Positions 1 through 64,000 of a stretch of 64,000 nt of DNA are shown here, one piece after another. The position numbers and the translations under genes are program-made. The number at the start of each line of letters is the position of its first letter. The first letter of the stretch is position 1. The stretch comes from Psammoneis japonica (lineage: Eukaryota). The notes under the pieces were generated by a model, which was not told the origin of the DNA, searched no databases, and worked only from the letters and a program-made list of their open reading frames with translations. Location of the stretch: contig QPGO01000224.1 in NCBI GenBank assembly GCA_008632985.1, forward strand, positions 1 through 64,000, in the 5' to 3' direction.

Positions 1-21
1 CTTGAAGAACCTGACAAAGGC

Positions 22-1805
22 TCACAACAATCGGCACACCACTGCACTTTTTGCCATGAGATGGGTTGCTGGCATCGCGTCGTAGAAAGCATGGGAGACT
101 TGACCCCGGCCGTGAGAAGCGTCTGGGGTGCTGCACACACTGTGTTCCATGCTCGCACAAAGAGGAAGGAAGGAAGGAACCTTGGAAATTGGGTGGGCTG
201 GCAGCGTCAAGCGAGCAAGACGAGGAAACTTTCTTGCCAACTGAAACTCTTCAACTTGTCCAGAACCCACGGAAAAAGCAAGCACCAATCAACCACGTTT
301 GTCTCAATCTGCCAAATGCACTCATTCCGGCTGTTCTTGTGGAGCTTCATCAAAGAGGCGGATTGGATTCATTTCAACAATTTTGCCATCAATCACTGCC
401 TTTTGCACTGGATCACACTCTGCCGTGAGTGACTTGGCATGGACACACAAGAGTGCATCCTCATTGGTGGGTTCCTTGACAATGGCCAAAGTCACCAAAG
501 AACCCAAGGCTTGCAATCCTTTCCACACTCCCGTGGCGGTTGAAATGGTCACATCCAACAGCCCATCATCGGGAATGACGACACAGCGCTGGGCCATGAC
601 GGATGTCGGAGGCACAACAGTGGCAACTGTGAGTGCTGTGGTTTGCAATTCTTGGGGTGGCTTGTCGTCAATGGACACACAGCAGGCAAAGGGTTCTTGT
701 TGAATGACTTGCTGTGCTCCACCTGATGCACAGGCTAGAGGTCCCCAACACATTTTTAAATTGACGCGATGCATTGTCCACCATGCTGGCTTCAAAGCAG
801 AGACCGGCAATGAGGGCCGTGGGAACTTCATTGCATGTGCGCTGAGTCAATCTTGCGCGTCTGTCCCAACAATGTGTTGTGAAAAGCGGCAAGGACACAC
901 CGGTTGGAATGCCCAGGGCAACACCAAAGGCGTTGGCGGCACCACAAGGAATGACACCCAGCGGGACACCCGCTCCCATTGTGGCTCCCGCAACCTGCTG
1001 GAGAAAAAGAGGGTGAGGCTAGAGACTGCTGCGAAGCTGTTGTTTTTGCAATGGAGTGGTGTAGACAACAAGAACAAAAAACAAAAAATGAAAAACTCAC
1101 CAGAAACGGTTCCATCTCCGCCCCAACGACAGCGATGCTGGACGCTTCATCTCCGTCCAAATGCTCTTGACTCGCCTTGATTGTGTTTGCAATTTCAAAA
1201 GCTTGATCTGAAGCTTCTCGATCGTTTTGCGCAATTGCGACATGAAGGATCATTTGGGGCTCGAGAGTGGCACGAATCAGATCCAGTTCTGCCTCGGCGT
1301 CGCCTTGATCGGCAATGGGATTGAAATGAGGTGAGCCGTTCGGGTCTCCACGGAGTGCCAGGTTTGCTGTTCCTTGTTGAGCGCAAAGGGAATTCGACTT
1401 GCGACACAAGCACGAAGAATGGCATGGACCGCATTGCTGTCACGCGCAAAATCGGAAAAGTGCACCACGCCTGAAATTTCTCCCGCAGCAGCCATGCCGG
1501 CAATCAAAATGTCAGCGACATCATCCGAGAGAGCTTTCATGACCATTTTGATCGAGTGGGCGCGAAAATCAAACTTGAGCAGCTTCGCCAAGGACTGCTG
1601 TGTCACAAAGGACTGCCCTCGTAAGGCGGAACCATTCTCGGCAATCCAACAGAGAAGCTTGTCCGCCTGTGGCGGATCTGCCAGCAGAGCAACCTTTTTG
1701 TTCTCTTCTTGTTGCGCAGCAGCATCGCCGCTGCAAGAAGCCCACAAAGGCTGGTGAAAGCTTGCACAAGGCATGGGCAACGAGATGAATCTCTCTTGAC
1801 AGCAT
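22..1805 (-). pseudogene. Degenerate MGS-like domain + YegS/diacylglycerol-kinase-family lipid kinase gene (intron-containing, frameshifted, TpA-depleted)
   Basis: Fragments across frames: DILIAGMAAAGEISGVVHFSD..ILRAC..IPFALN (MGS-like), HFNPIADQG, GGDGTVS directly followed by a gtgagt donor near 1098, and GVPLGVIPCGAANAFGVALGIP (DAGK motifs). Several frameshifts and almost no TA. Boundaries approximate. Confidence 0.8.
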
Positions 1806-2098
1806 GAGCAGGAGCTGGTGTCGAATTCAGAAGGCGTGCATTGGCAGTGTCAAACAAAAGAACACTCTCTCTAGAGCTAGAGAGACCACACGTACGATTT
1901 TATATGCATTTTTTCCTACAATGTGAAACAACGCACATAAAACGCACAGAAAAAGTGAGGGTCGAGCGATCGATCGAAAAGATCGCGATCTTACAGCATG
2001 TCGGGACATTCATAAAGGACCCGGAAAGAACAGTTCATTCCCTAACTAACGCTACCGGTATTTTACCATGACAGGCAACCTTGTTTCTTGCGGCAAGA

Positions 2099-2245
2099 GC
2101 AGCAGCACACGCTACCGGAGTAGCCTTCGCGTCGCTTTACTGTGTCATCAAGATAGATCAATCTACTGGCAGCAGCACACGCTACGGTACTCTAGAAAAG
2201 CCTTCGTGTCGCTTCACTGTGTCATCAAGATAGAACAATCTACTG
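2099..2245. repeat. Imperfect tandem duplication (70 and 77 bp units)
   Basis: gcagcagcacacgctac...tgtgtcatcaagataga..aatctactg starts at 2099 and again at 2169. Confidence 0.85.
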
Positions 2246-2532
2246 GCAATGGTTGACCCGTAGTCTAAAAGTGAGATGAGCTGTCAAAGTTGCGAGTTTG
2301 ACACAAGCTTTCGGAGCAAAAAAGATTGGAAAGAAAGAATCTACTGCAAAAGGACACGACGTATCGAATAATAACATGAACCTAACACGATTTACATTTT
2401 CAATACAAAAGCAGAAGCCGTTTCGTGATTGGTCACACCACGAGATGAAACAATGGCTGTACGCTTCGAAAGTGCAATACGTATATCCTAAGGTGGAGCA
2501 TTTAAAATGCCTCCAGCAATCTCGAATGCGCT

Positions 2533-3267
2533 TCAATAGTAAGGATACTTGGGGCAAGTTTTCTTCTTGCAGACGGTGCCAAATCCAAGAAAGTGTCCCT
2601 TAATGTTTTTGCAAAACTTCTTCCTGACTACGACGCAAGAGCCATCCTTCTTGCAGCAGGCACCATAAGCGGCTGGGCAAGTATACTTGCTGCAAAGAAT
2701 ACCCTTGCCAGCAAAGTCACCTCCAAGGCGCTCGCAGGGTTTCTTCTTGATATTAATGCACCTGTTCTCGTACGGAAAGCAACAAGATCCGCGAAGTTCA
2801 ACCGGCTTGGGGGTAGGATAGTAGTCCGGCTTGGGGGTTGGATAGTAGTCCGGCTTGGGGGTAGGATAGTAGTCCGGCTTGGGGGTTGGGTACGGCGTCG
2901 GCTTGGGGGTAGGATAGTAGTCCGGCTTGGGGGTTGGGTACGGCGTCGGCTTGGGGGTTGGGTAAGGCGTCGGCTTGGGGGTTGGGTAATACGGCGTCTT
3001 CTTGTGGGTCTTTGGGCATCTGTTGTAGGGCGCACACACCGTGCCATCTCCCAAATAATAGCCTCCCCTCCTACGGCAGTTTCCAGGCCTGAGGACGAGG
3101 CATTCTTTAGGTCCATAGTAGAAGCAGCACGCTCCTCGTGGCCCTCCTCCATACAAGAGCCTGTCGAGAAGAGATTCCTGCGTCTCTTTGTCCTTTGGAC
3201 TGTCAACGTGGCCGTTGACAGACACAAAGCACCAAACACTTACGATCGAGGCTAAGGCGAACTTCAT
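2533..3267 (-). CDS. Secreted protein with Cys-rich GACC/GSCC repeats and a central YPTPKP (extensin-like) repeat
   Basis: 244-aa ORF with signal peptide [19 protein letters not shown], three G(A/S)CC..C..C..G.G..C modules and 8 YPTPKP units. Normal TA content. Confidence 0.85.
2804..2996. repeat. 24-bp coding tandem repeat encoding (T/D)(P/Y)YPTPKP
   Basis: cggcttgggggt recurs every 24 bp, about 8 copies. Confidence 0.9.
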
Positions 3268-3743
3268 CGTTATCTTGCACCCTTTACCTAAATCGATTTG
3301 TGCAAAAAATGAGATGTGTACGCGATGTTGATCGAGTATGGTGCTTTGAGTTTATTACACGGTTCACTCCACGCAAACGCAACATTTATTGTGATAAGTG
3401 ATCAGGCAACTAATAAATGTCTCTATAAATGTTCCCAATACCAGAGAACTTCGTACGATAGACAAGCGCTTTTTGTTGTTTTCAATAAATATATTTATCG
3501 GGGCACGAACGAAAAAAAGCTACTACTTAACAGCTATCACCGTTAAATATTGAATTTTATTAAATAACTACGCTAAATGAAGTTCCCTAGACATTATTAT
3601 GTTTTCGAATGACTCACGCTAGCTTTCTCATCGGACAATGGACATCGCCGAAACACTCTGTCGACAATTATAACACAAAGAACATTATTGCCCATCAGTT
3701 AATTGAATTTGTCCAATAAGTAATTCGTTTGTTTAACTGCAGG

Positions 3744-3824
3744 GCCTGTCTACAGAAAAATGGTGCCTGTCCAAAGACAAGTGAAGCTTGTCTGCAGACA
3801 AATGGAGCTTGTCTAAAGACAATG
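3744..3824. repeat. Four 21-bp tandem units with internal palindrome (tgtct..agaca) at the edge of a TpA-depleted domain; possible transposon subterminal repeats
   Basis: gcctgtctacagaaaaatggt / gcctgtccaaagacaagtgaa / gcttgtctgcagacaaatgga / gcttgtctaaagacaatg. Confidence 0.75.
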
Positions 3825-6800
3825 CTCGCAGTCGAATGTCTCATCCCCGAATTGCCTACGACCCAAGACATCAATCGACGCAGCGAACATCGTTTCGGTG
3901 CCTTGTCTGAAAAACATTCAACAAGCAGACCCCCCAGAGACTGGGTTGCATCGACTTGAACTTCGACGTGGACTCACAGCAAGCACCCAGTTTGGTCACT
4001 TGGGCAATGCAGCCACAGGCTCGGAGCAGATTTGCACTGTGTCAAAGTGTTGAGAGAGTTGTGCATTGTGCAAAATGGAAGAAAAAATTGTGCAGACAAA
4101 AAACTCCGCAGTTTTGGATGTTTGCCCCATTTTTTTTAGCTGCGCTTGGCTTCATGGGCCAGCAGCGCAGCATCAGCATGCACACTTTGTTCAGCCAGCA
4201 GTGCAGCATCATGCACACTTTGTTTGGCTCTGCTTGCACAGGCATCAAAAAGCCATGGCGGCATGCTCTCATGGCTTTTTTGTTGTGCTTGCCAAGCCCA
4301 GAACAGCATCACCCCAGCTGCTCTCTGCCAAACTCTCAGCAAGTGAAAAGCAGCCTGCACTTTGCTGTTTGGCTTGTGAGCAATGCACTTTCTGCCTGTG
4401 ATGGTTTTGCTTGGTGATCGCACCCTGCGCCGTCATTGCTGCGGGCATGCTGCCTGTTGTTGCCGGCACAGTGTCAGGCAAGAAAAGTGCAGGGCCGCCA
4501 AGCAGCACTGCTGCACACACACAGCATTGCTCAAAGCTTGTGCCTCAATGCCTGGTTGTGGCCTGGCAGATGGGACAGCACCAGTGTGCTGATGGAGACA
4601 GCAGCAATGGGGGGGGGGGGGGGGCAGCATGGCAGAGCACAAAAAATGTCGCCCACGCTGGCTGCCATCATTGCTGCTTTTCCCAATTTTTTGTTGTTTT
4701 TTTCCTGGATCTGCTCATTTTGAAGTGCTGGCTGTTGTCCTCATTTTGCTTGGAGCAAGCGGTGGTGTGGCGTGGTGCTTTTTTGTTGGCGCTCTTTTCA
4801 CCTTGCTCCTGGTCACATCCTTTGTCACTGTCACTTTTTCTTCTGCCTTTCTCTTTGCTTCTGTGGCAGGCTTCTGATGCTGGGTTCTCTCTGAGAGAGT
4901 TTTTTTCCTGCTGCATTTGCTTTTGAATGGTGGTGGCTTTGTTTTCAAGCCTTTTAAATTGCAGGTTGGTGCTCCTGAAGAGTTTGACATCCAGGCAAAT
5001 CTTCTTGATGCTGTTCCTTCCACTCTGATGGCCCTTCTTGACCACAGCTGAGTTGCCTTTGTCTGCCAATGAACCTTGCCCAATTGTGGCCATTGCACTG
5101 TTGTCAATTGCCAGGAATGTCTCACTTGGAATGATCTGCTGGGTGGCTGGCAAGTGCAAATCTTGCCCTGTCATTTTACCCTCATCTCCTTTTTTTGATT
5201 TGTGCATTTTCTTCTGCCTTTCAGACAACACCACAGCATTGCCTTCATCTGCCAAGAGCAGCGCCATGCCCAGCTGCAGTCATTTTGCTGCTGTTGTCAA
5301 TGGCTTGTCTCTCTTGGAGCTGGGCTGTGTCAGCTGGTGAGCACAAACCCTTCCTGCTCTTGCTGCTTCTCCTCTTTTTTGATGCACACATTGTTCTGCC
5401 TTTTGCTTGCAATCTGTGTTTGGCTTGTGATGCATGTGCATTTGCTGCTTGCTTGTTGAACAAACATGAGGAGTTGTTGTTGTTGCCATTGTTGTTCCTG
5501 TGGTGTTGAGCTGACAGCATCAGAAAGCAGGAGAGCACAGCATTGCCTGGCCACAACTCTGTGGTTGCATCTTTTGCACAAAGATTGTTTGACTTGATCT
5601 CTGGCTGCTGTGCTCAATTTCAGGTTAACTGGGGGTTTGCCTGCTTTGTTGCTGCCCTGTTTCATGCCAGAATGCCACTGTGAAGAACATGTGACAAACA
5701 GTGTGCAGCAATGGCACTGCCAAAACAACAGCCTCACAATGGCAGTGACAATGAATGATGAAGTGGTCTGTCACATTTGAGGCTGGTGGACTCTCCCTTT
5801 TGCAAGAGTTTGAGCATCAAAGAGAGTGCCTCACAGCACAATGATCTGTGCTCTGAGAGTGCTCAACCCAGACATGAGATGCCCCTTTGAAGAGTTGCCA
5901 AGAGAAGCTTGGTCATTGATTTTTTGCACCCAACATGCTCTCTGGCTTGTTGGCAAGGCAGAAATTGGTTGTGGGTCAACAAAAGATGTGTCCCCTGGTG
6001 CATCATCTGTTGGTGACATGCTGTGGTTGTGACACATGATCTTGCGCTGCTTTTTTCTTGCATGTGCACAGCAGGGTGGCACTTGGCAGATGGCCAACAG
6101 GCTTTTGGATGTGACATGGTGCAGGGGGGGGGGGGGGGGGGGGGGGGGGGAATGGCCCAGCACATGTGCCGCGCACCATGCCAATGTCCAGGCAGAGTGC
6201 ACACATCAACACATTGTGAGGCACCCACATGGGAATGCCTGTCTTTTTCAAAATCACTCCATTGTGTCCAAAGGCCCAACAGTCAAAGCACTCACAGAGT
6301 GTGGAGCATTTCAGCTGCAACATGGAGTGCCAAATGACAAGGGCTTCCTTCCAACTCTTCTTCTGGCCCTCAAGTGGAGCTTGCACAATGCAAAACCACA
6401 AGGGTGTGTTCCTTCTTGGCCAGGAAGGGGGTGTGCTTCATGACATGCACAAAGATCTCTCTGTGCAAGCAGGAGCAAAAACACTGAAAATGTGTGCAGT
6501 GCCAAGTGGCGCAGAATCCTGTGAAACCAAATGAGTTTGTGCAAGATTGAGCAAGTGGCGCAAGTGGAAATGCACACACAAGAGCAGTGTGAGTGGAGAA
6601 ATGTGTGTGGTTGGTGTGCTGCTGGAGGTGAAAGGGATGGAACATCACCAAATGTGGGCACAATCAGCTGTTTTTCTTGCACAGTCATGTGAGCATGATG
6701 ATTGGTTGAAAATGCATGTTGTGCACAAATAAAAACTGGCAGAGTGCTGCCTGGTTCATTGTCCAAGTTGCACCTGCAACTCCAAAACAAAGCTGAAAAT

Positions 6801-8346
6801 CATGTCATTGATGGCGCAAGCTCTGACGCACCTCTTGGCAGAAGAGGAGCAGGTGTTCCAGGAGTGATGTGCTGTCTTTTGATGACAAGAAGATCAAGCA
6901 AAACACTCAGGGCCTCAAAATGAGCTGCCAAAAAGCATCAGTGATGCACATCTTTGTCCAAATTTGGCTTTGTGGGCTCATGTTGAGTTGCCATGAAGTC
7001 AGACAGAGGACAAGGCATTTGTCCAGCAAAGGTGTCAGCGGCAATCATGGCACATGGAGTTGGGTTTGCATTGTTGAGGAGCCATCAGCACAGAGTCTCA
7101 TTTGGCTGGAGTCAGTCTGTCATCAAATGAGCTTCAGACCTCAGAATGAGACTAGACACAAGTGAGCAAAAGCATGAACAACAACCTTTGGCTCAGCAAA
7201 GGTGGAAGCTCACTCATGTGTGCAAGCATTTTTGGAGAGAAGATGCAAAAACTGCACAAGCATCATTTTCTGGCTCACACACAAAAGGGGCTCCATTTTC
7301 AGTCAAGTGCTGGCACTTGGTTCAGTGTCATGTCTGACCCAGGGATGAAAAAAGTGATGAACAAGGATTTCATCAACATGACAGCCACAGGCCAGTGCTG
7401 CAGTGAGAGTTTGTCTGTTCTCAGCTTGAAAATGGATTTGAGCTTTCAGAAATGAGCAAAAAATGGCTGGCAGCAAGCACACAACTCTCCAGAGTCAAAG
7501 CTGCAAACATTGTGATGATGAAGCTTTGCACAAAAACTGTCATAGGATTTTGGCCTTTGCCCCATCTGCCTTCATCATCATTGGGCAATTTCTTGTTTGT
7601 CAGAAGAAGCAAACAACAGAACAACAGATGAATCAGTTGTTTGTTTTGGGCATTGACAGCACCTGGGATGAGGGTCAACATGATCTTTTTTTTTGCTGCA
7701 AGGATGGTGGAAAGCTGCTGCCTTTTGTTTGTGTCCAAAAGAGCTTTTTGAGAGGCCTCCAATGAGCTGGGGCATGGACAATGCAGGAAAAATTGAAGCC
7801 ACCACAGAAACTGGGTTTCCTCTCACCACACCAAAACAATCCAGAAGCTGGAGGTGCACAGTGTCAGCTCATTGAAGTTCATGAAAGGTGCAGCAAGCCA
7901 CATGGTGGTGGCACATTGTGGCCTGGGCAGGCAAAAAACTGCAAAACACTCCACAAAAAAGTGCTGAGTTTTGAAATGTTTTTCTCTGTGCTGTTGTTGT
8001 TTGCAGTGTGGTTTGTGACTGCTGCTTGGGTTGCTGCTCTCATTTCTGAACTCCTCTTGCATGTTCATGTGGTTTCAAATTATTTCACTTTTGACTGTGC
8101 CTTTTGTTGACTCATTGCACTTGGTGCCAAGTGATGCGCATCATCAGCAAGGGAGGGATCAGCAATGCCCTTGCCTTTTTTGTCCCACAAAGCACAAAAA
8201 AATTGCTCAGCAAAGCATCGGTTGTGACAACAGCATTCCAGATGTTTCTCATTTGCCTTCAGCAAAAAATGGCATGAGATCACATTTCCTCATAAGCTGG
8301 CATGCAAAGTCATGAGAAAAAGAGCCCCCGCCCATTGCCCTTGGCA

Positions 8347-9249
8347 TCAACTCTGTTTTTTCACTTGACTGCCCACAATGATTTGTGCACCCAAGAAGAT
8401 GTTGGTGCCTGTCATTGCAAACTTGAGCCATGAGTGTTGGTTCCACCCATGTTTGTAAATCAATTCATCACATTCTTTGGCCAGAGCAGTTGCAAGGGAA
8501 TTGTCTCTGTTTCCACCATCACTTGGAGCTCTCATCATTGATTGAATTTTGCCAAAATGAAGCACCAGCTCCTTTCTCTCTAAAGAAGTTGTGTTTGTTT
8601 TGCAGCTGCAGAGTGTTGCTGCCCTTTTCAAGAGCAACCACTTCACATTGCTCATTGCAGACAAGTTTGCATTGGGCATCTTGAATTTGTGATGCTCCCA
8701 ACCAAGACTGTGAGCTGCTTTTTGCACAGTGGTCAAAGTCTTTGCTGCCCCAGGCGTTGCAAACATCAGAGCACAGGTTTTCACCTCTGAAGCCAATGAC
8801 TTTGTTCTTTGTTCTCTTCCCTCCTGCTGGAAGAACAATCACAACCCATGGATTGCCTCATCTTTGCACAGCTCTGGCACAGCTGCATTAAAAGGGTTGT
8901 TGCAAAATGGGCTTTGGATGCATTTAGTGAAATTTAACTCCTCCTCAGCCTGGACAGAGATGCAGTCATTTCCAATGGGACTTGGCGTTGGAGTGCGGTG
9001 AGGCAACAACTGAAACATGACCCCAAAGCTGGGGTCACCTTCAGCACAATTTGCTGCATTTTTGAGGTTGTTGCTCATTTTTTCCCAACCCACTGGCATT
9101 TTTGCTGTGACAAACGCAGAGCCAATGGTCAGTTCAAGGCCTGTTGCTTCCCAGAACTCACCCACAGTCAATGGAAACAGCTCATCGTAGAACTTAAAAA
9201 CATCTGTGACTGAAAAATTGTGGTTTCTTGCTGCTGCTGCTGCTTGCAC
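8347..9249 (-). pseudogene. Degenerate P-loop NTPase remnant (Crinkler-associated NTPase-like)
   Basis: LMFATPGAAKTLT (decayed Walker A), LVLHFGKIQ (decayed Walker B, hhhhDE) and downstream MTGTN. Frameshifted; probably extends further toward about 6900. Confidence 0.5.
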
Positions 9250-10322
9250 AATTCTTGAAAGGTGTTGAGTGCTTCTGTTTGATTGAAGGAATGATCATTG
9301 AACTCATCTGTGCTGCAGCCAGCAACTTCAAGACACACACAACATTCCTTGTCAATTCAATCCCAAGGAGTTGTCATGGTTGTTGATGTCACTTCACCTT
9401 GCTCTGAGCTCTGCTGTGCCTGCCAGAGCAGCAGCAGCAGTGCCTGCTGCCTGATGGCTGGAGGTGGCAGGAACTGACAAAAATGCAAAATGTGCACAGA
9501 AATCCTCATGCAGACAGACCGCGTCACTGCAGTTTTGATTTTCCTTGCCAGCTTGGCTTGCATGTGGTGACACCCAGCTTTTTGCCATCTGCATGTGTTG
9601 CACCCACTGTCAGCATCAAGAAGTGCACCTGGCAGCAATCTTGCAAAGCTTTGAAACCCACATCTTGTTTGCAACAGACTCGTTGATCCAGCCACCACAC
9701 TTCTGGTGTGGCAGGTTGACTGTGAAACAACATCTTCCTTGGCCCTGATGCTCTGCAGAAAATGCAAGCTCTTGCTGCATCCCATGCTGTTGCACAGCCC
9801 CTTGTTGAGCATGAGAAGTGAAAAGTGTGTGTTTGCAGTGCGCGGGTGTTCTCACATGCAGGTGATGATCTGCACACAAAGAATGCCACAGTCAGTGTGT
9901 GGCTGCCAATCAGGGATGCCATTTCCTCAGATCCTGCAGGCCAGGAGAGGGGCACTGTCTTGCAGATCCTGCCAGCGGAGAAGTTGGTGATTGGCAATGC
10001 GATCCTGAATGTGAAGCATGGGTTGGTCACAATGAAAATGCTGGCAACAGGAATCAACAGCAGGCACCCATGCTCAGCATGAAGCTCAAGTCATTCTCAT
10101 GATGTGCCCCAAATGGAGCTCATCTGTGGAAAGCTTTTGCGCATGTTGAGCACACTGACAAAAACAGCTTGGAGGTGCTCCCACAATGTGGAAATGGAGA
10201 AATTCTTGTGCACATGCAGTGCAATGCAGGTGGGCATGTGCTGGCTCCTCTTCTGTCAAGAAGCAACTCTGGTGGGCACACAGCAAAGAGGTTTGGAGTC
10301 CAGGCTGGTGAGTTGCATTGCT

Positions 10323-10483
10323 GTGTTCAACAGACAGAGGGCACTGACAATTTTCTAAAAAACTTGCAAAACATCAAATGAACACATCACATTTGTGAGT
10401 GACGTTGACGTGTTCAACAGACAGAGGGTGCTGACCATTTTCTAAAAAACTTGCAAAACATCAAATGAACATGACACATTTGT
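10323..10483. repeat. Tandem duplication, 87-bp period
   Basis: gtgttcaacagacagaggg..ttttctaaaaaacttgcaaaacatcaaatgaaca..cacatttgt at 10323 and 10410. Copies differ by CA vs TG (gggCAct / gggTGct). Confidence 0.9.
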
Positions 10484-12183
10484 TTTTAAAAGTTCTTGCA
10501 TCAAAAATGTTTTGGCAATGATGCAATGCGCCAATTTTGACCACTCAAATTCTCTGGTCATTTTGTCATGACCTGCAAATTGTGCATGCTAAAGCTGGCG
10601 CCATGCTGCCACCATGAACTCACCCATTTGTGCACCAACAGCCATCAACAAGACAAGCCAACAAGGCTGTGCTCCATGTGATGACATGGCTCAAATTTTT
10701 GGCTGCTCTGTTTGTTGTGTCTCATAGATTGCCTTCAACTGATGACATTTTGATGCCTCTTTTGTTGTCTTCCTTAGATTGCAAAGCAGGATTTTTTGCA
10801 ACACTTTTGGCCAAGTCAACTTGTCAATGCTGGGTGCAACCAACAATGTGTGTTTTTATGGTGCACTTGCAGGATTTTTGCAGTGTGTCATCTGCACTCC
10901 AAGTTGTTGTGGACAGTGGTGGTTTTGGGTTGTGTCGGCATGTCAAATTTTGGAGCTGTCAGAAGAGCAGTTCTGCACTCAGTTTTGAGGGTGCGCGACA
11001 GTTGAGAAGCTGCTGGACAAGTCTGACAGGCACAACTTTTGCAAAACAGAACAAAGACATCAATGACATCCAAGTGTTGCAGCCACTTCACTTCCTTGTG
11101 AGGTGTGGAGCCAGTCATTTGAGTGTCAAAATGTTCTCAACATTTCATTGTTGCCTCTGCTTCTGCTGCACAATCATGCACCAGAACACATCCGTGCTGG
11201 TTTGTCATGAGTGAGAGCCTTGTCTGGGTTCTGGATTGCACTTCTCTGGGGCATTCTTTCTCCCTTCAGCTACTTTCTGAGTCAGCTCAGCAGTGGCGCA
11301 AAACATGTGGTTTTGTTCTCACTTGATGGTGACAGGCGCAATGGGCCAACAATGCATCTTTGAGATGAGCTGCACATGGAACAAATTGCGTGCTGACAAA
11401 GATTGCCTTGTTGCACTTTGGTCTTTCCACTTCTCTGTTAAAATGTGTTGGCTGTTGACCCTCATCAGATTTGCAAGCACTCGAGGGGTGCTAAAATGGA
11501 TTTCAAAATCTGGTTGATTTGCCGTTGACTGCTGCGACTGACTCTTCTCAAAACCTCATCGCTCATCTCCATCATTGTGTTTGAAATGGGAGAAATCAAC
11601 AACATTGAAGCCTCTTTTTTATGCCACCTTGTTTGGCTTGTCTTTGTCTCATCCTTTTTATTGTTGGAATGGACAAGTCTCCCGTGGTCCACATTCCATC
11701 TTACACATCCTGTCTTGTCAATGATGGAGACATAATTTCAACTGTCGATTGTCTGCTGCATCATGCCACATTGTTGGACACGCCCAGACGGGAACCACCA
11801 AAAGCACAGCCAAGGCTCAAATAGGCACCCTCCGCTACGGTATGTCCTTGCCGGCGGAAGAATTGTTTTCCCAAACAGTCAATCAAACCAACAAGGCCGC
11901 AAAAATCGAGGAGCTGTATGAGTTGGAGATTCAAAACGCTAAGTCTGCCCTATTCACGAGTATGGATCCTGTTGCTTCTCGTAAGGATCACGTCAGCCAC
12001 ACTTCTCTTTCCCTACACTCTATCTATTAGGGAATACTCTCTAGTAATAAAATTTTGTTTGACGCCATTTACTGGTTTCGCTTTGAATACAAAAAGATTA
12101 ATTAGTCCTGATCAATCTTGACTGGTAAAAACGCAACGCACTTTACCGTCACCTTTGCAACATCGCGACCATTAGACTTTATC

Positions 12184-12967
12184 CTATGATGGCCTTCCTG
12201 CAACACTGACAAGATTGATACAATAGCGATTTCCGTTTCGGTCGGGCAAATTGTGGCCCAAATGTGTTCCATCTACAGACACGGTCTCACCCGAACCCTT
12301 GAGCACCCTGACGTTATCCCAAACAACCTTGTGAGCGCAAAAGAAGGAGAAAGAAATGAGTTAAATAGAATAAATAGAATAAAAAAGACACTCTTCCATT
12401 ACATGCAAACAGAACGCTCACTTCATCATCTCGAAAGGACGGCCACCCGTGAACTTGTGACTCAGCAATAAATTGTTCGGCGCTGCGGTTAATGGGCGCC
12501 ACAAAAAGCGGTTTACCCGTGACAGAGTCGTAAAACGTGATTGGCCCCTTGGCGTCCCGAACCACGTTTTCAAACTCGGTGCTTTCAAAGTATCCCCCCA
12601 TTTCGGCAAAATGCCGGTTAAAGTTGCAAATCTTATCGGCTAGTTTGTTGGAGACGCCGTACATTAAATCCGACTGGACCGGTTTGGTCGATGTTCCATG
12701 CTCCTTGGGAGACATGATGGATTCATCGCCCAGTCTCATTTTGCCGCCATACTCCAACGCCACTGCAGGCTGCTGGAGCAAGCTGAATCCCGCCACGGCC
12801 GCCGTTGAGGCTGCCTTGAAAAACTTTCTTCGTGAAGACGACGACGACGACGACGACTTGGTGGGATTCTTCATGTTGCAGGCAACGGTGGTCCTAGCAT
12901 TGTTTGTTGCCACGGGAGAGAATGCGCTTGCCGTTGCAGCGAAAAGGAATGGTGTCATAAACTTCAT
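12184..12967 (-). CDS. MsrB/SelR-like methionine-R-sulfoxide reductase family protein, plastid and probably thylakoid-lumen targeted; exons 12422-12967 and 12184-12327
   Basis: ASAF signal, then RR..F...AVA Tat-like signal; FYDSVTGKPLF..HGWPSF. GT-AG intron at 12328-12421. Exon 2 reads VVWDNVRVLKGSGETVSVDGTHLGHNLPDRNGNRYCINLVSVAGRPS*. Confidence 0.85.
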
Positions 12968-13587
12968 TTTGCAAAATTCGTTTATTGATTGGAAGTCTGC
13001 TGATGTGCCGGAATTTCACTGTTTTGATTTTGTTTCTTGTGAGAATGTGAATATAAGAAAATAAGAGTTTCCTTCCACTGCAGTTACTCCTGGTTGGTCT
13101 CTTGGTTCCTGACGCGTTCCTGGTGCAAGTGTCGAACAATGAGGAAAAGCAGCAACTCGCCGGCGGCAAGGCCAAGTGGCAATCCGATAATCATCGCCTG
13201 ATGACTTGGCGTTTTTCTGACACGACGGCGTTGTGGTTTTGGCGGACGTCGTGCGTTTCATTGGCAGATTTTCCACCACCCCCGCGGGATTGCAACGGAG
13301 TTGTTTTCCGTTAATATGGCGGGAAAGTTTATAATGACTTTAAGAGAGTGAGGGTTTTAATCATAATGATAAATTTATTAAGATTTTATATTAATGAAAA
13401 GTCGTTTTCACGACTGAAATCGAAAGTCACGACTGACGTCACACAACGAATGAATGAGATAAATGAGTCACATCGCATAACGCACAACAACAGCAGGAAG
13501 AGATGAGACGAGAAAACAAACGAGGCAGAACGCGACAAGTTGCCGTTGGCATCATCAGAAGGACGATACAACGTACTGATTGCGACC

Positions 13588-15510
13588 ATGAAATTCTCCT
13601 TTGTGGCATTGATACTGTCTACTCTTAGTCATGGATCCGCTTTCCAGATGAAAATGTCGGCTTCACCCGCCGTGTCGAATACTGTTCCGGACACATCCGT
13701 CAAGTCACGGACGCAACGCATCATGGAAAAGACGTCTTCGGAAGGCCAAACCGGAGGAGCGGGTGGATCTTCGACCTACGAAGCATTTTTGAGAGCCGAA
13801 CAGAATTGGCAACGACTCAAGGAGAGCACGGCTTTTTCCTATGACCCAAAGGTTCTGCGGCCCATCCAAAACGGAATCCCACCGCCACCCCAATTCGTAA
13901 CGGAGGATGGAGCCGTGGGGAACCCAAAGTGTTGGGAAAAATTGCGTGAACAAGAGGGAAAGGTTTTGGATTATGATGTTGTTGTCTGTGGAGGAACGCT
14001 TGGTATTTTCTTTGCGACTGCTTTGCAATTAAAGGGATTCAACGTGTGCGTCTTGGAGGCTGGAAAGCTTCAAGGACGTGAGCAAGAGTGGAATATATCC
14101 ATGAATGAATTGTTGGAACTCGTTGAACTTGGAGTGCTGTCGCAAGACGACATTGACGCCGCCGTCACGACAGAATTCCCGGGATGCCGTTCTGGATTCA
14201 AAAACAAAGAAGTGACTCCGTTGAAAGGCGGATACTTTGACAATGACGTTGGATACGAAACCGTCACCCCCAATGTTTTGAATTTGGGTGTTGCACCAGC
14301 AATCTTGATTGAGCGTGTCGCACAGCGATTCAAAGATTTGGGTGGCGTCGTGAAGGAACAAACGCGATTGCAGGGTGTCGTCACGTCGGAAGCGATCGGT
14401 GCCGCACTTGATTTGGGCGCAGAAGACGATCCGGTCACGGCGCGGCTCGTGATGGATTGCATGGGCAATGCGTCACCCATTTCGCGACAACAGCGATACG
14501 GGCTCAAACCAGACGGAGTGTGCTGCGTGGTTGGTTCGTGTGCAGGTGGATACAACAAGGAAACAAATTTAATAGGTGACATCATCTATACCAACACCGA
14601 AATTCAAAACAAGGGTGAAAACGGCAAACTGCAATACTTTTGGGAAGCCTTTCCGGTTGGGATTGGCCGTAATGGAAAAGAGCCAGGAACCAGCGACGTC
14701 AAGACAACCTACATGTTTACATATCTAGATGCCGACGAGAAACGCCCATCGCTCGAAACGCTCATGAACGACTACTGGGACTTGCTACCCATGTACCAAC
14801 CCTCCATTACGGATCCAGAAAAGGATTTGGACGTCAAGCGCGTCTTGTTTGCCTTCTTTCCAACGTATCAGGACTCTCCACTCAAACCGCAGTGGAGCCG
14901 TGTCCTTGCCGTCGGCGATGCTTCTGGCATTCAGAGTCCGCTGTCGTTTGGGGGCTTTGGTGCACTCACGCGTCACTTGGAGCGCATTACCAATGCCGTC
15001 TCGGAAGCGCTTGAAGAAGATTGTTTACACAAGGACGACTTGGGTGAAATCAATGCCTACACTCCCAACCTGAGCGCAGCATGGATGTTTCAAAAGGCCA
15101 TGTCGGTCCGCATGGGACAAGACGTGGACCCCAAGTTTGTAAATCGCCTCCTTGCCACCAATTTTCAGCTAATGAACGATATGGGACTGAGAACCATGAT
15201 GCCATTTTTGCAAGATGTCATTCGTTTCGATGGTTTAGTGGGAAGTTTGGCTCGTGCTTTTGTGGCAGACCCGACCTTTATGCCTCAGATCATTGCTCAT
15301 GTTGGCGTACCGCGATTGGTGGACTGGATGGGTCATGTCGGCATGATGGGACTCTACAGTGTCTTGCACGGCGTGGTGTCGCCCGTGCTGGCACCCATTG
15401 TGGATAGCGACATTCTTGACAATCCTCGAACAAAATTTCAGCTACGACGCAAAATGGAAGCGTGGAAATTCGGATCTGGAGGAGATTACATTCTTCCAAA
15501 AGAAGACTAA
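13588..15510 (+). CDS. cruP: Plastid-targeted FAD-dependent CruA/CruP-family lycopene-cyclase-like protein
   Basis: Signal peptide plus GSAF motif; YDVVVCGGTLG..GREQEWNIS; GDASGIQSPLSFGGFG; C-terminal WKFGSGGDY, typical of CruP. First ATG at 13588. Confidence 0.8.
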   Translation: MKFSFVALILSTLSHGSAFQMKMSASPAVSNTVPDTSVKSRTQRIMEKTSSEGQTGGAGGSSTYEAFLRAEQNWQRLKESTAFSYDPKVLRPIQNGIPPPPQFVTEDGAVGNPKCWEKLREQEGKVLDYDVVVCGGTLGIFFATALQLKGFNVCVLEAGKLQGREQEWNISMNELLELVELGVLSQDDIDAAVTTEFPGCRSGFKNKEVTPLKGGYFDNDVGYETVTPNVLNLGVAPAILIERVAQRFKDLGGVVKEQTRLQGVVTSEAIGAALDLGAEDDPVTARLVMDCMGNASPISRQQRYGLKPDGVCCVVGSCAGGYNKETNLIGDIIYTNTEIQNKGENGKLQYFWEAFPVGIGRNGKEPGTSDVKTTYMFTYLDADEKRPSLETLMNDYWDLLPMYQPSITDPEKDLDVKRVLFAFFPTYQDSPLKPQWSRVLAVGDASGIQSPLSFGGFGALTRHLERITNAVSEALEEDCLHKDDLGEINAYTPNLSAAWMFQKAMSVRMGQDVDPKFVNRLLATNFQLMNDMGLRTMMPFLQDVIRFDGLVGSLARAFVADPTFMPQIIAHVGVPRLVDWMGHVGMMGLYSVLHGVVSPVLAPIVDSDILDNPRTKFQLRRKMEAWKFGSGGDYILPKED

Positions 15511-15959
15511 TAATATCTTTAGTCAGCAGTGCACGTTAGTCTCTGTAGTCTACTCGAAGCTCTACTGCTCTGACCTCTGCTGCACCTGGATGTGTGTTCT
15601 ACTTGCATAAACTAATGTTAAGATCAATCTTTCACACCATCCTCGCTGACGGTGATCGGAAGAGTAGTCGTCAGGTCCGGTGACAGCATCACAGCCCGAC
15701 GATGACTACACATCTAACTATCAACCAGTGACCCCGCTAAGCAATATGTGAACTCTGTTTTCTTTGTTTCACCATGTGAAACTTAGTTGCATCGGCGAGC
15801 AGGACTATGGTGTTGCTCGAGGACGTTGGTAGTATGAAAGGAGACGTGCGAAAGTCCCAACCTTCTAAGCCACCCACGCACACGTTGAAAGTAATGCATA
15901 GAAAGAGCTTGGATTCAATGTATCATGCACTATCGATTTTTTCTACTTTCATGAACTCT

Positions 15960-16298
15960 TCATTGGTTTCCTAGCGGTACCGTCATGTTTCTTGTTTGCA
16001 AAAAGCTTGATGATGATGAACTGCGTGGTCTTGCACTGCAAACGGATGATGATGCCCTCGAATGATTATTCCAGTATCCAGCCTCCATATCATCCAAGTT
16101 ACGGCTGGTAGTGCTGGGACGTGATGGGCTCTCCTGTTCATGTCGGAAGCTCCTCTCGTACTTTTCGGCATTCTCGAGGATCTCGTTTTGTTCATACCAC
16201 TTCTTCTCAACGTACTTTCGTGTCTGCCGCACAAACGGATGATCCAGTGTCCTAGTGAACTGCGATTGTGGTGTCGTCATAAACTCGTTAGTCATCAT
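15960..16298 (-). CDS. Small hypothetical protein (112 aa)
   Basis: ATG-started ORF MMTNEF... in a gene island, downstream of a TATA-containing promoter module. No recognisable domain. Confidence 0.45.
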   Translation of the reverse strand: MMTNEFMTTPQSQFTRTLDHPFVRQTRKYVEKKWYEQNEILENAEKYERSFRHEQESPSRPSTTSRNLDDMEAGYWNNHSRASSSVCSARPRSSSSSSFLQTRNMTVPLGNQ

Positions 16299-16402
16299 GA
16301 TGAAAATTGGATCTTCTCTTGTGTGTATTGTTCCTTTCTTTTTTTTTATGCGTTGAGCGTTGAGGTGATCTCGTGATCTCGCAAATCTTATCTTGATCTT
16401 GG

Positions 16403-16680
16403 GTCGTGCCAAATCGAAACAGTGCGGCGCTGTAAAGGGGGGAAGTAACGGCCCCGTACCGTCCTCTCTGCGCGCTTTATATAGGGAACCTCAAGAGGGG
16501 AGACCAACTAATTGACAAAATTGTCCCGCGATGTCCAACTCCCCTCGCGCGAAGTCGTGAATGGCATGCAGGAATCCCATCATCACGGATTATTTCAGAG
16601 ATCTGGAAATTCTGGATTCGTGATGATTCGTGACTCACGCATCTGATCTCGTCTGTTCCAGCTTGTTCCTTCGTTGTTGT
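16403..16680 (-). promoter_or_regulatory. Duplicated upstream module, copy 1 (contains cgTGACTCAcg and tttatata)
   Basis: Blocks gccaaatcgaaa, accgtcctctctgc, aacctcaag, ccgcgatgtccaa, cccctcgc, gattcgtgactcacgcatc and gcttgttcctt are colinear with 17780-18050. Confidence 0.65.
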
Positions 16681-16925
16681 GCATATCTAAGCACAGGGAC
16701 CTCTGAGGAAATGGCACCCCTGATTCGTGTTACAAGCTTCCTTATTTCTATAGACCATGAATTTTTATATAGGGCCCTAATTGTTTACATCGTAAGTTCT
16801 CTACCCTAGGTCCTAGCTAGGCCCTACTGTCATGAAAGTCATGTTCAAACTTTTGCATTCGCCTGTCTCTCCTACACACCGAATAGTTTTTCGTAATAAA
16901 CATCCTACAACACATGCATGCGCCT

Positions 16926-17678
16926 TTACATGTTTTTGATTTTCCGCTTTGGCATGGTGAGTTCAACTACGACAATATTCAAAAGGAAACCGGCCCACAT
17001 GGTATATCCCGTCAACATGTTGTTTTCCTCTTTTTCCAACGGCGTGCCACCTTCTCGTAGACTATGATAAGTTTGATTGTAGGCAATGTAAATGATGCGC
17101 ATGGTACCTGTTCCCAGACCGGTGGCGACAAAACGACGAACCCAGGCGTAATGGTAATGACGCGTTTTGGGTGTGGCAAACCTCCAAAGTTGAATCCCGC
17201 AGATTATCCAGAATGCGCCAAACACAACCGAGGCAGAGGTAAAGGTGAAGAATTTGGCCGGTTGATTCAATGGATCCCAGTGAAAATCATTTTCACCAAA
17301 CATGCGTTCGCCCGTGAAGAACATGAGAGCAACGCCTATCATCATGATGCCAGATGTCAGCAAAAAGAGCATGCCCAACATTTCATGCGCCCGTTGAGAA
17401 CGCTTTCTGACGAAAGAAGTCGATTGCAATGCCAAGAGCAGCGTCCAAATAAAGGCGGGAAGGATATGGATATCAATGTAGGAAGAATCCTTAAGCCGTT
17501 GCAATTCATCCACAATATCCTGTAGCGGCGTATTCATTTGGTATGCCTCCATCATTTCGGCAGCATTCTCCGAAACATCGTCACCCGGGCCGTACCGCAA
17601 ATCGTAAATCTGTTTGGCATTCATCAGCAACAAGAGTGATGCAACGCTCATGTACGCTTTTCCCGCAGTCGAGCTCAT
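16926..17678 (-). CDS. Multi-pass membrane protein, DUF2306-like
   Basis: 250 aa with several TM segments; HILPAFIW..LQ..VRKR...HEMLG and HYAWVRR motifs resemble DUF2306. Confidence 0.7.
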   Translation of the reverse strand: MSSTAGKAYMSVASLLLLMNAKQIYDLRYGPGDDVSENAAEMMEAYQMNTPLQDIVDELQRLKDSSYIDIHILPAFIWTLLLALQSTSFVRKRSQRAHEMLGMLFLLTSGIMMIGVALMFFTGERMFGENDFHWDPLNQPAKFFTFTSASVVFGAFWIICGIQLWRFATPKTRHYHYAWVRRFVATGLGTGTMRIIYIAYNQTYHSLREGGTPLEKEENNMLTGYTMWAGFLLNIVVVELTMPKRKIKNM

Positions 17679-17779
17679 CTTGTCGTTGTTGCAACGCTGT
17701 CGTTGGACTCTTACCGGTACCTCTCTCTCTCTCTCTCTTGACGTGCAACGTTGGAATAAAGAAAGATGAAAGATCTGGA

Positions 17780-18050
17780 GATCGCGCCAAATCGAAAGAT
17801 CGCGGCGCGCTGCAGGGCAGGGGGGGGGGTTCGACGACCCCGTAGTCTACCGTCCTCTCTGCAAGCTGTTGCGCTCGGGAAACCTCAAGCTGCGATTTCA
17901 GATTGATTCCGCGATGTCCAAGTCCAAGCCCCCTCGCTTGAAGTGGACGGAAGAATATCAATCATCGATTTGGATTCGGGATTCGTGATTCGTGACTCAC
18001 GCATCATGAAGGAGTCAACAAAAAACTTGTTCGAGCTTGTTCCTTGGTTG
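17780..18050. promoter_or_regulatory. Duplicated upstream module, copy 2, between divergent genes
   Basis: Same ordered blocks as 16403-16680. Confidence 0.65.
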
Positions 18051-18143
18051 TGGATCTTGTGTTACAATTACTGGAACGCACCTGGTCAAACTATGACAGC
18101 AGCTTGATTCGGATCGGGCCGGTGAATGTTCCTGTGACACACC

Positions 18144-18593
18144 ATGACAAAATTGTTGGATGTGTTCTTTCTTTTCGGAGCTTTTGGTCCGCTTCCATCC
18201 ATTGTCTTGTACGTTTTCTTTCCCGCCGACACGGTGGAATTCTTTGGAGGACACGCATCGCCAACGGCCAACTTTTGGTGCTGTACCAACGCTGCATCCG
18301 ATGCCACCATTAGTTTCTTGTGCTTTTCAGCTCTTTGCAGTCGAAGCGTGCAAGTGAAACAATTGGTGGTGCGAGCCTTTGCCGTTTATGCTGTCTTTCA
18401 CTGGGGAAGCTTCTTGTGGTGGTCGATACACGGTGATGCGCAACATCCTGCGTCCATGGTGTTTGGCTATCCAGTATCTATTGTCATAAGTTTGACTGCC
18501 GTTTTGTATTGGGGCTGGCTTCGGCCTCCACAAGTGGCAATGTCACAAACGGAGTACTACGAGAATGTTAATGACTGTGCTGACCAGCTGTGA
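18144..18593 (+). CDS. Hypothetical 4-TM membrane protein (149 aa)
   Basis: ATG-started ORF with four hydrophobic segments and normal Tyr content. Confidence 0.65.
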   Translation: MTKLLDVFFLFGAFGPLPSIVLYVFFPADTVEFFGGHASPTANFWCCTNAASDATISFLCFSALCSRSVQVKQLVVRAFAVYAVFHWGSFLWWSIHGDAQHPASMVFGYPVSIVISLTAVLYWGWLRPPQVAMSQTEYYENVNDCADQL

Positions 18594-18924
18594 GGCAAAC
18601 AATAAAGTTAAAAGTATAAGATACAGATTAGATAAGGGAAAAAGTGGTAAGGACAGCGAGGTGGTGACAGTGAAGTTGCCCCCTTGGTACCCGGACCGGA
18701 GGATTTCGGTGATAGTATGTGATTTTGCTGCATCGCTGAGACGTTCGAATTGATTAGTATTTTGTTACCGTATCAGTTTAGCTGCCTTGCATATATTGGG
18801 AATGGTTGAACCCACCGCAAGAAGTAGTCAATGTCGGCCCGTCAATGTCTGTTGCGATGACGAGTAGTAAGGCAAACTATAATACTGAATGCCCGAAGAT
18901 ACATCATTGAGTGGATAATAGCTT

Positions 18925-21900
18925 TCACTTGGGGATCCTCTGCTCTTCAATGCAGGAGAAGATGTTCAACACTAGCTGCTCATACTTGCTGTCGCCTACA
19001 AAGCCCTCTGGATCCGATGCCACATGGTTGAGCATGTGATTGTTCAAGACACTCCGAAGTCGAATGAAGGGAACCCGCTGAGGAAACGTCGAAACTGAAA
19101 CAGGTACCCATTGATCTGCAATGTAGAGCCATTCATCTCTGTTGTTGGAGCTTTCTTCTGGCCATTCTTCTACTCCGTTGTCAGCCTCGTTTACGTTGCT
19201 AGTACTATCCTTTTGTTTCTGCCGCGGCATTCCAGCAGAGCTATCGCAAAACAAGGCAAGCTCCAGTGGAGAAGCTGCTGTAGTGACGTGCAAATAAGGC
19301 ATCTTTGTGGTTCTCAGTTCGTTGTACAAGTACCAGTGAGTGCGATGGCCATTGTCGAAATTGACTGAAGCAGGATGCATTCTAGCTGCCGGGTGCGCTG
19401 TATCCCTCGTTGCAAACTCGCCTTTTCCAGCAATCAAATGAGCGATATGAGGTGTCGCCCCGCAAATCAGTGCGGCCTGCGCTGCAACACGACTGTTGTT
19501 GGAATTGAAAACTTCCCAATCAGTCGACGACGGCAAATGATCTTTCATTGACTGCTCCAACTGTCGCCTGACTCGCAATATTTGCTCAAAGATGAGTCTC
19601 GCCGGGTCCATCTTTCGTTGCTCTTTTTCTTTTGCAATGTATGAGTCGACAGCAAGGAGTCTCACTACCACATCACTGCAAATTTTGTCCTTGCCAAAAG
19701 AGTTGTGACGAGTATCCTTCGAAGGTCGTTTACCAATATTAAAGGCCTTGGGGACAGATAGGAGAGCCGCAATTGTAAGAGCAGAGTCAATCGCGCGGAG
19801 AGCTAGCCCCAAGAAGAGCATCCTTCCAATCCGAGGCGATGCAGGTACTCCAGCAACTGCATGACCAAGACGTGTCAGGTCGACTTCCATCGACTCCAAA
19901 TCATGATGGTTACTTTGAAGTATTACAAGATTTTGCTGCGACATGGCAAAGAGTGTCTGCCTCAGTCTGAGTGGAGAAGGCGGGTCTGGTGCACCTAGAA
20001 GCAAACCCAGCGGGTTCCCCGAAGATGGATGGTACAAAGACAAAGAATGCAGAACTAACTGCGAGAGGTCCATGCGCTGCATCTCGGGGAGAGTAAAGGA
20101 AGTGAACGTTGATTCCAAGTCTTCTCGTGTGTAGAGCCGATAACAAGTTCCAGCAGACACCCGACCTGCACGCCCAGCTCGTTGCTTGGCAGATGCTTGC
20201 GAAATATCAACCGTAGCCAATTGAGATCCAACCACGGAGGTATTGGCGGCCCTGGATGATGAGTCCAAGAGAGAGTACTGTCGTTCTCGTCCCGAATCGA
20301 TGACAATCTTGACGTCTGGAATCGTTAAACTAGTCTCCGCAATGTTCGTCGAAAGGATGATCTTGGAACCAGGCTGAAAAACACGTGCTTGTTCTTTGGA
20401 CGCAACAGAAGAATGCAAAATGCAAACTTTGGCTGGATTTAGATTGTTCTGCTTTCTCTTTTGAATGCGCCTGCTGACAGATTTGATCTCATCCATACCA
20501 GGCAAGAAGCACAGAATAGATCCTTTGCCCAAGCTTCCGTCTTGAAGTAATTGAAGAATCAATTCAGCGCACGCTTGGCAGAGATCTTCGTCAAGGTCAT
20601 CTCCTGCTTTCCTTCGTACCTTTTGCAGCCAATTCAATTTCCTAGGGAACCCACGATCTCCGACATGGACAATGTCGATTGGGAAACGACGAACATCCGG
20701 CACATCCACAACGGCCACTTTACCATTCTCATCAAAGTATGTTTCCCACTGGTAAGTCTCCAATGTTGCACTCATCAGAGCGATATGAAGAGGCTGTAAG
20801 GTGGGATGATTACGTCGATGTGCTTGCGCTTGCTTGGCTAGAGCGAGCAATAAATCAATGTCTGCGTTTCTTTCATGCACTTCGTCAATAACCAGGTGAG
20901 TAATACCACTGAGCAAAGGATCTTGCGCGGCTCTTCGAAGAATGACACCCGGAGTCTCAAAGTCGATAGACTTTTCATTGGAGGAGGACGGCTTGGACTC
21001 GAATCGAATCGAGTATCCAATGGGGCATCCGGGTTGACCAAGTGTAAAATCTTGCTCAAACGCCACTCGGCGAGCTGCAGCTTGACAAGCAAGTCGGCGT
21101 GGCTGAGCAACCACAATCTTTTGACAAGTTTCGTCAAAAAGACTAAGCATCAAGGGATAACGAGTTGTTTTCCCACTTCCTGTACCACCACGAACAATCG
21201 TAACGACAGTGTCGTCATCGCAAGGGATTTGCTTCTCCACCTGATCTATAGGCAGCGACAATTTCTTTTGGTGTGATCGAAAGGAGGCAATTCGTCGTTT
21301 CAGCGCTTTCTCGCTCCGCTGCAACGACTTTTGGTCGTGATTGCGCATATTGTGCCGCAATATGCTAGAGAATGGACTTGTTCTTTCAGGATTCTTCGTG
21401 TCAGGTGCTTCCGATAAAATGTCATCCACAAGCTGTTTGATATCCCCAAAGCGATGCTTTGGTAGCCGAACAAACAGTTTGGCCATTCCAAAGGAGTCAA
21501 CTCGTGTTTGAAGCATATCGATAATTTCCGAAACCTTACTGTTTGAGTGTTGCCTACTCACGTCCTTGCCGATCTTTTCCAAGGCGACTAGTTCCGCATC
21601 GGCCTTGCTCAAATTGAACAATTTTTATCGATCAATCCCGTAATACCCTTTATTTTTCCCGACCCCATAATGTTGGCCCAATTCTGAATCGCACTATAAT
21701 CTCGGTGATTGGAATGGTGTTGTACTTGTGGCAACTTTTCTTTGCACGACAACGTCATGGCCCTTGCCCCCAACAAGGCCATGGGATTCTCGCGCACTGC
21801 ATGAGAAAATATGATTCTTCCCTTGCGATCCGAAGCTTCCGGAAATTGTACATCCATGGGTAAATTGAGCCACGAGACGCCTTGAATCTGTCGTGACACG

Positions 21901-22318
21901 GGCGTGGCTTTGAGAGCGCCTTGTTTTTGCTTGATTTCTTCTTGATATTCCGCCAAGACGTTTGGCAATCGCCACGCTGAATGTCAAGGGCCTCTTCGAT
22001 TCGATGAATCACTTCCAGCGCCGCCAAGGATTTGGCAAATTGCTTGTTGGTGTCTCGGCCACTCCCAAAGACCGTGTCTCCGTTTCGCGAGTATTCAAAC
22101 AAGTACATGTTGTTTTTCTCGTCAGCCTCTTGCATAAATTTGGGCACTCGAAAGCGGAGATTAAAGTAATGCCATCGACGCTTGGTAGTTCCACTTGCTT
22201 TATATTCATAATGAGGATCGGGTAATTGACAAACCCGAGCAAAATCATTCAAGAGTGCAATCGCTTCGAGGCGGCCTTTTTTGCTGGCTTTGGTGAGCAT
22301 GTCCTTTGTGAGAATCAT
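18925..22318 (-). CDS. DEAH/RHA-box RNA helicase with N-terminal dsRBD-like domain (DHX9/DHX30/DHX36-like); two apparent frameshifts near 21970 and 21625
   Basis: GGTGSGKTT, QPRRLA, DEVH, MSAT, STNIAETSLTIPD and QRAGRAGR motifs; N-terminal LLNDFA..P.YEY..GSG..KQFAKSLAA. Three ORFs overlap end to end. Confidence 0.85.
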
Positions 22319-22759
22319 TTTCTATTTCAACGACAACAAACAAACGTCTGCCTCTTCTGTGTCGTTTGGGTCGTTTATTCTGGTGAGATGTGAAGCACCA
22401 ACATTATAGAATTGTAAACAAAATAGACGCAATGATTGGAGCTATCACCCACACAAACAAACGTAGCGCACTCTGAACTTGTTGCTCATTGTCATACAAT
22501 ATCATCGACAAAAATTTCAAAATGGGTGGGTGGTGGTGCGGGCGGAGGACGGTACAAGTAGAACAGGGCTGGAGGGTGTATGGACAGACGCCAATTTTGA
22601 TCTTTGTTGGACGGACTGACGGACGGACGGACGGATGGCGCGGCGCGGCATGCGTACGTGCGGCATGCGTGCATGCACGGCAAGACAAAGTTGAAAGTGC
22701 CCGCCAAAGCAACAATGGGCAATGGGTGAACTGCTGCAGGAGCTACCGGTATGTTCCCT

Positions 22760-23340
22760 GCATGTTGAAAAGGACGGAGTTGACAACACATTCAACATTG
22801 ACTGTGTCAGTGGTCCAGCTCTGTGTCTCCCAACTCAGAACCTCTTGCCAGCAGCTTTCGAAAAAGAGCGAGTGCAAATGGACAGCTGTGAGAGAGAGGT
22901 TGATGAAGTCATCATGCCATTGATTTCTTGACATGCCCACCAACAACAACTTGTGCTGGTGGCAAAACATTTGAGAAGAAGAAGGGCAGAGAAGAAGTGG
23001 GTGTGTGCTCTTTTTCTTCATGGGGCAGCCTCCCCTCCCAGTCTTTCAAAGAGGTGTGTGGGCAGTGTCAAGAAGTTGCACAAAACTGTGATTGCACCAG
23101 CAGACCTTGCACGCACACATCATGCTCCTCTGTGCCTGCAAAGATGGTGACAAAAACAAAAAGACATCCAAAATGTCTTTTTTGAAAGCTGGCGGTGGCG
23201 GCGCTCTTGCTGCTGCGCTCTTCTTGTGGATGATGGCACATTGCTGAGCACACATGCTGACAGCGATGGCATCATTTTTCTTGAATGCAGATGAGAAGGA
23301 GCTTGCATTGGACAACCAAGGTGTTGTGGAAGAGTCTCTT
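22760..23340. other. Small TpA/CpG-depleted island (decayed repeat fragment)
   Basis: About 580 bp with essentially no TA between TA-normal flanks. Confidence 0.75.
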
Positions 23341-23578
23341 AATTCTTTTCAGATGATGTGATGCATCACCGGCAATCTAATCTGCCGGCACTTAGCACAC
23401 AAAGGATGCCTGGCGACCGACGGACAGAACGGGTGATGAAAGTCTATCGCTCCCGTTGCCACATTTTTTGATCACATTGAGCTTGGGGAGCAAGGAGCAT
23501 CATCAGCAACAACACGAATACAGAGTCAAATCATTCACTCGGCAGTGTCTCCTGCCAGTTGTGGTTTTAAAAAGCGAA

Positions 23579-24572
23579 ATGAAGCGAGCGGCAGAACGCC
23601 CTGCGGTGCCGTGTCGTCGTCGTTCTTCTCGTCAGTCACGTCGCCGTCTCCTCTAAAATGGGCCAGCTGCTGCTGCAAACCACGACAGTTGTGGAGAACT
23701 CTCATTGCTTCCACCAGAGGTTTGTCTAAGTGTCTTGGAACATGTTTCAATCAATGACTTGATTGAATTCTCTTGTGTTTCCAAACACTGTCGGGCGCTG
23801 ACTCTCAATCCGGTGTTGCCACAAGACGGATGGGGAACCTTGACGATTCCACGACATAAACCAGTGGCAACAATTCTTTCTGTATTATCAAAGGCCCAAA
23901 AACGAGGACGTCTTGATCGAATCAACAGCCTTCAAATTCGTTACCTGGAAGTGGGAGATATGGAAACAGCTACTCAATCCGAGGTTCAACATCTTTTGCG
24001 GTCGATCCGGCTGCCCACAATTACCAGATTGAGATTAAGCGCGCCTCGACTAACGTGTGGCCGTTTTGCCAATGTCCCAATTGTGTTCCTGCCTTTCTCT
24101 CCAAGATCACGCCAAACCTTGTAGATGTGCGGTTGGAAATCTCGTCCAATCGACATGCCATCAACAACTTTGCCAAAAACTGTCCGTCACTCGAATCGTT
24201 TGTTTGGAGCTACCAACGAAACATTACACTCAAGCTGGACCTTTGTGAGTTCAAGAAAGTCGCAATCTAAAGACCTTGGAACTGGATTGTACTAGATTCG
24301 ATGCAAAGGTGGATGATCGGCTCCATCCGGATCGCATTCGATTCCTCCTGCATGTGCGAGATAGTGTGGAACGTGTCAGCATCCGCGACGTTACCGGATG
24401 GTTTTACGATCCCCAGAATGCGGATGATTCGGTGGAAGAACGAATTCCAGATCAAGTCCTTGTTCGATTTGTACGAAACGCCCCTCGTCTCCAATGGTTC
24501 CGTAGTGACTTGTGTGAAAGATGCGTTGCAATGTTGAAAGCGGAACGTCCAGAAATTACTTTTGAGTTTTGA
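23579..24572 (+). pseudogene. F-box/LRR-like gene with an in-frame stop (23654) and two frameshifts
   Basis: F-box motif LSLLPPEVCLSVLEHVSINDLIEFSCVSKHCRAL; ITPNL and NCPSLE LRR-like units; C-terminus VRFVRNAPRLQWFRSDL..ERPEITF. Split over three frames. Confidence 0.7.
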
Positions 24573-24690
24573 TAAAGTGGTGTGTAGCAATAACTAACGA
24601 TTGTATTATATAGAGTGAATCTCAAGGGGATGTCGTTTGCTTGGTCCTGGTTAGCAGTGAAAGATGACTAGTTTGCATCATTTTTAGCTA

Positions 24691-26280
24691 TTACGTTCCT
24701 TCGTTACCGCTATTAGCACTACTACTCGGAGAAGAAGAAGAAGTAGCCGGTTTGACTCGAATCCGTTCGCTCCCCCATCCCGGACACACACTTTCCAACA
24801 ATTGCGAATGCTCATCGACCCACAACAGCAGCTTGGCCACTTGGGGCGGGGTCAAAATTTCTTGACACTTGGACATGCGATCGTGAAAGACTTTTTGCTT
24901 GTGTTGACAAAAGCCTTTTAATTTTTCCAACAACGCCAGACATTCACGCAAATTGTTGCACACTTGTTGAATGCGTTGACGTTGTTCCAAAATCTTGCGG
25001 CCCTGTTGGGGGGTAATGGCGAGTTCCTTGCGTAAAATACCCGCAATGGGATTTTGTTTGGGATTGGTGTAAAAGCCTTCCGACTGACCCAACGACCAGA
25101 GACCCATTTTGGTAAAGTTGGTCGGAGCGGCCAATCTGGAAAAGAGAAAAACAGATAGAGTAGGGATGATGTGAGTAAGCGTAAGAATAAGTTCAACACA
25201 CCATCATCAATCCCCATACTAAAAAAAAACTCACTTTTCCAATTGTTGCAAATGAAACAATAACTCTTGATTCCGATGTCTTCCATAGTCAGAATACATC
25301 TCCGTATACTGTTGCAACACGGGATTTAGCTCCTTCGCATCGACTCCCGACTCAATCATTTGTCGCAATCTCAATTCCATAGCTTTGCGTTCGGCTTCAA
25401 ATTGACTGGATTTGTTTTTAATGTTGGCCAAGTGATGATGCAACATGTTGTTTTCCTCACGGAGTTGTGCCAATTTGGCCTTGCAATCCTGCAAGCGAGG
25501 CTTTTTGCGGCGTTTGCTGTACAGTGCAGGTTTTGTTGCATCGCGCTTGTGATCATTCTCAGCAACCGCACGAATGGCGGCTTGGGCCGTTTCGTCGAGT
25601 TGTTGGACGGGATCAAGCGAAGTAGCAGTAGCAGAAGTTGTAGTTGCTGCAGCCGTGGCAGTCGTATGGTTTATGTGATTGTTTGACATGGAAACGGGTG
25701 GTGGAGCTGCTGCAGCAGCACGAACGGGTATCGGCTGCTGGGGCACGGCTGCTGCTGCTGCAACAGGAGCAGGTACTACCGACGCTGTACGTTTTCGTTC
25801 TTCATTGAGAGCTGCCGTTTCCGTCAAGGACGTCAATACATGTGACGGAAGTGAAATTCCCAAGTGAGTTGCAAGAGACGCAAACTGATTCACAAGCCGA
25901 GCCGCACGTTCTTTGGAAACCGCTGTGGCTGCAGCTGGAGCCGGCGCAGCTGGAGCGGGTACTGGAGCAGAGGGCACTGGAGGTGCTGCTGCTACTACTA
26001 CTGGAACAGGCGCAGGCACAGATGCAGCAGCCGGAATTGGTGGTGCCGTGGCTGCAGCCGTAGAAGACACTCCAAAATCACTTAACAAATCACGTTCGGC
26101 AATTGTACTCGGATCCTGCGATGCTGCTGTCGTTGTGGGATTTTCTTCTTGGTATGCTAGCAGTTCTTGTGACAGCGTCGAAGGTGAAGATTCATCCAGT
26201 TGCATCATTTCATTGTAGAAAATAGTTTCCAGCAGAGCCGTGTCCAGGTTGCCGTTCGTCGGTTGCTGTTGAGACGCCAT
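24691..26280 (-). CDS. bZIP-like transcription factor (stramenopile type with C-terminal LTPxQxAKxLLWV domain); exons 25235-26280 and 24691-25135
   Basis: Basic SKRRKKPR plus heptad leucines; GT-AG intron 25136-25234 joins in frame (1491 nt CDS); C-terminal ILTPPQVAKLLLWV. Confidence 0.7.
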
Positions 26281-26839
26281 GGTGAGGTTGTGTGTTTTGA
26301 TGATTTTTTGAGAAAAGCCAGTCAGAAGCAGAGAAAGTGATGTCACGTGTAGAAACACGGAACATTCCCCCATCAGGTGATTTTATGTAGAATTCAATAG
26401 TGGAAGCTTTATGGAAAGTAAGCGAAGACGGAATCTTCAATATCATTTTCTCGGGAAACATCTGCTCGCCGTCGAGCGATCGCGCAAGATTGCGCGAACT
26501 GACTTTGCACTGTCCGTGCGTGCGTACGTACGGCATATGGTAGTAAAAGTGGGTACGTCCGTACGACGGCCGATTTATTAATAAATATTATGTGTTTAAA
26601 TTTTCATTCCGTTGGAGGCAATATTGGGTGTTCGAATTTTTGTTAGGGCGTATCCGTGAATAAACTTTTCGAAATAACCAAAGTCACGGAGTACACGATA
26701 CCTACTATGAAGAATTGAATATGGTGATCATTTATTAATATTCAGTCATTAAATTGTTAAAATGCACGACTGCCTTGAACCGGATCCGTTGGCGGGACAA
26801 AAAAAAAGTGCCAACCCAAAGAAACACACCGCTTTGACC

Positions 26840-27421
26840 ATGACGACGACACAACAAGAACAACAAACCATGATTGAACCAAGTAGTGTCAGTAGCACTG
26901 AAAAGGAACGACCCAAGCTCGTGTTGGATGCGTCACCGACCGCATCGTTAGAAGACGACGACGACGACAATTCGTCGCTGTCGTCTGCCGAAGACGATGA
27001 CTTTGACGCTCGCGATTTGCTTGCCCGAGCCAAGAGCCGATTGCAACAGGATGATTTGAAGGATAAGGTCAAGGAATTACAAGAAGAATTGAAACACAAA
27101 AACGATCAGATTGCCTCGCTCCAACTCGAGCTTCGTCGGGGCAGTACTTCTTCGCATTCGGGTGGTGGTACAGCGCACCGGTTTTTTGACGTGAGCGAAA
27201 CACGAGCCGAGGTGGAGATGGAATTTATGAATGAGCTCGCCAAGCTATCAACGCAATTGGCGCAAGTACAAGAGCAGCATGCCAAGGAAATGAAAGAAAA
27301 GGACAAGGAAATTGAATTGCTCAAGCGCCAATTGAATGGAGAAGAAGAAGTTGCTCAAGAAGCGACTGAATCAACTGAAGAAGCAACGGATCCATCAAAG
27401 GAAGAAAGCGAAGAGAGTTAG
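26840..27421 (+). CDS. Acidic coiled-coil hypothetical protein
   Basis: 193-aa ORF, E/K/Q/L-rich heptads, in a gene island. Confidence 0.7.
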   Translation: MTTTQQEQQTMIEPSSVSSTEKERPKLVLDASPTASLEDDDDDNSSLSSAEDDDFDARDLLARAKSRLQQDDLKDKVKELQEELKHKNDQIASLQLELRRGSTSSHSGGGTAHRFFDVSETRAEVEMEFMNELAKLSTQLAQVQEQHAKEMKEKDKEIELLKRQLNGEEEVAQEATESTEEATDPSKEESEES

Positions 27422-29122
27422 GAGCCAAAGCTGAGCCGTAGCCCCACTCCCATTTAGACTGTAAAAATACACCAACTCTGACGAAGTGTTGTTTTCTTCT
27501 ACTGCTTATTCTCTCCAAGAGCGGATGGCTTTAAGACTGTTTTTGCAGTTGGTCCAACCTGAGAGAAAGAATGCTGGCTTTTGCGTACAGGAGGACTGTT
27601 ACTATTAGGACTAGCCCTATCAACTTCCTCTCTAGAGTAGGGCCTTATGGTTAGCTGTTGTCAATGAGAAAAGTGCTGTTTTTGTGTGTTGCCACTCTTG
27701 GCTTGTGTGCACTCAAATGCCATTGTGCTCAAACGTGGCTGCCACACCACTGATGTGGGGATCCAAGAGCCACTCCACCACCGGCTTTAAAATGTGCCAA
27801 TGGAAAATGACAAAGCACTGTGCCACTCTTGGCTTGTGTGCACTCAAGTGACATTGTGCTCAAAAGCAGCTGCCGTGCCACACAATGCAGATCCAAGAGC
27901 TGCTCCACACCACCAGCTTGTTTGAATGCTGGCACTGATGGAGAATGACAAAAAGCACTGCTGCACACAAACCACAAATTTGCAGCAGCTCCAGAAGCTG
28001 CTTCGTTGGCCAAGCGGTGAAAGCACAAATCAATGTCATCAAGCAGCTTGGCTGCTGCTGCAGCAGCAGCTGTGCCAAAAACACTGTGCAGCAAAGTGCT
28101 GAGAATTGAGAATGTTGTTGCAGATCTTGGCGCTAAAGAAACTGCAGTGTGGATGGTCAAATGCACCCAAAAAGCACCGCCACAGTGTGCACATGCAGAG
28201 CGCACAGCCCACAGCACAAGAAGAGCAAACAACAAGGGTGTCAACATGGCAGCTGTGGTGATGAAGATGCCCCACCTGTGAGACAGCACTGCCACTTTTC
28301 CTGACGTTGAGAGTGAAGATGGAAATCATGAAGATGGCTGCAGAGGGCAAGCTTTGAAGACAAGAAAATGCAGCTGCAGCTCAGACAAAAAATCAAGCAC
28401 ATCTCCTTTGCTTGACTTGAAAAGTTTCTGTCAAATGTGGTCCATTTGGAGCACTGCTGACTGTGCTCAACTCTTCAACGTTTTCTTTGTCTCACACCAG
28501 ATTGACGCCAAGGTGCTGACACAATGCACCAGGCTCCTCTGGCAAAAAAAGAACAAGGTCAGAGCACTGCCCCTAACATCACACAAGCCATCAAAGCAGC
28601 AGCTGCCAATGAGATGAAGCAGACAGTTGTTCATGCATTTGGTGGGGTGGGGTGTCAAAAACTCATGGAGTTAAGAAGCTGTTGAGGATGAAGACTTGCA
28701 CAGGTGCTCTCTGCAGCTGTCTTGCTTGCAGTGTGCCATGGGAACAAGCTCCCTGAACAAACAGGACACACTTTGTTCAACTGCACCACCAGCAACAGAA
28801 GTGAACAAAGACTTGAGAAAGGCGCTGAGAGGCTCAAGATGACAGATTGAGGTTTGTTGCCACCTTGACACAGTGGTGGCAGACTAAAATGGAGGCAGCA
28901 GGCCTTCATCAGGGCAGTTGGCTGGCTTCAAAGTCAGCTGAGAAAAAGGCAGTCTAACACCACACTCTCAACTCTTCAAGATGACAGAGGATGCCTCTGA
29001 CTGGCAATGACCTTCATGGCTTCAATGGCAGCAACTGATTGAAAGCTGGAGAGGATGTTCTCAGCAATGGTCATGCTGGCAACACAGAGCATTGTGTGCT
29101 GCAAAAGATCCAGCATTGCCGG

Positions 29123-30590
29123 CTCAGTTTGTTGGTTTCACCCATTTGGGGATTCCCCAAAATGGCAAGGGCAAGGGGGAACTGCCTTGCCCTTTTGGAG
29201 AGCACCCGGGAAATGAGGACAATTTGACGGGAAGGAATGGCTGAAAGGGGTCAGGGGAAGGAACAAAAAATGAGTGCAGGGGAAGGAACAAAAAATGAGT
29301 GCAGTGCGGCAGTTCCTGTCTCATTTCAATTAGAATCTTTTGAAAATGACCCGCGACACAAAACGCACAAAACAGCCAAGGGCGCCTGCAGAATCTGCAC
29401 ATGTTTGCACCGAAACTGTGATGTTCACACAATTTGTGCAAAAATGGACTTGACTCCTGTCGGGTCAAGCCCATTTTTGCAAGTGTGTGGAAGAAAAATG
29501 GGCTTGATCAGAAAGGAGTAAAGTGCATTTTTTGCAAAGTCAAAATTCACTGAGGACAGACAGACAGACTTTTCTTGGCACTGCTCTGCACAATTTCTAC
29601 GTGATGACTCTGCAGCACGAAAGATTGCTGTTGACATGGGCGTGTGCACTTTTTGTCACATTGTCCAGCCAGCCAGCCATGGTCTGCTGCCAATGACCAT
29701 GACGGATGCATCGACAAATCGACACAAAGCGGCCCCTTGTGGCAGAGCAAGGGAAGAATGAATTTTGCCATTGGACCACACATGTCAACATTGCTCGCGC
29801 GCGGGCTCCATTTTTGCCTTGGCCTTTGCTCCAGAGCCGTTGTGGTTTGCATCATTTGTGACCACATGACACAAGAAGAAAAAACGACACACTGCATTCT
29901 GCACATGAGACAGGTCAAAGGGAAGAACAAACATTGTCAATCAATCCACCACATTTTTGTCAACCATGTGTGGCTCCACTTTTGCCTTGTCCTTCACACT
30001 GGATGCCTCATGGCTTGCCTTTTTGAATGCATGGCAAAAGAGTGATCTGAATGACCCCCTTCATTCTGCACACAAGAGGTGTGAATTGGAAGAATGATTG
30101 TGGCTGTTCAATCCGCCATGTTGTCATTGTCAGCTGTGCGCATGGTTCTGCTTTTGCCTTGGCCTTCACTGTGTGCCTTCTGGCTTGCATTTGTGGCTGC
30201 ATGACAAAAGAAAAACTGACGACTGATGACTCAATTGTGCTGGCATTTTGCACATGTGCAACCACATTTCACACTGTGTTTCATGTTGCAGATCCTGTTC
30301 AATTGACATTGTCGAATGCATCGAACAGTGTCATGATTGATGAACAACAGCTGTCACAAATGGGGCATGAACGCGGCATGGCGTGTTGCCCATTTTTGTT
30401 GTGGCTGGTCAATTGTCTGGCTCCTGTGTCCTGGCACGTAGAAGGTGCAGAAATGTGTGGGAGGGAAGCGCGTGGGGAATTCCCAATGTACAATTTTTTG
30501 TTCATCTGTGAAGTGTGCATGTGACGAAGCGCAGCTCATGGCGACTCCCCAGGAAATCATGCTTTCCATGGAAAATTGTGGCGACAAGCC
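29123..30590 (+). mobile_element. Dispersed repeat family B, copy 1 (extra segment about 29300-29670; 3' end truncated)
   Basis: Colinear with 48371-49542: ttggtttcacccatttggg.ttccccaaaatgg, gacacaaagcggccccttgtggcagagca, gaaggtgcagaaatgtgtg. Confidence 0.85.
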
Positions 30591-30745
30591 CTTCAGGGGG
30601 CACTGACCACTGCAAAGAGCAGGGTGGGCAGACCATGCAGGCCCTGCTTTTGATGCGGCTGAAAACAGAAGAGCAACAAGTCATCAAATGACAGAGAGTC
30701 ATTTGACACATCACAAGGGCAGTTTTGCAAGCTCCTGACCCCATC

Positions 30746-31130
30746 ACGGTTCCAGTCCTAGGTGGGACTTTTTGTGACATTTGCCCCGTAGAATTCTACG
30801 TGCGAGCTCTGTAGTTCGTACTCTGGTTAATGGATATATTTATCTTCGACATAAAAAACGGCCAAGCTTGTAGTACATCTATCCCTGTTCGTACTCGAAG
30901 TTTTGGATAATGCGCCTGCCCTACGCCGTTCTTAAGACACTCGAGAATGGCGTAGAAGAAAAAAATATTAAAAGTTGTTCAATGGATAGCCTGATAATTG
31001 TGCTATAAAATCATACAAAATTTCGCCAAAATCACGTAGAAATGTACGTCCGTGACATACGACGCGATTCAAAAAACCATCGATGTCACAGTTCAGTAGT
31101 GCGAGGTCCCACCTAGACCTGGAACGCGTC
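30746..31130 (+). mobile_element. MITE family A, copy 1 (TpA intact)
   Basis: TIRs gttccagtcctaggtgggac / gtcccacctagacctggaac; colinear with 35497-35884. Left end altered and no TSD found. Confidence 0.9.
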
Positions 31131-34100
31131 GGAAACTGCCCCATTGCATTTGGTGTGCTCGCATGTTGCACAATTTGTGCGGGTCACTTCCTTGTTCAAT
31201 GCTCGTCATTCATCAATTTTTGTGCTTTGTGCATGCTCAATGGTCAAATCATCCCCTCATTTTCCCCCCTTTTCTGTGATGACCATGAAAAGATTGCCAA
31301 AAAGAGCAGATGATGGACAAATCCTTGTTGTTGTTGAGGCAGACTGCAGCTGTTGCAGGAATTGAACAGAAAGGCACCTTGCAACCCCTCTTCAAAATGC
31401 TGAGTCATCGACCAGTCTACGTTGTTTTCATTTGTGGGTGCAGCTCCATTTTCAGCTGACTCTCCAATTTTCGTTTGTGTCTCTGAGCAACATCAGCTCA
31501 ACTCCTGTGTTGTTGCACTCACCGTCTCCATGTTCAGGACTGTCCAAGTCCATTGGGAGAGATGATGCTGCAATTGACCTTCTGCCTGCATCAAAAAAGC
31601 AATCTGAAATCTTTGTCGGACACGTGCAAGAAGCACAGAGTCAACAAGCAGGACACTTGAGAAGGCCAAGAGCAAGCAGACACGTGCAGAGGCAACATTG
31701 ACAAACATGGACAAAAAAGACAAAAGAAATGTGCACAAAAGGAAAAGGATGTTAACCTCGTGTCCAACTCAGATCATTCTTCTCCAATGACATTTTCTTT
31801 GGGGAATGACATTTTCTTTGGAGAACTTGAATCTGACAGCTCCGGCCAGCTGTGGGGTGGAGAAATGCTTTTTCCACAAAAAGGGTGACAATCCCCGGTT
31901 TGGTCATTTGGTCATGCAGCAACAGCTAAACTTCTTTTGTTGCAAGCAGAGAAAAAGCTTGGGATCTTGCAGGAATGGTTGAAAAGGAGCACTTGTTGTC
32001 CACTCTGTTTGGTCCAGTTCAGTCTGTGCATCCAAGCCAGAACAATGCACCCGAGATGAACAAAGTTCAAATGAGAGAGTCCCAACAGGAAATGATCAAG
32101 GAAGGCTGCTGTGCCAAAGGAATGGCTGCCGTGTGCAGAGCAAAAATGGCTCCTCAACTGTCGCTGCTCCTCAGCTGCACTCCCAACAAATGCAGACATG
32201 CAAAGGGGCATTTGCGCAAAATTGTCACTGCGTCAAGCGACAGCGAATCCTTTCTTCATAATTTTGGGCATGAGATGAACAAAACCATGGAACACACCCA
32301 GGACACAAGTTGCCTTGTGTGGGACTTTCAAGTGTTGGTTGACAGCATGGGAAAACTTTGGCACATTGATGCCAACTGGTGATGTGTTTTCATCCCAGGT
32401 GAGAAACTTATGGACACATCACAAGGTTTTCTGCGTGTTTCTACATGAGACGTACATTTAGCACCAAAAATCTTAGTAAAAAACGAGCTCCATGACAGCA
32501 AAAACATGTTTTTCCATGTCTCGAACCACAAACCACAATTCGCGCAAACCGAAAATGGCACCATGCCGTCGCCATGAACTCGTCCATTCTTGCACCAACG
32601 GATGTTGTGACTGAGAAGGTGAGAATGCCGAGACAGGTCAATGAGACAATGCTCAATGCGATGATGTGGTTGAAAATTTGATCTTTGTTTTTTGTTGTGC
32701 CTTGTGGATGGCCTTTTGACTCATGATGTTTTTGATGCCTCTTTCTCTCTTCCTCAGCTTGCGAAGTGGGATTCTCATCAACGCGCTGCTCCATCTGCTT
32801 GACACCGGATGCTGACAATGAAGAATGTTTCTATGACACGTTGCTGTGATTCTCACAATGCATCGTCCGCACTTTGAGTCGTTGTGGACAACGCTTTTGG
32901 GTCGCGCGACAACATCAGATTTCGCTGCCGACAAGAGAATCGTCATGTGTTCGGTTTTGAGGGTGTGTGAGGATAAAGAATCTCAGATGCAAGTGTGACA
33001 GTTTCATCATTGTAAAGTGGAACAATGCCATTAGCGACATCTCAGTGTTGCAGCCATTTTATTTTATTCCAAGATAGAACTGGTCATTTTGAGTGGTGAA
33101 ATTTTGTCAATGTTTCATCTTTAACTCCACTTGGGCATGTCAAATCACATGATGACTGGACACACATTGAACTTTGACGCCACCATTTCAATCCTGTTGT
33201 TTTATTCACTCAAGCATCCCACACAGGTTGACAAATCAGTCGATCTTTGAAATGGCCGATCGCGCAAAAAAATCACGTGCGAAGTCAGTTCCCCCGATTT
33301 TTCTTGTGCAAATGACAGAGTTAGAACGCCGTTCTTTTTTGGCATGAGCTCTTTGTACAATGAACAATGCGTACATTCTTTCAAAGCAGTCAGATTCGGT
33401 GAAAGAAACAGTGGAACAGTCTCTCAAATGCACCAGAACAACAACAACGAGCAGACAGCTGTCAGTTTCACTCCAAAAAATGCCGCTTTCGAGACAGCGC
33501 TTTTCTTGCACGCACCCTTCAACCAATGAGAATAACGGCTGGCTTTTCAAAATAAACATGTCTGTGGAAAGAAGAAACGAAAAATTGGGGGAAAGTCCAG
33601 TCAGATTTGCTCGCACAAAAAGCACGGCGACGGAAAAGGGACAGACGAAACGTCTCACCTCCGCATGCGCGTTTCTCACCTGGGATGAAAACACATCTGG
33701 TGTTTTGAATGGAGTCCCAATGACAAAAGAAATTTTGTCAGAATCAACAAGCGGTGACACCAAGAAGAGCGTTGTGATCAGGCAAAGAAAACATTTCTCA
33801 GTTGTGTCAAAATGGCTGAGCAGATTGTGGCAAACAATGCTGCAACAAAGACTTGGCGCAGCATTCTTCCTGGTCACGTGCAGCTGTTGGAAGAGTCCCT
33901 TGTTGCACATGCAATTTTCTCCCAGAAGTGACATGGAGGCCACCACTGCACCAGAAATGTCATTGAGGCAGCCACTGCATGTGCCCAAACCACAAAGCAG
34001 CTGGTCAAAACGAGCAGATGTTGTCATCTGTCACACACAGTTTGAAGCCCCCTGGCTTTCTTCACAGCCCGTTAACCTCCACAGTGCAAGTTCTGTTTTA

Positions 34101-35496
34101 AACGACTGGCAATGGTCTGGCTGGTTAGAGCACCAAAGGTGTGGCCACTGCACCATGTGCTTTGCACACAGCTCACACCTCCGATGATCAGCTTCACTCT
34201 CCCAAATCAGTTTGCTCAATCTTCACAGTGTCTTTCCAAAATTCTAGATCAATGACGAGCAACTTCTTTGTTCCATTGTCTTCATCTGCAACAATGCAGT
34301 TGCAACCATGAGAACAATCAAGAGGTTGGAAGTTGTGGTCACTCCACAGCTTGTCAATCACAGTGCCAAAGTGCCCATCAAACTCTTCCTCTTCGGGACA
34401 CCTCCCCTTCTGCAGACCAAGGAACCTGACCATGCCAGATGGTGACTGCGCAATGAATTTTGGAGTGGGGACAAGCTCACCCCATGCCTTTCTCAGCTGC
34501 ACGCATGCCTTGACCTCATTCTCATGACTTTCAAAATTCTTCGATGGATCAAACTGCTTTGCCGCAACCTTCTCTTCACCACAGCCACTCTCAAAGACGT
34601 CTCCGTTCCTTCTGACCCCCAACAACCTGCCAATCCTCAAAGTTCAAAAATCAACTGGACATGCAAATTGGTCTTCAAAAGAAAACAAATCAAAGAAGGA
34701 GCAGTCTGGCGGGGTGAGTGGGAGTGACGTGATGTTCCCTTCCTCATCCTCAGCAGACCTCGACTGAACCAACTGAGGCAGTGATGACACCAAAGTCAAC
34801 TGGCTGCCTTCATTCTTCATGCGGCACTCAGGAGATTTGTGTCTTGGTTTCTTGGACACAGGGCTAGATCCACTGCTCTTGTCACTTCGGCTTCCTCCAG
34901 ATGGTTCATGGTCACTGCTTCCATCACCACCAGAAGAGTCATCATCGTTGGGATGATGTCCAGTTTGCTCTTGATCTTCAACCACTGACTCCGACATGTC
35001 AGCTTCACAAATCGGGGTCTCCAGAAGCCAACTGATGCCAGTGCAGGGAGATGTTTCAAGGTTGTGATTTCCATTGGTCGGTGCTGGACTTTTGTTGGTG
35101 AGACGAATCACACACGCCCAAGCATGAAGAAAGTCTTTCTGACCAGCAATGCACGCGTCAGCAATTTCCACCCCGTGAACTTCTCTGCCTGGTCCATCAA
35201 GGTGGATGAAGTGCACTTTTGAAGCACAAAAAAGAGCTCCGCATCAAACAACATTGTCGACCATGTGTGCAAATTCCTGGGCAAGCGGGTGGCAGATTTG
35301 AGACACCAGTTCTTGGATGCTCTTTTTCCCTTTTTGTTGCTTGCTTCTTGACTGCCTCCTCACAACACTGCTTCAACACGTCAGATTTGTTTGGAAGCAA
35401 CACATTGTGCAACGTCTTTGCTTCAAAAACTGCTGTTGTCTGAGCTTGGTCAGGGCCATTTCCTGTCAGTTTCATGTGACAGGCTTTGTCAGGCCT

Positions 35497-35884
35497 GACG
35501 GGTTCCAGCCCCAGGTGGGACTTTTTGTGACATTTGCCCCGTAGAATTCTACGTGCGAGCTCTGCAGTTCGCTCTCTGGTCAATGGACACATTTGTCTTC
35601 GACATAAAACAAACAGCCAAGTTTGCAGCACACACATCTCTGTTCGTACTCAAAGTTTTGGACAATGCGCCTGTCCCACGCCATTCTTAAGACACTCGAG
35701 AATGGCGTAGAAGAAAAAAACATTAAAAGTTGTTGAATGGATCGCCTGATGATTGCACTATAAAATGATGCAAAATTTGCCAAAATCACGTAGAAATGTA
35801 CGTGCGCGACATGCGATGCGATTCAAAAAACCATCGATGTCACAGTTCAGCAGTGCGAGGTCCCACCTAGACCTGGAACGCATT
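35497..35884 (+). mobile_element. MITE family A, copy 2; 4-bp TSD GCCT
   Basis: gcct|gacgggttccag...ctggaacgcatt|gcct. Confidence 0.92.
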
Positions 35885-36386
35885 GCCTTCCCATTGTTGG
35901 ACAGCGGTCCCATTCTTCAGAATCCACTTGGAAGGGCAGACACATGAGACCAGCTTCACAAAACGGCTCAAACACAAACGCATTGAGGAAGCTTTGCTCC
36001 ATGGTTTCGTTCATTGGCAACATCTTGCTGATGACGGTTGTTGCATGCAATGGCACAGTCATTGGCAGTGGAAGCCCGGTCATGTCGAACTTCTCTTTGA
36101 AAAGATTCGTGAAATCTTCCCACTTTTCAATGGTCGGCAGATGGCATTGCTTGCTTCGTTGTTCGTTGAACTTGCTTTGTTGACTTGTTGTTGTGCCATC
36201 AGCATTGCACATTGGTGGCAAAATGGTTGATGATGCCATCCCTTCTTGATCATGACATTGGAACGCACGCGCATCATGCTGCACAAAAACTTCGTGGCAC
36301 TTTCCAACAAATTCTCTACGGGCTCGGTTGAAGTCTTTTCTTGCCCTCATCTCCTCCGGTGTCAGAGAGCATTCTTTTTGTTTGAC

Positions 36387-36662
36387 TGATGGAAATTGAA
36401 GGCAAATGGCAAGAATTCAAACAACAACTCCTTGCTGCTGTCTAAATGGCAGATGAGTCTCCGCTCAGAGACCGTTGCAGGAGCCAAAAGACTTGCAAGT
36501 TGGCATGGTCCGGCTGCTGTCATTGTTCTTGTGAGCCTTGTGGCTCGAAAGCAAACTGCATCGCGCGCGAACACGCGGAACTAAAGCACACAAAACTGTG
36601 CGCGGCAAACTAAACAGCGCGCAACATTTCGCGCGCACTTGAATCCTGTTCAAATCCTGTCA
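36387..36662 (-). repeat. 3' LTR (276 bp)
   Basis: Aligns without gaps to 43218-43493. Confidence 0.97.
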
Positions 36663-39600
36663 CTCCCCAGTTTGCTTGAGGAGTCACAGAAACAGATTCG
36701 ACTTTGGATGAAATGAAGTTCCAGAACATGAGGGGGCGGAGAAGGTCCCAGATTTGGGAGTGACCACAATGCTTGCTGAGGATGTCAGCAGGGTTGCGGG
36801 AGCCTTCGATGAAGTGGAGCTCAAGGCAACCAGAGGCAATTGCCTCACGCACACGGTGGAATGACAGTGCGGTGTGTCGCTTGTGTAACTTGGAGTGCGG
36901 GATGGTGGCACCATCTACAACCGACTTGTTGTCACCGAACATGCAACTGACATTGCGGATCGGGACGCCAAGGTGGCGCAGGGTGATGCGCAGGTCAACA
37001 ATCTGCTCGACACAAGTCCTTGCGGCAACAAATTCAGACCCGCAGGTCGCAGTCTCCACGGTGGCTTGCTTCTTAGAGAACCAATCAGCCGGGAATTTGT
37101 TGAGGAAGTGGAGCATTCCCATGACAGAGCGTCCGGTGAGCATGCAATGGTGCAGGTTTGCATCGACATAGTGGGTGGCAGTGACGAACTTGCCAAGGGG
37201 CGGTGGAGCGTCCTTCGGGATCATCTCTTCTGCTTCGCCGCACACGGAATGCATCCATTCACAGGCCGGAGCAGGGAGATCCGAACAGTCGGGCTCTTCC
37301 GTGCGAACGCAGAGAGCACCGTGTCGCATCTTGGAGAGGTGCCCACAGACGCGTTTGGCACGATCCAAGTGGCCTTGATGGGGCACAGCTCGGAAGCTAG
37401 AGAGTGACATGACGGCTGTGGCAATGTCAATTCGACCAAGGGACACTGCCCATTGGAGTGAACCAACAAGAGACTGGAACTTGTGAATGCCATCGGGTCC
37501 CAGCAGTTCGGAAGTGTCCAGTTCGGGGTGGTCACCCTTCTCCAGAGGTGACAGGGAGTTGGTGGCAGGTTTCTCCCCAAACAGTCGGGCACAGCTGTCG
37601 ACCATGCGCTCGATGTACTTGCACGGAGACAGGCACAAGGTTCCGTCGGGATCCCGGGAAAAGTCGCAACCCAGATGGAACTCAATGGGTCCCGTGCCCT
37701 TGAGCTTGAACTTGCACTTTTCCGTGAGAGCATCGACAAAAGATTGAGGGTCCTTCATGGCAATGGCGAGGTCATCCACATAAACGGCAATGCATTCACA
37801 GTGGTCGCTGTTCCTGCGCATCCAAATGTCGGGTTCGGCGCGGCAGGGGAAGAAGCCTTCAGCTCGCAGGCAGTCGGCAAAGCGCTCGTGCCAGCGGAGA
37901 CCAGAGCTGCGCAGTCCATGCAGGGCCTTGTGGATGACAAGGATGTGTCCTTCGAGTTTGCCAAATTCGGGTCCGGCCACAATGTAAAGCTTGTCCTTGG
38001 TGGTGGCTTCAAGGCAGGCATTGCCAATGTCGGTGGCCCATGTCTCCAACTCGTTGAGTTCGGCCAGGAAAATCATCAGCCGAAGGCCACGGAGGGAGAC
38101 TGCTCCGGAGTGGACACTGTCGACAGGTACGTCTGTGAGGTGCCCGTCGGCTACGAGTCGTGCCTTGTGGCGACCGTCGTGTTTCACGTCGCACACTGGG
38201 TGCACTCGGATCTTCTTGTGTCCCGCAGGAGGAGTGGAAGACTCGAAGGGCCCGCAGTCATGGAAGACTTCGCATTCGTCGAGTTGGTCCATCTCGAGAT
38301 TAGTTGCATCTCCCCATTTGCGGTTGCCGTTGCGTTCGTCTGGTGACATGGCGTGTTTGCAGTTCCGGGGAACTTCGCACCTGCACTTGCAGCGAGGTGC
38401 AGTGCGGAAGGAGCGAAGCTTGGCTTGGTTGGCCATGCGAAACAGCTTCTTTTGGCGCCTCGCGATGGTGCGGAACCGCTTCCAGCCATCCGTGTCGAGG
38501 AGTCCGTTCTCTCGTGCATGGATGGCGCAGGTGACGGGGTCGTCCTTGGCGATGATGGCAAGAGGCTCGGACGTGATCTCCCCACTTTCCCATTCAAGCA
38601 TGATGTTGTAGCTTGAGCCTTTCCAGGTTGGGTCGTGAGGCTTCAGAGGTCCTTCGTGTGACACGATGCGTCGAAATTTCCAAGTGGCAGTGTCTTCGTC
38701 TTCTTGCTCAATGTGATTCATGATGTCATTGTGGGCAAGGACTTCCTCGCATTCGTCGTTGTTGACAGAGCAGACGAACTTAGTGAGCTTGGGGTTGCTG
38801 TTCACTTTCCATTCGTGGTCTTCGACGGCCTTGACGATGCGAGCTCTGTGGCGTTGTCCGTCCTCTTGTGGCTGCATGAGGAAGGTACGTCCAATGATGT
38901 CTTGCAGATCGAAAACTGGCATCTTGGGTGTCCTGATCTCCCCATCAGGAGAATCGACGGGGTTGTCGTCATGGCGAGATTTGATGATGGGTTCAGGTGG
39001 CTCCCCATCAGGAGGATCAAGACGCAGGTTTCGAACGGCAGGATCGGTGGTAGCGGAGCGGACGTTGGACCGGCAGAGGATCTTCTGAGTCTCGTCAGAG
39101 AGAATCTTGAAGGTCATCTGGTGGCCGACGTGCTCAGCAATGCCAACGAAGCGTCCACACAACTCACGGGATTCGGACGGCCAATCGGAGTCATCGAGGT
39201 GGAAGCACACGGGTTCCCACCAGTGAAAGCGAAGCAATGGGCTGATGTCCGGGGTGGAGCCAGTGAGAGTCTCGAGGGGCGTGCGCCAGTGGAGACGTGG
39301 GGACGCTGTGTGGTTGAGTGTGAAGCACACATGCATGAGCGCCAGCAGCCATGTGTGGGCGGGCGAACCAAAACGATCCATGACAGTGTTCGCCATGCGC
39401 TTCACGGTCTGGTGTCGACGCTCGGCAAAATTTTGGTGTTGCTGGTGAGGCTCACTTTGCCAGCTGGAGATGAAGAGGGCCCACAGGATCCCAAGCACTT
39501 TGTTGCTGATCTCAACTTGAGCACGGTCGCCAATGAGTTTGGATGGGGCACCACGCTCACGGATCTGATCCTCGAGTGTGTTGACAAACTCTTTGTCCGT

Positions 39601-42278
39601 CTTGGTGCCGCAGACGTCAGTGACGGTAGACTCGGTGCCAACAAACAGTTGGGCACTGGTGCAACCAGAGTCGACGGCCGGGGTGTCGGCATGAACGGTG
39701 TCAGTGGCGACAGGCTCGTTGCGGCGGTGCACATTAAGGGCGGGGTTGGGTGATTTGCAGGCCTTCCTAAGGTGTGCACCGGTGGGCATGCGGGCGCACT
39801 GCGTGGTGCAGTCAAAAGTGCGACGGACCGCATCAGTGGGCAGGAAGCCAAAGCAAGGCCGAAGAGACTTGAAGGGCGGGTCCTTGGGCTGTGCAGTGCG
39901 CTCCGGGGGCGGGACATCATCGTCCTTGGGGTCAATCGCATGTAGATGACACTCGTAGAACATGTCGTCGTTCGGAATGAGGTGATCATCGAGGGCGGAC
40001 GCGTGATCGGCAGACAAGGAAGTGGACATGATGGTCTCGTTGACAACGACACGATGACGGCAGTTGCCGCATTCGTCAAACAGGTTGGCAGTGGGATCGT
40101 CCTGCAGGTCAGAGATCGCGTCACACCACTGGTCGTCATCAGTGACAGAGTGATCGAGGACGGAAGGATCCCATGTGTCATCACCGGTGAGGATGACATG
40201 GGGCAGGGTGTCCCATTCGGCGTCAGTGTAAGGTCGCATGGCAACACAAGGCAGGCCGGCCTTGATGTCAATGGGGATGACACAGCCATCAGGAGCGGCA
40301 ATGCATTGCAAGCCGTTGGGCACCTTGACAGAGTGATCGTTGACATCCTGTTTGCACCATTCGAGCTGGCCGCAGGAATGGATGGTCTTGCCCTTGCCCG
40401 TGTGTGCGCACTGATGGAGGATGGCGATGACGGGACCACGCTGGGTCTCAATGACGGCACCAGCGGTGACAATGGGGATGTCCACCAATTGATGGTCGTC
40501 AATGCCCTGAACGTCGACTTGGCGAGAGGTGCGTGCAATGATGCGAACGTCGTCGCCAGCAATGCCGCCGTTGGCCCCACGATTGACTGGAGCGCCAGTG
40601 CGTGTGGAGCGATGAGCAGAGGCAGAGTGAATGACATTGTGGTTGTTGACGCGGTGGCAAGTGCGGCCGTTAAGTTCCATGTCATCGGCAGAAGCTGGCG
40701 GGGTAGAGGGAGCGGCGGATGGCCCCGGTCGACTGGCATTGGGGGCTTGGTTAGGAGACAACAGACGGTGCAGATCACCGGGTGGCAGGGGCTTGCGCTT
40801 GGTGAGGTGCGCCAGGATGGGATTGTCCGAAGTGGCACCCACATTTGGAGCGGAGTCACCAGAGTCAGAAGGAGTCGTGTTGGACAAGTTGACATCACCG
40901 TCACTCCCAAGGCGTTGGTCGTGAAGGTTGGCCGTAATGGACTCATGGCAGTTGCTGTGTCGCGGGTTACGGGGAGGCGGACGAGAATGCTCAAGGATGA
41001 TCGCCTTGGAGGAATGGGGCAACGAATCCCAAATCCGTTGGTGGTCGGGAGGGAGACGTTTCCATTGGTCACCGGTGAGGCTGGGACAACGGGTGCAGGC
41101 AGCATTGGCCTGAAGGACGTCAATGTCACTGTCAATGTCGTAGAACACATCGTCGGACGGTTCCTCGGAGCAGACGTCGTGTGCGTGTGTGGCGCGGCGG
41201 GGAGCTCGAGGTGTCGTCTTGGGTTGAAACGCACTGTCGCATTGGGCTGCCGCGGAGAGGAGCAAGCCACAGCATTGATCACATGTGAGGCTCTTGCCAC
41301 TCTGCGTGCGATGCTGATCAGCTTGGTTCTTGACAGCACGGAGTTCCTTGACAGGGTGCACGGCATTCTCGAGCATGACGCGCTTCTGTCCTTCAGAGAA
41401 GTGGTCACTGGCCGGGATGAGTGCCTCGCACTTGCGCAACTGATCTTGCCAATGAAGGATGAACCCGTGGGTCAGACCTTTCCAAGCACCATCACCCAGA
41501 CGTGTGGTGGTGAGGTGCGTTGGCAGGGTGGAGGACTCGACAGATGCACGGGTGGAGGCGAGCGCGCATTCAGACAAGGCGCGGCAGACGGTCTGTGCAT
41601 CAGAAGACTCCACATTTTCGCGGATGAGAGCCTTGCCCTTGTCGGTGAGAAGGATGTGTTCGAAGACGGCGAACATGTGCTTTTGCTGTTCAGCAAAGAG
41701 CAGTTTGTCTTCGGGGCTGGTCGGTTTGTACGACGAGTCTAGAATGCACTCGACGTCTTGGGCACGGGCTTGTGCCACAAGTGAGGTGTGCCAAGTGTGC
41801 CACTGCTTGTCGGATTTGAGAGCCGTGAAAGCAGTGGGATCCCGCTTGATGCCTCGCTTGAAGTCCCGCACCGGGTCGCGTGCCTTGGTCGGGTTGGTGA
41901 CATGCGGAGGTGCGAGGGGTGAGCTGCCGATGGACACAGAAGACATGTGGTCGGGGCTGAGGCGGTGGGCAAGGAACTCGTCATGCGTGAACAACGAGGA
42001 GTCATTGGCAACGTCAAGACCTTTGTGTGCTTTGACAATGCACAGACTGGCTAGAGCTGCTAACATGTTCTCACAACCACGGGCAAAGGGATCACATTAG
42101 TGCCGTTGTCGCACTCAAGCCAGTCGATTTGGGACGGTGTGAACGTGAACAGTTCTTGATGCGAGTCCGTGCCGTCTTGTGCCAAAGCCAAATGGAGAGG
42201 GCTCCCAGCACCTTGGGCAAGCACGGTTCCAACAACATGCTCGAAACCATCAGTTTGTTGCTGACGAGTGAGAACCAT
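36610..42278 (-). pseudogene. Copia gag-pol polyprotein, open for 1818 aa but missense-inactivated; frameshift near 42080
   Basis: RGANGG protease with the catalytic D read as N; integrase SEPHQQHQNFAER; RT HKARLV and YVDD; RNase H DNKSV and NPADILSK. Only 9 Tyr counted in 1818 aa. Confidence 0.95.
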
Positions 42279-43203
42279 GGCAGACAAAAGTGGTGTCAGG
42301 ACAAGCAATTCTTGTTGGGAAGCGAAGGCAGACTTGAAGCTTGGGTGAGAATGGACTTGACTTGAAATGGACTTGACTTGAAATCTTGATCTATCTTAAA
42401 ATCAGAAGTCGCCGGGCTTTGCTGTCCCGTTCGTTGTTGAGTGCTAAACTTCCCATCCGGTCCGCAGAGTTGTGCCGGCACGTCCGAACCCGCAGCTGGC
42501 GGCGCTTTGGGTTGCTCACGAGCGGAGTAGCGGGTTGTAAACCCCTGCAGGCAAGCTGACTAGAGGTGGACAAGACCCCCGAACCGTTCTCATTTTATGT
42601 TGGTTGGATTTCCCGATCAGGCTGGCCAGTTGACGCAGGCGTCAGGCGCTGTGGACGAACGAACAAACGCGGGAAAGCACCCTCGCCCCAACGCAGGCTG
42701 TGATCACGGCTGCTTGCTCTCACAGTTGTCCTCGTGGACCCAGTGGAACTGTAGAGCACCAGCAGTCCGGGGTAGATCAGGTGCAATGGACTCGGTGTGC
42801 TTGTAGAGTGGTGGCAAAACCGCAGTCCGAAGAGTGGGTACAGGTTCTTGGCCGTGAAGACATGCATGTGTGCACATGTCTTCAGCGACGAAGATCCTTG
42901 AATGTGCAGGGTTCTTGACCGTTAACCGATGAACAGGCATGTCAAGGGATGAGGATCAAGGATAGACTTGGATGTGACCGTTGATTGCATGTCTTCAGCG
43001 ATCAAAGGCAGCATAATCACTCCAGATATCCAGCGGTAAGGAGACTTGACGGTGACGTTAACTTCCTGCCGATGCCCTGGCATTGAATGCGCGTAGACTT
43101 GCCGATGTATGTAGAACATATACGGAGGTCCACGTAGAATTGAAATAGCGTCGTTGGTAAATCAACGACGACGATGGCGGTTGCTCAATGGGTTGACAAT
43201 GAG

Positions 43204-43217
43204 CAAGACTGTTAATC
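43204..43217 (-). promoter_or_regulatory. Putative primer-binding site complementary to the anticodon arm of tRNA-Asn(GUU)
   Basis: Sense strand GATTAACAGTCTTG abuts the 5' LTR. Its complement GA-CTGTTAA-TC is an Asn anticodon stem-loop. No TGG-type PBS is present. Confidence 0.6.
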
Positions 43218-43493
43218 TGACAGAAATTGAAGGCAAATGGCAAGAATTCAAACAACAACTCCTTGCTGCTGTCTAAACAGCAGATGAGTCTCCGCTCAGA
43301 GACCGTTGCAGGAGCCGAAAGACGTGCAAGTCGGCATGATCGGGCTGCTGTTGTCATTCTTGTGAGCCTTGTGGCTCGAAAGCAAACTACATCGTGCGCG
43401 AACGCACGGAACTAAAGCACACAAAACTGTGCGTGGCAAACTAAACAGCGTGCGACATTTTGCGCGCACCCAAATCCTGTTCAAATCCTGTCA
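43218..43493 (-). repeat. 5' LTR (276 bp)
   Basis: Aligns to 36387-36662. Confidence 0.97.
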
Positions 43494-43610
43494 TTGACGT
43501 TGAACCGGGTCACAAAAGCACTCCCCTGTGAAAGAACCAGCTCCTCAACTTTGTTCGCCATCTGCTCTGCAACATTTTCAGAGGCAATTTCAACGTTGTT
43601 TGCCATCATT

Positions 43611-45902
43611 GCAGGAAACGAGAATCCGACGTGTTCCAGCTCTGGGTGGGACCTCGTGCTGCTGAACTGTGACATGATCATTTTTTGTCATCCGTCGCAT
43701 GTTTTGCACGTGCATTTCTACGTGTTCCATTGTAAAATGTTGTTCCACACTGCCTGTTTTGCGAAGCCAAAGGCTTTCTGTTGTCTGCATTTGTGACAAT
43801 AAAAATGCGCTGGGCATGTTCTTCAATGTCTGAAGAACACACCCGGGTGTGTTGTAAAGAATGTGCTTCAAGTGTGGAGGAGGAGATGCGTTCGCAAAAT
43901 TGCCTCTTTTTCTGTTGGCAATCATTCACACATGCATTGCTTGACAATTTTACTGCGGAGCTCGCACGCAGAATTCTGCAGGCCCAATGTCACAAAAAGT
44001 CCCACCTGGGACTGGAACCCGTCATCCACGGAATCGCATGGAATGTGCGCTTTTTCTCCTCATTCTGTTTGTTTGTTCCGTAAAAAATGAGGCCTTTTTC
44101 GCACTCTGTTTTGGACTTTTCTAAGGAACATGCCCTCATGTTCCAGATGGAAGTGTCAGCAATCGGAGCACGATGGTCACATTCCGCTCCGATCACCAAG
44201 ACAAGTGCACTCCGTTTTTGTGCAGAACATGATCTTGAAACTGGAACGACCGCTTCATTCCGTGCACAGACTGAGGTCAACGGATTTTGTTTTCAACAAT
44301 GTGCCATTTGTTGGCACAGAGCATGTGTTGAGATGAAAAATTGCAATGAACATTGTCCACATTGGCCAATGTCACTGCTCTGTTGTTTGATGCTCTCTGT
44401 TCATCCCTCTGTGATGATTCAAGCGACCAGTGTCAAGAATGACGGTGAGATGTTTGATGCTGTAATGCTGCAAGACCGTGCATTGTCGTCATGGCATGTG
44501 TGTTGTTGTCGTCTTCGATCGTGGAAAGTGTCATGTGGGACACTCATGTCTTCATTTTTATTTTAGCTCGTTGTGCAGCAAAGAAGACAGTGCAACAATG
44601 ATGGCCAAAATGTTCAATTGACATTGGAGTGAGAATCCCAAAAGGATTGCACATTTTGCAATTGTTTTGACATTGCAACATGTTGTGAACAAATTGAGGA
44701 CTTTTAAAATTGACAATTCAAATCACACATGTGAAGCAATTGTGTCGAAAACAAAGAAGAAAACATTTGATGACCACGTGCTGATTTGTTTAAAAAAGTG
44801 CGTGGAAAGACGTCGTTGAATTCTACGTGACTTTGATTGCTCTGTAGAAGGTGCGACGATTTACACTGGAGGAGAGGATTCGCATCACAGCCACATCTTC
44901 TCGCACTTGCTTCTCGTTCGCTCTCATAAAAAACGCAACACAGCCAGTGGCAGAACGCATCTGAAGCAACAACGGCAAACAATGGGAAGAACAACAGGAG
45001 AGTGAGTGGTGTGATTTGTGACAATTACAGCACACACGATGGCAAGCCATCATGTGATTGTGCAGCACTTCAAAGGTCGCTTGTGCTCACATTTTCTTCT
45101 CTCTTTTTGCTGTTGGGGTTTGTTTCCAGAGTCCAGAGGGTTCTGGTTCCGAGTGTGGCTGCTCCACTGCTGAGAGAGTGGCACCGCATCATCAACCGCT
45201 CTAGTTTTTGGCAAAAGAGACGTCTGGACAGCTGCACCCATCAACGGCCCGCATGTGCAAGCTTCATTTTGCTTTTTCTGTCACATTGAACGCATTGCTC
45301 ACTTTCAACTTTGTCACATGTTGCTCATGTTTGGGAAAGGTTGAAGTCCCCTTGTCATCTGTTGGGCACCCAAGATGATCAAAAGAAGGAATGCATCATT
45401 CTGAGATTCGGCTGAGTGGTGCAGCAAAGCGATCGGTCATGCAAATGCAGGCAGAGCACCAGTGTGGGCGGAGCAGGAGTTCTCACTGTGCAGTGGAAAT
45501 GCAGCAGCACAACAATCCCATTTTAGAATTTCAGTTGATTCCGCAACGTGTTCCGCACCACAAGCTCTGGAGATGACATGCCACATTCCAACCACAACAC
45601 GGAAAGTGAAGCTGTTGCATTCCGTGTCATTGGTCGAGCGAGAGGAATCCACAAACGGAGTGCAGCAAAAGGAACAGCAAATGGAATTTAAAACAAATGG
45701 CCTCTTTCTAACAAACAAAATGGTGAAACGCAACATGCAAATTGCGTCTTGGGTGCGGAATGAGCACACACGTTGGAATGTGACACGGATTTTGATGAGG
45801 CTTTTTTTGTTTTGCACCGTGTCACTCACACTCCATTTTGAGGCTTTTCGTGACGGAGTCGCACACACATTCCGTGCGATTCCGTGGATTCTCATTTCCT
45901 GC
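43611..45902. mobile_element. Non-autonomous TIR element (family C) with about 40-bp TIRs; left TIR interrupted by MITE A copy 3
   Basis: gcaggaaacgagaatcc[MITE]acggaatcgcatggaatgtg matches the reverse complement of 45861-45902 (gcaggaaatgagaatccacggaatcgcacggaatgtg). atcattg occurs at both sides, offset by about 8 bp on the right. Confidence 0.75.
43628..44023 (-). mobile_element. MITE family A, copy 3 (inverted, diverged interior); TSD ATCC
   Basis: atcc|gacgtgttccag...gtcccacctgggactggaacccgtc|atcc. Confidence 0.9.
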
Positions 45903-48370
45903 GCACCTTGATCATTGAAACAATGTTCAGCAGTGTGTGTGATGCGATGCTGCTGCTCTCTCTCTCTCTCTCTCTCTCTAGCTGCTCCACCTGCCATTCC
46001 TGGCTGGCCAGCAGAGAGCTCTGCCTCTGCCGGTTGCAGCTCTCTGGCTGGCAAGCAAGCAGTGGCTCTAGAAACTGGAGAGTGGAGGGCATCAGAGCGG
46101 TTTTCGATCGCACCAGTGGCGCCAGGCCATTGGACTTTGTGCCTTTTGCATTTCTCGGTTGATTTCTGGGTTGCTTGTCGATGCAGCACCCGGGTGTCCT
46201 GCATGCATCGGCATGCATGAAGTGCAGAGTGGGTCACACGAGTGACTCTCCACGTCCAATTTTCAACAAAATTCACTGCTGAACATTGCAGCTGCACTTT
46301 TAGAATGCTCACACTGTTGGTTTAGAAGGGCTTTGCACCCTTGAACTTGTTGCACATGCTCACCACTGACTGGTGTGGTGAGCCAGCCACTTGCTTCTGT
46401 CTCAAATCTCCGGACAAGATTTCCCACACACAGTGGCACTCATGATCAAGCTCAGCACCCAGACTGCAAAGGTGAGAACAACTGAATTTTCTGACAAAAG
46501 TGTCAACAATGTGAAGGTCATGTTTGTTTGCTGCACACATGGCATCTTTTGGGCATTTGATGCTTTTTAAGTGTGGCGCAGTTTTTGCCTCACTGTTTCT
46601 CCTGTGTCTCGCTGTTGCTCACAGGCCCACTCAGCACCCATTGCAGCACAGATGCCAAGGTGATTGCGGACCAGATGGTTGTTAAAAAATGTGTCTCAAG
46701 CCAAGGATGTGGAACAATCTGTTGAGATCAATGGCAGCAACCCTTGGTTGTGCCTTCCAAAATGGGGAGCGGCTTGTTTTCTTGTCAAGCTGGTGGAAGT
46801 GCAATGAGGTGCTGATTGTTCTTTTGGCCAGTGCAATTGTTTGTCACTGTTTGAACATAAAAAGTTTGTCACTGTTTGAACACAAAACTCACAACAGCAA
46901 TCTCAAATGGGTGCTTTGGAGTTTGTCAAAGTTGAAAGTGGTGCAAGTCGTTTGTCTGCTTTTCCCACAAGGAGCAAGAACGGTCTGCTGCACTCAGGAC
47001 ACCTGTGAGTGCTGCTTGCCATGCCACTGCAGATGCAGTTGGCATTGGCACAGTTGCTGGGGTTGCACACTGCAGCGCTCATGGTTGAGATGCCACATTG
47101 AGACAAGCAAAGCTTTCAGCATTTTTTTTGTTCCTGCTGTTGCACCCGACCTCACCAAGGGGACAGATGATTTAGATCACGCAAAAGTGGTGTGCAGGGC
47201 AGATTTTTTTGCTCTGGAAATCCTGCTGTGCCTTCCACCTGAGTGGAACAAACAGAGGATGTGTGGCAGAATTTTTGAAGAGGTGCCGCCCCTGTGTTGA
47301 CATTTCCACATGCAAGAATTCCACTTTCCAGCAGAAAAATGCCACTTGGGTGGAATTCTGGGTGCAATGGTGCAGTGCGGCAAGGAAGTGGTCAGCCCAA
47401 GACAAAGGAAGAAGATGAGGAAAAATCATTGCACACCAAGAATTGCGCAGAATCCTGCACAGAATGTGATGTCAGCTGCAGAGCTGTGCGTGCTTTTGGC
47501 ATGCAGCCATCAGCAACAAGCCTGCCAAAGCACCATCACACAGAACACAACTGACTGTCATGACAGCCATTGTCAACAATGGACAATGCGGGAAGCCAGA
47601 GAAAGCTCAAGGAGCTCCTTGTTGACAAGTGTGTCTGTGGAATGTCTCTTCTCCCAACTTGAGCCAGTTGTGAACTTGATTGGAGAGAACATGCTGGAAG
47701 AGAACATGGGAGCATGTTGTCTCTTTGTCCTCAAGAATGTGGTGCCCAATGGCATGTGACTCACTTGTTGAATGCAGTGTGTGTTGAAGTGTGACAGCAG
47801 CCACAGGTTCTGGACAAGTCATCAACCGCTGGCAGCAGATGAAAGAATCATGTCAGTTGCCACTTGCACAGCAAATCACAACAACCAATGTTTCCTCATC
47901 TGGTTTCCTTGTCTTTCCTCATCTGAGGAAAGTCAGGGTCAAATGAGGAATTCCCTGCAATCAAAAACCCTCTCTGGCTGGAGCAGAGCCAGAGCAGAGA
48001 AAGATGCTTCACAGCCTGCAGCAAGTGGTGCCACAAAAAAAAATCAAAGGCTGACATCATGACATTTTCTTGCTGGATGGCTTGAAATCTGCTCAATCTG
48101 CTTCTGCTCACCTGAAAACTGCTTGTTTGTCAGAAAATGAGCTCCCAGTGCAAGAAAATCTTGGTTGTCCTGCTGTGCGCCATCGCACGACTGAGACCCC
48201 ATGCAGAGCAGGTTGTTTGTGCTTTTCTTCATTCTTTGGAGTGATGTGCAGACCATGCTGAGATTGCCTGCAGAAAGCCAGTGGAATCGAGTAAAAAATC
48301 TGCTTCATTTTTCTCATAAAATGGCCAAAATCTACTTTGCTCACCACCCAACATGATGTCACTTTTCTTG

Positions 48371-49542
48371 CTTGGTCGGTTTGGTTTCACCCATTTGGGA
48401 TTCCCCAAAATGGCCAGTGCAAGGGGGAGTCACTTTACCCTTTTGGGGAAAACCCGGGAAATGAGGGCAATTTGGCAGGAAGGAATGCCTGAAAGAGCTC
48501 AGGGGAGGGGAACAAAAATGAGTGGAATGCAGCAATGTGCAGCAATTGTGGTTGGGCGTGTGTGCTTTTGTCCCCATGCAATCCATTGCTTGTGGGCAAT
48601 GACCATGACTGATTCATCAATGCATTGACACAAAGCGGCCCCTTGTGGCAGAGCAGGGCAAGAACAAACTTTGCCATTGAAACCCACACGTTGGCATTGC
48701 TTGTGTGTGCGGCCCCACACCTGCCTTGGCGCTTGCTCCAGAGCCCTTGCAGCTTGCACTTGTGACCACACGACACAAGAAGGGAAAAAATGATCCACTG
48801 CATTCTGCACATGAGATGGGCCAAAGGGAAGAACAAACATTGTCAATTAATCTGACACATTTTTGTCAGCGGTGTGAGGTTCTGCTTTTGTTTGCCTCAT
48901 GCCATGCCACAGACACCTCATGGCTTGCATTTGTGACTGCATGACAAAAGAGTGATTCAATGATCTGCTTCATTCTGCACATGAGATGTGTCAATTGGAA
49001 GAATGAGGGCAACTGTTCAATCTGCCACATTGTCCTTGTTGGCTGTGTGTGGTCCCCCCTTTGCCTTGGCCTTCACTGCATGCCTTGTGGCTTGCATCAG
49101 TGATCGCACGACAAAGAACAGCTGATGACTGATGATCAATTTTGCCAGCATGCTGTGCATGAGCAATCACATTTCATCTTGTGTTTCATGTTGTAGATCC
49201 CATTCAATCAACATCATCAAATGCATTGAATGGTGTCATGATTGAGCGACAACAGTTGTCACAAAAGGGGCCAAAAAACCATCATGGTGTGTTGCTTGGT
49301 TGTTGATTTCCTGTCTCACTTGCTGCACGTCCCAGCACACACAGAAGGTGCAGAAATGTGTGAGAGGGGAAGCATGGGGAACTCCCAATGTGTGAATCTT
49401 TGTTCATGCATTTTGAACACACACACACAACATGGCATTTTGCATGGTGATTCCCCGGGATTTCACGCTTCCCGTGGAAATTGTGGCAAAAGGTGGCAAT
49501 CCCGGGGAATTTTGGGGATTTCCACAGCAAAGCCAAACCAAG
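48371..49542 (+). mobile_element. Dispersed repeat family B, copy 2, with short TIRs and a possible 8-bp TSD
   Basis: Ends cttggt...accaag, flanked by ttttcttg / ttttcttc; colinear with 29123-30590. Confidence 0.75.
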
Positions 49543-50021
49543 TTTTCTTCCCCACAGTGCACACCCCTGTGCAAGGGCTGCCATGGGATGCAGGTGGGTG
49601 TGGTGTGTGATGACATCACCACATGCATTGAGCTGCATGTGCCCACATTTGCACTGACAATTGCATGTCACCAAGCAACAACTCCCATCCCATGGCACCC
49701 CCAAATCTCTGACCACCAAACACTGAGGGCAGCACTCAACCATTTTTCACTCATTCTCAAGCCACCCAAACAACGCTTGTCACATTGACTCCACCATGAC
49801 GACGTCTCCTCCTTTGTCACCAACAAATTGCAGGACTCCATTCTCGCTGAAGTTGTTGATGTTGACACACCAATGCAAGAGGTGAGACTGTTGCTCTGGC
49901 TGTTGTGCACCTCGCACATCCCAAATGAGAGTGCACAAACTCACACTGTCATTTTCATGCTCCACCACCTCCTCACCTCCCACAGGTGATGCCCCCCATG
50001 ACAACATTGCATCCTGAGTCA

Positions 50022-50566
50022 TTTTTTTTTCTGCCAAACATCCATTTTTTTTTTTGCTGGTGGCCCCGCCACTGTCTCGTGAACTCATGTGTGGCACAAT
50101 TGACACATGCGAGTGTAACTGGCTCATTGTTGACTTGTGCAGTCGAAAAGCGATGGGCAAAAAATTGAACATTTCAGCTGTTTTCGCTGTGATCAATCAA
50201 CATCAAAGCACAGCAAGGCACACACATGTGAAATGAATTGCGTGACATCAACACATGTCAGTGTCATGGTCAGTTCATGGCTGTTGATGGAGCACATTGC
50301 ATTTGCGGTCACCATTGTTGTCACATTTCAACAAGTCATGTAAAATTTGAAACACAAAACATCCGTGCACATGCGTGTGTTGTTGCACACAGGATCATGC
50401 GTGCAATGTGTTTTCATGTGCGCAGAGCATCCAAATTTTTCACTTGCAATGATTTCATGCATGGACAAGGTGTCAACATTGATTGCCTGACACAAAATTG
50501 TGTCGATGTTCCAACACAAACATTTGGCTTGCCACCAGCAAAAAAATGGACGTTTGGCAAAAAAAA
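50022..50566. repeat. Inverted repeat pair (about 40 bp), likely a decayed MITE
   Basis: tgccaaacatcca(t)n-gctggtggc versus gccaccagc-(a)n-tggacgtttggca. Confidence 0.6.
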
Positions 50567-51491
50567 TCAGGTGGGCATCGCGCATCTGGGTTTCATCTTG
50601 CCACTGGCATGACCAACACTGTCACTCCTGCCCTTGATGCAACAGGTGTTGTTCAACGTGCTTTTGTCCTTTGCCCAATTGGTCAAATGGTGCCAACTCA
50701 CACTTCTTTTCTCATGCCTCATGCTTCAGCTCCTCTCACAAGTGCCAGAGCCCCAGCAAAGCCATTTGCCTCCCACTGGAGACACCGCTGCCACCCAATC
50801 CCCTTCTGAGTCCACCCCATCGGACCATGATGTCACTCCAGTTGTCGGCAGCAACTCACACTTTTTTTGATTTTTGCACCCAAGTGCCAACCATCTGAGT
50901 TGAGGACGGTGAATGCGCACTGTGGCTGAAGCAATGTTCTTGCAATTGCCTTGCTGCTCTGGGGGGGGGAGCAAATTTCATGGTCAATCATCAGCGTCTC
51001 CCAGCATTGCAGATGGTTTTCAACACACAAAGTGTTTTCATGGGATGTCAAAGGGAACGACATCCAACTGCCTTCATCCTTCTTCTTGCAGCCGATCTCA
51101 ATGTGTGCATTGTCAATGTTGGCTTTTCTGAAGTTGTGGGTTTGTCTGGGGTGTGCCAGGAAGAGATGAATGGCTGAAAAGCAACACAAAGCCTTGAAAC
51201 TGCTTCAAGTTTGGTTGGCCAGTGACTGCTGTTGCAAACAAGACCTGCCAAAGACAAACAGTGATGCTGCGAATGTGTTGCATGCCATGCAGTTCATTGG
51301 CATTGTCAAGACACTGTCTCGCTCTTGTTGCAGTGTGAAGGTTTTGCACACCACAGCTTTCTTGACTTGCTGGGGTGAGTGCTGCTTCTGGAAAAGAAGC
51401 CCTCAGCAATCAGTCTTTGCAGCATGCAACACTTCTGATGCAAACTAAAACAATGAACCACAATTTAGAGCAGACTGAGCTGTTCATGTCT

Positions 51492-51893
51492 GACGCATTC
51501 CAGCCCCAGGTGGGACTCCGTGTGACATTGGGCCCGCAGAATTCTGCGTGTGAGCTCTGCAGTGCGAGAATTTAATTGATGGACACACTTGTCTTCAACA
51601 TCAAACAAGCTGCCAAGTTTGTGGCACAATTGTGCCTCTTGTCACTTGACGTTTTTGGAAAAGCGCCTGCCCTGCACGATTTTTAAGACAATGGATCACG
51701 CTGCACTGCAACAAAAAATGTCAAAAGTTGTTGGACGGATCTCTCAACAAGTGTGCAGCACCGTAAAATGACACAAAATGTCAAAAAAATCATGTGGAAA
51801 TCTATGTGCGCGACATGCGACGCGATTCAAAAAACCATCGATGTCACAGCTCAGCAGTGCGAGGTCCCACCTGCTGCAGACCTGGAGCGCGTC
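51492..51893 (+). mobile_element. MITE family A, copy 4; TSD GTCT
   Basis: gtct|gacgcattccagccccaggtgggac...gacctggagcgcgtc|gtct. Confidence 0.9.
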
Positions 51894-53543
51894 GTCTTTT
51901 CATCGTGAAATTTCCAGATGATTGAGTGTTTGATCACCTCCTTCACTCATCTTTTTCTTCCTCCTCCTTCTCATCTTCATCCTCCTTGTTGTTGTCTGCT
52001 TTGAACTTTGTCCAGTCTGCTGAATCACATGTCTTGCTGCAGTTGATTGAACTCCAAATTGCGTCCCCACCACATCCAGCAACACCTTCATTCAAAGACA
52101 TTTGACATTGCCTTTGGCAGCAGGCACAGCAGGAACAGTGTTGGGTGTGCCAGGAAAGGCGGCAACTGGCTTGGGGGGGGGGGGGGGGGCAAGCCACCAT
52201 GCCAGGCAGCTGCACCCAAGACTGTCATTTGATGCCATCGCAGGCGCCAGCTGCTGGAGCTGCACCTGACAGTGTCATTTGATTCCATCTCATCTGTCCT
52301 GGCAATCTGTGGCAATGTGTTGGCATTTGTGACAGTGTCTGTGGCAGGCGCTGCTGCCTGCTGTGTGAGAAAAAACGTCGACAGTTTGCAGCACATCATT
52401 TTGGCTGTGTTTGGCACAAGAGAGGCAAAGCAACAGCATCAACTCTTGCATCCATTGCATTGGGAACAGCGTTGGGTGTGGCACTTGTGGGACATGGAGC
52501 CACGGCATTTTCATTCACAACAAAAGCTGTGGCAGGCACTGGAGCGTGAGAAACAGAGAGTCTGCAAACAAGCTCTAATTTCGGACGCAGCAGGCACACG
52601 ATGGCCGCAGAAATGACATCACCTGACACACCAGAGTCATTGTGGACCGTGTGAAACAGGCGCCGCATCACAGTGAGGTGTTGATGACAAATCGCTTGAC
52701 ATCATTGTGACGAACTTCTGTTGACCAGTGCTTTTTGTGTGTTGCACGAGAGAGGGAAAAATGATTGAGTGTGCCACGCTCAGCATTTGGTGGTCAGAGA
52801 ATTGGGGGAGAGCATGGAGATCAGGATTTTCCCTGATGCTGGGAGCATTTGTGCACAAATGCCAAATTTTGTCAAACAATGCTTTGGTCTTGGCGCCAAA
52901 ACCCAGGGCGCCACACCCAGGTTTTTTTGAATGAGGAAATTGTGCATTCGACCAAGAAATTATTTTTTTCATGCGGAACACAACAGCGGCCATTGACAAA
53001 TGACACAAGCGACCGTTGAATCCACAATGATGTCAACACAATTGATTGCAATCATTTCGGTCCTCATTTAAGAGCCTTTGCTCCGATGACACGAGATCAA
53101 AATCTCTTTGACATTCGAAAATGAAAGACCCGGGTGCCACACCCGTGCACCTGTGACAGCTGCATCTCATTTAGATAGAACAAAAGCTTGCAAACCCTGA
53201 CCAGGTTCGCTTGGCGAAACTGCGATCATTCACCACTGTCATAATATGAAAGCTTTAGAATCCGATGAATTTGATTTGCTATAGTGCTGAATACCTTACT
53301 ACAGTATGCCCGTGTCAACGGTTTGATCGACCCGCTCAGGGGCAGCAAAACGAGAAGCAAAAAAGATCCAGCAACAGAAAAGCTATGTGAGGCTCATGAG
53401 ATTGCTGATTCTGCATACGCAATACGCAAGAACAGAAACGAAACGAGCACCTAAAGTGGAGAACAACAGCACCCAAGTTGAGGTAGTGCAACAATTGAGG
53501 TTCAACGACAGCGACCGATTTTCTGTTTTACATCCGCAACATC

Positions 53544-55474
53544 ATGTTCGAGCCTCCCACCGAAGAAACCGCGCTCTTGCCCCAAGAAGAAAGCACCAAA
53601 GATCACCCGACGTTGCATCATCAGACGAGTCGACATCTTGGTGAAGATGTGCCTTTATATGCCAGACGTGCGTGAATGTTTACGGTTTTTTGGCTCTGTC
53701 GCCGTTTGCGCTTTTTCTCACCATACTTTTTGCCTTTGTTCATATATTGTTGCTTTAAGCTCGCCAACGTCAGCGATGGGACGACGAACAAATACTGCCC
53801 CACGTCAACTGGGGTGACTTGTGAGTAGGACTATGGATTTACTTCTTACCAGCGCTGAGATTTTGATACTGGAAGATTCTATTGTTCGCCATCATTTCTC
53901 TTTTCCGAATTCCTCACTGGTCCCACCATCATATTGAATTATTCCTCGCAGATTCTTTGACCTATTCTACGTTGCTGCCGCGTATAATTTAGCGGTAGTC
54001 ATGAAGGAAGCAATCACGATGGAAGCGTTTCTCTACTTTGTCTGCTGTTACTTGCTTATCTTATCAGTTTGGTATGAAAAGCTTTTCTGGGATGCCCGAT
54101 ACAGCCCACCTGACAATCTCTTTATGAGATTTGTTGAAGTCGTACATCTAACGATTCTCGGGATGGCGGTCCAACACGTCAGGCCAGTGGAAGAGATGAA
54201 GTTCACGTGTGAGCATCCAACCATGCTCTCCTTTGCGCTCAACATTTCAATCATTTATACGATTCACATGGTAAAAGACGTGACTACGCTCGTTAACATT
54301 AATATCTCCGAAACAACTCACTTGAATCCTTTTTCTTTTTCGTTGACACTGTGAATGACAGTTCATGTACAAGGATCTTTCCATCAATGTGGATGGCGGT
54401 CCTGAAGCGGTCGTTGCTGCCAGCTCGGCTGTTAGGCGTAAGTTGCTTGGCTGTTTGCCGCTCTGGACGGCAACGTTGGTGGCCGGACGAGACTATTACT
54501 ATGGCGTGGAGGGTGATCATGTATGTGAACATGGCAACTACTTACCCATCATTCTCTGTGGACTCCCCTTTTTCTTGGAGCACGCACACAATACCTGGGA
54601 GGAATTAATATGGATTCCGAACAGCGGCAAAGATCGCAAAGAGCTGAGAGTACCCATGAATCTAGAGTTTACAACGTACGTTCGTGTAGTGAATGCCGCG
54701 TTCCGTTGTCTTTGCTGTACTGGAGTCGCCCACGTTCTCTCTCGTCTTTTGACCTTCTGTTGCAGGCATCGCCTTGGCGAGCTTACAAACTTGATGCTAG
54801 GCGAGTCGGTACTCGCTCTGATTATTGTGGAAGAGTCTGCCGGAGCACGCTACTATGTAACGTTTTGTGCCGGGATTGTAGCCGTGACCATGATGCAGTA
54901 TCTTTACTTTCGTACCCACCCGGCTGATGCCGATGATCATGCCATGCGTCGATCTGTCTTGGGTGGCTACCAGTTCTTCTACAGTATCGTGGCGTACTGT
55001 GCTTGTCTGATACTCATTGGATGTTCGTACAAGCTCATTCTTCATCAATACCTGGAGGAAGAAGAAGAAGAGGAAGCGACCAAAGAAGAGCTAGAAGAGC
55101 AATCTCTGAGAATTGTCAACATGTTTTCTTGGAGTTTGGCTGGATCGTTCTTCTTTATGGATTTGATGATTGTCTCCCACCGGGGTTGGGCACTGAATTT
55201 AGGTCGATTGGTCAGCAATGGACGCATTTGCTGGGGTCCATCACTCTGTACTGTCGGTGTTGTGGGCTTTATTGTTTTCACCGCCTGCTTGCCGTGTTTT
55301 ATTTCCAGCCTGGAAGTTTTGAGTGTAGTTGGCTGTGTGATTGTGCTAGGACAAGTGCTTTTGCGGACACTTGGACTTCGATACTTTCCAGTTAGCAAAA
55401 AAGCCATGGACCGGTCGAATATGCCGCGCTGGCCAAATGTAACTGAAGCCAGAAGCATTCCTCATTCGTCATAA
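53544..55474 (+). CDS. LtrA (low temperature requirement A)-like multi-pass membrane protein; introns 53668-53759, 53821-53951, 54271-54361, 54676-54765
   Basis: The spliced product contains WGDLFFDLFYVAA and HRLGELTNLMLGESV. All four GT-AG introns keep the frame. Confidence 0.8.
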
Positions 55475-55771
55475 GACAAAGTGAGAAAACACCCCATGTC
55501 CACTCACTCGCGCGCGCTGTTTATGGCTTTGGTATGATGCTTGCAGAGATGATGACAAGAGAACTATTCATTAGTAGTTTCGTACTTCTTTCCCTACGAT
55601 AGGTCTATAGGAGAACATGATGACATTGCAGTCTTCTGCTGAGTGGAGGTAGATTTTACCTCTTCCTCTTTCTAGCCAGTGGCCAGCCGGCTTGAAAGAG
55701 CAGTACAAGTACATGCAGGAGCTTCGTTTTGATTCACAAGACCTGAAAGCCGCAAGAGCGCCCTTGGAAAA

Positions 55772-56685
55772 GTGGTCCACGTTTGCCACCAAGTGGTAAA
55801 TGTACATGTTCAACGAGTCACGACCTGCGGGCTGCGGTCTGTCGGGAAAGGAACTGCTTCGAGCCAATCTGCAGACTTGTACCTTGTTGTTTTTGTCGAA
55901 TCGATATCACCGGATGATATGAAGGTCTCGTTTCCGTCGTTGATTGATTCAATTTAAAGCGCAATGGATACACAATACCCCAACACGTGGGACGTTCATT
56001 GGCACCGGAAAATTGGACTTCGATGCAACATTGCTGGTATGGAAATCGATATATTTCTTGCTGCACCCATGTACAGACAAGAGACTTTTTGGAGGTTTCT
56101 GATATAGAGAAGCGCTCGTTTATGTCTGCATCTGTGAGCCATCTTGCTACTCGCTTCATGAAGAAGCAAAGTCTGCTTTTCAAGGACTTGGTCCGTGTCG
56201 CCAAAGACTGGAGAGACTCTCATTCATGGGCTCCACAATGCAAGCCAAAGTCCTACCTTTTAGAAGTGATAATGCTGGAAGCCTGTCGAAGTACAAGGGA
56301 GTCTGGTGTTTCAAGAAAAACTGCACCAGCTACTATTACAAATTGAAGTATGCAACGACAATCCTTCTCAAGTTTTTGACCTTATTGGCAGCGTACAAGA
56401 ATACATTCAAATCAACAATGTGACGCAAACAATCTTCCTCCGCTCTTTGTTTGTTTTGAGACATACTACAATGTGGAGGAGGTGCCACTTGACATGCCAG
56501 AACCAATGTTTGAGCCGTCTCGCATTGTTGAAAAAGGAAAGCGGAGACAGACCAAGACACGAAAGGCAACCGCGATTGTTCTGGACCCGGCCAATCCTAC
56601 AAACAATCTGTGGTTGACACTTGGTGACGCGTATGTACTTTTGACTCGTGCCAAGCAAGCTGCTGAGAATATTAGAGAGAACTGA
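55772..56685 (+). pseudogene. 2'-5'-oligoadenylate synthetase (OAS)-like nucleotidyltransferase remnant
   Basis: SVGKGTA...ADLYLVVFV (decayed GS/DxD motif), FKDLVRVAKDW, KSYLLEVIML and VLDPANPTNNLW across several frames with stops. 5' boundary approximate. Confidence 0.75.
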
Positions 56686-56789
56686 ATTATCTTTAAGCAC
56701 TGTAGGCGATGAAGCGCAACGGTTGGATGCAATTTAGATTTGATCAAATAGTGTGTAAAATGGCACTGCGGTAGTCTACAATTCAACCC

Positions 56790-58900
56790 CCCCCCTCACT
56801 CCGACAATGGTGCTTCTCTCTGGCTTGACCGACACCACAGTGTCTCCTAACCCCAACGTCACTTCCTGGTGAGTTCCATTTTCCCCCATTTGCATGGAAG
56901 CTGGAAGCTGGCACTTTTCTTCCCATTCTTCCTCACCCTGGCATTCTCACCCTGACATGCACATGTTCTGGTTGCATCACATGAGGGCAATCATTTTGAT
57001 GTTTGTGGTTCCACTGAGGCACTTGTTTGATGTGATTCCAGTTGGCTGTTGCATCGTGGCACTGGCTTTGTGCTCTCCTCTGAGGGTGCCTTTGTGATTC
57101 TCATGGGTCAGACGCATCCCTCAAGTCTCAGCCAGTGTGTGAATGTTCTCTGCATTCTCAATCTGACCCACCCTCTCTCTCATCTGGCAATGTCTCACAG
57201 GCACTGGGGTTTTGCCAATGTCAACATGCTGCGTCCCTGGCATTGGTGCTTGTGTGGGTGAGTTTTGAGTGCAGCATTGCTCTGCATGATTGCCCAGCAT
57301 TTTGAAATGGAAGCATGTTCTCATCACATTGTCGTGTCACCCCAACTTGCAGCAGACACATGTGTGCTCACATTGTTTGTTGGTCACAGTGGTGCCAGCT
57401 CTGCAACATGCAAGTTTGGTTGATGCATTTCTTGCAAGTGCCCATCTTTTTTGCAAATTTTGTGCTGGCTTGAGTTTGTCTCTTTCTCCTTTTTTCTGCT
57501 TTTGCCACCACATTTTGTTGTCTTGGTCATTTCTTCCTTCTTTTGGCTCCTCTCTGCCATTGTCAGCCTGCTCTGTTGGCTCTGCACTTTTCTTTCAGCC
57601 AATTTGTTTGCTGCATTCTCACACAATGCTGCCCCATGGTTTCCACAAAAATGCTCTGCAGAAGAGAGCACCAGCCAAAACACTGCCAAATGAATTGGCA
57701 GCAGTTTCGTGACAGTTTTTCCAGCCAACAATCATTTGCTGCTTGGATGGCCTCGCACATTCAAGCAGCAGCAAAAGAGTTCCCTGGCCCCTCCTGGGTG
57801 CCTGATGTCATCAAAGATGCTGAAAAAGAAGGGGTGACACCAGAAATGAGTGCACGCAATGCAGCTGCCACTGTGCTCCTGGGGTTGTGGCTCAGTGTGC
57901 AGAGTGTGTGGAGAAGAACCTCCCAGACAGGCAGCTGCCTGGTGCTGCACAATGTGTGCTGTGATTCCAGACACAAGAGCAAAGAGTGCATTGCAAGCAT
58001 TGCTCCAAAACCCTAGAGCTCTCCAAGGGCCAGGCTGACAAGTGCACATGGCAGTTCCAATGCACTGGATGACACTCACTGACAAAAAGCTTTGATGGTG
58101 CCCTCACCTGTTGCTGCATGAGGACATGCTGATGCAACAACAATGATGCAGAGCAGCCCCACAGTGCAAAGGGCAGCATTGCTGAAGGTCATGTCAGCCA
58201 TGTCTTCCATGCAAATTGTGAGATCCTGAGGGAAGTTTTGTGCAGCACAGCTGCAGCCCCAGTGGCCAAGCTTAAAGAACTCCAGTGGTCAGAGAGCTCT
58301 TTTGGTGGCTTCAGAAGGAAGTTGTTCAATGACAGCTTGCTGAGCGCTGCTGGCAACAGGAGCTCCACACTTGATCACAATTTTCAGAACGCATGTCATC
58401 ATCTTTTGACATCTCCTTCCTGTTTGTAGAAAGTTGACTTTCTCAGTTATTTTTCTGTTTTGGTTGTGATGGTGCAGCTGGGGGGGGCATTGTTGTGTTC
58501 AAAAGGGGAGACATTCTCCTCCAGCATCGGGTTGTGTTCCATGTTGCCGGGTTGATTTGTGAGCATTTCACAAAAGGAGACATGCAATGTGATGCTGTCA
58601 AAATGCAAACTCCCCACAAATCAAAATTCTTGCAAGTGTGTGCTCCAACCATCGCACAAGCCAAAACAGACGTGGTCAGGCCATGGGCTGTTTCTCAAGT
58701 GAAGGCACATCAGATGCAAAGAGCTCCAAGTGGCTCTCTCTAAAGGGCTGTGTGGGTGAGTCAGATGAAGAAAACAAAACCTGCAGTGCTCTCTTTCTTT
58801 TAGAGAGCAATGCATTTAAACCCAATGGGAGAACGCACTCTGTGTCGTTCGACTTGAGGGATTCCCATTTCAGTCGTGTTGTGTTCGATTGGCAAGTGGC
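56790..58900. other. TpA/CpG-depleted relic domain
   Basis: Near absence of TA and CG. Element family not recognised. Confidence 0.85.
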
Positions 58901-59125
58901 AAGACTCGATTTTTGCGGGAAACAGGCGGGATAATCAATCCATCCTGACACTTCGTTTCACGGACCCTCGATTTCCGTTCCTTCCATCAAAGAATCGGGT
59001 TATTTTGGCAAGGTGCCCCATGACACAAACATCTTGAGAAGCTGCATGTGCCGGCCAGATTCAGATGCAAGGAACGAGTGCGTGCTCCAAGCAGAGAGAA
59101 GTGCATTTCAAGACGAAAAATAATA

Positions 59126-60361
59126 ATGACTTGTCACGTGGTGGGGGGTTCCTCCAGAAGAAAACGCCACCTGCGCCTGCTGAAACCTTTGTTGCTTTTC
59201 TGCGGCGGCAGCGGCCAAACCACCTTTGGTTTCGAGCCATTTTTCGCGCACTCAAAAGTTTCGAGGCGGCAACCGTCGTCACGAAACAAATTTGCTATTT
59301 CTGAAAGCTACATTCGTACCTTTTCTGCTTCTCGTGATGATGAAATGATGGGTGAAGGTACATCGTCACCAGATCCCGTTGCCTCACGAGACGCTCTCGA
59401 TGCGCTTGTGCCTCGACAGAAAATCATATCACTGAGCACGAGATCCACCACAAAAGGGATTTTGCAAGTTTGTTTTCACTTTGGAATGTTTGGATTAGCC
59501 GCGGTTGCTATTCGGAACAATGCTCTCTCGCTGTTTGCCATGGCGTTTGTTTCTTCCTTTTATTTCTGTGGTTTACACGAGTGCGTGCATCGAACCGCGT
59601 TCCAACCAAAATGGCTCAATGATTTGTTTGCTCATGTGTTTGGGTTCTTGACGTTTCGACCCGCCATTCACTACCGACACTATCACTGGCAACATCACAT
59701 GCATACTGGAAATCCCAGGTTGGACTCGGAGCTTCAAGCGGGGTCGCTCTTGGATGTGCCAGTGGATACGCCACTCACATATCTTTGGTATCTTTCGGGT
59801 ATTCCATTTTGGATGGATGCATTCATGAGTCTTCTCCGACATTCTTTTGCCAGAAACTATTCGGAAATCTATCTGAAGACAGACAAGAAATGTCGACAAG
59901 TCAAGACTGAGGCGAGGGTGTACCTGGCTATGTATAGTACCGTGGCCATTTCTGCATGGGCGGCAAAGAGAGCAGCGATACAGTTGGCCCTAGTTTGGTT
60001 CTGGATACTGCCCGCTCTACTAGGACAACCCTTTTTACGCTTTTATTTGCTGGCAGAACATCGAGGCAGAAAAGAGTCGCCCAACATTATGGAAAACACG
60101 CGCACCATTGCCCATACCAACTCGTTCTACCGCAAGCTTGCGTGGCAAATGCCATACCATACAGAGCACCACGCGTGGCCATCAGTGCCCTTTTGGAGGC
60201 TGCAGGAGGTGCACAAAATGTTAATGCAAGCTGGAGGCAATCAAATTATGGACGTTGGGGAAGAGAATCCAGAATTGAGAGCTGGTAATGGACGAAAAGG
60301 GTATATTGACTTTAATTGGAAATTCTGGAAGATGCTGGTCTGCAAGTCAACTAATTCATAA
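59126..60361 (+). CDS. Membrane His-box fatty acid desaturase/hydroxylase family protein
   Basis: HECVH, HWQHH, AEH and HTEHH..PSVPF motifs with TM segments. First ATG at 59126; no intron needed. Confidence 0.88.
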   Translation: MTCHVVGGSSRRKRHLRLLKPLLLFCGGSGQTTFGFEPFFAHSKVSRRQPSSRNKFAISESYIRTFSASRDDEMMGEGTSSPDPVASRDALDALVPRQKIISLSTRSTTKGILQVCFHFGMFGLAAVAIRNNALSLFAMAFVSSFYFCGLHECVHRTAFQPKWLNDLFAHVFGFLTFRPAIHYRHYHWQHHMHTGNPRLDSELQAGSLLDVPVDTPLTYLWYLSGIPFWMDAFMSLLRHSFARNYSEIYLKTDKKCRQVKTEARVYLAMYSTVAISAWAAKRAAIQLALVWFWILPALLGQPFLRFYLLAEHRGRKESPNIMENTRTIAHTNSFYRKLAWQMPYHTEHHAWPSVPFWRLQEVHKMLMQAGGNQIMDVGEENPELRAGNGRKGYIDFNWKFWKMLVCKSTNS

Positions 60362-60472
60362 GAGACGAAATGGTGGTGGGTGCAGCAGCGAGGATCTACG
60401 GTGCGTTCTGATTGGTCGAGGAGGAACAACAAGAGGCGAATCAGCAGGAGCCAAAACGCGAATATCAGTATT

Positions 60473-60671
60473 ATAAAGAACTGACTCTTGCAAAGTAGTG
60501 TAGCGACATGCAGAGCAAATGTTCTTATAGCTTTTGTGCCAATCCAGTCGGACACTGAGCAAACCGAGAAACAGAATATATCACAACACGACCAGTCATC
60601 CAGAGGCACGAATAGCAAAATCTCTTGACAATAACGTAGATTTTCCGCTTATCGGGCTTGGGCTATTTTAT
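60473..60671. repeat. Diverged direct repeat, copy 1 (copy 2 at 63694-63893); TA retained
   Basis: Shared blocks tcttgcaaa.tagtgtagcga, cagtcgga.actgagcaa, ccagaggcac.aatagcaaaatctctt, ttatcgg, ctattt. Confidence 0.85.
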
Positions 60672-60871
60672 ACCATACAGAACATTTCAAAAGGAGTCAA
60701 AGTTTAAGTTTGCAAAATGAGTTCTCGATAGCGAGTACTAACTGTTGCTATGGATACCAACATTCAAAAACTAAAGAAAACAGTGACGACAACATCTCGA
60801 TCAACTGACTACGGTACAACAAAACATGCTTCTACTAGAGTAAAACGTGCTAAAGCTCATCATTACCTCAA

Positions 60872-61843
60872 CTAAGGCATGCGACCTGATGCGCGCTCGA
60901 CCTTTCGCCGGACGTAAAATAAGTCGAGATCCATCACTTCGCCCAATTCATCAGGCGGGGGAAGCGGGAGGTACAAAGACCCAGTGGGGACATGGAGCTG
61001 CATCCCGGGAAGTCCAGCTTGAGTGGCGCCGTTGTTCGGACCATGGTTTCCAAACTCAATTTCCTGCACGGGGTTATCGTTTGCGCCACGCTCATACCGC
61101 CAAGCTTTCATCGTCATGTGGCCATCAACAAGGCCTGAGTATCCAAGCTTAATGGCAATCACCTGTTGAACACCATGGTTTGGATTCTGAGCTGTGTTCA
61201 ACCAATCCAAAGCTTTAGCACAAATGTGCTCTTCAGCCTCTGAATGTGCTATTTCAACTATGAGATTTGGCCATCGGTTTCCTAAGATGTCAGCAGCATC
61301 AACATCGTTGGGCCCTGGACGAAACCCGAGATTTGTCAGTGATCCATCCGGCTCAAAGGACCAGCTCTCATCATTGTTATCGCATCTGGGGCTTGCCACG
61401 ATCGCAAAGTCATCCGCGTTATTGACCAACTGCCGAACAAGCTCAATGATAACTTCTCCCGCAGCGCAATCATGTAGAGCAAGCGGCAGCTCGTATATCC
61501 AGGCTCCACCATCTCGAAACTCACAGCGAGAGCACCCCGCACCTTCTAGAGCATCACATTGAGCATGGAACTCTTCAAGTTTCAATTCTTTGTTAACAAG
61601 ACAAAATGGCAAGGACGCGATCTGCTCCTCATGAGACATGGAATTGAACCGGTTGAGGGCGTCCACGATTGAAATTTTGTGCGCGAATGAATCAACAACT
61701 GGTCCTTCCTTGACACCGCCCCTTCTTTCCCATGCGTGTTTGTTTGCACTAATCAGATCCGATGAGGCAACGGAGAGTCAGGACGAAGTGCTGTTGGCTG
61801 AAGCGCCGGTCTGGTTTGATGGCGACTCGTCGCCAATGGGCAT
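60872..61843 (-). pseudogene. Uma2-like PD-(D/E)XK endonuclease gene; in-frame TGA at 61778 (a shorter 60872-61639 ORF remains open)
   Basis: IYELP..HD, EPDGSL and WPNLIVEIAHSE motifs. The upstream ATG at 61843 is in frame but interrupted. Confidence 0.7.
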
Positions 61844-61849
61844 TTTCAC

Positions 61850-63690
61850 ATGTGGGGGGCCTGGGAAGCCTGCTGTGAGCCCCTCATGCCAGCCCCAAAC
61901 ATGGAGGCCAGGGCACATTTTGCCACATTGTTCCTCATCAACCTCTCCATGGAGCATTGTCACTCCAAGATTTTGGCATGTTATGACTTGGTGGGGTTGA
62001 CTCTGGGTGCCCCTGGGAATGCAAAGCTTGCTCACCAGCTCCATGTGGGGGGGATCTGAAAGCTTCTCTCAATCCCAAGGGAAGAGATGCCACTTGCATG
62101 ATGCCAGACACTCCACTCAACTCATGCCTTCAATGCATTGTGACTTGCATGTGAGTTTGCTGGATTGGGCTGATTTGTGTCAGGCAGGCATGTCTGAGGG
62201 GCAACATCAAGTCAATGGCTGCACGCACCCCTGTGCTTCTGAGGTTTGTGCTGTTTCTTGCTGGAGATCACCATCATCTTCCACATTTGGGCAGGACCAA
62301 TCATTGGGGCATGTGCCAAGGATGCAACCAGCCTTTGTCACCTGGAAATCTGTGTCCTTTGGAACTTCAATGCTGCTGTGGCTGAAATCACCTGCTGAGG
62401 TGGCTGCCAAATGCACCCCATGCACGGCCCAAAATGATGAGTTGGCGGTGGCCAGATTTTCACCCCAGTGTCCACTTTGTCTGGTTTGTGACTTTGAGGC
62501 TTTGCCTTGGACATGCTTGCTCATTCCAAGGTGACCAGCTGGGCCTCATCTGCTGCTGCTGTCCAAAAGCTCACACCACCTGCTGTTGGTGCTCCCAGGT
62601 GCCACACCACCATGGCTTCACCAGGCACTGGAGCTGCCTCCACCAACTTTTTCTGTTGGCATGGGCAGGTGCTCACCCTCTTCATGAACAGGGCAGAGGA
62701 ACGGGTGGGGTGGCCCCACCAGCATGAAAAATCAGGAAGCAAATTTGATGAACCATCTGGCATGGTCAGTGCTTGCAGCAACTTCACAGCTCTGAATGTC
62801 ACGTGTGAGTGCAGTGTCAGCCTGCCACTGTCCACCTGCCATGCACTGCTGTTCTTGGGCAAGCAGTGCTGGGCCACACTGTGAACTGTCCATTGGCATG
62901 TGGCCTCTTTGCTTGCTTCCCCAAGAAGATGCTTGCAGCTGAGTCCCAGGATGGCATGTCCCTCCACAAGAAGGCAGAGGGAGGGACAGGCCTTTCCAAT
63001 GGCAATGGGGGCGAAAGTGGTTCTTCTCACGCCATGTGACATTGACCCACTTCTTGTTGCCAAGATGATTGCTGCCTTTTGCCACTCCTGGCATGTTGTT
63101 CTGGGCAATCATGGCCACCTTTTGTTGCCAATCTCTGCTCCATTCTCTTGCATGTGGAAGACAACAGAGCCAGCTGCAACATTGTGCCAGCCACAGCAGG
63201 ACAAGGCACTCCCCATCAAGTTCATGCAATTCATTGACAAGAGCATCCAGTGTGCCGCCTCAAGGCCTGCACACAGAAAGTGATTGACAATGAGCTGAAT
63301 GACCATTTCTGTGCATGTCACAGTGCATTTGCCTCAGTTGCAGCAATGATCACATTCTCCAGATTGTCCAATCTTCCCCACAGCTTGGTTGACAAGCTCA
63401 ATTGCACTGGCACTGCCCATGCTGCACCGACAGACTCCAAGGCAAACCCACCTGCCAAGAAGCCCAAGACTTCCCCCCCCCACACACTGGCAGTCAAGAA
63501 TGACCAAGTGACTGAGGCATGGCAACTGCTGAGGGGTCATGAGTGGGCTCTGAAAAATCATGCGCCACATCTGTCACCAACTGCCCAATGCACTTTGGGG
63601 CAGTGGTTTGCATGAATTTGCACTTCACTGGTGCTTGCCATGCCAACTGCGAAAGAATCAGAAGGAACCGAAATGCAGAAGAATCAATCC
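61850..63690 (+). mobile_element. TpA/CpG-depleted relic, possibly ORF1/gag of a tyrosine-recombinase (DIRS/Ngaro-like) retroelement
   Basis: The TA-free domain is clear. The family guess rests only on a terminal CMNLHFTGACHANC (CxxxHxxGxCxxxC) motif near 63610-63650. Confidence 0.4.
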
Positions 63691-63693
63691 AAT

Positions 63694-63893
63694 GATAAGA
63701 ACAAATTCTTGCAAAATAGTGTAGCGAAATCATAACAAATATTTTCCGAGCTGTTGCGCCCATGCAGTCGGAAACTGAGCAAGCGGAGAAACAGATATAT
63801 TTCACAACAAGACCAAACAGCCAGAGGCACAAATAGCAAAATCTCTTTATAATAAAATGCAGATTATCAGTTTATCGGTCGCGGACTATTTAT
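63694..63893. repeat. Diverged direct repeat, copy 2
   Basis: Same blocks as 60473-60671. Confidence 0.85.
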
Positions 63894-64000
63894 ATGTTGA
63901 AAACCCTTCACTTCTTTGATGCGCATAAACAATACATACCAAGCAAATCAAAACGGCCGCAACCACCGACGAGGGAGACAGGACTTGTTTCCTAAATCTA

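What the first reader, a model, noticed from the sequence alone, without database searches (positions are those of the whole stretch)
3830..11800. Two clocks: TA is lost first, CG later, both draining into TG/CA
Seen: three states coexist. MITE copy 1 has both TA and CG; the copia lacks TA but is CG-rich; old relics such as this domain lack both. Established: diatom TEs carry CG methylation, and 5mC decays to TG/CA. Inference: TpA mutation is much faster than 5mC deamination, so it is an active process, possibly guided by the same silencing marks.
Basis: partly seen in the sequence, partly recalled or inferred. Interest (0 to 1): 0.75.

Follow-up and report, generated by a model that had tools for sequence, protein, structure and literature searches.

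The report
Fast TA loss, slower CG loss
In this diatom-like DNA, transposon-derived stretches lose nearly all their TA steps to TG/CA soon after insertion and lose their CG steps several-fold more slowly, so each repeat carries two mutational timers; the fast TA process matches one reported so far only in a 2026 preprint on an unrelated alga.

Summary
The domain 3859-11620 has 26 TA (531 expected) and 65 CG (438 expected). The copia at 36387-43493 is TA-poor but CG-rich, and MITE copy 1 keeps both. Of 128 non-overlapping 500-nt windows, 0 combine TA o/e >=0.4 with CG o/e <0.5.

Direction and speed were checked with polarity:
- Copia ORF: 33 of 42 conserved Tyr columns read Cys/His, but only 3 of 60 conserved Arg columns read Cys/Trp/His.
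- Copia LTR pair: 5 TG<->CA swaps, 9 one-sided CG losses, 4 other differences in 276 nt.
- Four MITE copies: TA loss 4, 67, 83, 93% against CG loss 15, 20, 35, 40%.

TA is therefore lost about 4-30 times faster per site than CG. CG decay runs concurrently, not strictly afterwards.

Among 80 related copia loci from metagenomes, the two signatures occur separately in both directions, which favours two processes.

The link to methylation or shared silencing marks could not be tested. A TA-intact MITE and a TA-intact copia leader inside TA-free DNA argue against simple domain-wide action.

This scan has already noted the TpA hypermutation on many other pieces of this genome. The only printed precedent I found is Mettrop et al. 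2026 (Bigelowiella natans).

The parts
3859..11620 (.). TA- and CG-depleted domain, the finding itself. Origin unidentified; partly repeat-related.
   Evidence: TA 26 of 531 expected; CG 65 of 438 expected; TG/CA o/e 1.78/1.95. No Pfam family found.
3859..4660 (.). Left-edge sub-block: TA-free but only partly CG-depleted.
   Evidence: TA 1 (o/e 0.02), CG 22 (o/e 0.38), G+C 53.5%.
10651..11148 (+). Relic copy inside the domain, homologous to 32631-33118.
   Evidence: About 66% identity over 506 nt. CG is present only in the 32.6-kb copy at 15 sites and only in this copy at 2. There are 22 TG<->CA swaps.
32631..33118 (+). Sister relic copy that is TA-poor but still CG-rich.
   Evidence: Bins 32370-33703 have TA o/e 0.19-0.20 and CG o/e 0.89-0.90.
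30748..31140 (+). MITE copy 1: TA and CG intact, lying inside TA-free DNA.
   Evidence: Keeps 23 of 24 TA-type and 17 of 20 CG-type sites. Terminal inverted repeats seen in the alignments.
35501..35893 (+). MITE copy 2: TA loss half done.
   Evidence: Keeps 8 of 24 TA and 16 of 20 CG sites. Against copy 1: 16 TA->TG/CA and 0 in the reverse direction; 6 CG->TG/CA and 1 in the reverse direction.
51496..51900 (+). MITE copy 3: TA mostly lost, CG partly lost.
   Evidence: Keeps 4 of 24 TA and 13 of 20 CG sites. At 7 sites copies 2 and 3 show opposite outcomes (TG against CA) where copy 1 has TA.
43625..44024 (-). MITE copy 4: only the termini are alignable.
   Evidence: At classifiable sites, TA kept at 1 of 15 and CG kept at 9 of 15. 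The middle of the alignment is unreliable.
36387..43493 (-). Copia-type LTR retrotransposon, TA-erased but CG-rich.
   Evidence: RVT_2 domain. 1828-codon open frame at 36610-42096. Tyr 0.5%, Cys 3.7%, His 5.2%, against homolog means of 3.85, 0.89 and 3.56%.
36387..36662 (-). 3' LTR of the copia (276 nt), preceded by the target-site duplication TTGAC at 36382-36386.
   Evidence: 24 differing bases against the other LTR. These are 5 TG<->CA swaps, 9 one-sided CG sites, 1 TA/TG site and 4 others.
43218..43493 (-). 5' LTR of the copia, followed by TTGAC at 43494-43498.
   Evidence: Contigs joining 36381 to 43494 with 5 shared letters exist in run X1.
42390..43209 (-). Copia leader that escaped TA erasure.
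   Evidence: TA 25 (o/e 0.57), CG o/e 0.94. Its read-set depth is as high as the ORF's (91,539 in bin 42375-43041).
29691..30505 (+). Relic copy homologous to 48597-49407; both TA-free and CG-intermediate.
   Evidence: 77% identity. CG/CG 1, one-sided CG 21, TG<->CA swaps 24, other columns 15% divergent.
48597..49407 (+). Partner of the relic at 29691-30505.
1..1800 (.). TA-poor, CG-intermediate segment.
   Evidence: TA o/e 0.06, CG o/e 0.70.
46201..52900 (.). TA-poor, CG-poor segment.
   Evidence: TA o/e 0.05, CG o/e 0.30.
56801..58800 (.). TA- and CG-depleted segment.
   Evidence: TA o/e 0.05, CG o/e 0.13.
61901..63700 (.). TA- and CG-depleted segment.
   Evidence: TA o/e 0.02, CG o/e 0.10.

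Best explanation
Two separate mutational processes act on inserted or repeated DNA of this diatom-like genome, at different per-site speeds.

Process 1 turns TpA into TpG or CpA, an A:T>G:C transition on either strand. It acts on the DNA after insertion. It prefers TAY and spares YTAR such as CTAAA. It removes 80-95% of TA while ordinary sites diverge by about 1%. By inference it is most likely enzymatic adenine deamination of DNA, as proposed for Bigelowiella natans.

Process 2 is the ordinary CG>TG/CA decay expected of methylated CpG. It runs concurrently, about 4-30 times slower per site than process 1.

Because of the speed difference, an element passes through three states: TA+CG+, then TA-CG+, then TA-CG-.

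Shown here: the direction of both changes, their timing after insertion, the relative extents, and that the two signatures can be separated. Inferred: the enzymes, the role of methylation, and that CG level tracks age.
For: States and L-shape:
- 18 change-point segments fall into the three states; none is CG-poor with TA intact.
- 0 of 128 500-nt windows have TA o/e >=0.4 with CG o/e <0.5.

Direction:
- 42 alignment columns have Tyr in >=80% of 60 homologs. The window's copia reads Cys 21, His 12, Phe 5 and Tyr 4 there. Conserved Arg is kept at 55 of 60 columns (Trp 1, His 1, Cys 1, Thr 1, Ser 1).
- 7 MITE sites have TA in copy 1 and opposite outcomes (TG against CA) in copies 2 and 3.

After insertion:
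- The copia LTRs were identical at integration. They now differ by 5 TG<->CA swaps, 9 one-sided CG sites (4 lost in one LTR, 5 in the other), 1 TA/TG site and only 4 other bases in 276 nt.

Relative speed:
- MITE copies 1-4 have TA loss 1/24, 16/24, 20/24 and 14/15, against CG loss 3/20, 4/20, 7/20 and 6/15.
- Ratios of log-retention are about 4-5 for the MITE, 13 for the LTRs and 30 for the ORF.

Separability, among 80 related copia loci from metagenomes plus this copy:
- 7 copies have Tyr>Cys/His at 29-89% of conserved Tyr columns, with Arg loss at only 9 of 221 columns pooled.
- 7 other loci have Arg>Cys/Trp/His/Gln/stop at 14-62% of columns, with Tyr>Cys/His at 0-1 columns.

Age proxy:
- Among 27 TA-poor 667-nt bins, CG o/e rises with the summed depth of >=80%-similar contigs in the read set (Spearman 0.75, p=7e-6). 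Without the copia bins the correlation is 0.65 (n=18, p=0.003).
- Residual TA o/e falls together with CG o/e within TA-poor DNA (rho 0.57, n=74 windows; rho 0.75, n=10 segments).

Precedent:
- B. natans mutation-accumulation lines show 210 of 211 and 20 of 20 new mutations as A>G/T>C, which the authors say all fall on TpA. The rate is about 6e-7 against a baseline of 3.5e-10 (abstract and passages).
Against: - The rate ratio is not constant: about 4-5 in the MITE series, 13 in the LTRs and 30 in the ORF.
- CG loss differs within one element: 9 of 44 LTR site-copies against 3 of 60 Arg columns (p=0.03). 'Clock' is therefore loose, and targeting or episodic activity matters.
- MITE copy 1 shows 3 of 20 CG-type sites changed against 1 of 24 TA-type sites. 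The numbers are small and the polarity is ambiguous.
- No methylation data were overlaid, so the 5mC step rests on textbook knowledge and on passages of Hoguin et al. 2023 about diatom TE methylation.
- The age proxy is partly circular. Independent TA and CG hits themselves lower similarity, and the bins are not independent.
- CG o/e in TA-erased DNA is biased downward by the G+C gain. By my own arithmetic, not a call, the copia's 0.86 corresponds to about 1.0 on ancestral base composition.
- The whole genome was not held, so the within-genome test rests on a single 64-kb window.
- An earlier unchecked note on another piece of this genome (e1-7620467) reports 20 of 26 TA and 20 of 28 CG lost in one gene copy. 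That is near-proportional loss, unless TA had already reached its floor of resistant contexts.
Confidence: 0.62

Rival explanations
1. One process does both. A single repeat-directed mutator, for example a deaminase complex able to deaminate A at TpA and C or 5mC at CpG, rewrites both self-complementary pyrimidine-purine steps, and is simply more efficient on TA.
For: - Both losses occur in the same blocks, and their boundaries fall within a few hundred bases of each other.
- Both end in TG/CA.
- The MITE series gives a roughly steady ratio of 4-5.
- Residual TA and CG fall together within TA-poor DNA.
- The B. natans preprint cites ADAT2 enzymes reported to deaminate both A and C in DNA (passage).
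Against: - In related copia loci the two signatures occur separately in both directions. Seven copies are TA-only with 9 of 221 Arg columns changed. Seven loci are CG-only with 0-1 Tyr columns changed.
- The ratio ranges from 4 to 30 between and within elements.
- In B. natans, 230 of 231 new mutations in the hypermutable regions are A>G/T>C, which the authors place on TpA, and the preprint does not contain the word CpG.
- CpG decay needs no special enzyme in a genome that methylates its repeats.
Confidence: 0.13
2. The states are classes, not stages. Whether a repeat keeps its CG depends on whether that family or region is methylated, or was hit by a past episode, and not on how long it has been there. 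The three states then do not form a time series.
For: - CG loss is uneven within one element: LTRs about 20% against ORF Arg columns 5%.
- The copia leader and MITE copy 1 escape TA erasure inside TA-free DNA.
- B. natans hypermutation was seen only in a subset of lines, which suggests on/off regulation (abstract).
- No independent date exists for the CG-poor relics.
Against: - Four copies of one MITE family form a monotonic series in both TA and CG loss.
- CG o/e tracks the number of still-similar copies in the read set.
- The structurally youngest units keep the most CG: a copia with intact target-site duplication, paired LTRs and an open frame, and an intact MITE.
- The units without any recognisable structure or coding signal keep the least.
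Confidence: 0.17
3. No mutation history at all. The blocks are natively TA- and CG-poor sequence (composition or selection), or they are an assembly artefact.
For: No ancestor sequence is available for most of 3859-11620. No protein family was found there.
Against: - Polarity is shown wherever an outgroup exists: Tyr>Cys/His, MITE copies, LTR swaps, and the relic pair with 15 against 2 one-sided CG sites.
- Logan contigs of run X1 cover the stretch. One 4618-nt contig matches 27701-29161 with only 3 differing letters.
- TA 26 against 531 expected is far beyond chance.
Confidence: 0.03

Closest known systems
TpA-specific hypermutation of integrated viral DNA in Bigelowiella natans (Mettrop et al., bioRxiv 10.64898/2026.01.13.699255; abstract and passages read)
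   Same: - Only TpA is hit, giving TpG or CpA depending on the strand.
- It is confined to foreign or mobile DNA.
- The rate lies orders of magnitude above background.
- TpA-depleted, CpA+TpG-enriched clusters remain as the long-term footprint.
- The authors' TpA-poor coding sequences are enriched for reverse-transcriptase and DDE domains.
   Different: - The lineage here is diatom-like; the best named relatives of a host gene are diatom proteins.
- The targets seen here are a copia, a MITE and unidentified relics, not giant-virus or virophage inserts.
- Erasure is near saturation (o/e 0.02-0.13).
- It is accompanied by CpG decay, which the preprint does not mention (0 occurrences of 'CpG').
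- No mutation-accumulation measurement exists here.
Decay of methylated CpG by 5-methylcytosine deamination in silenced repeats (textbook). Diatom TE methylation as in Hoguin et al. 2023, PMC9998398 (passages read).
   Same: - CG>TG/CA transitions accumulate in repeats but not in neighbouring genes.
- The rate in the LTR pair is roughly 30 times that of other sites, with a wide interval.
- The same decay occurs without TA loss in related copia loci.
   Different: - Methylation of these particular sequences was not observed here.
- Surviving CG is enriched for a flanking C (CGC/GCG): 208 of 528 flanks against 666 of 2852 in gene segments. I cannot explain this.
Repeat-induced point mutation (RIP) of Neurospora and other ascomycetes (recalled knowledge; named in passages of PMC9998398 and of the preprint)
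   Same: It is a repeat- or invader-directed, dinucleotide-specific transition hypermutation of DNA that kills mobile elements.
   Different: - RIP is C>T, mainly at CpA, and creates TpA. Here TpA is destroyed and G+C rises.
- Dependence on duplication is not evident. A leader as repeated as the rest of the copia is spared.
- A link to the sexual cycle is unknown here.
Editing of retroelements by ADAR (A>I on RNA) or APOBEC (C>U on cDNA) in animals (recalled knowledge)
   Same: A>G or G>A hypermutated retroelement copies with a sequence-context preference.
   Different: - The changes here arise after integration, because the two LTRs differ.
- They also arise in a DNA transposon, the MITE.
- They occur on both strands without long strand runs.
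- RNA or cDNA editing therefore cannot account for them.

Membership tests
TpA-specific A:T>G:C hypermutation of foreign DNA (B. natans type) | Mutations fall on TpA and give TpG or CpA. | tested here: met
   - 33 of 42 conserved Tyr columns read Cys/His.
- MITE copy 2 has 16 TA>TG/CA against copy 1 and 0 in the reverse direction.
- 7 MITE sites show discordant outcomes.
TpA-specific A:T>G:C hypermutation of foreign DNA (B. natans type) | Confined to inserted or mobile DNA; host genes are spared. | tested here: met
   Gene segments have TA o/e 0.47-0.95, against 0.00-0.13 in 10 depleted segments. This covers one 64-kb window only.
TpA-specific A:T>G:C hypermutation of foreign DNA (B. natans type) | Rate orders of magnitude above the background rate. 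| tested here: met
   Indirect. In the LTR pair, TA outside CTAAA is about 95% hit (1 one-sided site plus 5 discordant swaps), against 4 of 256 other columns differing. No per-generation rate is available.
TpA-specific A:T>G:C hypermutation of foreign DNA (B. natans type) | New mutations arise in culture, and only in some lines (regulated). | not testable with these tools
   Needs mutation-accumulation lines. The only hint is TG>CA dinucleotide differences between the window and single-copy contigs of run X1 at 28992-3, 44867-8 and 45360-1.
TpA-specific A:T>G:C hypermutation of foreign DNA (B. natans type) | An ADAT2/TadA-like DNA adenine deaminase is the agent. This is a hypothesis in the preprint too. 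| not testable with these tools
   No genome is held for this window.
Methylated-CpG decay (5mC deamination) | CG>TG/CA transitions in the affected DNA. | tested here: met
   - 9 one-sided CG sites between the LTRs.
- 15 against 2 one-sided CG sites in the relic pair 10651/32631.
- 21 one-sided CG sites in the pair 29691/48597.
Methylated-CpG decay (5mC deamination) | The affected CpGs are methylated. | not testable with these tools
   No methylation data were laid on the window. The literature covers other diatoms only.
Methylated-CpG decay (5mC deamination) | Occurs independently of the TA process. | tested here: met
   Seven related copia loci have Arg>Cys/Trp/His/Gln/stop at 14-62% of conserved Arg columns with 0-1 Tyr columns changed. 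An example is L018, with 20 of 32 Arg and 1 of 27 Tyr columns changed. The organisms are unknown.
Repeat-induced point mutation (RIP) | C>T at CpA, giving a gain of TpA and a loss of G+C. | tested here: not met
   TpA is lost, and G+C rises to 57.6% in the copia ORF.
Repeat-induced point mutation (RIP) | Acts on duplicated sequence because it is duplicated. | tested here: inconclusive
   Mutated units are repeated in the read set. So are the spared copia leader (depth 91,539) and the spared MITE copy 1.

The most novel reading that the evidence does not exclude
The two losses are mechanistically coupled. A heterochromatin-guided DNA deaminase system reads the same marks that maintain CG methylation on repeats and rewrites both self-complementary pyrimidine-purine steps, TpA fast and (5m)CpG more slowly. 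Diatoms would then possess a RIP-like genome defence of opposite chemistry, whose progress can be read as a two-hand clock on every repeat.
Probability: 0.13. Interest if true: 0.8.

Novelty: new member of a known kind. Interest (0 to 1): 0.5.

Why it matters
- It gives each repeat two internal timers: a fast one (TA) and a slower one (CG). This could order insertions in diatom genomes where LTR dating is distorted by hypermutation. Here 20 of 24 differing LTR bases lie in TA- or CG-derived steps.
- It bounds the speed of the TA process. It is nearly complete while other sites diverge by about 1% and while only about 5-20% of CG is lost.
- It argues that the TA process is distinct from methyl-CpG decay.
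- It carries a practical warning. TA>TG/CA can never create a stop codon and removes TAA and TAG (reasoning from the genetic code). A dead element therefore keeps a long open frame, here 1828 codons with 33 of 42 conserved Tyr replaced, and would be annotated as intact.
- It also raises G+C and so depresses CG o/e without any CG loss.

Tried and rejected
- Whole genome: not held, so the per-copy plot could only be made for this window and for metagenome relatives.
- Identity of the relics. Pfam on 144 ORFs of >=90 aa from all depleted blocks gave 0 hits above cut-off. Read-through of the three minus-strand frames of 3901-11700 gave 0 families. The plus-strand frames were not scanned read-through. 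tblastn with 12 copia homologs found no further copia fragment outside 36300-43600 (13 hits, all inside).
- Protection of TA by a neighbouring CG (CGTA/TACG): only 1.36-fold enriched among survivors, so dropped.
- Strand-coordinated runs of TA>TG against TA>CA along the ORF: no clustering in the window's copia (19 Cys, 11 His, 18 runs, p=0.92) or in 6 hypermutated loci.
- Constant rate ratio: not found; it ranges from 4 to 30.
- Read laying on 27701-47700. The joint 36381>43494 (2 contigs, 5 shared letters) shows an uninterrupted version of the flanks. I could not tell an allele from a paralogous copy, because a second such contig differs from the window's flank at 7 of 27 letters.
- Methylation overlay from bisulfite runs was considered and not attempted. 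Converted reads would fall under the 80% likeness floor of read laying.
- Literature searches gave no paper on TpA hypermutation or on TA-before-CG ordering in diatoms.

Full report
WHAT IS THERE

The window as a whole has TA o/e 0.28, CG o/e 0.65 and TG/CA o/e 1.5. A change-point segmentation on TA and CG frequencies gives 18 segments.
- Eight are gene-like, with TA o/e 0.47-0.95 and CG o/e 0.88-1.64. They hold, for example, a DEAH helicase and a fatty-acid desaturase.
- Ten have TA o/e 0.00-0.13. Within these ten, CG o/e ranges continuously from 0.10 to 0.87.

The finding's domain, delimited by the last and first TA, is 3859-11620. It has 26 TA against 531 expected and 65 CG against 438 expected, with 959 TG and 844 CA.

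In 128 non-overlapping 500-nt windows the counts are:
- 35 TA-high/CG-high and 5 TA-high/CG-mid.
- 21 TA-low/CG-high, 15 TA-low/CG-mid and 38 TA-low/CG-low.
- 14 TA-intermediate, of which 12 are CG-high.
- None with TA o/e >=0.4 and CG o/e <0.5.

The best named relatives of the desaturase are diatom proteins (Thalassiosira profunda 56%, Amphora coffeaeformis 52% identity), so 'diatom-like' is reasonable.

DIRECTION OF CHANGE

The copia (RVT_2 domain) has an open frame of 1828 codons. Its Tyr is 0.5%, Cys 3.7% and His 5.2%. Sixty full-length homologs average 3.85, 0.89 and 3.56%.
- At the 42 alignment columns where >=80% of the 60 homologs have Tyr, the window reads Cys 21, His 12, Phe 5 and Tyr 4.
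- At 60 conserved Arg columns it keeps Arg at 55 (Trp 1, His 1, Cys 1, Thr 1, Ser 1).
- The other residue classes are 83-100% kept.
- 111 of its about 118 Arg codons are CGN, so Arg columns do report on CG.

TAY>TGY/CAY has therefore happened at about 80% of conserved Tyr codons, and CGN>TGN/CAN at about 5% of conserved Arg codons (Fisher p=3e-15).

TA>TG/CA cannot create a stop codon, by the genetic code. The open frame is thus no sign of life.

TIMING AFTER INSERTION

The LTRs are 36387-36662 and 43218-43493, flanked by a perfect TTGAC duplication. They differ at 24 bases:
- 5 TG<->CA dinucleotide swaps.
- 9 sites with CG in one LTR and TG or CA in the other (4 lost in one LTR, 5 in the other).
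- 1 TA/TG site.
- 4 other bases (2 transitions, 2 transversions).

Three TA are kept in both LTRs, all in CTAAA. With about 21% CG loss per LTR, fewer than one discordant swap is expected from CG. Most swaps therefore mark TA sites hit independently in both LTRs. That puts TA loss at non-CTAAA sites near 95% (my estimate).

Background divergence is 4 of 256 columns (1.6% pairwise, 95% interval 0.4-4.0%). Per site, TA is thus lost some hundreds of times faster than ordinary sites change, and CG some tens of times faster. The latter is the range usual for methylated CpG (recalled knowledge).

A SERIES WITHIN ONE FAMILY

The MITE with terminal inverted repeats has four copies.

| Copy | TA-type sites lost | CG-type sites lost |
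|---|---|---|
| 1 | 1 of 24 | 3 of 20 |
| 2 | 16 of 24 | 4 of 20 |
| 3 | 20 of 24 | 7 of 20 |
| 4 | 14 of 15 | 6 of 15 |

For copy 4 only the termini are alignable. Seven sites show TA in copy 1 and opposite outcomes in copies 2 and 3, which fixes TA as the ancestral state.

The ratio of log-retentions is 4-5 for the MITE copies, 13 for the LTRs and 30 for the ORF. TA is thus always ahead. The ratio is about one order of magnitude and is not constant. CG decay has clearly started before TA erasure is finished.

RELICS

Two relic pairs show CG>TG/CA directly.
- 10651-11148, inside the finding, against 32631-33118: CG only in the 32.6-kb copy at 15 sites, only in the other at 2, and 22 TG<->CA swaps.
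- 29691-30505 against 48597-49407: 1 shared CG, 21 one-sided CG sites and 24 swaps.

What the relics once were I could not establish.

IS CG LEVEL A MATTER OF AGE?

Three indirect lines say yes.
- Structure. The CG-rich units are the ones with intact structure: the target-site duplication, LTR pair and open frame of the copia, and the intact MITE. The CG-poor ones have none.
- Read depth. When the contigs of the one DNA run that holds this DNA were laid on 27701-47700 at >=80% likeness, summed depth was 59,000-156,000 over the copia, about 10,000-14,000 over the MITE, and near 75-300 over the CG-poorest bins. Among 27 TA-poor bins, CG o/e correlates with depth (rho 0.75, p=7e-6). Without the copia bins rho is 0.65 (n=18, p=0.003).
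- Residual TA. Within TA-poor DNA the residual TA falls with CG (rho 0.57, n=74 windows), as expected if resistant TA contexts erode slowly over the same time.

Caveats apply. Summed contig depth is not copy number, the bins are not independent, and independent TA/CG hits themselves reduce similarity.

ONE PROCESS OR TWO?

I fetched 80 loci encoding relatives of the copia from metagenome contigs. For each I scored the conserved Tyr and Arg columns.
- Seven copies, including the window's, are TA-hypermutated, with Tyr>Cys/His at 7/24 to 17/19 columns. Pooled, their Arg columns changed to Cys/Trp/His/Gln/stop at only 9 of 221.
- Seven other loci show the reverse: Arg changed at 4/29 to 20/32 columns, with Tyr>Cys/His at 0-1 columns.
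- An eighth locus, L038, shows a little of both (3/20 and 3/16).
- Other conserved residues are kept at 85-92% in hypermutated copies, within the 75-98% range of the remaining loci.

The two signatures are therefore separable in both directions. These organisms are unknown, so this does not test the order within this genome. It does show that 'CG-depleted, TA-intact' copia copies are common elsewhere.

COMPARISON WITH WHAT IS KNOWN

My searches found one description of a TpA-only A:T>G:C hypermutation: Mettrop et al., bioRxiv 2026 (abstract and passages read).
- It was measured in B. natans mutation-accumulation lines at about 6e-7 per site per generation, against a baseline of 3.5e-10.
- It was seen in integrated giant-virus and virophage DNA, and only in some lines.
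- An ADAT2-like deaminase was proposed as the agent.
- The text has no occurrence of 'CpG' or 'diatom'.

Hoguin et al. 2023 (PMC9998398, passages read) report that loss of DNMT5a removes DNA methylation and de-represses young TEs in P. tricornutum. They also report that diatom DNMT4 is related to the fungal RIP enzyme RID. That supports the 'established' part of the finding for diatoms in general, not for this DNA.

RIP itself is excluded as a family, because TpA is destroyed here rather than made. RNA- or cDNA-level editing is excluded by the LTR differences and by the MITE.

Earlier notes of this scan had already described the TpA hypermutation on many pieces of this genome, including this copia (e1-7623145) and this MITE (e1-7623147). 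They also gave me the lead to the preprint. What this report adds is the relative kinetics and the separability of the two signatures.

WHAT SPEAKS AGAINST A SIMPLE DOMAIN-WIDE, MARK-GUIDED PICTURE

- MITE copy 1 is TA-intact although both flanks are TA-free.
- The copia's own leader (42390-43209) keeps 25 TA (o/e 0.57), many in susceptible TAY contexts (my reading of the sequence). The ORF and both LTRs are erased, and the leader is as abundant in the read set as the ORF.

I have no explanation for the leader.

VERDICT

- The order and the 'active' nature of TA loss hold.
- 'Later' should read 'slower and concurrent'.
- The methylation link and shared guidance are untested.

Novelty: a further lineage and further targets for a kind of hypermutation known from one preprint, plus an ordinary CpG decay. 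Interest is moderate.

Noticed in passing
window 42390-43209: The leader between the 5' LTR and the ORF of the copia keeps TA at a gene-like level (25 TA, o/e 0.57; CG o/e 0.94). The ORF (TA o/e 0.13) and both LTRs are erased. Its depth in the read set equals that of the ORF, so it is not a unique insert. This is unexplained.
   Followed up: partly
all TA-depleted segments of the window: Surviving TA are context-biased. The base after TA, both strands pooled, is A 146, G 110, C 73 and T 33 of 362, against C 565, T 550, A 469 and G 414 in gene segments. TAY is therefore erased best, and YTAR such as CTAAA, TTAA and CTAG resists.
   Followed up: partly
CG-depleted segments of the window: Surviving CG are enriched for a flanking C (CGC/GCG): 208 of 528 flanks against 666 of 2852 in gene segments.
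   Followed up: no
window 28992-28993, 44867-44868, 45360-45361: Low-depth contigs of run X1 (one contig at the first place, two at each of the others) read CA where the window has TG. Such dinucleotide swaps are expected if two haplotypes or close copies were hit independently at one former TA or CG. This hints at recent activity.
   Followed up: no
window 36381/43494: Two contigs of run X1 join the copia's flanks directly, with 5 shared letters that match the TTGAC duplication. This is an empty-site version. Whether it is allelic or paralogous was not resolved.
   Followed up: partly
window 4609-4624, 6124-6150, 52173-52189: G homopolymers of 16, 27 and 17 bases lie inside TA/CG-depleted relics.
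   Followed up: no
window 35501-35893 and 43625-44024: MITE copies 2 (+) and 4 (-) lie in inverted orientation about 490 and 130 nt from the two ends of the copia. They might be the ends of a larger DNA element into which the copia inserted.
   Followed up: no
window 2779-3018: A tandem array of a 24-nt unit (7 overlapping 96-nt copies at 24-nt spacing) lies inside overlapping long ORFs on both strands in a TA-normal segment. No Pfam family was found.
   Followed up: no
L018 (also L039, L026, L008, L012): These related copia loci from metagenomes have heavy CG decay at Arg codons, with Tyr codons intact. In L018, 20 of 32 conserved Arg columns read Cys/Trp/His/Gln/stop. This is CpG decay without TA erasure in other, unknown organisms.
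   Followed up: partly
window 36610-42096 (minus strand): The 1828-codon frame stays open although 33 of 42 conserved Tyr are replaced. TA>TG/CA cannot create stop codons and removes TAA/TAG. This also produces many long spurious ORFs in other frames of TA-free DNA.
   Followed up: yes

Follow-up and report, generated by a model that had tools for sequence, protein, structure and literature searches.

Introduction

RIP in ascomycete fungi changes C to T at CpA/TpG and thereby makes TpA, and its products are AT-rich and TA-rich. In methylated transposons, CpG decays by deamination of 5-methylcytosine, and transposon methylation occurs in diatoms. ADAR and APOBEC edit animal retroelements, either on RNA or on reverse-transcription intermediates. 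ADAR prefers a U on the 5' side of the edited A and a G on its 3' side, and the target of TadA lies in a U-A-C loop context.

TpA-specific hypermutation was first described in 2026, for one species and two viral insertions, in a preprint on Bigelowiella natans (Mettrop et al., bioRxiv 10.64898/2026.01.13.699255). In that text, 231 of the 302 nuclear mutations found in mutation-accumulation lines fall in two integrated viral regions, and 230 of these 231 are A→G or T→C changes, all at TpA. The rate is given as about 6 × 10−7 per site per generation, about 1000-fold above background, and only some lines were affected. The B. natans genome is reported to contain 124 clusters depleted of TpA and enriched in CpA+TpG, and DDE endonuclease and reverse-transcriptase domains are enriched among its TpA-depleted CDS. 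Mettrop et al. proposed an ADAT2-like protein as the DNA adenine deaminase, which is unproven there too. The preprint text, as far as it was available, is silent on CpG, MITEs, diatoms, and flanking-base context (bioRxiv 10.64898/2026.01.13.699255).

Here, we explored TA loss in the window, that is, the whole 64-kb stretch of diatom DNA that was analysed. In the literature searched, which covered openly accessible papers, neither depletion of TpA nor its hypermutation was described for any diatom; one paper retrieved, PMC9258296, proved unrelated.

Results and Discussion

Two Kinds of DNA in the Window

A per-kb scan of dinucleotides divided the window into two kinds of DNA. In gene-bearing DNA, the observed/expected ratio (obs/exp) of TA was 0.4-0.9 and that of CG about 0.8-1.3. 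In the other kind, TA was 0.00-0.2 and CG often 0.02-0.5, and CA and TG each reached 1.5-2.2. To 1-kb windows we applied the cluster cut-offs of Mettrop et al. for B. natans (rho TA ≤ 0.43; rho CA+TG ≥ 1.52). The cut-offs were passed by 32 of the 64 1-kb windows, which form three clusters of 8-9 kb each (Table 1). Thus, half of the window passes cut-offs that, in the available preprint text, mark 5% extremes in B. natans.

The window also contains genes for a DEAH-box helicase and a fatty-acid desaturase. Protein matches showed that the best named relatives of the helicase are diatoms (Nitzschia, 65%; Amphora coffeaeformis, 64%), and those of the desaturase are Thalassiosira profunda (56%) and Amphora (52%). 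No match comes close to 100%, and the host is not B. natans. A short spliced-leader motif, sought as a sign of dinoflagellate origin, gave 0 matches, and such an origin was rejected. The window is eukaryotic, and its host has the look of a raphid pennate diatom. The DNA around both genes has a TA obs/exp of 0.4-0.8. A repeat pair at 60438-60668 and 63655-63891 keeps TA in both copies and is uninformative on TA loss. When the 86 ORFs of at least 110 aa in the depleted domains were scanned against Pfam, none passed the cut-off (84 had no match and 2 fell below it). Many long spurious ORFs occur in the depleted DNA because the TAA and TAG stops are missing there.

Table 1. Features of the window. 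For the MITE copies, TA and CG were counted within the element columns of the four-copy alignment (A1), with obs/exp in brackets.
Feature	Position	Strand	Remarks
Most extreme TA-depleted cluster	4001-12000		rho TA 0.02-0.21, rho CG 0.02-0.41, rho CA+TG 1.62-1.99
DEAH-box helicase	18925-21624	minus	long uninterrupted frame
TA-depleted, CA+TG-enriched cluster holding copies 1 and 2	28001-37000		rho TA 0.04-0.34, rho CA+TG 1.53-1.83, rho CG 0.15-0.77
Direct repeat left of copy 1	30735-30744	+	10 nt, read from the sequence; not a canonical 4-bp duplication
MITE copy 1, TA-intact	30745-31130	+	TA 30 (0.95), CG 25 (1.38), GC 0.429
5' terminal inverted repeat arm of copy 1, TA kept	30749-30768	+	20 nt; complementarity with 31106-31125 is 90%
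3' terminal inverted repeat arm of copy 1, TA kept	31106-31125	minus	pairs with 30749-30768
Right partner of the direct repeat flanking copy 1	31136-31144	+	9 nt, five bases past the element end
MITE copy 2, intermediate	35497-35884	+	TA 12 (0.43), CG 20 (0.99), GC 0.459; exact 4-bp duplication GCCT at 35493-35496 and 35885-35888
Copia-type LTR retrotransposon	36386-43493	minus	LTRs 36386-36662 and 43217-43493, 91% alike
Copia reverse-transcriptase frame	36610-42096		open frame of 1828 codons
MITE copy 4, advanced, divergent interior	43628-44023	minus	TA 5 (0.19), CG 14 (0.65), GC 0.471; exact 4-bp duplication GGAT
Third cluster, copy 3 inside, copy 4 adjoining	44001-53000		dinucleotide scan
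MITE copy 3, advanced	51492-51893	+	TA 4 (0.15), CG 19 (0.81), GC 0.486; exact 4-bp duplication GTCT; 5-nt insertion breaks the 3' inverted repeat
Fatty-acid desaturase	59024-60361		long uninterrupted frame

A MITE Family at Different Stages of TA Loss

A BLAST search of copy 1 against the window found four copies in 64 kb, at coordinates that an earlier sequence-only reading had placed correctly to within 1-6 bp. The copies are 385-402 bp long (the element is about 390 bp) and have terminal inverted repeats of 20-25 nt, those of copy 4 being 25 nt long and 80% complementary. Seven inverted-repeat arms were observed in the window, versus 0.03 expected by chance. Exact 4-bp target-site duplications flank three of the four copies (copies 2, 3, and 4), whose element termini read GACG...CGTC. 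Copy 1 is without such a duplication, and it starts with a base unlike that of the other copies. Five additional bases are present at the 3' end of copy 1. The ORF list of the window contains no ORF of at least 110 aa inside any of the copies. By the usual criteria of a small, non-coding element with terminal inverted repeats, the element is a predicted MITE. An inverted-repeat search revealed no autonomous element with the MITE termini within the 64-kb window.

Further information on the family was obtained from X1, one public run in which 73% of the sampled words of 27500-37400 were found and which may come from the assembly's own sample. The summed X1 k-mer depth over copy 1 was 9089-13614, versus 65-68 in neighbouring single-copy bins. 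This indicates that the MITE family has many genomic copies; the summed depth is not a copy count. Fourteen loci in public metagenomes were retrieved with a degenerate inverted-repeat pattern as candidates for further copies and were rejected as chance matches, only the 22-28-nt pattern region matching in all 14.

TA density is 7-11 per 100 bp inside copy 1 and 0-2 outside it, with sharp edges. The flanks of copy 1 (28001-30745 and 31131-35496) have 39 TA in 7111 bp, which corresponds to 2.1 expected per 385 bp, against the 30 observed (Poisson, P = 2.7 × 10−24). The TA sites of the copies form nested sets: those in common with copy 1 are 12 of 12 in copy 2, 3 of 4 in copy 3, and 2 of 5 in copy 4. 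Copies 3 and 4 had been said to have lost more than copy 2, and indeed only 3 and 2 of the 30 TA of copy 1 are kept in them, compared with 12 in copy 2.

We compared copies 1 and 2 column by column and found that 39 of the 384 aligned columns differ. TA in copy 1 is opposed to CA or TG in copy 2 in 16 cases and the reverse occurs in 0. The change is specific, and all nine letter pairs of this type that the sequence-only reading had quoted are present in the alignment. Copy 1's two other TA that are missing from copy 2 were changed otherwise. The remaining differing columns are 6 with CG against CA/TG, one CA/TG swap (2 columns), and 15 of other kinds. Between copies 2 and 3, there are 10 CA/TG swaps. 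Copy 2 has retained 40% of TA and about 75-80% of CG at an other divergence from copy 1 of 3.9%; copy 3 has retained 10% of TA and about half of copy 1's CG at an other divergence of about 14%. About 90% of TA has been lost in both copies 3 and 4.

Two earlier statements on these copies can now be evaluated. The process had been called cumulative, which agrees with the nested TA sets and with the directional rise in GC from copy 1 through copy 2 to copy 3 (Table 1). Copy 1 had been called TA-intact. Its TA obs/exp of 0.95 bears this out, but it is not wholly pristine: alignment column 99 reads TG in copies 1 and 2, TA in copy 3, and CA in copy 4, and at four further sites copy 1 has TG where another copy reads CA.

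Direction of the Change

Nine of the 30 TA sites of copy 1 (columns 103, 110, 112, 148, 157, 199, 263, 292, and 316 of A1) are split sites, with CA in some of the other copies and TG in others. One kind of change from TA accounts for such splits, and a CA→TA process cannot; thus, TA is the ancestral state. The decay of CG was also asymmetric, copy 2 having lost 5 of the 25 CG of copy 1 to CA/TG and copy 1 only 1 of the 20 of copy 2. Because the direction of CpG decay is known and runs the same way as the loss of TA, this result again indicates that TA is ancestral. The old domains lead to the same conclusion, since they are TA-free, which is the opposite of the end state of RIP.

A classical RIP-like process would require that CA/TG is ancestral and that copy 1 gained TA by C→T at CpA/TpG. 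Four of the 30 TA sites of copy 1 (columns 33, 86, 360, and 399) have one non-TA state common to all three other copies, and plain parsimony would read them as gains in copy 1. However, parallel loss is equally expected at these four columns. Gain of TA is also at odds with the nine split sites, with the TA-free old domains, and with the CA/TG swaps in the LTR pair described below. Moreover, copy 1 has the most CpG of the four copies (Table 1) and is the nearest to the family as seen in X1, and its TA obs/exp does not exceed 1. We consider a RIP-like origin of the TA in copy 1 extremely improbable. The sequence-only reading had been exposed to one objection, namely that TA might be derived as in classical RIP; TA was found to be ancestral, and that reading stands. 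The loss of TA is established as directional and cumulative.

The process in the window resembles RIP as a directional transition hypermutation in a dinucleotide context that degrades transposons, reshapes domains, and looks like a defence. In contrast to RIP, TpA is destroyed here and GC rises (from 0.429 to 0.486), and the old domains have a TA obs/exp of 0.02-0.1. A dependence on repeats is not evident here, because part of the depleted DNA (27000-29000) is single-copy.

The LTR Pair of a Copia Element and the Loss of CG

The two LTRs of one element are identical at insertion. In the Copia element of the window, 24 of the 277 LTR columns differ, and these comprise 5 CA/TG swaps (10 columns), 9 columns with CG against CA/TG, 1 with TA/TG, and 4 of other kinds. 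Hence 20 of the 24 differing columns are located at YR dinucleotides, versus 4 elsewhere. Since adjacent double changes outnumber single ones in the pair, the ancestral TA/CG must have been hypermutable, and each LTR resolved it independently. Three to four TA survive per LTR at an other divergence of 4/277; so few surviving TA at this divergence show that TA loss is far faster than ordinary substitution. The process had been claimed to hit DNA transposons as well. The mutated MITE copies support this claim, and the LTR retrotransposon is mutated too.

CG→TG/CA changes were found between MITE copies, between the LTRs, and between the window's Copia copy and its family. The domains that lose TA lose CpG as well, and both processes end in CA/TG. 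The loss of TA is several-fold faster, about 4-fold in the MITE series. The stages present in the window are, in order, copy 1, copy 2, and copies 3 and 4 together with the Copia body (TA 0.13, CG 0.9), followed by the 30-36-kb flanks (TA about 0.1, CG about 0.5) and then by the DNA at 4-11 kb (TA about 0.03, CG about 0.1). The CG changes among MITE copies, LTRs, and the Copia family are like the 5-methylcytosine decay of CpG in methylated transposons. The CpG decay here differs in being the slower of two processes with the same CA/TG end state. In the simplest view, CpG would be lost as 5-methylcytosine is deaminated, within the same silenced DNA.

Instead of mutation, selection against TA and CG, or a constraint on composition, might also deplete both dinucleotides. 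The Copia family is very abundant and is TA-poor already as a family. The window's element has a TA obs/exp of about 0.13 and yet an open frame and a normal CG (about 0.9), and selection could have driven the element to shed its targets. However, the Pfam scan found no recognisable coding content in the depleted domains, and, at one and the same site, paralogous copies and LTR pairs have changed to CA or to TG independently of each other. In B. natans, according to the preprint text available, there is direct mutation-accumulation evidence for a mutational cause (bioRxiv 10.64898/2026.01.13.699255). We judge it very unlikely that selection or constraint explains the depletion.

Sequence Context and Strand

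We classified TA by its flanking bases in 27.8 kb of depleted DNA and in genic DNA. The 105 residual TA of the depleted DNA consist of 2 RTAY, 44 mixed, and 59 YTAR sites, whereas the 873 TA of genic DNA consist of 263, 461, and 149, respectively. The residual classes deviate strongly from a 1:2:1 expectation (chi-square, P = 9 × 10−15), this expectation or genic DNA standing in as baseline for the ancestral composition, and new TAR (e.g., CAG→TAG) could swell the YTAR excess. Relative to genic density, retention is 0.006 for RTAY, 0.078 for mixed sites, and 0.32 for YTAR. ATAT and ATAC/GTAT occur 0 times in depleted DNA versus 185 times in genic DNA. These values fit two per-strand rates, with A in 5'-TAY-3' changing about 4-5 times faster than A in 5'-TAR-3'.

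If TAY is preferred, mixed sites should resolve to RCAR/YTGY. The excess of the CA classes over genic DNA is +26.8 per kb for RCAR/YTGY versus +13.1 per kb for YCAY/RTGR. Together, the two excesses come to 39.9 per kb, equal to the combined loss of TA and CG in mixed contexts (39.6 per kb). Within the MITE family, the product predicted from TAY was present at 13 of 18 mixed sites in copies 2 and 3 (P = 0.096) and at 7 of 7 in copy 4, these cases not being independent. The context trend in the MITE alone is weak, copy 2 having lost 7 of 9 RTAY, 9 of 16 mixed, and 2 of 5 YTAR sites. The four columns that a RIP-like gain could claim also fit the TAY rule: columns 86 and 399 are RTAR→RCAR, as predicted, column 360 is RTAY, for which either product is allowed, and column 33 is YTAR. 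Taken from these counts, the loss of TA probably prefers 5'-TAY-3' on both strands, which is apparently new.

Runs tests in 5 depleted domains detected no strand-coordinated runs of CA or TG (z from −1.25 to +1.93). The bias of 12 CA to 4 TG in copy 2 is not significant (P = 0.077; runs test, P = 0.15). Both strands are equally affected, in situ.

The window shares with ADAR and APOBEC editing the clusters of deaminase-type transitions in mobile elements. The difference is that here a DNA transposon and LTRs are mutated in place, with both strands equally affected. Sites before a purine are the least depleted here, contrary to ADAR with its 3'-G preference, whereas a 3' pyrimidine resembles the TadA context. 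A preference for 5'-TAY-3' would thus be better explained by a TadA/ADAT2-like enzyme than by an ADAR-like one.

Comparison with Independent Reads

The TA-poor flanks were compared with X1 contigs of k-mer depth about 49-70. Over 5037 matched bases, only 9 differences were found. Coverage extended over 27000-29161, 30404-30777, 31106-32407, 33670-34005, 34750-35204, and 35972-36379, and two X1 contigs span the left and the right junction of copy 1. The region 27000-29000 is single-copy at ≥85% likeness in X1, with a depth of 65-68. TG/CA double differences between X1 and the window were noted at 28992-28993 and 44867-44868.

A sequencing, base-calling, or polishing artefact could arise if modified TA/CG were miscalled as CA/TG, or if copy 1 had been 'repaired' to the consensus by multi-mapped reads. 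Miscalls on both strands of a symmetrically modified site would likewise yield CA/TG alternatives, and at two positions of copy 1 (30867 and 31050) no X1 contig listed has the window's letter. However, exact 31-mers at a depth of 49-70 need accurate reads, and miscalling of modified bases is therefore unlikely. The match of these contigs to the single-copy depleted flanks and to the junctions of copy 1 is strong evidence against an artefact, though not absolute. Polishing does not agree with the finding that copies 2, 3, and 4 have not been homogenised, and the signature is graded among the copies and between the LTRs, as would be expected for mutation. An artefact of any of these kinds is in our view highly improbable. 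The sequence-only reading had likewise argued against a regional sequencing artefact; X1, which is independent at most in its reads, reproduces both the TA-free flanks and the two junctions. The TA loss is real in these reads.

All X1 contigs together show 931 transitions and 164 transversions relative to the window. In the single-copy parts, 9 of the 13 differing positions listed between X1 and the window are at CG, TA, or CA/TG swaps. This suggests that even a comparison of haplotypes or isolates reveals the process, the differences listed serving as an illustration.

The Intact State of Copy 1

Most simply, copy 1 would have arrived after the last bout of TA loss in its domain. It is plausible that copy 1 is younger than the other copies, as had been supposed before; the youth test rests on four copies, whose non-TA/CG divergence cannot separate a young copy from an exempt or a converted one. 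Only the two positions named above, 2 of 385, disagree with every X1 contig listed. Among the contigs listed, so small a discordance agrees with a recent origin of copy 1 from a source still rich in TA. Relative to the three other copies, copy 1 has 4-5 private non-TA changes (columns 144, 277, 314, and 352 of A1, and the CpG at 355), which is not clearly fewer than copy 2. The window contains no empty-site paralogue of the insertion site of copy 1, and no joint across 30745-31130, as an empty-site allele would give, was present among the 15 joints listed in X1.

Alternatively, copy 1 may be as old as copy 2 and may have been exempt from the process, or gene conversion or templated repair may recently have overwritten it with the sequence of an intact copy located elsewhere. 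The missing canonical duplication, the five extra 3' bases, and the flanking direct repeat of 9-10 nt look as if copy 1 had been copied into a break, and the private non-TA changes can be taken in the same sense. Exemption is possible in principle, since in B. natans the hypermutation strikes only some foreign regions and some lines, as the preprint text available reports (bioRxiv 10.64898/2026.01.13.699255). However, copy 1 occupies 385 bp within a 9-kb domain with a rho TA of 0.04-0.17 on both sides, and a domain-wide mark should cover it. With 2 of 385 positions discordant among the X1 contigs listed, most of the 'private' changes may mark a subfamily and be older than the insertion. Templated repair would also make the present sequence young and gives the same prediction for TA. 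We regard an old copy 1 that was exempted or overwritten as unlikely, though it deserves more weight than the RIP-like, artefact, and selection readings, and we favour its late arrival.

A Proposed Process and Its Relation to B. natans

We suggest that, in transposon-rich, gene-free diatom DNA, a fast and directional TpA→CpA or TpG change would take place, through transitions from A:T to G:C on either strand. In the same domains, CpG would turn into TpG/CpA more slowly. The four MITE copies would then represent successive stages, with copy 1 essentially unmutated, copy 2 with 60% of TA and 20% of CG lost, and copies 3 and 4 with about 90% of TA lost. Adenine deamination in DNA at 5'-TA, with a preference for a 3' pyrimidine (5'-TAY-3'), may be the underlying reaction. 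Taken as a whole, this explanation (TpA hypermutation with slower CpG loss, the MITE copies as successive stages, and copy 1 as so far escaped) is in our opinion probably correct; the youth of copy 1, the enzyme, and a defence function are inferences within it.

Judged from its dinucleotide signature, the loss of TA in the window is apparently the same kind of process as the TpA-specific hypermutation of B. natans. As far as the available preprint text allows the comparison, both share TpA→CpA/TpG changes and a bias to GC. Mobile or foreign DNA is the target there, with genes spared, and the same may hold here; the MITE and the Copia element are mutated, and for most of the depleted DNA no origin could be recognised. 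In both, targeting comes in patches or episodes, which leaves room for untouched islands.

Measured against the same text, there are also differences. The host here is a diatom (stramenopile), whereas B. natans is a chlorarachniophyte rhizarian. A MITE family and an LTR retrotransposon are the documented targets here, compared with giant-virus and virophage insertions there. In the window, CpG is lost too, and a 3'-pyrimidine preference would apply. The evidence is comparative here, whereas a rate was measured there. Transposons as targets, the loss of CpG alongside TA, and the 5'-TAY-3' preference appear to be new.

Implications for Diatom Genomes

To find the whole signature on ordinary transposons, and in a lineage far from B. 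natans, would raise this process from a curiosity to a candidate for a general eukaryotic genome defence. The MITE series provides an internal before/after calibration, and the LTR pair provides a clock. A preference for TAY over TAR would narrow the choice of enzyme. The stop-poor spurious ORFs matter for the annotation of diatom genomes.

A wider hypothesis, which we put forward tentatively and hold to be possible but somewhat less probable than its opposite, is that diatoms share the TpA-directed DNA-editing defence of B. natans. In this hypothesis, a TadA/ADAT2-like adenine deaminase with a 5'-TAY-3' preference would work with CpG methylation on silenced transposon domains until TA and CG, the two palindromic pyrimidine-purine dinucleotides, are exhausted, and the abundant Copia would persist by having shed its TA targets. 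If this is true, the system would be ancient in eukaryotes or would have spread between algal lineages. Insertions that have kept their TA, such as copy 1, would then report naturally on its activity, and the composition of diatom genomes would have been shaped by this defence to a major and so far unrecognised degree.

Repeats and transposons in the depleted DNA

The 0.8-kb repeats (see table) lie in DNA that is low in TA, often low in CG, and rich in CA and TG. Their alignment contained 180 differing columns, which included 24 CA/TG swaps, that is, sites with CA in one copy and TG in the other, as from separate decay of an ancestral TA or CG, and 21 differences of CG versus CA or TG. Because the k-mer depth over this repeat was 2000–2600 in the public sequencing run X1, the pair represents another repeat family. 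MITE copy 1 (TA-intact) and MITE copy 3 (most TA lost) are each downstream of one member of the pair, and no homology linking both loci was found in the DNA that separates the repeats from these two copies.

Features of the window with their positions
Feature	Position	Length	Remarks
Repeat pair	29691–30505 and 48597–49407	0.8 kb	77% alike; both in depleted DNA
Second DNA transposon	32376–33702	about 1.3 kb	Based on terminal inverted repeats and a 6-bp duplication
Copia-type element	36386–43493, minus strand	7.1 kb	LTR retrotransposon
G run	6124–6150	about 27 nt	Uninterrupted; within the most depleted domain
Patch	22801–23200	400 bp	TA 0, CG 5

The terminal inverted repeats of the second DNA transposon match perfectly over 27 nt (32381–32407 and 33671–33697), and the duplication is CTGGTG. 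The element is low in TA overall, yet six TA are clustered at 32400–32500. The transposon is skipped in one X1 contig, where only seven other letters separate 32370 from 33699; an empty or related site is a possible explanation.

A patch of unusual composition was also observed in otherwise normal gene-bearing DNA, and may be an old small insertion.

Differences between the window and X1

At 28992–28993, in DNA that is apparently single-copy in X1, and at 44867–44868, in apparently low-copy DNA, the window has TG and the X1 contig has CA. Such adjacent double differences are expected if two haplotypes or isolates each resolved an ancestral TA or CG independently. Inside MITE copy 1, all X1 contigs compared carried another letter than the window at 30867 (20 contigs) and 31050 (19 contigs), and the window's own letter was found in none of them. 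This could be caused by assembly errors, a contig outside the comparison, or a strain difference.

The Copia-type element

The summed X1 depth of the Copia-type element was 58,000–151,000, compared with 65 for single-copy DNA; thus, its family is present at very high abundance. In two X1 contigs, the sequence passes from 36381 to 43494 and the entire element is skipped, which may reflect an allele or a paralogous site lacking the insertion. The element retains an open frame of 1828 codons, and the other phases hold frames of 360–690 codons. Its TA observed/expected ratio is about 0.13, with normal CG and a GC content of 57–59%. At 8 of the 20 positions listed as differing from the family majority, the family has CG and this copy has CA or TG; therefore, the family is TA-poor as such, and has possibly shed its TA targets.

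Follow-up and report, generated by a model that had tools for sequence, protein, structure and literature searches.

The stretch of DNA analysed here, referred to below as the window, comprises 64,000 nucleotides of the diatom Psammoneis japonica (contig QPGO01000224.1 of assembly GCA_008632985.1, positions 1 to 64,000). It contains a 7107-bp LTR retrotransposon on the minus strand (36387-43493), which is assigned to the Ty1/copia type by its RVT_2 polyprotein, its direct LTRs with TG..CA ends and its 5-bp target duplication. The borders agree with those of a first-pass annotation made from the sequence alone: the 3' LTR lies at 36387-36662 and the 5' LTR at 43218-43493 (276 bp each, minus strand), and the duplicated TTGAC occupies both flanks (36382-36386 and 43494-43498). 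The polyprotein ORF (36610-42096, minus strand) is still open over 1828 aa, with RVT_2 as its only Pfam domain (E 5.6e-23), and is overlapped by five further ORFs of 264-689 aa in other frames. Read depth over the element in run X1 is 60,000-136,000 compared with about 64 for unique DNA, which corresponds to about 1000-2000 copy-equivalents. Copia-like proteins related to this polyprotein by 60-70% identity number in the hundreds, the named ones being from Cylindrotheca, while a search of the public protein collection for members of the same family found none (top identity 70-71%).

The window is bimodal in its dinucleotide composition. Repeat domains (36 kb) have an observed/expected ratio (o/e) of TA of 0.08 and gene islands (24 kb) one of 0.54; this 7-fold depletion is accompanied by raised CA/TG. 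Eight TA-poor domains (TA o/e 0.04-0.13 each) hold 174 TA in total, compared with 909 in the gene islands (TA o/e 0.46-0.70), and their borders within the window are sharper than about 300 bp. TA and CG are the only depleted dinucleotides in these domains and CA/TG the only enriched ones; AA, AT, TT and the other AT-containing steps show no shift between TA-poor domains and gene islands (AA/TT o/e 1.26/1.22 and 1.20/1.18, respectively). Simple repeats were considered as a source of the CA/TG excess and rejected, as none of 12 short tandem-repeat entries is a (CA)n array. CpG decay is present in the same domains (CG o/e 0.13-0.5). GC content is 0.48 in the TA-poor domains other than copia, 0.47 in the gene islands and 0.56 in the copia element, which is above its surroundings.

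Outside the copia element, the TA-poor domains lie at the window edge (1-1500; TA o/e 0.06, CG 0.69, with only a sub-threshold DAGK_cat match), at 4001-11500 (TA 0.05, CG 0.13, TG 1.79, CA 1.98, its ORFs lacking any Pfam match above cut-off), within 28001-35500 (TA 0.06 over 28001-30500 and 0.11 over 31001-35500, separated by a TA-rich MITE copy, where depth varies between about 64, the single-copy level, and values above 20,000), at 43501-53000 (TA 0.07, CG 0.41), at 57001-59000 (TA 0.06, CG 0.22) and at 61501-63500 (TA 0.04, CG 0.21). The gene island at 11501-28000 (TA about 0.5, CG about 1.0) provides an internal contrast; it encodes a DEAH-box helicase (18925-21624, minus strand) and an F-box ORF, and includes a small TA-poor patch at 22501-23500. 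Pfam analysis of 80 ORFs from the TA-poor domains other than copia gave no match above curated cut-offs. Copia and the MITE family are the identified mobile elements, and the remaining TA-poor domains are repetitive by depth and unclassified.

The first-pass annotation had described TA as nearly absent from all repeat domains and normal in gene islands. This holds by o/e, with two local exceptions: the MITE copy at 30749-31125 and part of the copia leader at about 42750-43220. The leader, 1.1 kb long, separates the 5' LTR from the ORF, and this part of it (42750-43220, minus strand) keeps 19 TA, among them ATAT-type contexts that are lost elsewhere in an otherwise saturated element (overall TA o/e 0.19). 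It is also the highest depth bin, and the place where contigs of run X3 differ most from the window (26 of 368 letters).

Nine Tyr residues were counted in the polyprotein, the number previously given for an ORF of 1818 aa. At 0.49%, its Tyr content is far below the homologue median of 3.76% (minimum 2.86%), whereas Cys (3.66% versus 0.94%) and His (5.25% versus 3.56%) are elevated relative to the same reference, the 84 of 120 listed homologues that are full-length. In an alignment of 50 homologues, Tyr is shared by at least 80% of the proteins at 37 columns; the copia residue at these is Cys in 18, His in 12, Phe in 2 and Tyr in 5, while 650 of 709 other conserved columns (about 92%) are kept. 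Seven strings in which Cys or His appeared to replace a conserved Tyr had been quoted in the annotation, with the proviso, set beforehand, that relatives might natively carry Cys or His there. All seven are in the translation, and at six of them the consensus of 25 homologues has Tyr at the Cys/His position; for the seventh, proposed to derive from VHLVYDVK, the majority residue is Phe.

When substitutions were polarised by the homologues, the 91 changes at 746 conserved columns comprised 22 TA>TG, 16 TA>CA, eight CpG decay and six other AT>GC changes, and no other GC>AT transitions. TA>TG and TA>CA together account for 38 of the 91. The Cys and His outcomes (18:12) form no strand-coordinated runs (17 runs versus 15.4 expected), so both strands were hit, site by site. 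There was no clear pattern between the Cys/His outcome and the flanking base at the Tyr codons (n = 30).

Loss depends on the wider context of the dinucleotide. The copia ORF retains 32 TA compared with 273 expected from its relatives, but only two ATAN-type sites survive against 133.6 expected, versus 30 against 139.5 for the other contexts. Targets flanked as ATA/TAT are almost completely lost, and the ranking of contexts is the same when gene islands serve as the null. A trinucleotide mass balance of ATA loss against ACA gain is confounded by CpG decay. The two ATAN-class survivors are both conserved Tyr codons, one of them the Tyr of the reverse transcriptase YVDD motif (approximate Fisher P 0.007), a hint that selection operated for part of the process.

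The two LTRs were identical at integration and are now 91.3% identical. Their 24 differences include five TG/CA doublets, one TA/TG, nine CpG/TpG or CpA, two transversions and two further transitions, one of which adjoins a doublet. Double CpG hits would be expected to yield about 0.5 TG/CA doublets (P about 2e-4 for the five observed). As these doublets arose between LTRs that began identical, the TA change took place partly after insertion, on chromosomal DNA. Rough estimates from the LTR pair place per-site change at TA about ten times above that at CpG and more than 100 times above changes other than CpG decay. With the Phaeodactylum tricornutum mutation rate as calibration (PMC6604790), this amounts, again roughly, to at least 1e-7 per susceptible TA per generation.

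Three copies of a MITE-like element with 20-nt terminal inverted repeats, all on the plus strand, differ in how far they have changed: the copy at 30749-31125 is the least mutated (30 TA in about 400 bp), that at 35501-35881 is intermediate (12 TA) and that at 51498-51894 is heavily mutated (4 TA). Among sites with TA in the first copy that are changed in both others, eight are concordant and seven are discordant, reading CA in one copy and TG in the other. TA is the sole state from which each of the seven discordant sites can be reached in one step per copy, and it was therefore their ancestor. Since a MITE is a class II element, a mechanism tied to reverse transcription is excluded for this family. 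It is a high-copy family that still includes a TA-rich copy, and the partly mutated copies suggest slow accumulation.

Read evidence came from three runs (X1-X3) of one sample in one study, which is possibly the assembly's own source and for which the platform is not on record. A Logan contig of run X1 (depth 63.7) spans 26001-29161, crossing the border between gene island and TA-poor domain, with five differences, three of which are TA/TG, CG/CA and a TG/CA doublet. At single-copy depth there are four more run contigs, each of which agrees with a TA-poor stretch except for 0-2 differences. The first-pass annotation had called for confirmation in reads from two platforms; the run contigs do reproduce the TA-poor sequence, although as same-sample runs they do not amount to an independent platform. 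They also bear on dependence on duplication: most TA-poor DNA is multi-copy, yet the stretches at single-copy depth are equally TA-poor.

Contigs of run X3, a tiny run that assembles the commonest copies only, differ from the copia ORF by just 3.2%, where TA sites alone would give 2.6-4.4% if the copies had been saturated independently. Only four of the 12 visible differences are TA-type and none is a doublet. Because the commonest copies are so close to the copy in the window, most of the Tyr losses probably came with a template that had already been mutated, and the mutated element would have gone on multiplying. Metagenome contigs searched with a single-protein query gave no close relatives. 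An alignment query retrieved 62 loci (TA o/e 0.27-0.99 versus 0.19 for the copia element), none of them with the signature, although one of the two query patterns held Tyr and so disfavoured mutated copies. The Tyr-to-Cys/His pattern was found in four of 389 related public proteins (P0447, P0403, P0287 and P0497), which are singletons from ENA or JGI assemblies and whose outcomes differ from site to site.

Four independent tests of polarity, namely the protein homologues, the LTR-LTR doublets, the three-copy MITE comparison and the allelic differences between window and run contigs, support the earlier claim of a heritable A:T-to-G:C change at TpA, on either strand, confined to domains of repeats or silent chromatin. 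The comparisons record this signature with its polarity, on both strands, partly after insertion and, within the window, restricted to particular domains. We consider it very likely that these observations reflect a mutation process that acts on chromosomal double-stranded DNA, turns TpA into TpG or CpA, and is confined to repeat-rich domains.

Editing of RNA or cDNA during many cycles of retrotransposition, by ADAR/ADAT- or APOBEC-like enzymes, could in principle have been the main source of the changes, with chromosomal DNA untargeted. The element is indeed a retrotransposon, present in about 1000 or more copy-equivalents, and most of the TA losses in its ORF seem common to the majority of the family and older than the insertion. 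Such editing would not be expected to affect the strands about equally, and in 12 of the 30 Tyr losses the sense strand shows T>C. In addition, the MITE, the unclassified repeats and the flanks at single-copy depth bear the same signature, and the LTRs have acquired their doublets since integration. We therefore regard this explanation as very improbable. We give equally little credence to an adaptive avoidance of TA by the mobile elements themselves, for example as an escape from a nuclease, silencing factor or mutator that reads TA. The great abundance of a Tyr-poor family would fit such avoidance, as would the identity of the last ATAN-class sites in the ORF and the two to four conserved Tyr that now read Phe, which needs a transversion. 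Against this, conserved Tyr codons survive no better (5 of 37) than TA sites overall (32 of 273), and a polyprotein would be unlikely to tolerate Cys or His in place of 30 conserved Tyr. TA is also equally depleted in non-coding repeats and in DNA at single-copy depth, and the LTR and MITE comparisons show resident copies mutating.

A sequencing or assembly artefact, such as a modified base misread in heterochromatin or an error of polishing, is less probable still. The common origin of all the reads speaks for it, but a misread base in the palindromic TA should produce strand-discordant calls and a split k-mer graph, whereas a single contig crosses from the gene island into TA-poor DNA at constant depth. 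Moreover, the outcomes are site-specific, differing between LTRs and between copies, and the same protein signature occurs in the four unrelated public metagenome proteins. Least credible is GC-biased gene conversion among the many repeat copies, which could draw on the high copy number and on the elevated GC of copia, but would not limit change to TA while leaving AA, AT and TT as they are, would not leave the other TA-poor domains at gene-island GC, and would not reach stretches at single-copy depth.

The mutation process proposed here would be an A:T-to-G:C transition at TpA, on either strand of chromosomal double-stranded DNA, in repeat-rich and probably silent-chromatin domains, with TA flanked as ATA/TAT as the preferred target. 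It would outpace the CpG decay of the same LTRs roughly 10-fold and other changes more than 100-fold, and at a rate so far above background substitution TpA loss would saturate before an element otherwise decays. As no stop codon can result from TA-to-TG/CA changes, the copia ORF stays open while its Tyr codons (TAY) turn into Cys and His; TATA- and AATAAA-like signals would also be erased. The process is presumably enzymatic and may serve to silence mobile DNA. DNA adenine deamination is our leading candidate for its chemistry, albeit a tentative one. A TET/JBP-type oxidation of thymine, with the oxidised base then mispaired or repaired, is possible but has a weaker claim, and error-prone repair triggered by a lesion is more doubtful than either. 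5-Hydroxymethyluracil (5hmU) or base J may have a preference for TpA. Polymerase eta, which the first-pass annotation had offered as a candidate, is not favoured, as its WA-type mutagenesis fits poorly with AA/TT being undepleted in the TA-poor domains.

Several known systems share features with this process. RIP of ascomycete fungi is likewise a dinucleotide-specific transition hypermutation of repeats that leaves skewed gene-poor domains beside normal gene islands, but it runs in the opposite direction (C>T, mostly CpA>TpA, with TA enriched; PMC7296669, PMC2621366) and creates stop codons, which TA-to-TG/CA changes cannot. RIP also depends on homology and is premeiotic. The C:G>T:A change and TpA enrichment of RIP are not what is found here, where TA is depleted and the discordant MITE sites need a TA ancestor. 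Decay of 5-methylcytosine also yields TpG/CpA, in the same domains, with nine CpG-type differences between the LTRs, but has no means of removing TA. APOBEC3 and ADAR editing in animals comes close to the process proposed here, in that such deaminase-type hypermutation inactivates retroelements and its scar in the genome is context-specific. These enzymes act on cDNA or dsRNA before integration, on one strand (G>A, or sense A>G) and on retroelements only, whereas the changes seen here extend to both strands, to a MITE and to copies already resident in the chromosome. Within the SAR lineage, TET/JBP enzymes of dinoflagellates place 5hmU preferentially in repeats and silence transposons (PMC11572971). 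This is a repeat-directed thymine modification, and oxidised thymine could give T>C, but the available text of that study reports no mutational loss of TpA. In P. tricornutum, mutation accumulation followed the usual GC>AT bias, and TpA goes unmentioned in the available text (PMC6604790).

The closest parallel is a preprint dated 2026-04-14 by Mettrop et al. on the rhizarian Bigelowiella natans (bioRxiv 10.64898/2026.01.13.699255). Of 231 mutations that its mutation-accumulation lines gained in two viral inserts, 230 were A>G or T>C, AT>GC changes that Mettrop et al. assign to TpA and that arose at a rate of about 6e-7. Both cases involve TpA>TpG and TpA>CpA on both strands, restricted to certain regions, with TpA loss coupled to CpA and TpG gain, and the TpA-poor coding sequences of B. 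natans are enriched in reverse-transcriptase and DDE domains, in keeping with the mobile targets found here. The rates are also of the same order, 6e-7 there, orders of magnitude above background, and at least 1e-7 here. The systems differ in host (a stramenopile, the diatom, here) and in targets, which are giant-virus and virophage inserts in B. natans and an LTR retrotransposon, a MITE and unclassified repeats in P. japonica. Depletion reaches a TA o/e of 0.45 in the NCLDV region of B. natans and 0.05-0.1 here, near saturation and alongside CpG decay. An ATA/TAT preference is seen here, and the main text of the preprint gives no flanking context. New mutations were measured in living lines of B. 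natans, whereas in P. japonica the evidence is indirect, from LTR divergence and allelic TG/CA doublets. We infer that the process in the diatom is of the same kind as that measured directly in B. natans. The first-pass annotation had known of no such description in diatoms; our literature search likewise found no report of TpA hypermutation in diatoms, but the phenomenon itself is not new, the B. natans preprint being the only account retrieved.

A broader reading is possible but distinctly speculative: that stramenopiles and rhizarians share a dedicated enzymatic TpA editor of silent chromatin with an ATA/TAT core, inherited within SAR or repeatedly acquired. Such an editor would act as a slow, continuous defence, erasing Tyr codons, TATA boxes and AATAAA signals without introducing stops. 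Transposons would co-evolve with it, this copia family having multiplied in Tyr-poor form to about a thousand copies while keeping TA where it may be indispensable, at the YVDD Tyr and in the cis-acting leader.

The signature has practical consequences. Long open frames persist in hypermutated DNA, which matters for gene prediction, and LTR-based dating will make such elements appear far too old if TA and CG sites are left unmasked. In a search for the enzyme, genomes with and without the signature can be compared in their repertoires of deaminases, TET/JBP enzymes and repair polymerases, and a natural A:T>G:C editor of DNA with a defined context, if confirmed, would be of interest for base editing. 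If the pattern holds genome-wide, P. japonica would represent a second, distantly related algal lineage with TpA-specific hypermutation, here carried to saturation. It would also point to a new class of genome defence, in which transposons are inactivated by mutagenesis whose direction is the reverse of RIP and of the universal GC>AT bias.

A complete Ty1/copia-type LTR retrotransposon occupies 36387-43493 on the minus strand, with 276-bp LTRs of TG..CA form (36387-36662 and 43218-43493), an intact 5-bp target duplication (TTGAC) and a single ORF of 1828 aa (36610-42096, minus strand) that matches Pfam RVT_2 and whose named reverse transcriptase relatives come from Cylindrotheca. The first-pass annotation had remarked on the scarcity of Tyr in this polyprotein and on Cys or His at conserved Tyr positions, and both observations were confirmed. 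Tyr makes up 0.49% of the ORF product (9 residues); across the 84 listed homologues (of 120) that are full-length, its share has a median of 3.76% and never falls below 2.86%. The Cys and His contents of the product are correspondingly higher than in those 84 proteins. Alignment with 50 of the listed homologues gave 37 columns with Tyr in at least 80% of homologues, and 30 of these carry Cys (18) or His (12) in the polyprotein, the others being Phe (2) or Tyr (5), while 650 of the 709 remaining conserved columns are retained. Six of the seven motifs originally quoted as examples do have a consensus Tyr, but the seventh has Phe. At the DNA level, the ORF holds 32 TA dinucleotides versus 273 predicted from their density in 62 metagenomic relatives, and the observed/expected (o/e) TA ratio of the element is 0.19 versus 0.27-0.99 in those relatives. 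Nearly all conserved Tyr residues are retained in five of six relatives tested; the other, L047, retains 11 of 14. Five additional ORFs of 264-689 aa lie in other frames of the copia region (36889-41742, both strands), as TA>TG/CA changes make no stop codons and erase TAA and TAG. These frames are a trap for gene finders.

Across the window, eight domains totalling 36 kb contain 174 TA (o/e 0.04-0.13) and gene islands totalling 24 kb contain 909 (o/e 0.46-0.70), in line with the earlier report that TA is nearly absent from repeat domains and normal in islands, and the borders are sharper than ~300 bp. Only TA (0.08 versus 0.54 in islands) and CG (0.45 versus 0.94) are depleted among the 16 dinucleotides in TA-poor domains, only CA (1.76) and TG (1.65) are enriched, and AA, TT and AT are the same as in islands. 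Tandem repeats do not account for this pattern. The islands encode a DEAH-box helicase (18925-21624), most similar among named sequences to Nitzschia and Amphora transcripts (64-65% identity), an F-box protein (23657-24124), an LtrA-like membrane protein (54359-55471) and a fatty-acid desaturase (59024-60358). The affinities of the helicase and of the copia RT mark the genome as raphid-pennate-diatom-like, not that of Bigelowiella. Within TA-poor DNA (1-1500), a sub-threshold match to a diacylglycerol-kinase catalytic domain (671-1018, minus strand; 21.9 bits, cut-off 23.6) may be a hypermutated host-gene fragment, and a run of 27 G lies at 6124-6150 within a TA-poor domain.

Four independent sequence-based tests of polarity agree and point to change from TA to TG or CA, which supports the core proposal of the first-pass annotation that TpA is converted to TpG or CpA on either strand. 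One is the shortfall of TA in the ORF relative to the metagenomic relatives. At 746 conserved protein columns there are 91 substitutions: 22 are compatible with TA>TG, 16 with TA>CA and 8 with CpG decay, with six other AT>GC and no other GC>AT transitions. Transversions or multi-step differences account for the other 39, as expected for families that are 60-70% identical. A MITE-like family (~380 bp, 20-nt terminal inverted repeats, several hundred copy-equivalents) is represented by three copies (30749-31125, 35501-35881 and 51498-51894) and by fragments at 43625-43724 and 43952-44024. Loss is graded across the three copies (30, 12 and 4 TA), and the TA-rich copy is probably a young insertion, since it lies within a TA-poor domain. 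At sites with TA in copy 1 that changed in both other copies, eight outcomes are concordant and seven discordant (CA versus TG), and the latter can be explained in single steps only by a TA ancestor. The window and a contig of single-copy depth, assembled from sequencing run X1, differ five times in 3.1 kb; TA/TG, CG/CA and a TG/CA doublet are among the differences, a hint that the process operated after alleles or strains diverged. Differences of these kinds from run contigs of single or low-copy depth lie at 26737, 28507, 28992-28993 and 44863-44868.

TA survival depends on its neighbours, which indicates a preferred target of T-A-T/A-T-A. Using context frequencies in the relatives, two ATAN (equivalently NTAT) sites survive in the copia ORF versus 133.6 expected, compared with 30 versus 139.5 for all other contexts. 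The ranking is the same against gene islands, where survival is lowest for ATAT (0), ATAC (0.011), ATAG (0.055) and GTAC (0.076) and highest for CTAG (0.25), TTAA (0.36) and CTAA (0.385). The commonest hexamer around surviving TA in the low-TA domains is CGTAGA (reverse complement TCTACG; 11 of 174), for example at 35542, 35708, 35791, 39956, 41141, 43094 and 43135, a frequency to which its presence in the MITE contributes. A neighbouring CpG might protect TA. For ADAT and TadA the natural substrates are U-A-(C/G/A), and ADAR favours a 3' G; if so, the ATA/TAT preference has no obvious fit to these enzymes, which is a lead. Thymine oxidation is a possible rival chemistry to adenine deamination, given that transposons of dinoflagellates receive 5hmU from TET/JBP enzymes (PMC11572971).

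Three sequencing runs contain this sequence, all from one sample and one study, of unrecorded platform and possibly the assembly's own source. An X1 contig of depth 63.7 runs continuously from a gene island into TA-poor DNA (26001-29161), and four more (depth 58-70) show 0-2 differences from the TA-poor stretches they match. A modified base in palindromic TA, if misread discordantly between strands, would split contigs, so these intact single-sample contigs argue against such an artefact. Over 20 kb, contigs of the runs differ at 882 transition and 143 transversion places.

Summed depth over the copia region is 60,000-136,000 versus ~64 for unique DNA, or about 1000-2000 copy-equivalents. Contigs of X3, a very small run that assembles only the commonest copies, differ from the window copy at 102 letters in 3178 bp of the ORF (3.2%), where 2.6-4.4% is predicted from TA sites alone had both copies been saturated independently. 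Twelve of 30 differences in two X3 contigs were inspected: seven are CpG-type, four are TA in one copy versus CA/TG in the other, one is a transversion and none are doublets. This comparison suggests that most Tyr losses were probably inherited from an already mutated template, and the Tyr-poor element would have continued to multiply, with mobilisation in trans the simplest route. Survival of conserved Tyr codons (5 of 37) is no higher than that of TA overall (32 of 273), evidence against selection on the protein. The ORF retains just two ATAN-class sites (residues 1439 and 1643), and both are conserved Tyr codons, one being the Tyr of the RT YVDD box (approximate Fisher P 0.007), and the leader adjoining the 5' LTR (42750-43220) keeps 19 TA, including ATAT-type contexts wiped out elsewhere. 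Selection on cis-acting sequence and gene conversion are possibilities for these survivors. The leader is also where X3 departs most from the window (26 of 368 letters).

The changes strike chromosomal DNA already in place. The LTRs of one element are identical at integration, and the target duplication here is intact, yet the two LTRs differ at 24 of 277 positions, comprising five TG/CA doublets, one TA/TG, nine CpG/TpG or CpA differences, two transversions and two more transitions (one adjoining a doublet). Double CpG hits would give ~0.5 doublets (20 CpG sites, per-LTR CpG loss 0.225; Poisson probability of five, ~2e-4), indicating that the two LTRs lost TA independently at the doublet sites. 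Three TA are kept in both, all CTAAA. Both strands are affected site by site without strand-coordinated clusters: Tyr->Cys (sense-strand A>G) and Tyr->His (sense-strand T>C) outcomes in the ORF are interspersed at 18:12, in 17 runs versus 15.4 expected. A reverse-transcription-linked mechanism is excluded, since the signature is carried by the class II MITE, by repeats that defy classification (80 ORFs, none with an above-cut-off Pfam domain) and by single-copy-depth stretches (TA o/e 0.00-0.07). Two X1 contigs (depth 79) join 36381 to 43494, skipping 7112 bases with five shared letters. They represent the empty target site, which may mean that the sample is heterozygous or polymorphic for the insertion or, alternatively, that a paralogous site lacks it.

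Outside TA and CpG, the LTRs differ at 4 positions in 277 bp, which at the Phaeodactylum tricornutum mutation rate (4.77e-10 per site per generation, PMC6604790) roughly suggests an insertion age on the order of 1e7 generations. Near-saturation of susceptible TA sites since insertion would then require at least ~1e-7 mutations per site per generation, roughly 10-fold that of CpG in these LTRs and >100-fold background. The rate measured directly in Bigelowiella natans is ~6e-7 (bioRxiv 10.64898/2026.01.13.699255).

Of 389 distinct copia-like proteins obtained in database searches, four environmental-assembly singletons also have Tyr->Cys/His patterns. At their conserved Tyr columns, P0447 has 10 Cys, 4 His and no Tyr (of 16), P0403 has 5 Cys, 4 His and 3 Tyr (of 13), P0287 has 5 Cys, 3 His and 4 Tyr (of 13), and P0497 shows the pattern at 3 of 5, with site-by-site outcomes unlike those of the P. 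japonica polyprotein. The four are unrelated fragments, and in P0287 the YVDD box has become HVDD.

Our literature search found TpA hypermutation described only in the B. natans preprint (bioRxiv 10.64898/2026.01.13.699255) and nothing comparable for diatoms; P. tricornutum mutation accumulation has the usual GC>AT bias (PMC6604790). Of 231 mutations acquired by B. natans mutation-accumulation lines across an integrated giant-virus region and a virophage one, 230 were A>G or T>C, and only some lines carried them. The authors assign the AT>GC changes to TpA, describe 124 clusters of TpA-poor, CpA+TpG-rich windows and propose an ADAT2 homologue as candidate; the available text of the preprint makes no mention of diatoms or stramenopiles. 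The P. japonica case differs in its eukaryotic supergroup branch, in its saturated form, in its occurrence on transposons and in its extended ATA/TAT context, a preference absent from the preprint's main text. The TpA hypermutation signature in P. japonica is real and belongs with the phenomenon first reported in 2026.

Follow-up and report, generated by a model that had tools for sequence, protein, structure and literature searches.

Probable TpA-directed transitions, with parallel CpG decay, in a Ty1/copia retrotransposon and the repeat DNA of a diatom-like host

We found that the two LTRs of a Ty1/copia retrotransposon, located in the 64-kb stretch of DNA that was analysed here (the window), differ almost only at dinucleotides that are expected to result from two mutational processes. 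Our reading, which we consider likely, is that two dinucleotide-directed transition processes acted on chromosomal DNA after integration and that both are confined to repeat DNA. The fast process would change A:T to G:C at 5'-TA-3'. As TA is its own reverse complement, a change on the top strand would yield TG and a change on the bottom strand CA, neither of which would be changed further by this process. Where each LTR is struck independently, sites at which one LTR reads TG and its partner CA, hereafter reciprocal sites, would arise. About 80-85% of the TA sites in the copia copy would have been converted in this way. The slower process would turn CpG into TpG or CpA; it would have changed about 10% of the conserved CG of the ORF and, in the LTRs, about 29% for each copy, which is the result expected of 5-methylcytosine deamination in methylated transposons.

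The retrotransposon lies on the minus strand at 36387-43493 and represents a single insertion with an intact target-site duplication. Its parts are the following:

36382-36386, no strand: left target-site duplication TTGAC; an identical TTGAC follows directly after 43493
36387-36662, minus strand: 3' LTR (element orientation), 276 bp, TG..CA, TA O/E about 0.1
36663-36680, minus strand: polypurine-tract side of the internal region; the reverse complement ends ..ACTGGGGAG adjoining the LTR, a putative polypurine tract
36610-42066, minus strand: gag-pol ORF P0001, open, 1818 aa; Tyr 0.5%, Cys 3.6%, His 5.3%
42067-43217, minus strand: leader, 5' untranslated side; TA O/E 0.48
43218-43493, minus strand: 5' LTR (element orientation), 276 bp, TG..CA; direct repeat of 36387-36662
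43494-43498, no strand: right target-site duplication TTGAC, matching the left copy

Residues 1280-1491 of P0001 correspond to the copia-type reverse transcriptase RVT_2 (Pfam PF07727, E 5.6e-23). This was the sole domain reported by Pfam, and the integrase models had no match in this mutated copy. Over its entire length, the protein can be aligned with hundreds of copia-type relatives of 1800-1900 aa from aquatic metagenomes, at about 60% identity. The 1818-aa ORF is probably non-functional, though it is free of stops. With a single gag-pol ORF containing RVT_2, short LTRs and a 5-bp target-site duplication, the element resembles the diatom CoDi-type Ty1/copia elements as they are described by Maumus et al. 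2009 (PMC2806351). The GC content of the element is 0.58, compared to 0.47 in its surroundings. TA O/E in 500-bp windows is 0.05-0.19 over the ORF and 0.48 in the leader. The TA retention of the leader (O/E 0.48) was also placed at 42387-43217, where many of the surviving TA stand in GTAGA-type contexts. An inverted piece of about 100 bp of a 400-bp repeat is found at 43625-43724, 130 bp past the insertion, and the element therefore appears to lie in a nest of older repeats. The genes of the window are long and uninterrupted. Close to the element lies a fatty-acid desaturase gene whose best named matches are proteins of diatoms (Thalassiosira profunda 56%, Amphora 52%); the host, a eukaryote, is described here as no more than diatom-like.

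Of the 276 LTR positions, 24 are unlike between the two copies and 22 of the differences are transitions, in agreement with an earlier note on this DNA, which had described the LTRs as differing almost only by transitions. The five reciprocal TG/CA sites that it listed are all there, at LTR positions 4-5, 61-62, 135-136, 138-139 and 254-255, where the left LTR reads TG, TG, CA, TG and TG and the right LTR the converse. Its single TG versus TA site is likewise present, at LTR position 172. Absent from that note are nine further sites at which TG or CA in one copy stands opposite CG in its partner. Swaps of Y-R dinucleotides hold 20 of the 24 differences, leaving only four outside, while 11 CG and three TA are common to both LTRs. 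Since the nine CG sites occur together with the reciprocal ones, two dinucleotide-directed processes are visible rather than one. Simulations with 24 random transitions on two copies produced 0.26 reciprocal sites on average and four at most; none of the 20000 runs reached five.

A model of CG decay only, based on the LTR's own 11 unmutated and nine singly mutated CG, predicts 0.92 reciprocal sites, whereas five were seen (P=0.0026, a value that would soften under rate heterogeneity among CpGs). If the three classes are fitted together, the rejection of this model is only moderate (chi2 4.21, 1 df). The terminal repeats of metagenome copia contigs served as control pairs; most of them are 100%-identical assembly overlaps, and such controls are weak as contigs can be chimeric. 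With the same reservation, the reciprocal sites per mismatches were 0/20 in L001, 0/19 in L020, 1/61 in L051 and 2/58 in L043.

The coding region allowed the direction of change to be assessed. Compared with the mean of 120 homologs, P0001 contains 0.5% Tyr instead of 3.9%, 3.6% Cys instead of 1.0% and 5.3% His instead of 3.5%, whereas Arg is unchanged (6.4% vs 6.0%, n=120). In an alignment with 45 homologs of more than 1700 aa (the first 45 listed that passed this length), columns conserved to at least 80% were compared. Tyr was kept in five of 41 conserved Tyr columns, and the 36 lost residues became Cys (20), His (12) or Phe (4); all 32 Cys and His codons at these columns are TGY or CAY. 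By contrast, 54 of 59 conserved Arg were kept, and the five losses include one each to Cys, His and Trp. At the nucleotide level we used positions with TA in at least 60% of at least eight relatives. The 36 conserved TA positions are now CA (17), TG (12), TA (5) or AA (2) in the element, which means that 29 of 36 have become TG or CA. The 41 conserved CG positions read CG (35), CA (3), TG (1) or CT (2), so CG decay is seen at four of 41. The closest relative, L001 (69.5% identity, 3092 nt), gave the same picture: where it has TA, the element has TG at 42 sites, CA at 32 and TA at nine, and just one case runs in the opposite direction. These comparisons give the direction in the ORF as a change of TA into TG or CA. 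It affects both strands and has reached a saturation of about 80-85%.

Along the ORF, TG and CA are intermixed among the 32 outcomes derived from Tyr codons (19 runs vs 16 expected), and the strand-run test on these outcomes detected no clustering. The ORF is open despite the damage because TA to TG or CA makes no new stop, TAA giving only TGA or CAA; the TA process would thus leave the frame intact although the conserved Tyr codons (TAY) mostly became Cys (TGY) or His (CAY). For the same reason, long ORFs occur in other frames of the element. Such ORFs, left open where TAA and TAG were lost, lie in several frames and on either strand; examples are 39946-41742 (plus strand, 598 aa) and 39402-41471 (minus strand, 689 aa).

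A dispersed repeat of about 400 bp provided a second family, of which the least mutated copy was used as the outgroup:

30748-31127, plus strand: copy A, least mutated, 30 TA; outgroup
35501-35881, plus strand: copy B, 12 TA
51498-51894, plus strand: copy C, 4 TA

At nine sites copies B and C are reciprocal for TG and CA, and here copy A has TA seven times, CG once and TG once. Eight further sites have TA in copy A and the same derivative in both B and C. The ratio of eight shared to seven reciprocal TA sites is close to the 50:50 that would be expected of independent hits. Between copies A and B, TA in A corresponds to TG or CA in B at 15 sites and the reverse was seen at none. With copy A as the reference, most reciprocal sites in this genome appear to be TA-derived and a minority CG-derived. 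Copy A forms an island that keeps its 30 TA amid TA-poor surroundings, 4.75 kb from copy B. Either copy A was inserted much more recently, or the limits of the process are locally sharp.

For the LTRs themselves the arguments are indirect. Because of the misfit of the CG-only model, the TA saturation of the ORF and the copy A outgroup, we expect TA to have been the ancestor of at least four of the five reciprocal sites; about one of them could be CG-derived. At the saturation found in the ORF, few TA should be left in the LTRs and about half of the doubly hit sites should be reciprocal, as was seen. The earlier note had favoured TA over CG as the ancestor, and this view gains support from the loss of Tyr in 36/41 columns with Arg kept in 54/59, from the change of TA at 29/36 positions against 4/41 for CG, and from TA in copy A at 7/9 sites. 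Its proposal that the TG/CA sites came from TA is thus supported, but it overlooked the parallel CpG decay, to which 9/24 differences belong.

The dinucleotide profile was measured as O/E in 1-kb windows over this one 64-kb window. Genic kilobases have a CG O/E of 0.8-1.3 and a TA O/E of 0.4-0.9. The repeat blocks 1-1000, 4001-11000, 28001-36000, 44001-53000, 57001-58000 and 62001-63000 have a TA O/E of 0.0-0.15, TG/CA of 1.6-2.2 and a CG O/E of 0.02-0.6 (up to 0.79 within 44001-53000). Two of them are given in detail:

4001-11000, no strand: old repeat block with CG and TA nearly gone; CG O/E 0.02-0.25, TA 0.02-0.10, TG/CA 1.6-2.2; its ORFs gave no Pfam match
44001-53000, no strand: repeat block poor in TA and CG; TA O/E 0.02-0.14, CG 0.15-0.79

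In the copia element TA O/E is 0.07-0.14 while CG O/E is still 0.77-0.95, and the TA process therefore appears to be the faster of the two. From a survival of about 0.13-0.19 for TA and about 0.74-0.9 for CG, we estimate a difference of about seven-fold per site. The sharp contrast between genes and repeats suggests that the process may be targeted to silenced repeats. Some TA-poor kilobases lie inside or adjoin apparently genic DNA, namely 1-1000 (TA 0.05, CG 0.55), 1001-2000 (TA 0.18, CG 0.95) and 23001-24000 (TA 0.21). The stretches 1-2000 and 23001-24000 may reflect a spill-over into host sequence, or they may contain unrecognised repeats. Six scanned repeat stretches (about 32 kb) contain 142 stop-to-stop ORFs of at least 90 aa, and a Pfam search of these 142 ORFs from the TA- and CG-poor blocks revealed no transposon domain. 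Sub-threshold Pfam matches to DAGK_cat (diacylglycerol-kinase, ORF 671-1018) and Spaetzle were taken as chance.

The copia family was also compared with other copies. In the 64-kb window, no further family copy turned up in blastn searches with the LTR and with the internal part, nor in tblastn searches with P0001 and five homologs. An exact 23-base word of the LTR gave no match in JGI metagenome contigs and none in prokaryote genome contigs, and no relatives of P0001 were found in viral contigs. Among the contigs of the source organism, 14427 pieces of at least 80% likeness were matched onto 36300-43600, and the word depth summed over this region exceeds that of single contigs by a factor of hundreds to thousands. 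In the source organism, the family or its near relatives are very abundant. The comparison gave 320 variable places; among the best-supported 40 of these 320, at which the element departs from nearly all family contigs, about 22 have CA or TG here and CG in the family, with contexts read by eye. The LTR is represented among the same 40 by just two places, 36573, with A here against G in the family, and 36639, with T here against C in the family; no reciprocal site is included. By this comparison, 36573 would be a private change from CG to CA. At 36912-36913 the element has CA and all of the 23 family contigs that cover the place read TG, a difference that takes two steps by either process. Two contigs connect 36381 exactly with 43494, skip 7112 bases and share five bases at the joint, as a precise empty site would. 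These contigs may represent the other haplotype, or a paralogue of the flanking repeat, as other joints carry a diverged flank.

With regard to timing, the earlier note had placed the change in chromosomal DNA and on both strands. This agrees with the interspersion of TG and CA in cis, with the differences between the sister LTRs and with the intact duplication. Since the LTRs were copied from the same templates, differences between them should have arisen later, unless the ends of the cDNA were edited unequally. The occurrence of TG and CA interspersed in cis would imply repeated hits on both strands over several replications. A single bout before integration does not fit, because one chromatid inherits the edits of one strand and would show all TG or all CA in cis. 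The damage to the ORF alone is not proof of mutation after insertion, since a copy with a broken ORF can be mobilised in trans. From the sister-LTR differences with an intact target-site duplication, together with the outgroup from the second family, we infer that the mutations probably took place in chromosomal DNA over generations.

Several other explanations have to be weighed against this. Editing before integration, either ADAR-like on RNA or by an adenine deaminase on the cDNA strands, could have produced unequal LTRs through uneven editing of the ends. We regard this as improbable, although ADAR prefers a U before the edited A (bioRxiv 10.64898/2026.01.13.699255), edited retroelement copies are known in animals (PMC4866542, PMC5224506), and editing of cDNA might in principle leave the LTRs unequal. 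Editing of a sense-strand RNA yields nothing but A>G on that strand; here, changes from Tyr to Cys (20) stand beside changes from Tyr to His (12), and TG (12) beside CA (17). Moreover, the interspersion of TG and CA in each LTR and in the ORF would need several rounds on DNA, the other repeat blocks of the window are in the same end state, and the Bigelowiella natans lines gain the same signature in chromosomal DNA (bioRxiv 10.64898/2026.01.13.699255). Ectopic gene conversion, in which one LTR was overwritten from another, differently mutated copy of the family, seems to us a shade more doubtful still. The great abundance of the family, with the 14427 contig pieces mentioned above, would provide donors, and conversion leaves the target-site duplication intact. 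However, the differences are spread over the whole LTR and not over one tract, and those outside the dinucleotides amount to just 4/276, as expected of sister LTRs. Conversion would in any case merely shift the same DNA-level TpA process to another copy.

That CpG decay was the only process, with methylated CG deaminated on opposite strands in the two LTRs, is in our view very unlikely. It would account for the nine LTR sites with CG against TG or CA next to 11 shared CG, for the many private CA or TG at family-CG sites of the internal region and for the one reciprocal site in nine that is CG-derived in the 400-bp family. Yet it predicts too few reciprocal sites in the LTRs, as described above, it explains neither the Tyr losses with Arg largely kept nor the preferential change of TA over CG in the ORF, and a change of CGA to TGA would have made stops. 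The opposite polarity, by which a RIP-like C>T change at CpA/TpG makes TA and the TA-poor copies are the original ones, we consider next to impossible. It could be read into the eight sites at which copy A has TA and copies B and C agree on CA or TG. The seven sites with TG against CA in B and C and TA in A, however, need a TA ancestor; the homologs of 45 other elements have Tyr where the copia copy has Cys or His; and TA-rich relatives are the rule, as 77 of 79 environmental loci are normal.

In fungi, RIP is a repeat-directed change from C:G to T:A, mostly at CpA, which enriches TpA, creates stops and inactivates transposons. The changes described here are similar in that dinucleotide-specific transitions of chromosomal DNA are directed at repeats. 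They differ from RIP in their polarity: A:T is changed to G:C, TpA is removed, GC is raised and no stops are made. A likeness to 5-methylcytosine decay is seen in the end products TpG and CpA, in CG against TG or CA at nine LTR sites and in the CpG O/E below 1 in the repeats. That decay leaves TA and Tyr codons alone, unlike the TA process. Diatom LTR retrotransposons have been reported to be CpG-methylated (PMC2806351). ADAR hyper-editing and APOBEC3 also leave clustered transitions of the deaminase type that are fixed in genomic retroelement copies. However, they act on RNA or on minus-strand cDNA, on one strand, with sister LTRs alike, whereas here both strands are affected and the LTRs differ. 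A further difference from such retroelement editing is that the other repeat blocks share the TA footprint.

In our literature search, TpA hypermutation was described only in a preprint on B. natans (bioRxiv 10.64898/2026.01.13.699255). There, Mettrop et al. report that TpA is hypermutated to TpG/CpA in integrated NCLDV and virophage DNA of mutation-accumulation lines (bioRxiv 10.64898/2026.01.13.699255). According to the same source, two integrated viral regions received 231 of the 302 new single-nucleotide mutations. Nearly all of the new mutations were A>G or T>C, and these were always located at TpA; their rate was about 6e-7 per site per generation, and only some of the lines showed them. 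Its authors proposed a DNA adenine deaminase of the ADAT2 type. Both systems share A>G/T>C at TpA and a pattern in which foreign or repeat DNA is struck and host genes are spared (bioRxiv 10.64898/2026.01.13.699255). As reported there, the long-term footprint in B. natans is likewise poor in TpA and rich in CpA and TpG, and reverse-transcriptase genes are enriched among TpA-poor CDS. As far as the preprint describes them, the systems also differ. The host is a chlorarachniophyte there and a diatom-like stramenopile here, with genic TA and gene structure unlike those of B. natans. The targets are integrated viral DNA there, compared with an LTR retrotransposon and all repeat blocks of the window here. 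TA O/E is 0.0-0.15 here, which is near saturation, vs 0.45 in the NCLDV region of B. natans. CpG decay accompanies the loss of TA in the same blocks here, unlike in B. natans, and the evidence is comparative here but experimental in B. natans. On the diatom side, the passages searched in Maumus et al. 2009 (PMC2806351), with which the study of diatom copia elements began, make no mention of a TA-directed mutation. In a 2025 diatom transposon preprint on the timing of TE insertions, a word search of the main text for dinucleotide, deaminat-, hypermut- and RIP gave no match.

As for the cause, the TA process could result from deamination of adenine to hypoxanthine at TpA, for which an ADAT2/3- or TadA-like enzyme acting on DNA would be a candidate. 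Alternatively, oxidised thymine at TpA might mispair with G.

A profile search of metagenome contigs yielded 79 related copia loci. None of them belongs to this family, and the best nucleotide identity is 69.5%. One locus of another family, L053 (2766 nt), has a TA O/E of 0.02, and Tyr makes up 0.2% of its longest ORF. Aligned with a normal relative at 35 positions where the latter has Tyr, L053 carries Tyr once, Cys eight times, His 12 times and other residues 14 times. A second locus, L063, shows a partial effect (TA 0.33; Tyr 14, Cys 4, His 5, other 8), while the other 77 loci pooled have Cys 32 times and His 107 times at 3865 Tyr positions. These sequences show that the footprint occurs naturally in one or more further copia families. 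Its occurrence in two of 79 unrelated environmental copia contigs suggests that the process operates in other hosts or families.

What is new here is TpA hypermutation, as we read it, on a retrotransposon in a diatom-like host; the process as such is known from the B. natans preprint. If confirmed, our reading would extend TpA hypermutation to a major phytoplankton group and to retrotransposons. Reciprocal TG/CA sites in sister LTRs may serve as a sequence-only test for action after integration. The earlier note had warned that LTR-divergence dating would overestimate the age of the element. The divergence is indeed 8.7% raw and about 1.45% without the dinucleotide-directed sites; the age would be overstated about six-fold here, and such dating would be biased in genomes of this kind. 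For annotation, dead elements would retain long ORFs, and TA-poor DNA gives many spurious ORFs in all frames, which may mislead gene callers. The mechanism could be approached through the bases of repeat DNA, where inosine or oxidised thymine would be expected, and through deaminase candidates in a transformable diatom. A bolder idea, which we put forward tentatively and would rate at somewhat less than an even chance, is that of a RIP-like defence of opposite polarity (A:T to G:C at TpA) that saturates nearly all repeats of a diatom genome, is several times faster than 5mC decay and is common to diatoms and chlorarachniophytes, being either old in SAR or recurrent. If true, such a defence would leave thousands of ORFs open but dead and inflate LTR ages about six-fold.

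With respect to the neighbouring bases of TA, the ORF comparison offered 34 polarised sites, too few for any trend. In the TA-poor blocks (about 37 kb), 228 TA have survived, and they are distributed non-randomly. Of these, 20 stand in CGTAGA or its complement, and the prevailing contexts are of the Y-TA-R type, for example CTAAA. TA preceded by A or G (ATA, GTA) survives least in these blocks. The contexts of the surviving TA suggest either a neighbour-base preference or a protection beside CpG.
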